The notes beneath the pieces were generated by a model, which worked only from the letters and a program-made list of their open reading frames with translations, was not told where the DNA came from and did no database searches. A stretch of DNA of 20,000 bases from NCBI GenBank assembly GCA_001662655.1, contig KV460276.1. One strand, 5' to 3'. A program made the position numbers and the translations under genes. This document shows, in pieces, positions 1 through 20,000 of the stretch (position 1 is its first letter; every line of letters begins with the position of its first letter). The DNA comes from Pseudogymnoascus verrucosus. Taxonomy: Eukaryota.

Positions 1-29
1 CTCACATGGCTTGTACGTCGCAGCAATTT

Positions 30-102
30 ATTGCTTTTCGCGCTAGTAGAAAGTACACTTTCCATAAAAGGGAGTACACTTGCCATAAATGGAAACTCAG
101 GT
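30..102 (+). repeat. Dispersed intergenic repeat, copy 1 (dyad plus two 21-nt direct units)
   Basis: 43-83 CTAGTAGAAAGTACACTTTCCATAAAAGGGAGTACACTTGC matches the reverse complement of 9057-9097 at 40/41 nt, and 53/60 over 43-102. Contains tandem units AGTACACTTTCCATAAAAGGG / AGTACACTTGCCATAAATGGA. Confidence 0.9.
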
Positions 103-332
103 AATGTAGAACCATAACCTAATAGGATTTATCTGTGGCCTATAGTAATTGCACAAAACACGATTGCTGTAATATTGTGGTTTTCCTAAGGATACACCGT
201 GTGTCAGCATTCTGACCAAGCAAATAATTATTTCGTAACTTAGTGCATATTCTCAACAGAGTCTGGTAAAAAGTTTCATCATTCCCATTCAATTCCAATT
301 ATTTGGCGTAGCAAAATCCACTCTCTTTACCC

Positions 333-1513
333 ATGAGTCCAATTCCGTACAATATCATCCAGGAGTGGGAACGACAAGTTCTGTCCATGGACGACCCTTT
401 CATAGCTGGAATCCCGAAGATTGAACTCCACGTCCACATTGAGGGAACTTTAACTCCAGAGCTCCGATGGAAACTTGGCCAACGGAATGGCATTTCTCTC
501 GGATCCAAAAGACTTCGGAAAGACTTCCACTCATTAGAGCAATTGAAACAATCTTACGATTTACTCCGACCTCGCAGCGTCAAAGGAAGTGGTCAAGTTT
601 CTGCTTTTTTCGATGCCTATTACGGTGGAATGGAGGTGTTGAGAGTAGAAGAAGATTTTTACGATCTCGCTATGGATTATTTCCTTAAAGCGGCCGCGAT
701 GAAGGTTCGATATTGCGAGCCTTCCTTTGATCCACAAGCCCATACACGCCGAGGGGTCAAATTCGAGACCTTCATGAGAGGGTTCAGGAGAGCGCAAATT
801 GATGCCGACCGAAAGCTCAATGTAAGAAATTCAAATCAGCTTTAGCTTTCCCTTCAGCGCTGACGGGACGTAAGGTCAAGTCGGCATGGATCATGTGTAT
901 GCTGCGAGATATGCCTCCACAGGCAGCAATAGAGCATTACGAGGCAGCTTTGCCATACAAAGACATGATTATGGGAGTTGGACTTGATTCAAACGAGTAC
1001 GATCGGCCACCTTCACTATTTGAAGAACTGTATCTCCGTGCTCGTGCAGATGGATTCAAGCTCACGTGCCATTGTGATGTCACCCAAAAGAATACCCACG
1101 AGCATATTCGCCAAGTAGCTGAATCTGTCGGTGGTACTGGAGCTGAAAGATGTGATCATGGCTTAGACGCTGCAGAGTCCCCAGAACTAGTTTCTCTCAT
1201 CAAGCACAAGGATCTCGGGGTAACACTGTGTCCATGGGCGTATGTGCGACACCATACTGAAGTAGACCTTTTCAAGCATATTCGAACCCTTTTCGATGCA
1301 GGTATCAAGGTTAACATTAGCAGTGATAGCCCGGCATATATGGAAAGCAATTGGGTCACTCAAAACCTTCTATTGGTCCGATTAAAGTGCAAGTTTACAA
1401 ATGATGAGATAGCAAAAGTAGAGAAAAATGGAGTGGAGATCTGCTGGGCGCCCAAGGAGGTGAAGGAGAACATCCTCAGGGAGATAGAGAACTTTTGCAA
1501 TTCTAGCAGTTAG
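333..1513 (+). CDS. Adenine/adenosine deaminase-family metallo-amidohydrolase, 2 exons (333-821, 875-1513), ~375 aa
   Basis: PKIELHVHIEGTL metal-binding motif, FDPQAHT, GLDS, TCHCD, RCDHG, LCP, ISSDSPAY. Intron 822-874 (GTAAGA...CTGAC...AAG) joins the two ORFs in frame. Confidence 0.93.
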
Positions 1514-1811
1514 CAGTCTCGGGGAAATATGCTGTATTTCATATCGAAATCTAAGCTAATATAACGAAGCTGACGTGACTTTGCTTGGGCATTTACTTAG
1601 GGAGAAGAGGTGAGGAAAGAGTGTAAAACGGATTTTCTGGGTAACTTACCTATTATCTTCCGAATCTTATCATCGTTCTTCAATTGTGACCAGTATGATG
1701 CAGCGAATTTTAAAATAAGAGCTCGTAGAGTCGAGTGAGTTGATGAGGTGGCTGGCGTGTTATCGCATGTAACAGCAATATGTCTGGCGAGTGTTTTTAT
1801 AGCAATTTTGA

Positions 1812-2200
1812 TTAACCCTCCACCCCAAGAGATGGTTCTTCACCCTCCATGCACCACCGCCGCTCACTTCTAGCATCTAGGAACTAACTCATTAGGTACG
1901 CCTGCATGGCTTCGCGGTCAGGTGACAGATACCCTACGCATTGCGCTTCCACCGTGACCGCAGTAATCAGTAATATGATCGATGATGCCTTGCCCCCATC
2001 CCGCCCAGCTGTCCAGACTCCTGCGAGAAGTCTGTCATCTTCTGAGGAGAGTCCACATGGATAACCCACCGGACAAACGGGTAATTAAATCCAATCCCTA
2101 GAGCGCTTGTCGCCACGATCGCTGGCTGCGCCAGCCTACTAAGCCATTCCGACAGGATCACTATGATGCACCACTCCCACTTCTATGTCCTCTGTGCAGG
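1812..2200 (-). pseudogene. RecQ-type helicase C-terminal remnant (telomere-linked/DUF3505-associated helicase type)
   Basis: IVATSALGIGFNYPFVRWVIHVDSP...DFSQESG, then an apparent 1-nt frameshift near 2011 into (R)AGRDGGKASSIILL (helicase motifs V/VI). An in-frame stop follows AMQAYLMS. No N-terminal DEAH domain is visible. Confidence 0.8.
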
Positions 2201-2216
2201 CTGACAAACAAGCTAA

Positions 2217-2630
2217 TTGTCTAAGTTCTCCCAACACCCGGACTTTATATTTTACATCTACGATATAATACCCATCCGACAGGCTACAGTAGGGAATTAC
2301 CTCCAGGTTAGGAAAGGTTATTGGTCTCAGGCTACCGCCGACATAGGTAAGTTGTCAGGTGATGGGATACACGTTGCTGCTGCTCAATTCAGGGACAAGG
2401 GCAAGATTTCGAACCCTATTGTTCGTACCCTCATTATCAATATGAGGATCATATTGTCTTTTAACCCAGAATCATATGGAGAGAAGATAGGTCTCCAAAA
2501 CCTCATTTTTGGGAACATTGGTCGTTTATGTATTCCACTCATATGGTTTACACTTAATCCTCAGGATATTGGAAATATATTTTGTGGTAAAACGGGCCAG
2601 GGAGGATATTTCGTAGGATGAGATTAGTGC
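2217..2630 (+). mobile_element. Helitron Rep/helicase N-terminal (Helitron_like_N) fragment
   Basis: FSQHPDFIFYIYDII..RQATVGN...IFGNIGRLCIPLIWFTLNPQD resembles the HPxF...P.IW(F/I)TLNP.D segment of fungal Helitron proteins. Truncated at both ends. Confidence 0.72.
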
Positions 2631-3062
2631 GAGGTAAGACAGAGGGGCTTCAATGAGGTTTGCACTCTTTCCTTCTTCCCACTAAATATGTACAACCTGT
2701 CGCACTAATCTACTAAATCAACCACACGTGCTGGCTACAAAATGAGTAGATGGACCATTCTCACTTGTAAATACCCCAAGGAAGTTGTTGGGTGTATGGT
2801 ACGTCGATTTCGGCTATATTTTTGTGATTGCCAACTGCTTCTAGGGTAAACAGAATGACACACAGAGATGTTGAACGTGAGTATCTCTCAGTCCGGCGGC
2901 CGGGGTACGAATCACCGGAGCGGTCAACCAACTGATACATCAAGGATAGCTTCAATCGAGTATACATTGTCTGGCAAAAATCCGGAGCTGGCGATGCATC
3001 TGGAGCTGGCGATGCGTGAGTGCTCCACGGGCGATCCAATACTTACGTTAAGATCTAGTTGC

Positions 3063-3473
3063 CTAGGTCTGAAGTTGCACGTCTTGATAGAGGCCATCTA
3101 GAGTCCAACGACGTGTAGATGATGCGTGGGGATGGGGGCAGCAGGAAGATACGTGACGAGTGATTGTTTCCAAGTTAATAGTCTGATGCTTGCAGCTAAG
3201 GCAAGCATAGACATGGTAGTCCTCGAGATGGAGGTGGGCGAGCGAGCCGTCGAGACGACAACGGATAGCAATCAGGTTGGGAATGTCGAGAGAGCGGATC
3301 AACGGGGTTATGTCACGCCGAGACTCTGGACAGATTCGATGTTTCTCCCACAAATGTGAAGTTGCCTGAGACTTGGAGACTGCCAAAGGATACTGACATG
3401 ACTTGCAGATCAATGCTAGACCTAGAGGGTCGTACACAAGATTCACAGCAGTCAGCGAAGAATGACCAGCCAT
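3063..3473 (-). pseudogene. DUF3505 (OrsD-like) zinc-binding domain remnant, probably the N-terminus of the RecQ-helicase gene at 1812-2200
   Basis: LICKSCQYPL...SHLWEKH...YACLSCKHQT...ITRH...YQDVQLQT pattern typical of DUF3505. The ORF stops straight after VQLQT and is on the same strand as the helicase remnant. Confidence 0.7.
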
Positions 3474-4065
3474 TGAAACGGATGATGGAGGATCAAAACA
3501 TATATATCTCGACAATAGCAGGGGATTACAATTATATGTAGAAGTTTTATATTCATACAGGAAGATACGCGGCACTCATTTGAAGCTTGGACCTTTCTCG
3601 CGTATTCTGTCAGAATCTGGACCAGCATTAAGGTCTTTAAGGCGGCTCACCCCCCCCCCCCCCCCTTTCAAATGTTGGAGTTCTGCAGTGAGCCAGTGCT
3701 TGCTCAGGGGCCAGGCGACCCAATAGCCAAACCAGCCTCAACCTTTTACTGAAAAAGTCACTTCCCATAAGGGGTAGGAGCCAAATGGTTCTACGAACAG
3801 CCATGAGAGCCGAGCGCACAAAGGAATATAAGTCTAATCCTCGTTCCCCCATTAGTTAGAACCAGCGGATCTTTTCGTGGCCTCCCAAAACGCTCCATCA
3901 CGTGAAATGTCACAAGAACTAACTATTTCAAGTGCAAATTCTGGCATTTTACAACCTTCGACAACAAGGTAGCTTGCTTGAAAATTTAGTCCAGAAAATT
4001 TAGTCAAAAATCAGGAAAACATAGGGCTTGATCATGCGTGTCCACTAGCTAGGGCTCTATATTTT

Positions 4066-5969
4066 TCAAAACTGATTTCTGTTGTCAAACCCTGTGAGGG
4101 AGATTTTGAGGGAGACGAACTGAGCGATTTCCACGCGGTGCCAAAATGACTTGCAGAGAACTTCCGACATCTGTTTTGTCCATATCAGGCCTATCAGGCA
4201 TTCCTCAGCATCCTTCCAACTCTCTAACTTCATTCTGCCCATAATATTGGCCACACGCTCCGCCAGCCACACCTTTTCAGACTCGGTCAAGGAGACTAAA
4301 GAACCTATGCAAAGCACCCAGAAGCTAATTCCTAGCGAAGCTTCATCAACAGGGTTCATTAACCCTCCTTTCTCATAATTATCTATCAGCCTCTGCTTCA
4401 GGACTCTGAGGACAGCAAATGTTGGTGAAAACTGCCGTAAGGTGTAGTTAATGTAGATCAGTGCGGCGACATAGTATCCTTGACACGTAATATAATTCTG
4501 CTGCGTCCCAGGCCACTGATCCTGTTGCCTTAGAAATGATAGTAAACGGCGCTCGAGAGAAGATTTCATTTTACTGAAGCTCATCATTTCTCCCGTGGTG
4601 GCACGGCGTCCCCCTTTAAAAGAGTTCATAATAGAAGTCATCGTACGCAGATCATTTAATACCATCATCGGATGATTGTGGAACCACAACGGAAGCACAC
4701 TGTCAGGAATACCATGCGTTACAGAATCATTTGCTCTTGATCCTCTAACAAAAGACCTAGAAGTAATATATGGGAGCGTCGTAATGCATTGAACTGGCGG
4801 AAAACGGGGAATAGAACTGGCTATCGTAGAGGAAAGCGAGTCTTGACTGTGCGTCGTTAACATCTGGTGACTATTACTATCTTCACCTAGGAACTAAATA
4901 CCAAGAAATGAGCATGTGTAGAACACCATGCATGCCTAATGCTTGTAGGCCACCTTTAAGAGTAACCATCTTCTTCAAGGCGTCCATGTGAAGGTTTAGA
5001 TCCTTGAGGTTTCCATTTATAATCTGTCTCACAGTGGTATAAATTAGTGTACAGGCCATTTAAATGTTTTAACGCAAATGCATAAGTGACTTACCTCATA
5101 TATAGCCATTAAAGTCACAGCTCCAATTGTTGAATCGCTTAACCTGTCTGCCGAAGAACTCAAGTTCATGTTGATCAACTGAATAGCCTTACCACGATGC
5201 ATAAGTGTATCTGAGCTACTGCTCTGGCCATGTAATATATCAAAATGAGCAGCTGCGAAGAAGAGTGTGGCATGAAATAGAGCTTGGTGTGCTATTGCCT
5301 CCCTAGCAAATACTATCTTTAGAGGATTTGCACCTTGGTCAGTGCTGACTGAGAGCAACGCTGGTGCAAAAACATCGACAACTTGAGGTTTAATGTCAGT
5401 CATGTCAACTGAATAGGAGCAATACTTACAATGTGACAGAAGATAACTGGCCCGATAAGAGCTTGGATTAATGTCCGGAAGCGTGTTGAATGGGTCTATC
5501 GACCCAGGCCCAAGTAGTGTCTTGGGACCACTACGGGCGATAGATATCTTGTTTAGCAGATCTAGACATTCAGGCATCTGTTCGGATTTTCCAGATAATT
5601 TGTTCAGGGAGGTTCTCGGTATAGGTAGCTTCTCCCGACTGCTTGATGCTTCTCCTGCGTGGCTGAACAGACATTCTGTGTCTGGATAGCTGTCACAAAA
5701 CAATTTTATAAGCGTTATATATCTAATAAGCACCTAGACATGACGAACCTCACACGATGATTCGTGTCATAGGACGGCCTAAACGGCATCGGTTGACGAT
5801 GTTTCAATTTGGCTCTCACTCTCCGCTGTACGTGCTTCATAGCATGTGATCGAACAACGTGCTCATTTTGTCTCTTCTGACTATAGCCAGGTTTTGTCAC
5901 AGTTATGAATTGTAGCTCAGGGTCCTCTTCACGTCCAGATGCCTCGAATCTAACGGGGCCGGAATACAT
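4066..5969 (-). CDS. Fungal-specific putative transcription factor (fungal_trans_2/DUF3468-like) lacking a Zn2Cys6 cluster; exons 5969-5734, 5689-5430, 5381-5095, 5023-4902, 4846-4066; ~561 aa
   Basis: Four GT-AG introns give a continuous frame (1686 nt). Motifs: FITVT...VVRSHAMKH, GSIDPFNTLP, ALFHATL, SDSTIGAV, HMDALKKMVTLKGGLQAL. An alternative in-frame ATG lies at 5999. Confidence 0.8.
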
Positions 5970-6223
5970 ATTGCCTGATTGATTCACGGATTGTCGCATG
6001 CGACTCGAGAGTTTCTTGTATGTTAATACGAGCCACGAAATAATAGATGAATGCACTCATTTATTATGATTGTTTGCCCTGGAAGAATAGAGTCGTTGTG
6101 AAGGAAATATGCTCTGCCCTGGCTGGTGGCGAACAGAATAGTTTTGTCGCCAAATCGTCATTCGCCAGCTAGAGCGTATTCGGGTATCCACAGTGAGTAA
6201 GCAACATGTGGTAAGTTAAGTTA

Positions 6224-7020
6224 ACGTGGTTTAACACCCGAGCGGCGCACCTAAACGAGTCGCGCACTTCCCGTGACCCTGATCACAACTATACTCAATT
6301 GTAGCACCACAACAGTCCTAATTAATTGAAACTAATCAGAACCATATACATCAGGTATCTCTTCATCTTTGTCACAAGTTGTTGCATAGTGTGCGGGCTT
6401 TCCGCAGTTGATACAGGATCGCGGACCCCGCTCCGTCCTCATCTTCTGACTACTATTCTCCCGCGTTTCCCGGCCTAACTACTCGTCTACATCTTTCTGG
6501 GCTATCATATCTTGTCCCTCTTGTGCAATAAGCGGTTATCCAAGTCGTACACGTACCTTTTTAGCTCTCCGGCGTTTGATTAAGGCTGCATTGCATATTA
6601 CAGTGACTGAACCTGGGCATTCAAGAGCGTAACTGTATGTGCTAATGCTTGTGTTCCCTTTGCAAGCCAATCAACAGCTTGATAAATTGGTGTTAGCGAG
6701 CTGCCCCGATGACTGGCAATAAGGCTTTAATAAAAGCTAACTGTGAGACAGCTTCTATTGGTTGTGAGTTGTCAAGGATGTCCAAGGATCGGCAGTTACA
6801 AGAATAGGGCTAGTTGGTTTCGGAGCCTGATCCTCCAAATCCTGCCCTGATACTGGTTTCGCCTATACAGGCAAAGAATGCAGCCTTAAATGCAATAAGG
6901 AAGTCGACCTTAGTCGCGTGGTTAATGTGTGACTTCATGAAGCCTTCAATCTGACGACCATACGCCCGCTTTAATGGACTAAAGCATCCAACGTCAAGTG
7001 GTCGAAGAAGGTGTTATGAA
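6224..7020 (-). mobile_element. 3' half of a degenerate pogo/Fot1 (Tc1-mariner) transposon with one TIR
   Basis: Minus-strand HLLRPLDVGCFSPLKRAYGRQI (DDE_1 end) near 6950-7015 and C-terminal knuckle CINCGKPAHYATTC near 6375-6415. TA at 6222-6223 is followed by TIR-like ACGTGGTTTAACACCCGAGCGGCGCACCTAAACGAGTCGCGCAC. Confidence 0.85.
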
Positions 7021-7434
7021 AAGTTGTACTTAGATGCTCTTGCAGAGCTTCTGCTTACTACAGCTATGTATTTAGCTACTATACCAGCTAACTGGTGGGC
7101 TCGGCATACCTTTCCATATCCTCGGTATGGTCATGATAACGTACGTCTAACATCTTAGAATCACTTAATAGATCTCGCTATCATGGTCTAGGTGTAGGTT
7201 TGGCTAGCAGAATACACGACCGCCATCTGTAAATCGACAGCGGTTAGACGTACACCCTTGTATCTTACAGCTCCGCCGGAACTGTGATGGCATATATTCT
7301 TAGATTGTCTTATAAAATTATTTGATATTGTAGCTTCTGCATTGACCGCAAGGCAGTTGTTTGGACAACTGAAAAAGACACCATTTGGAAAGTCAATCCA
7401 AATATTCTAGTCACCATGACATAAGCAGGTCCTC

Positions 7435-8514
7435 TCAGTTATTAGAGGAGGGCTTTCTCGCTAAAAGTGCCACCGGAGGCCAATGATAGATGGCTCCTTT
7501 TTTGGTCTCTGCGAACAGATCAAACAACAGTTGCCGACATTCCTTTTCATTTAGAATGGAAAGCTGTCCACCTTTCAATTTCGGTATAGCCTGAAGCAAT
7601 TCAACGTGGCCGGATAAATATGTATTTGTACACAATGGAACAAGGCTGGGACGAAAAGCGCTAGTTGCGCAGTCGATTACTTCTAAGCCAACTGCCTCTG
7701 CATATTTGTCGATTTCTCCTACCCAGCTACCAAAGCACGATTAGTGACTAGGAAACAGTGTTTTCCATTGTTTTCTTACATACTTGAAAATAATATTCGC
7801 ATCAGTGAAAATTGTCTTAGCTATGCGTTCGAATTCTTCGGCGACGGTGCCGTTGATGAAATTTCGTCCCAGATGCGCCTCTTCCCATTGGATATACCCG
7901 CCAGGTTCTGTAGATTGAAGTAATCAGCTATTACATATATCTTAATTGAACTGGGAAAGGAGATTATACTTAGCAGATTCATTGCATGGCGGATCAACAA
8001 ACTAGGATCGTCACCTTTCACAACGCAGCACCAGAACCGAAGGTGGACCACGTCGTACTTTCCTGCTAGATGAGGGGGTATATCTCCGAAGGCATCAAGT
8101 ACGTTTAGGCTTATGTTGTCAGCTAAGACAGCTTCCGACGGATACTGGCTACTGGAGATATCATAGCCATCTAGCTGTATTGTCTTTGGCAGATGCTCTG
8201 CCAAGTCCAAAAGCCAAAGACTATCTCATAGTCAGATTGGATATCTCTTAAAAATGCAGTCGTAGTATGCATACCCTGTTCCAGTTCCAATTTCTGCGAT
8301 CTTCATACCCGGACTGATAGGAATCTTAGGATTTAACGTATACCCGTTATGAAGTGTCCACAGGAGATGCTGCGCATCCAATCTAACAAGAACTGCTGTT
8401 ATTATCCGATTCTTTTTTTAACCGTGTCGCGGGGGTGTCATCTGCGAACCTAACAGAACCATACAAATCCCGGCCGAGGACGTAATCCTCTAATCCTGTC
8501 GACGAGTTTTCCAT
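7435..8514 (-). CDS. Class I SAM-dependent methyltransferase (LaeA-like/Methyltransf_23-type); exons 8514-8450, 8382-8275, 8220-7970, 7907-7784, 7726-7435; ~279 aa
   Basis: YVLGRD...RLDAQH, IAEIGTGTGLWLLDLA (motif I), LDGYDIS, KYDVVHLR, LLKPGGYIQWEE. All four introns are GT-AG and preserve frame (840 nt). Confidence 0.9.
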
Positions 8515-9037
8515 TGCCTCTTTGCTAATTGAGAAGTTTTTTCATATAATATATGTATAAGTTACTCATAACGTAGAAAAATGTATGCCAAAATATATAG
8601 TTGCTGGTAAAACCTTTCGTGAAAATTCTCCTCGTGAGCTTATGTCAGATATAAGCTAGGCCGTAGACAATGAATATACGCGCACGCCGTTCGACTTCCA
8701 TTCTAGTTACGTTTACCTCGAGCCGTTACAGGTGGGACCAGTATACAAATCCATGCCTTCCGATAGCTGTCGGATACGGAAGGTAATAGTGGGTCGAGAT
8801 CCTAGAAATGTATAGCCGCCTATGCAGAGTACATGGTAAGCAATGTTGATATCACATGCGAGAAGCTAACTGTTTTAGGGCTGTGGGGTTAAAAAAAGAG
8901 GCCATTGATAATCATAAAAGAAATACTACTTCAAGTCACCGACAGAGGATACGAGGGTGACTTATCCTAGTCGAGACTCCCAAGTCCCTCTTGGTTCCAT
9001 TGATGTATTACGCTGGCTTAAACTACTCCAACACTAG

Positions 9038-9135
9038 ACCTATGTCTCTATATATAGCAAGTGTACTCCCTTTTATAGAAAGTGTACTTTCTACTAGGGC
9101 TAAATACGACCAACTAGGTCACTGCAAGCACATGC
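9038..9135 (-). repeat. Dispersed intergenic repeat, copy 2
   Basis: Reverse complement of copy 1 (40/41 in core 9057-9097). Contains a perfect 8-bp-arm dyad TAGAAAGT-gt-ACTTTCTA (9076-9093) abutting CTAG. 9118-9135 matches 11437-11454 at 15/18. Confidence 0.9.
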
Positions 9136-9766
9136 TCGTGAGACCCAGATCAAACATCTAAAGCAGTCCGGTGATGACCCTAGTGGCTACAAGTAGGCGT
9201 ATGCTTACCAATTTGTACAGTTACATCACTAAGGTCCTGGACTCAAAATTCGCATGAATCAGGGTCTGTACTCTGTATTAGAGTATTATTTTCGTACTCT
9301 TAGCTCTTGATATTTATTTTTGCAAGTGGGAGTTATTCTAAGCGAATTATTACATTGCTCGCTATGGCCCTTCCCTTGAACTCTAATGTCCCTTCCATCG
9401 ATGATTTAACCCCGTCCGGCGGAATTCTACGAACTGTCACCCAAACTATAGGGCCACGGTGGTCCCCTCGCCTAGGGAAGGCCACCCACCAGTCCTAGCA
9501 ATACCGCTGGGTGTCGTGAGACTCCGGTAGACGCCGGACCTTTTCCTCACATATATATAAGGGAGTTGGAAGTGAGCGGCCACAGTCCGATATAACCGAC
9601 TACCTTGCTTTATACTTCTGTCCTGTCCACAACTCTCAAACCTAACCCATAAAGAACAAATACTGCTCTCGACCATCATATAAGATTCACTTTCCGCTCT
9701 TCTTCTTCCTCCCCTTCTTCTACGTCTTATTCTTTCGCCCACCACACCCAGTCAATTTCCGCCACC

Positions 9767-11178
9767 ATGGACGCCTTCTCTGCTCAAGCCAAGGCCCTCA
9801 TCAAGACGAACGACGAAGCTGGCCGCAAGAAGATCCTGGACACTCTGCGCGACCTCTGCTACTCACTCGAATCCGCCCAGGACTCGGCCCAGAGAATCAT
9901 GTACCTCGTACAGCATTCATCCGCTCATAACCCTTTTTGTTCCCTGCTAACACGCGGGTAGCAACTTCAAGTCGCAGCTGTCCGGATCGGTTGTGACCTC
10001 AAGCTCTTTAATATCCTCGCGGAGACTCCAACTCCCCTGACCGTGGACAGCCTGTCAAAAACGACTGGTGCAGCGCCAACACTTCTAGGTAAAAGCCTAC
10101 TGCGGGAAATCTATCTACATTTACACTGGCACAGCGACTGATTAGCGCGCCGCGTAGCCCGCATTCTGCGCTACTTGGCCTCAGTTGGTATTATCAAGGA
10201 GACAGATAAGGATACCTTCACTAAGAACAACATCACCCAGACCTTCACAAACCCTGGATTCCAGGGTGGCATTTACCATTAGTGAGTAGAGGTAGCACCT
10301 CCCGAACTCCATCTCGTTACTGACCATCTACAGCCATGACAGTATCGGCCCTGCCATAACGGCCCTCCCCGACTTCCTGAAGGAAAATAACTACCAGGAT
10401 ATCACAAGCGTTGTGCATACCCCACTCCAAAAGGCATGGAACACAGATCTCCCCGCCTTCATCTGGGTTCAGACCAAGCCGGAGAACTTTGCCCATTTCA
10501 ACCAGTTCATGGTTGCTCAGCGCCTGGGCATGCCTACCTGGCTAGATGTCTACCCATATCAGCATAAGGCAGAGAACTTGAAGCCAGAGCAGCCATTCTT
10601 TGTCGATCTCGGTGGTGGTCTTGGACACCAGAGCATTGCTCTACGCGAGAAGCTACCTGACTTGCCCAATAGGATCATTCTGCAGGATATCCCTGCGACT
10701 CTAGAGCATGCCATCAATCACCCAGGCGTGGAGATCGTAGTGCAGGACTTCTTTCAGACTCAGGTTATAGCAGGTACGATCATTCTCGCAATGCTCTTCT
10801 CTCCCACAAACCTTTACGAAAACATGTGGTGGTGCATGAAGCGGCGATGCTCACTCCTCACTAGGTGCAAAAATATACTACATGCGCAACATTATACATG
10901 ACTACCCCGAGGACAAGGCTATTCTCATCCTGAAGAATATAATTGCAGCCCTGGCAACAGACTCCGTTATCCTGATTGACGACATGGTCATTCCCAACTC
11001 TAGTGCCCACTGGCAGGCAACTCAGATCGACCTGGTCATGATGATGTCATTAGCCTCCCTGGAGAGGACCAAAGAGCAGTGGCACGAGCTTCTCGAGAAG
11101 GCGGGCTTAAAAATCAACAATATATATACCTACACTGCCAGTCTGCAGGACAGCATCATCGAGTGCGTGCCGGCTTAG
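9767..11178 (+). CDS. O-methyltransferase (Methyltransf_2, OmtB/secondary-metabolism type); exons 9767-9907, 9962-10088, 10158-10281, 10334-10773, 10865-11178; ~381 aa
   Basis: LLARILRYLAS dimerisation region, FVDLGGGLGHQ SAM motif, ILQD, QDFF, YYMRNIIHDYPE, ERTKEQW. Four GT-AG introns keep frame (1146 nt). Candidate TATA (TATATAA) near 9554. Confidence 0.95.
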
Positions 11179-11436
11179 ATGGAGATAATTTTACATAGAT
11201 CAAGCTGCGGTTATAATCTGACGCTAGTGGTTCACTGACAAGACAGCGTGATTCCTCGTCCCGTATTCTCACGTCACCTTATTCCCCTGATCTTAGCCCA
11301 ATTACGCACGCGCAGTGGTACCTGGGAATATGTTTCTGGGGTCGCACCCTGAGCTTGATGCTCGGGCTTGTGGCAAGGACATGTAAATGTAGCACTCGTT
11401 GATCCACTTCAAAGGCTAGTTTCCCCTTCTGCCAAG

Positions 11437-11530
11437 GCATGCGCTTTCAGGGACGCATATATTGTATTTAACGCTAGTGAAAAGAACACTTTCTATAAAG
11501 GGAGTAGTACACTATCTGTAAAGGGAGTAG
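11437..11530 (+). repeat. Dispersed intergenic repeat, copy 3 (more diverged)
   Basis: ATTGTATTTAACGCTAGTGAAAAGAACACTTTCTATAAAGGGAGTAGTACACTATCTGTAAAGGGAGT: same CTAGT, ACACTTTCTATAAA, GGGAGT and second AGTACACT unit as copies 1 and 2. Confidence 0.8.
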
Positions 11531-11880
11531 GGCCGAGGATGAAGCTAGCAAGCTAGCAAGGAGTGCAAATGCCTTTCCTGGACTAGTGTAAGGCTAATGC
11601 CTCTTAGCATCAGGCTAATATAGTAGCACTATGTCATAATAGGATATTGGTATGAGGCCCGCCACCAAAACTAGCAGGCATGACAAGTTCTGATCTTGTT
11701 GCATAGTTGCGTGTTTGCGTGCGAGAATGAAGCGTATTACCGACTCGTGATTAAAATTCGAAATTGAAATACCGGACAGAGTAACGACTATCACTGAACT
11801 AACTTCGGAATTTTCAACAGCATACTATAACCAAGAGCTTGACCAATTACTTGGTCATACACACGACTGTGGTGGCTACA

Positions 11881-13814
11881 ATGGCTTCTAGTTCTGTATC
11901 AGGCTTTTTCCAAGAGAGGCCCAAGATCTCGAATCAACTGTATGAGGATGTTGCATTAAGTCGAGCATTTAAATGTCAGATCACTTTCGCACACTAAAGT
12001 TCCAATAAACAGCTCTTCTAATTGAATCCTAGCATACCTTCCACCACAAATACAGCAATCAGTCTCATCAGATATCTCGCGATTTGCGGAGGTTGTGCTG
12101 TCGAAGAGGGTTCTGGATTGGGTGGCGGATGCCGAACGCCATCCGCCAGTTTTAAAATCTTGGGACACCTTTGGCGAGAGGAGAGATGATCTGGTGACAA
12201 GCGAAGGCTGGAGGAAACTCCAGGATCTGGGTGTTCAAGAAGGCATTATTGCTATCCCCTACGAGGTTAATGAAGGCCAATATAGCAGGGTTTATCAATT
12301 CTTGAAGTCAGTGCCAGCCCTCAGAAACAAGACAGACATCTCATACTGACGCCGACCTTAGGTATCACGTCTTCAGCGGCAGTTCTGCATATGTTATATG
12401 CCCCTCAGCCATGACAGACGGAGCAGCTTCTCTTCTGCTGAGGCACCTGAAATCAAATTCTCTTCCCGCTTCTGTCCGGCCCATATTAGATTCTGCTTTC
12501 AAGTGTCTCATCTCCCGTGATCCAGCAAAGGCATGGACCTCGGGTCAATGGATGACGGAGCGAAAGGGCGGCAGCGACGTATCTGGAACCGAAACAATAG
12601 CCGTAATGGCGGATAGCCCCCTGAAAAATAGCAGAGGTGTCGATGGCTCCGACCTTGGCCCATATAGCATTAGCGGCTTCAAGTGGTTCTCCAGTGCTAC
12701 AGATTCCAACATGAGCATCCTACTCGCACGGTCCCCTAATGGTAATGTATCTGCCTTCTACGCACCAATGCGCCGCACAGTCCCTTGGACTACCGATGGA
12801 CAAACCGAACTTAATGGTATACATATACAACGTTTGAAGAGCAAACTTGGGACGCGCGCTGTACCCACCGCCGAATTGGAGCTCAAAGATATGCGAGGGT
12901 ACCTACTGGGCACTGAAGGTCAAGGAATTAGAGAGATCGCCGTGATGCTGAACATAACGCGCGTACACAATTCTGTCACAGCTCTGGGCTTTTGGGGTCG
13001 TGGCCTAGCCATCAGCAAAGCATTTGCACGGGTCCGTAACATCGGAGGCAAGCGCTTGGTGCACATACCTGCGCATGTAATGACGATGGCAGAGCAAGAA
13101 GTCGAATACAGAGGCTACATGCAGCTGACCTTCTTCACGGTGTTGTTACTCGGGATTTCTGAACAGGGCTCAAGCAATGCTTCATCCGAGCGAGCACCAG
13201 CAATGGCACACGGGTCGCTGGCCAAGATCACTCCTAGCTTCGAGGATGCGCGATTGTTGTTACGGGTTTTGACGCCCGTCATCAAATCTCTGACAGCCAA
13301 GGCAGCAATCGCTGGCTTGAGCGAGTGCATGGAATCACTGGGAGGAGTAGGATATCTGGAGAATGATGAGATGCAATTCAATATCGCACGTCTCTTTCGC
13401 GACGCATCCGTTCTTAGTATTTGGGAAGGGACGACGGATGTTATGGCTATGGATATGGTGAAGGTTCTGAAAGGGCATAGTGGAGTAGATGTGTTAAAGG
13501 TTCTGGAAACTTGGCTGATGGCAGCTGGGGATGCTGCGGCCCACCGTGAGTGGGTAAGATGGGCTGGAAAGGTCAAAAGTGAAGGGCTGGAAGAACTCAA
13601 AGTCCAAGGAAGACAGATTATGAGGGAACTAGGAAAGCTCATCGCGGGTGTCTTGCTTCAGGTTGACGCTGAAAGGGATGGAGATGAAGTCGCAAAAGAG
13701 GTATCACGGAGATGGATTTGTAAGTCGGTTAACAGAACAAGGGGATCCTGGCAGTCAAGGTGTATGTGGGACAGGAAGATTGTTTTTGGCAGTTCCGACG
13801 AGGCAAAACTGTGA
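11881..13814 (+). CDS. AidB-like acyl-CoA dehydrogenase family flavoprotein; exons 11881-11974, 12033-12306, 12362-13814; ~606 aa
   Basis: CPSAMTDGAA, SGQWMTERKGGSDV, GFKWFSSA, RLKSKLGTRAVPTAELEL, MLNITRVHN, ECMESLGGVGYLE, IWEGTTDV. Two in-frame GT-AG introns. Confidence 0.93.
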
Positions 13815-14893
13815 GGGTCGCATGAAAACACTTCAAACTCCCTCTGAAAAGTTACCGCATTGCCCCAACCTTCTTACTGACTACCAGTTGGATAGGGAAA
13901 CCAGGTTTCTTTTGCTGCTTCGACTACAATTTGTCCGAATACTTTAGTTGTATATCTAGGTAGTTAGTAGATAACTCCACCTGAAAAGCAACGTTGGAAT
14001 TACCGGAACTGACAAATACCCGCCTCGTCTGCTTTCCAGGCTCGCAAAATGGCGATGTCGCCCGTGATAGACTCCTCAGATTGTAAAGCTTACCATTTAA
14101 AAATAAAAATTGAAAACCCTCGTCTCCCTCCCCCTTTCCTTTTTCTAACTGTTGCTTTGCCGATCGCTCCGTCCACCGGTCCAAGCCGTACGGATATACC
14201 ACCAGATTGGAGCAAAGTGTCTTTAAGTCAGGGATATCAGTCTCCATCTTTCGAAATCTACAATTAAATGGAAAAAAAATTGCGGTCATCCTAGGCTACA
14301 TACTTGGTGGATTGCAAGCTAGAACATGTACATAATAAATGCTGTAGAAGCGATATACGAGAGTAGTAGGGGTATTCGATATGCTCCGAGTTTGCTTGCG
14401 TCACGAGGGTGGTTTAATTCACGTTGTATGTTAAACTTACCTTTCAAGAGATCTCGAATAACTATCGTAACTACAAGTGATGAAAGGATCCAGCTACGGT
14501 GGTGTGCAAAAGCTTCGGTTCTCGAAGATGCGCATCTTATAGATATGATGTAGAGGAAAGAGATTGATTGCCTTCAGACGGTTGGATGGCGCCGAGTCCT
14601 GTTCCGTTCAACTAACTTACAGGTACGACCCGTGTCACCCACCATGCAAGCCTTACCCAAAGCATACTCAACGGACAGTACAGTAAACACCTTATTCTTA
14701 TTCTGTGCTGCACACTTCACACATCAATATCACAAATCGTACGGCGTATAACAAAAGTAGGGAGGGCTACATGTCTGGTAGTCAATTCCAAACATGTAGC
14801 CCCTTAGAAGTCCTCCAACCCCATTGCTCTAATCTTTTCAATCTTCCCCATTCTTCGCACTTTTCCTGTTTAGCCGGTTCAGCCCCCTTCCTC

Positions 14894-15629
14894 TTACTTT
14901 TCGTCTTGTTCGTGCCTATAGCTGAATGTCGAGACGTCGAACGGTAGTGGATCTGAAGTCCTTGTCTGGCACCCCTCCCATTCTCTAATACCAGACCCGG
15001 AGTAAGTCGACTCGGGGAATTCACTCGTGTGCTTTGTTCGGAGCGTTGCAAGCTCCTGCTTAGCCGTGGCGTACTCCACTTGGAGCGTCTGGTACGATAG
15101 AGTCAGTGCACTGTGTTGCTCTTGCAGCTCCATCAACCCCTCTTCGATCTCCTTCATCCGTTCCGCTTTCCTGGCGCGGAATTTTCGCTGCGAGGCTCGA
15201 TTCTGAGCCCGTCGGCGCTGGTGGGAGCGTCAGCCAGTCTCTACATTGAAATGACAGCATCTTCTACGTACCAAGTTGACATATGGCGGGAAGAGCTTGT
15301 CGCCTGTGCTTTTTTTCCTTCTGCAGACCTGCGTCTCGTAGAGGCCTTCCACATCGAACCCCATCGCTACTGCTGTTACGGGATATTGCACTGGGTACGC
15401 ATTCCGCAGGAGCGTGCTAACGTGATTGCCATACATATTATCAAACCCCTACCAGAAGCGTTAGCTATATACTGTTTAGTTTTGGCAGATTTTGGGCCTT
15501 TACCGTGGCATGTGAGGGCGAGACTGTCGAGAATTCGCTTGATGTGCCATGAAACATCCCACCGCTGATGTCTGCAGGCTTCAGGTAGGACTGAATATTT
15601 GTAAAGTCGCTGTCGTACTTAGCCGTCAT
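14894..15629 (-). CDS. bZIP transcription factor (AP-1/Yap-like basic region); exons 15629-15504, 15448-15272, 15217-14894; ~208 aa
   Basis: RRRAQNRASQRKFRARK basic region followed by heptad I/L repeats (IEEGLMELQEQHSALTLSYQTLQVEY). Two phase-0 GT-AG introns with CTAAC/CTGAC branch sites. Confidence 0.85.
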
Positions 15630-16690
15630 TTTAGATAGAAGTTCAGGGGAAGGCCGGCTTCAATGCGTGTACGAGACTGTCCCAGCGGCAGAATGCAACT
15701 CGTCGACTCTGGACTGGATCGACTCGGCCTTTTACTGCAGACTGATTTTGGAGGGTACAGTAGTCCAAACCTTGCTCTCCTTCCCGTATGAGAGACAGAT
15801 ATAGCTTATAGCTAGGGCTCTTCGGCTTGGAGAGCGTTCGATGGCGGGGGTAATGCCTCTCATGGAGAGGCCGAGACCTTCCGGATACGCGACTCAGCGC
15901 TTCGTACAGAACCCGGAAGCCAATCACCGGGCGGTGGTCTTTTAATACAGGAGGCTGGCCCGCCTGCCTAGATCTAGCAGGGTCTTGAAACAAGCCCTCT
16001 CAAGGTGTCATCCAACGAGCTCCCGCATCGTTACCAGAAAAGATAAAACTGTTGACCGAGGTAGGTCACTTATTGGGGCATGTCTGCATAAATCGTATTG
16101 GATTGATTGATTAAAGAGCATAATAAGGATGCCCATCTTCTGAAGCTATATGGGATTCAGGGGTTACGGCGTAGCATCGCCTAATAAGGAACCAGGGGTT
16201 GAGTCTAACAAAAACCGCAAATAAAAAGCTGGCTTGCGGACGTGGATTACATGGTAGAGATAAGCAAGTTGTAGATACGCATAATTGTACCAACGCACTT
16301 GCTATAAAGGTGCTTTGGATATCTCTTCGAAATAAGAGGTAGACACTTGTGGAAAGATTGACGCAGCTACTTAAGATTGGAGCGAGAAAGATGGTACGAG
16401 GATCAAAGCATTTCCTTGTAGTCCGAAACGGGTTGGTCAAGCATCTGCTTAAGATTATCATGTCCGGGAACGCTAGCCGGATGTAGAATATGCTATCCTT
16501 GCAACATTTCTTGTCCGGGGTCACGGTAACAGAGATCAGAATATTATCTGCAGTTATGATTGGTCGTGTGCTTAACGTACTATGAGCTATAAAGGTCTCT
16601 GGCACCTTCTTCTACAGTATCCAGCAATTGCCTATTCTGAAAGTTCCGACCTCCAACTTTTATCAGTCGAACAATTGAGCATCAACCAGG

Positions 16691-17319
16691 ATGGCCCATT
16701 CGTACAAGTCACAGTACCCAACAAAGGTCGTCGTCGATGAGGAAATCGTGCAGTTTTTCGAGGACTTCTACCGCATATCGGACACGCCAGGTGTGCATGA
16801 GGAATATGCCAACTACTTCACCAAAGATGCGACTTTCATCCTAGCCTCAAAATCAATCAAGGGCTATGAGGGTAATTATATTCCCTTACTCCAGGGCGAT
16901 ACTGCTGGCCGTGGTGTAATTTTTTTTCTTTGCAACGCACCAAATATGCATCTACTAGCTGAGTCTTCCGCTAAATTTGTTCATGCAAGCTTTCTTATTG
17001 GACACCACCTAACAAGGAGCAGAAATTCTCGCGGCCCGTAAAGCCATGTGGACCGCCGTCGCCTCACGCGCCCACAAGCCGATTAAGGTCTTCCCATTCG
17101 GACATGTTTCTACGGAATTCATGCTTTATGGGACCGTGTCCTATGAGATGAAGGACGGGAGGAAGTCAGGCCTTGATTTCTCTGCTCGAGCAAAAATGGT
17201 GCAGATCGAGAAGCAGTGGAAAATACAAGATTACCAAGTTTATATGGTGGGTCAAGTTTAGATCAGGAATCAGAGTGAGCCGTATATGACTGATGGGGAT
17301 ACAGGATACAGCAGCATAG
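16691..17319 (+). CDS. Small SnoaL/NTF2-like fold protein; exons 16691-16871, 17023-17246, 17305-17319
   Basis: IVQFFEDFYRISD..GVHEEYANYFTKDATFI...MWTAVASRAH...FMLYGTV...YQVYMDTAA, a conserved small fungal NTF2-like family pattern. Introns are GT-AG and in frame. Confidence 0.8.
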
Positions 17320-17528
17320 CAGCCAAAGTAGAGAACGCTGAGGCGTCTTACTTTAACGATTGTTAAAGGCTGATAGAAGGACACAACAGGACCAATACAT
17401 GATTAATAATCTAAGGGGGAGATGCTTTGAAATCAATGTTTTCGCCAAGGACTGATAATCATATGCCATAAATCTGTTCCTGTTCTATTTTGTGATGTAA
17501 AGATTTGAAGAATACCATACTTAGACCC

Positions 17529-18149
17529 CTATAGCAGCCCATCTGTCTTTTCTTTTCGGAAAGCAATAGCCAGCTGTTAAATTTTAGCTAAAATTTTGGG
17601 TATATGTGAGATAGACGTACTGGAAATATTTGGACCTATCGTTGATGGTTAGCATCGTTGGCCCCGCATAGCAAGAAGTTATATCAAAAACCTTTTCCAA
17701 GTTCCACACACCATTATAGTAAATATCCGCTTGGAGCTTTGCAATCACCTCTTCCTTCGTCGTAGCATTTGCAACAAGGCAGCTACCGTTAACCACTTGT
17801 CCCTGGCCTTCCTCCGGCGCTTTTAATAGAGCACCTTCCAGCGACAATTACAGTTAGTCGCTATAAAGTACCGCAAGCACTCCTAGGTATGGAGACAAAT
17901 ATGCAGAAATGGGAATGATTGGAGCGCAAACCTCCCATAGTCCAGAATCCAGAAGCGATATGTGGTACCAGTCCCTGCAGATGTGCTCTATGCTCTGATA
18001 AGCTCATGTTCGTTTGATAAAGCAGGAGGAGGTAGAAGGACAGATGATAGAGGTGCATACTCTCGCCCAGCTAGTCGCTCCCGCCCCACGTTTTCGTGAT
18101 CGGAGATTATAACGAGCCAGTCTACTAGCTTTGTTGCATCTGCTGTCAT
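17529..18149 (-). CDS. YCII-related dimeric alpha/beta-barrel protein; exons 18149-18061, 17987-17932, 17834-17692, 17635-17621, 17573-17529; ~115 aa
   Basis: WLVIISD...RLAGREAHL...GGALL...GSCLV...EEVIAKLQADIYY.GVWNLEKVQIFP. Four GT-AG introns give a continuous frame (348 nt). Confidence 0.8.
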
Positions 18150-18614
18150 ATTGCCTGTTGCTTGGATTTATAGGTGTCAATGGCTGACGATAAGTAGAGT
18201 AAATATACAGGAGGTATTATATGATTAGTCTATTCAGAAGGTTTAAATAGAGCGAAGATGAGGTAACGATGGAGAATTAACTTTAGGCGGGTGGATAATC
18301 CAAAATATAATTAGTAAGATCCGCACTAGGGGCGAAAGTGTCGGAAGCCACCGTAAATGCCGTAGCAAGCGGTCAAATTACCATGGATGCACATTCATAT
18401 GCGCCGGCAGAATCCTTGCTTTGTTATACGACGGCAAGTTGTTTGCCACAGTATACGAGCACTTGTGTAAGGGTTGAATCCCTTATTAGGTGGTCTATCC
18501 GCCTATCCAAGATTTCCGGTTAAGGGGTGGCACACTGAAACGATCATCTTCGTGACCACCAAAGAATGTCAATTCTACAACGCTTACTTTAACAACACAA
18601 TTATATATAGAATA

Positions 18615-20000
18615 ACGTATTTCCCGTACGAGTGGCCCACCCGAACGAGTGGCCCACCAAAACACCAAAACGCGTCAATGTGACTATAGTCAACAATGCC
18701 ACGACCAACACAAGCCAAATCCTCTAATCAAGAGGATAGAATACTATTAGCTATGCAAGCAATTAAACAAGGCCAGTTTCAAAGTGTCCGAGTAGCTGCA
18801 GCATCGTACGATATCCCTCGAACAACACTACGTCGACGAATTCAAGGAATGACATCCCGACGCGATTCTACACCTAACTTACAGAAGTTGACTCCGTACG
18901 AAGAGTCAGCTCTTGTTCAGTATATCCTCGACCTAGATTCACGTGGATTTCCACCCCGGCCACAAGCTGTACAAGAAATGGCTGACCTTCTACTCTCTGA
19001 ACGAGGCGAGAGCCCTGTTGGGAAGAACTGGGCTACAGGCTTCATAACGCGTCGTACGGAAATCAAATCAAAGTTTAGTCGGAAGTACGACTATAAACGA
19101 GCAAAATGCGAAGATCCTAAGATAATTCAAGAGTGGTTCTCTCTCGTACGAAACACAGTTGCAAAATACGGCATCTTAGAGTAGGATATCTACAACTTTA
19201 ATGAAGCAGGTTTCGCAATGGGAGTTATTGCTACTGTAAAGGTAGTCACAAGCTCAGAAGCAAAGAGCCGTCCAAAGACTATATAGCCAGGAAATAGAGA
19301 GTGGGTGTCAATTATCTAAGGTGTCAATTCGTACGGATGGGCACTCCCGCCGTTTATCATTTTTAAGGCGCAGAATCACCTCTCTGCTTGGTACGAGGAC
19401 TTAGAATTACCAGACGATTAGGTGATTACACTAAGTGAGAATGGGTGGACTTCAAATTCAATTGGGTACGAGTGGATCTAACACTTCGATCGACATACAA
19501 GCACTCGTACGATCGGAACCTATCGCCTTCTTATTCTTGACGGATATGAGAGCCACCTCTCAGCTCAATTTCAGCACTACTGCATAGAACGGAAGATAAT
19601 CACCCTCTGTATGCCACCACACTCCTCACACATTCTTCAGCCGCTTGACGTAAGCTGCTTTGCTCCACTAAAGCTTTCGTACGGACGTTAGATTAAAACC
19701 TTCGTACGGAACAGGCTAAATCACATTACGAAGCTTGAGTTTCTCTCTGCATTTAAAGAGGCATTTAAAGCTACATTTACAGAGCAGAACATTAAGAGCG
19801 GGTTCCGAGCTACAGGACTAGTTCCGTACGAGCCACAGAATGTCCTCTCTTACTTGAATCTACACTTGAGGACTCCAACTCCTCCTATAGTTGAGAGTAA
19901 CAATTGGACTTCAAAGACTCCTCAAACTATAAGGGAGCTTGACTTTCAAACAGAGCACGTTAGGAACCGCATTATACAGCATCAGAATAGCTCTCCTAGC
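18615..20000 (+). mobile_element. pogo/Fot1-family (Tan1/Pot-like) DNA transposon, RIP-mutated, truncated by the window end
   Basis: TA (18613-14) then TIR ACGTATTTCCCGTACGAGTGGCCCACCCGAACGAGTGGCCCACC (18615-18658) with internal direct repeat ACGAGTGGCCCACC, followed by a transposase frame from 18696. Confidence 0.95.
18696..20000 (+). pseudogene. Transposase pseudogene (HTH_psq + CENP-B HTH + DDE_1)
   Basis: SVRVAAASYDIPRTTLRRR, EESALVQYIL, YNFNEAGF, LLILDGYESH, PPHSSHILQPLDV. In-frame stops at 19182, 19284, 19317, 19419, 19479 and 19689. Confidence 0.93.

Follow-up and report, generated by a model that had tools for sequence, protein, structure and literature searches.

Genes and transposon relics at the locus

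The window considered here is a stretch of 20,000 nucleotides of contig KV460276.1 of Pseudogymnoascus verrucosus, in which a short non-coding repeat (copies 1 to 3, below) lies among the following genes:

333..1513, + strand: adenosine-deaminase-family gene, matching VE01_09956 (375 aa), downstream of copy 1
4066..5999, - strand: Fungal_trans_2 transcription factor gene, with no copy of the element upstream
7435..8514, - strand: putative methyltransferase gene (weak Methyltransf_23 match, E 0.029), downstream of copy 2
9768..11178, + strand: O-methyltransferase gene VE01_09960, divergent from copy 2
11881..13814, + strand: AidB-like acyl-CoA dehydrogenase gene VE01_09961, downstream of copy 3

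The start codons of the deaminase and AidB-like genes are concordant with the annotated proteins, and the AidB-like gene is a second paralog, located next to a form that is 55-56% identical. The clusters of both proteins contain few named Pseudogymnoascus strains, and the nearest deaminases from outside the genus (Seiridium, Clonostachys and Hyphodiscus) are 73-75% identical. The window also contains the remains of several transposons:

1970..2182, - strand: RecQ-type helicase C-terminal relic (Pfam Helicase_C, E 1.4e-5; recQ, E 4e-9)
2217..2618, + strand: multi-copy coding-repeat relic, with Helitron_like_N as its only Pfam match (E 0.09-0.12 over 116 aa)
3063..3575, - strand: OrsD/DUF3505 relic, present in several copies (position 3253 is covered by 8 contigs of run X2)
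6335..7013, - strand: pogo/Fot1-type transposase relic (DDE_1, E 0.0012), with a 69% match to the pogo copy at 19623-19765
18615..20000, + strand: pogo/Fot1-type transposon in which each of the 6 in-frame stops is TAG or TAA (RIP-like)

Other dispersed repeats are present in the window besides these five. The relic at 2217-2618 is probably a Helitron Rep region, an assignment from sequence that is taken here as a lead only, given that its Helitron_like_N match does not rise above noise among 140 frames and that neither Atlas nor PDB gave support for a Helitron-like relic. Diverged X2 contigs preserve its frame, with 4 synonymous changes in 5 codons. It is located 700 nt behind the deaminase gene, and both this gene and the RecQ relic intervene between it and copy 1.

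The repeated element and its copies

The features assigned to the element are as follows:

1..102, + strand: copy 1 (core 43-98; dyad 46-63; 21-nt units 52-72 and 73-93), the left end of which may lie beyond the window edge
9038..9135, - strand: copy 2 (core 9097-9057), with RIP-type changes relative to copy 1
11437..11530, + strand: copy 3 (units at 11483 and 11506, period 23)
99..140, + strand: second block behind copy 1, similar to 11612-11659 behind copy 3
3747..3778, + strand: possible decayed single unit, with no co-oriented gene downstream
16292..16312, + strand: possible lone unit, approximately 380 nt upstream of an ORF at 16691 (+)

The initial annotation had described a repeat in three copies, and this description holds by blastn, HMM and shuffling, with 40/41 bases of the 41-nt core identical between copy 1 (43-83, +) and copy 2 (9097-9057, -), that is, a single difference. 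The blastn match between these copies extends over 67 nt (36-102 and 9104-9038; 87%, E 3e-18), while that of copy 3 spans 11437-11527 (E 3e-9). An HMM built from any two of the copies recovers the third (E 4e-13, 8e-18 and 1.5e-12), and the copies score 97-110 bits, against a best score of 5.9 bits across 60 shuffled windows. As the 42 nt located 5' of the core can also be aligned among the copies (p 0.0005, 0.0035 and 0.02), the element is approximately 100 nt long; in copies 2 and 3, homology extending further 5', to some 100 nt from the core, did not reach significance (p 0.097).

The second block (99-140) has a p of 0.04 in a free search and 0.0025 when pre-selected. The HMM score of the site at 3747-3778 is matched by 1/60 shuffles, and it falls below 8 bits with the unit matrix, whereas the site at 16292 has one mismatch to the 16-nt consensus (0.01 expected) and a matrix score matched by 6/40 shuffles.

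Scans for the element pattern returned no matches in viral contigs, prokaryote genomes or plasmids. The sole metagenome match (L001) sits within a bacterial-type coding frame and was rejected as chance. It was also the only HMM match below E 5 among 84 negative-control loci (744 kb), which are relatives of the deaminase, the O-methyltransferase and the Helitron-like frame in prokaryote or viral contigs, with no fungal locus among them. Protein searches with the translated frames of the element returned one useful record, P0277, and two false, repetitive hits (P0278 and P0279).

Position relative to the genes

The core lies 250 nt from the deaminase start codon (ATG 333), 543 nt from that of the methyltransferase (8514) and 351 nt from that of the AidB-like gene (11881), and the sequence directly upstream of the deaminase gene consists mostly of the repeat. 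The initial annotation had each copy facing a gene start, and the start codons are indeed so placed, but the orientation of copy 2 is uninformative, given that it is flanked by divergent genes (the methyltransferase at 543 nt and the O-methyltransferase at 711 nt), so that either orientation would point at a gene. With a distance range of 200-600 nt that was picked after the fact, a non-coding site has a chance of 0.125, per copy, of lying co-oriented upstream of an ATG, i.e., 0.002 for three copies and 0.016 for the two informative ones. No co-oriented copy was found for the O-methyltransferase, transcription factor or bZIP genes.

The tandem unit and its candidate binding factor

The initial annotation had called the element structured, a claim that fails on its fold z-scores (-1.58 to +0.65 in 6/6 strands, none significant) and on the disruption of the dyad in copy 3 and in a paralogous copy, P, from another locus (G49C, A57G); Rfam returned no hits at the gathering score. 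The feature conserved among the copies is the tandem 21-nt unit. Each unit of copy 1 contains a candidate Mcm1/McmA site:

62..71, + strand: CC(A/T)6GG box in unit 1 of copy 1
83..92, + strand: CC(A/T)6GG box in unit 2 of copy 1

The strict box is present in 2/2 units of copy 1, in 0/2 of copy 2, where both fit the relaxed form, and in 0/2 of copy 3, and the two boxes of copy 1 are two helical turns apart. The motif was recognised after the fact; the relaxed box arises in 0.7-1.1% of shuffled units (20000 shuffles). Boxes are not enriched across the window (9 found against 6.3 expected; 31/200 shuffles reach 9).

In the excerpt of PMC5468973, CC(A/T)6GG is the site of McmA, which binds it together with a cofactor. 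From its letters, we infer that the unit would point to a genome-wide MADS-box factor or to the TATA-binding protein, rather than to the local bZIP or fungal_trans_2 proteins. Of the 13 bases in the TATA-like box of the O-methyltransferase gene (9554-9566), 12 agree with the 3' half of the unit. To our knowledge, the flank of the CC(A/T)6GG box matches no recognised cofactor site. The copy 2 box was read as MEF2-type with what we take to be the MEF2/Rlm1 consensus, and a compensatory switch from an SRF-type box in copy 1 to a MEF2-type box in copy 2 was considered and dropped, since RIP accounts for the change.

Further loci and mutational history

The window was compared with contigs of four runs (X1-X4), out of 12 runs that cover part of the stretch. 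In X1, which matches the window best and may be its source, contigs of single-copy-like depth from other loci fall on copy 1 (one locus, P) and three fall on copy 2 at 9071 (2-3 loci), which brings the total to 6-7 copies in 32.7 Mb at a likeness of at least 80%, with 3-4 loci beyond the three of the window. Paralog P, found in a 6287-nt X4 contig and carrying the same variants in X1, corresponds to the following stretch:

10..256, + strand: stretch common to paralog P (32 substitutions, 8 gaps; run X4 record 23)

Both flanks of P are unlike the window, and its homology stops at 256, 77 nt before the deaminase ATG. Given the several loci, the approximately 250 nt common to P and copy 1, and the unlike flanks, the element is a low-copy dispersed repeat. 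Among the differences listed (25 of 32), none falls within 58-98, compared with 22 in 99-225 (Fisher p 0.002), and both CC(A/T)6GG boxes of copy 1 lie inside this invariant stretch; the downstream part of P differs at approximately 17%. Such conservation of the core could also stem from gene conversion or from transposase binding.

From copy 1 to copy 2, 4/7 CpA/TpG sites are mutated, against 0/20 of the other C/G sites (p 0.002), and the sequence differences of copy 2 from copy 1 are consistent with RIP-type mutation. On another contig, P0277 includes a copy-3-like stretch with a different upstream flank, in which the similarity begins at approximately 11395, close to an X3 joint that rejoins at 11406. 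In X2, two contigs part from the window within the deaminase gene, at codon 12, and their next 22 nt match 1607-1628 (2 mismatches; 0/200 shuffles). These contigs would thus be duplicated, internally deleted versions of the deaminase unit.

Other strains and the question of a recombination site

None of the 8 listed joints in the four runs falls on a core, so that the strain breakpoints which the initial annotation had proposed to look for at the motif were absent from the joints listed for three other strains. Contigs of X2 and X3 bridge copy 2, an X4 contig bridges copy 3, and copy 3 is read through by a fusion protein annotated in another strain (P0124), which points to copies kept at the same place in other strains. 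One X2 contig stops within copy 3 (11485-11495), with a short loose end that repeats the 3' letters of the unit, as fits a change in unit number. Coverage holes (none in X3 at 4320-6170, almost none in X4 at 257-9030), across which no contig joins, were excluded as evidence.

A short dyad with a direct repeat is superficially like a tyrosine-recombinase site. The same dyad and repeat, together with the X2 contig end in copy 3, are what would speak for gene cassettes headed by a site for site-specific recombination, of either the integron att or the loxP/FRT kind. The integron-like form, proposed in the initial annotation, is not supported, given the lack of listed joints on a core, the bridging of copies 2 and 3, a dyad that is broken in copy 3 and P, and the absence of a recombinase among the window's frames. 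The X2 break fits a change in unit number; a site of this type is highly improbable.

Tests of transposon class

The 3' end of Helitron1, as given in the excerpt of PMC5148889, has CTRR before T and a hairpin 10-12 nt upstream. The copies fail this rule, as their minus-strand CTAG is followed by C, G and C, the hairpin abuts the CTAG, and the homology continues for approximately 40 nt past it instead of stopping. For Helitron2/FoHeli, the criteria were a TCAG-hairpin start with an ATATTTT end, or a TGCCT start with a CTCCTGT end, and asymmetric inverted repeats; neither end word occurs near any of the three copies and no such repeats were found around them.

The search for MITE or TIR ends gave just a 12-nt internal pair in 1-332 and no common pair around copies 2 and 3. 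Solo LTRs have TG...CA ends, a target duplication and uniform similarity over their full length; here, only the core is common to the copies, P diverges at 256, and the only TGTAG...CTACA pair (11388-11880) has unlike flanks. No DUF3435 captain of a Starship was found among the frames of the window. The initial annotation had named a match to a known TE or MITE terminus as part of the result that would count against it: no Helitron, MITE or LTR end was found. The element is a multi-locus repeat among transposon relics.

Interpretation

We give slightly better than an even chance to a promoter fragment that a transposon has spread and that probably acts, through its tandem box unit, on the deaminase gene and the AidB-like gene. 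Promoter DNA, in a piece of approximately 100-250 nt, would have been copied around a transposon-rich accessory region, given that several loci, bounded homology and unlike flanks indicate a copied, dispersed fragment. Its working part would be the tandem 21-nt unit, the least-mutated state of which holds two CC(A/T)6GG boxes, each predicted to be bound, probably, by a MADS-box dimer (Mcm1/McmA) alongside a partner on the neighbouring 7 nt, and some of the boxes may have become TATA-like through CpA-to-TpA changes. Sense copies landing a few hundred bases upstream of a gene would be retained and serve as, or add to, its promoter, a use that appears likeliest for the deaminase gene and the AidB-like gene. 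Dispersal is probably due to a transposon that captured the fragment and carried it to new places in the manner of Helitrons, a Helitron-like element being the leading candidate. The portable promoter module of the initial annotation is thus sustained in part, by the proximal upstream position, the two perfect boxes and a core better conserved than its flank.

On the other hand, the units may be repeats just inside the ends of a decayed element, to which its transposase or Rep would bind, comparable to the mimps near SIX genes, with the copies clustering near genes merely because the region collects transposons. This neutral explanation, which we hold to be rather unlikely, draws on the RecQ, Helitron-like, OrsD and two pogo relics and the other dispersed repeats of the window, on the RIP-type scars, on the depth arithmetic by which most extra copies share approximately 45 nt each, and on the mimps themselves, the deletion of which left SIX expression unaffected (excerpt of PMC3599309). 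It accounts poorly for a core that is far better kept than its flank, for the retention of copies in place in other strains, for two informative copies co-oriented upstream of intact genes (0.016), and for the lack of any terminus. A smaller chance goes to a mobile element that captures genes and has the repeat as its 5' end and promoter, each of the genes having arrived with its own copy and repeated captures having built the region. This would explain why 3 of the 6-7 copies fall within 11.5 kb of a 32.7-Mb assembly, the few named Pseudogymnoascus strains in the deaminase and AidB-like clusters, with closest outside-genus deaminases at 73-75%, the deleted duplicates of the deaminase unit in X2, and the other upstream flank of the P0277 stretch from approximately 11395, near the X3 joint at 11406. 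However, no common 5' end, 3' end or empty site was found, a co-oriented copy is lacking for the O-methyltransferase, transcription factor and bZIP genes, and the other extra copies may share the same region, in which case the clustering is not independent. Its boldest form, in which an undescribed fungal transposon would repeatedly capture whole intron-bearing genes in sense and bring them under one tandem MADS-box promoter, a single element thus both assembling and co-regulating the accessory region, likewise appears improbable from the sequence.

The least probable explanation, which we consider barely tenable, takes copies 1 and 2, an inward-facing inverted pair alike over 67 nt at 87%, as terminal inverted repeats that bound a composite transposon of 9.1 kb. 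Against this, their outer parts are less alike than the core, copy 3 is unpartnered, X2 and X3 contigs run through copy 2, and no target-site duplication was seen for the pair in 5-nt steps outward, with the left flank lying outside the window.

How newly acquired fungal genes gain promoters and how accessory regions get assembled are open questions. If the fragment drives its three unrelated neighbours, the locus would be a compact, testable case of a transposon-spread promoter that wires accessory genes to a general regulator, and one in which RIP reshapes the candidate sites of such a promoter. The core is also a possible marker for accessory genes in Pseudogymnoascus, as are mimps in Fusarium; if neutral, it adds one more small repeat to the transposon library of the genus.

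Comparison with known systems

Like FoHeli/Helitron2, as described in the excerpt of PMC5148889, the element is fungal, low-copy and found as short partial ends near accessory genes, but it lacks the described end sequences and asymmetric inverted repeats. Mimps, present in every SIX promoter examined in Fusarium oxysporum and dispensable for expression according to the excerpt of PMC3599309, are likewise small repeats that consistently precede accessory genes unrelated to one another, within a region rich in transposons; they have terminal inverted repeats and a known parent, whereas the present element is without such ends and has a conserved tandem box. This box, with its constant short flank and fixed spacing, resembles the composite Mcm1/McmA sites in the excerpts of PMC5468973 and PMC2253631, although the boxes of copies 2 and 3 are imperfect and all are candidate sites.

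The HelibatN3 of bats (excerpt of PMC4778049) also spreads a promoter and a few N-terminal codons, and can sit upstream of unrelated genes, although it is a defined Helitron with thousands of copies, compared with the 6-7 copies known here from sequence. Finally, Helitron-N1_AN of Aspergillus nidulans carries the xanA promoter (Cultrone et al. 2007, as reported in the excerpts of PMC5611559 and PMC4289320). The present fragment differs in that no Helitron ends were found and in preceding three unrelated intact genes, but both would be cases of an enzyme-gene promoter fragment in a small fungal repeat, and the duplicated versions found here, too, seem to hold the upstream region together with the first codons.

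Copies of the repeat

The three copies proposed in the initial annotation were confirmed in position, each with a 41-nt core within about 100 nt of homology, and they lie beside the genes listed here.

1-102, + strand: copy 1
333-1513, + strand: deaminase, downstream of copy 1
7435-8514, - strand: putative methyltransferase, downstream of copy 2
9038-9135, - strand: copy 2
9768-11178, + strand: O-methyltransferase, divergent from copy 2
11437-11530, + strand: copy 3
11881-13814, + strand: AidB-like gene, downstream of copy 3

The near identity claimed for the cores of copies 1 and 2 also stood, with one difference between them; these copies match at 87% over 67 nt (blastn E 3e-18), and copy 3 matches at 73-74% across 70-92 nt. 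A profile from any two copies retrieves the remaining one with E values of at most 1.5e-12, and the copies score 97-110 bits, against a best of 5.9 bits among 60 shuffled windows. The alignment also covers 42 nt upstream of the core (p 0.0005-0.02), so that the shared part comes to about 100 nt. Two lone candidate units occur at 3747-3778 and 16292-16312, with HMM and matrix scores that some shuffled windows also reached (1 of 60 and 6 of 40).

Comparison of the contigs of four of the 12 matching sequencing runs (X1 to X4) with 1-18500 at 80% likeness, the counts being those of the matches listed, indicates that the element is a dispersed repeat. In X1, possibly the run from which the window came, at least one further locus (the paralog P) falls on copy 1, and copy 2 is overlapped at 9071 by at least three extra contigs whose depth is single-copy-like (882 = 214 + 208 + 237 + 223), each sharing some 45 nt with it, as implied by the mean depth of the bin; as two of these three may overlap and belong to a single locus, the total would be 6-7 copies in 32.7 Mb. 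P in X4 aligns to 10-256 in the middle of a contig of 6287 nt, with unlike sequence on either side, and, among the matches listed, extra contigs also lie on copy 1 in X2 and X3 and on copy 3 in X3. A spurious JGI protein gives a 91% match through a copy-3-like stretch from 11395, preceded by 73 unrelated residues.

The conserved unit and its changes

The element had been described as structured and as containing a dyad. A conserved structure is not supported: fold z-scores ranged from -1.58 to +0.65 on six strands, Rfam gave no match, and neither copy 3 nor P has the dyad intact. The conserved feature, as far as the aligned copies indicate, is the 21-nt tandem unit, not a fold. Between P and copy 1, none of the listed differences falls in 58-98 vs 22 in 99-225 (Fisher p 0.002, with 25 of 32 differences listed).

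Each unit of copy 1 holds one perfect CC(A/T)6GG box (62-71 and 83-92), which is the site of McmA in A. nidulans, a protein that binds with a cofactor according to the available text of PMC5468973; sites of Mcm1 and its cofactors occur at fixed spacing, as described in the accessible part of PMC2253631. A relaxed box is present in about 1% of shuffled units, the motif having been chosen after the fact; the window has no enrichment of CC(A/T)6GG boxes (9 found vs 6.3 expected), and copy 3 has no strict-form box. In copy 2, these letters can be read as TATA boxes, and the TATA-like box of the O-methyltransferase itself is similar to the 3' half of the unit. The MADS-box and TATA readings would both point to promoter DNA. 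An identical perfect box is also found at 16180-16189 and 18481-18490, in opposite orientations and with no wider similarity between the two sites, each within or beside a multi-copy stretch (16049-16195 and 18338-18500).

From copy 1 to copy 2, four of the seven CpA/TpG sites were changed to TpA vs 0 of 20 other C/G sites (p 0.002), a pattern which we take to be the signature of RIP. RIP marks repeated DNA, and its composite index stands at 0.69 in the surroundings of copy 2 vs about -0.8 in two coding regions. Given these changes in copy 2, the state found in copy 1 and P is likely to be the ancestral form, and RIP-type change shows a route by which CATA may become TATA. A compensatory switch of box type between the two copies was dropped, as RIP-type change accounts for it.

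Genes and transposon setting

P. verrucosus VE01_09961 and the AidB-like frame share 100% identity; the O-methyltransferase corresponds to VE01_09960, and the deaminase has its match in VE01_09956. The 90% clusters of these proteins have 7 members each, the named ones being from P. verrucosus and strains VKM F-4518, F-4519 and F-4520; the genus also holds another AidB-like paralog, at 55-56%. Beyond the genus, the most similar deaminases are those of Seiridium, Clonostachys and Hyphodiscus (73-75%), and in Seiridium and Clonostachys some of the records carry NACHT names or NACHT fusions; this patchy distribution possibly reflects horizontal transfer. The annotations of F-4519 and F-4520 join the O-methyltransferase with the AidB-like gene (9768-13814) in one fused protein, and these fusions look like annotation artefacts because the linkers translate intergenic DNA. 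Within the AidB-like gene, the sequencing depth of X4 changes abruptly at 12173-12202, from about 14 to 35 (a mixed sample or two alleles). Open frames with no Pfam match lie at 13924-14295 (- strand) and 16679-17340 (+ strand), the second resembling a small spliced gene.

These stretches hold transposon remains.

1970-3575, - strand: RecQ helicase relic and OrsD/DUF3505 relic, on either side of a + strand Helitron-like relic
18615-20000, + strand: pogo/Fot1-type element; a 17-nt tandem repeat lies close to its start, and six TAG/TAA stops interrupt its frame

The Helitron-like relic is a probable Helitron Rep region (Pfam Helitron_like_N, E 0.09-0.12), and a pogo transposase relic also lies between genes. 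An OrsD-like repeat recurs in up to 8 contigs of X2, and the RecQ, Helitron-like and OrsD relics are probably nested, decayed transposons; the window appears to be a transposon-rich accessory region. Pieces of another dispersed repeat lie at 2885-2974 and 18338-18427, and contigs of X1, X3 and X4 join them, on opposite strands, over some 1 kb or less.

Origin of the copies

An integron-like or recombination site had been proposed, with breakpoints expected at the motif. None of the eight listed joints falls on a core, and the contigs of other runs bridge the copies instead: X2 (3704-11495) and X3 (8619-9164) across copy 2, and X4 (10626-12202) across copy 3, with 68-1693 held together in X3. 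In F-4520, the annotated fusion protein translates through copy 3, with the same two genes on either side. The events nearest the copy 3 core, an X3 joint that comes back to the window at 11406 and a flank change at about 11395, lie some 70-80 nt before it and may mark the left edge of the repeat. Neither the annotated frames of the window nor 140 intergenic frames yielded a recombinase, and a recombination site is very improbable. That copies 1 and 2 are the ends of a composite transposon has scarcely any probability. The copies could also be the heads of a gene-capturing element, a rather improbable reading. Two diverged X2 contigs leave the window at 368 (deaminase codon 12) and resume in 22 nt that match 1607-1628 (reached by 0 of 200 shuffles), just behind the deaminase 3' end; they look like duplicated, internally deleted, deaminase-less copies of the deaminase unit, at loci that may or may not carry the core, the deletion lying far from it. 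The stretch where they rejoin is also the left arm of a 22-nt inverted pair (1613-1634 and 2652-2673, 82%).

The repeat occupies several loci and its homology has limits; it has conserved tandem boxes and RIP-type scars, and copies are kept in place across strains. Each copy had been claimed to lie co-oriented upstream of a gene, which holds; copy 2 lies between divergent genes, so that only two copies are informative (0.016). The chance that a random non-coding site has an ATG 200-600 nt ahead of it in the sense direction is 0.125, for a range set after the fact and the copies of the window only, the left side of copy 1 lying beyond it. A neutral relic is unlikely, if a good deal less so than gene capture. 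We lean slightly towards a piece of promoter, perhaps that of the deaminase itself, which a transposon would have copied around the region, the copies landing sense-upstream of genes being kept because MADS-box or TATA-binding proteins might recognise their candidate sites.

Relation to known systems

The element fails the end rules of Helitron1, FoHeli, MITEs and solo LTRs, and is therefore filed under none of them; rules of Starship membership are set out in the available part of PMC11162782. The initial annotation did not recognise it as a described element, which agrees with the literature searched, where no description was found, and supplements, Repbase, Dfam and the Starship databases, which lay outside the search, may catalogue it. 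Transposons are unmentioned in the accessible main text of the study that compares genomes of the genus (PMC4438637), and the available part of PMC13004909 holds nothing on such a motif. The element is real and apparently undescribed, and its kind is already known. The mimps before SIX genes are similarly placed and proved dispensable, according to the accessible text of PMC3599309. In its presumed way of working, the element resembles the promoter captures by a Helitron at xanA in A. nidulans and by HelibatN3 (PMC4778049), as far as the available parts of these accounts describe them.
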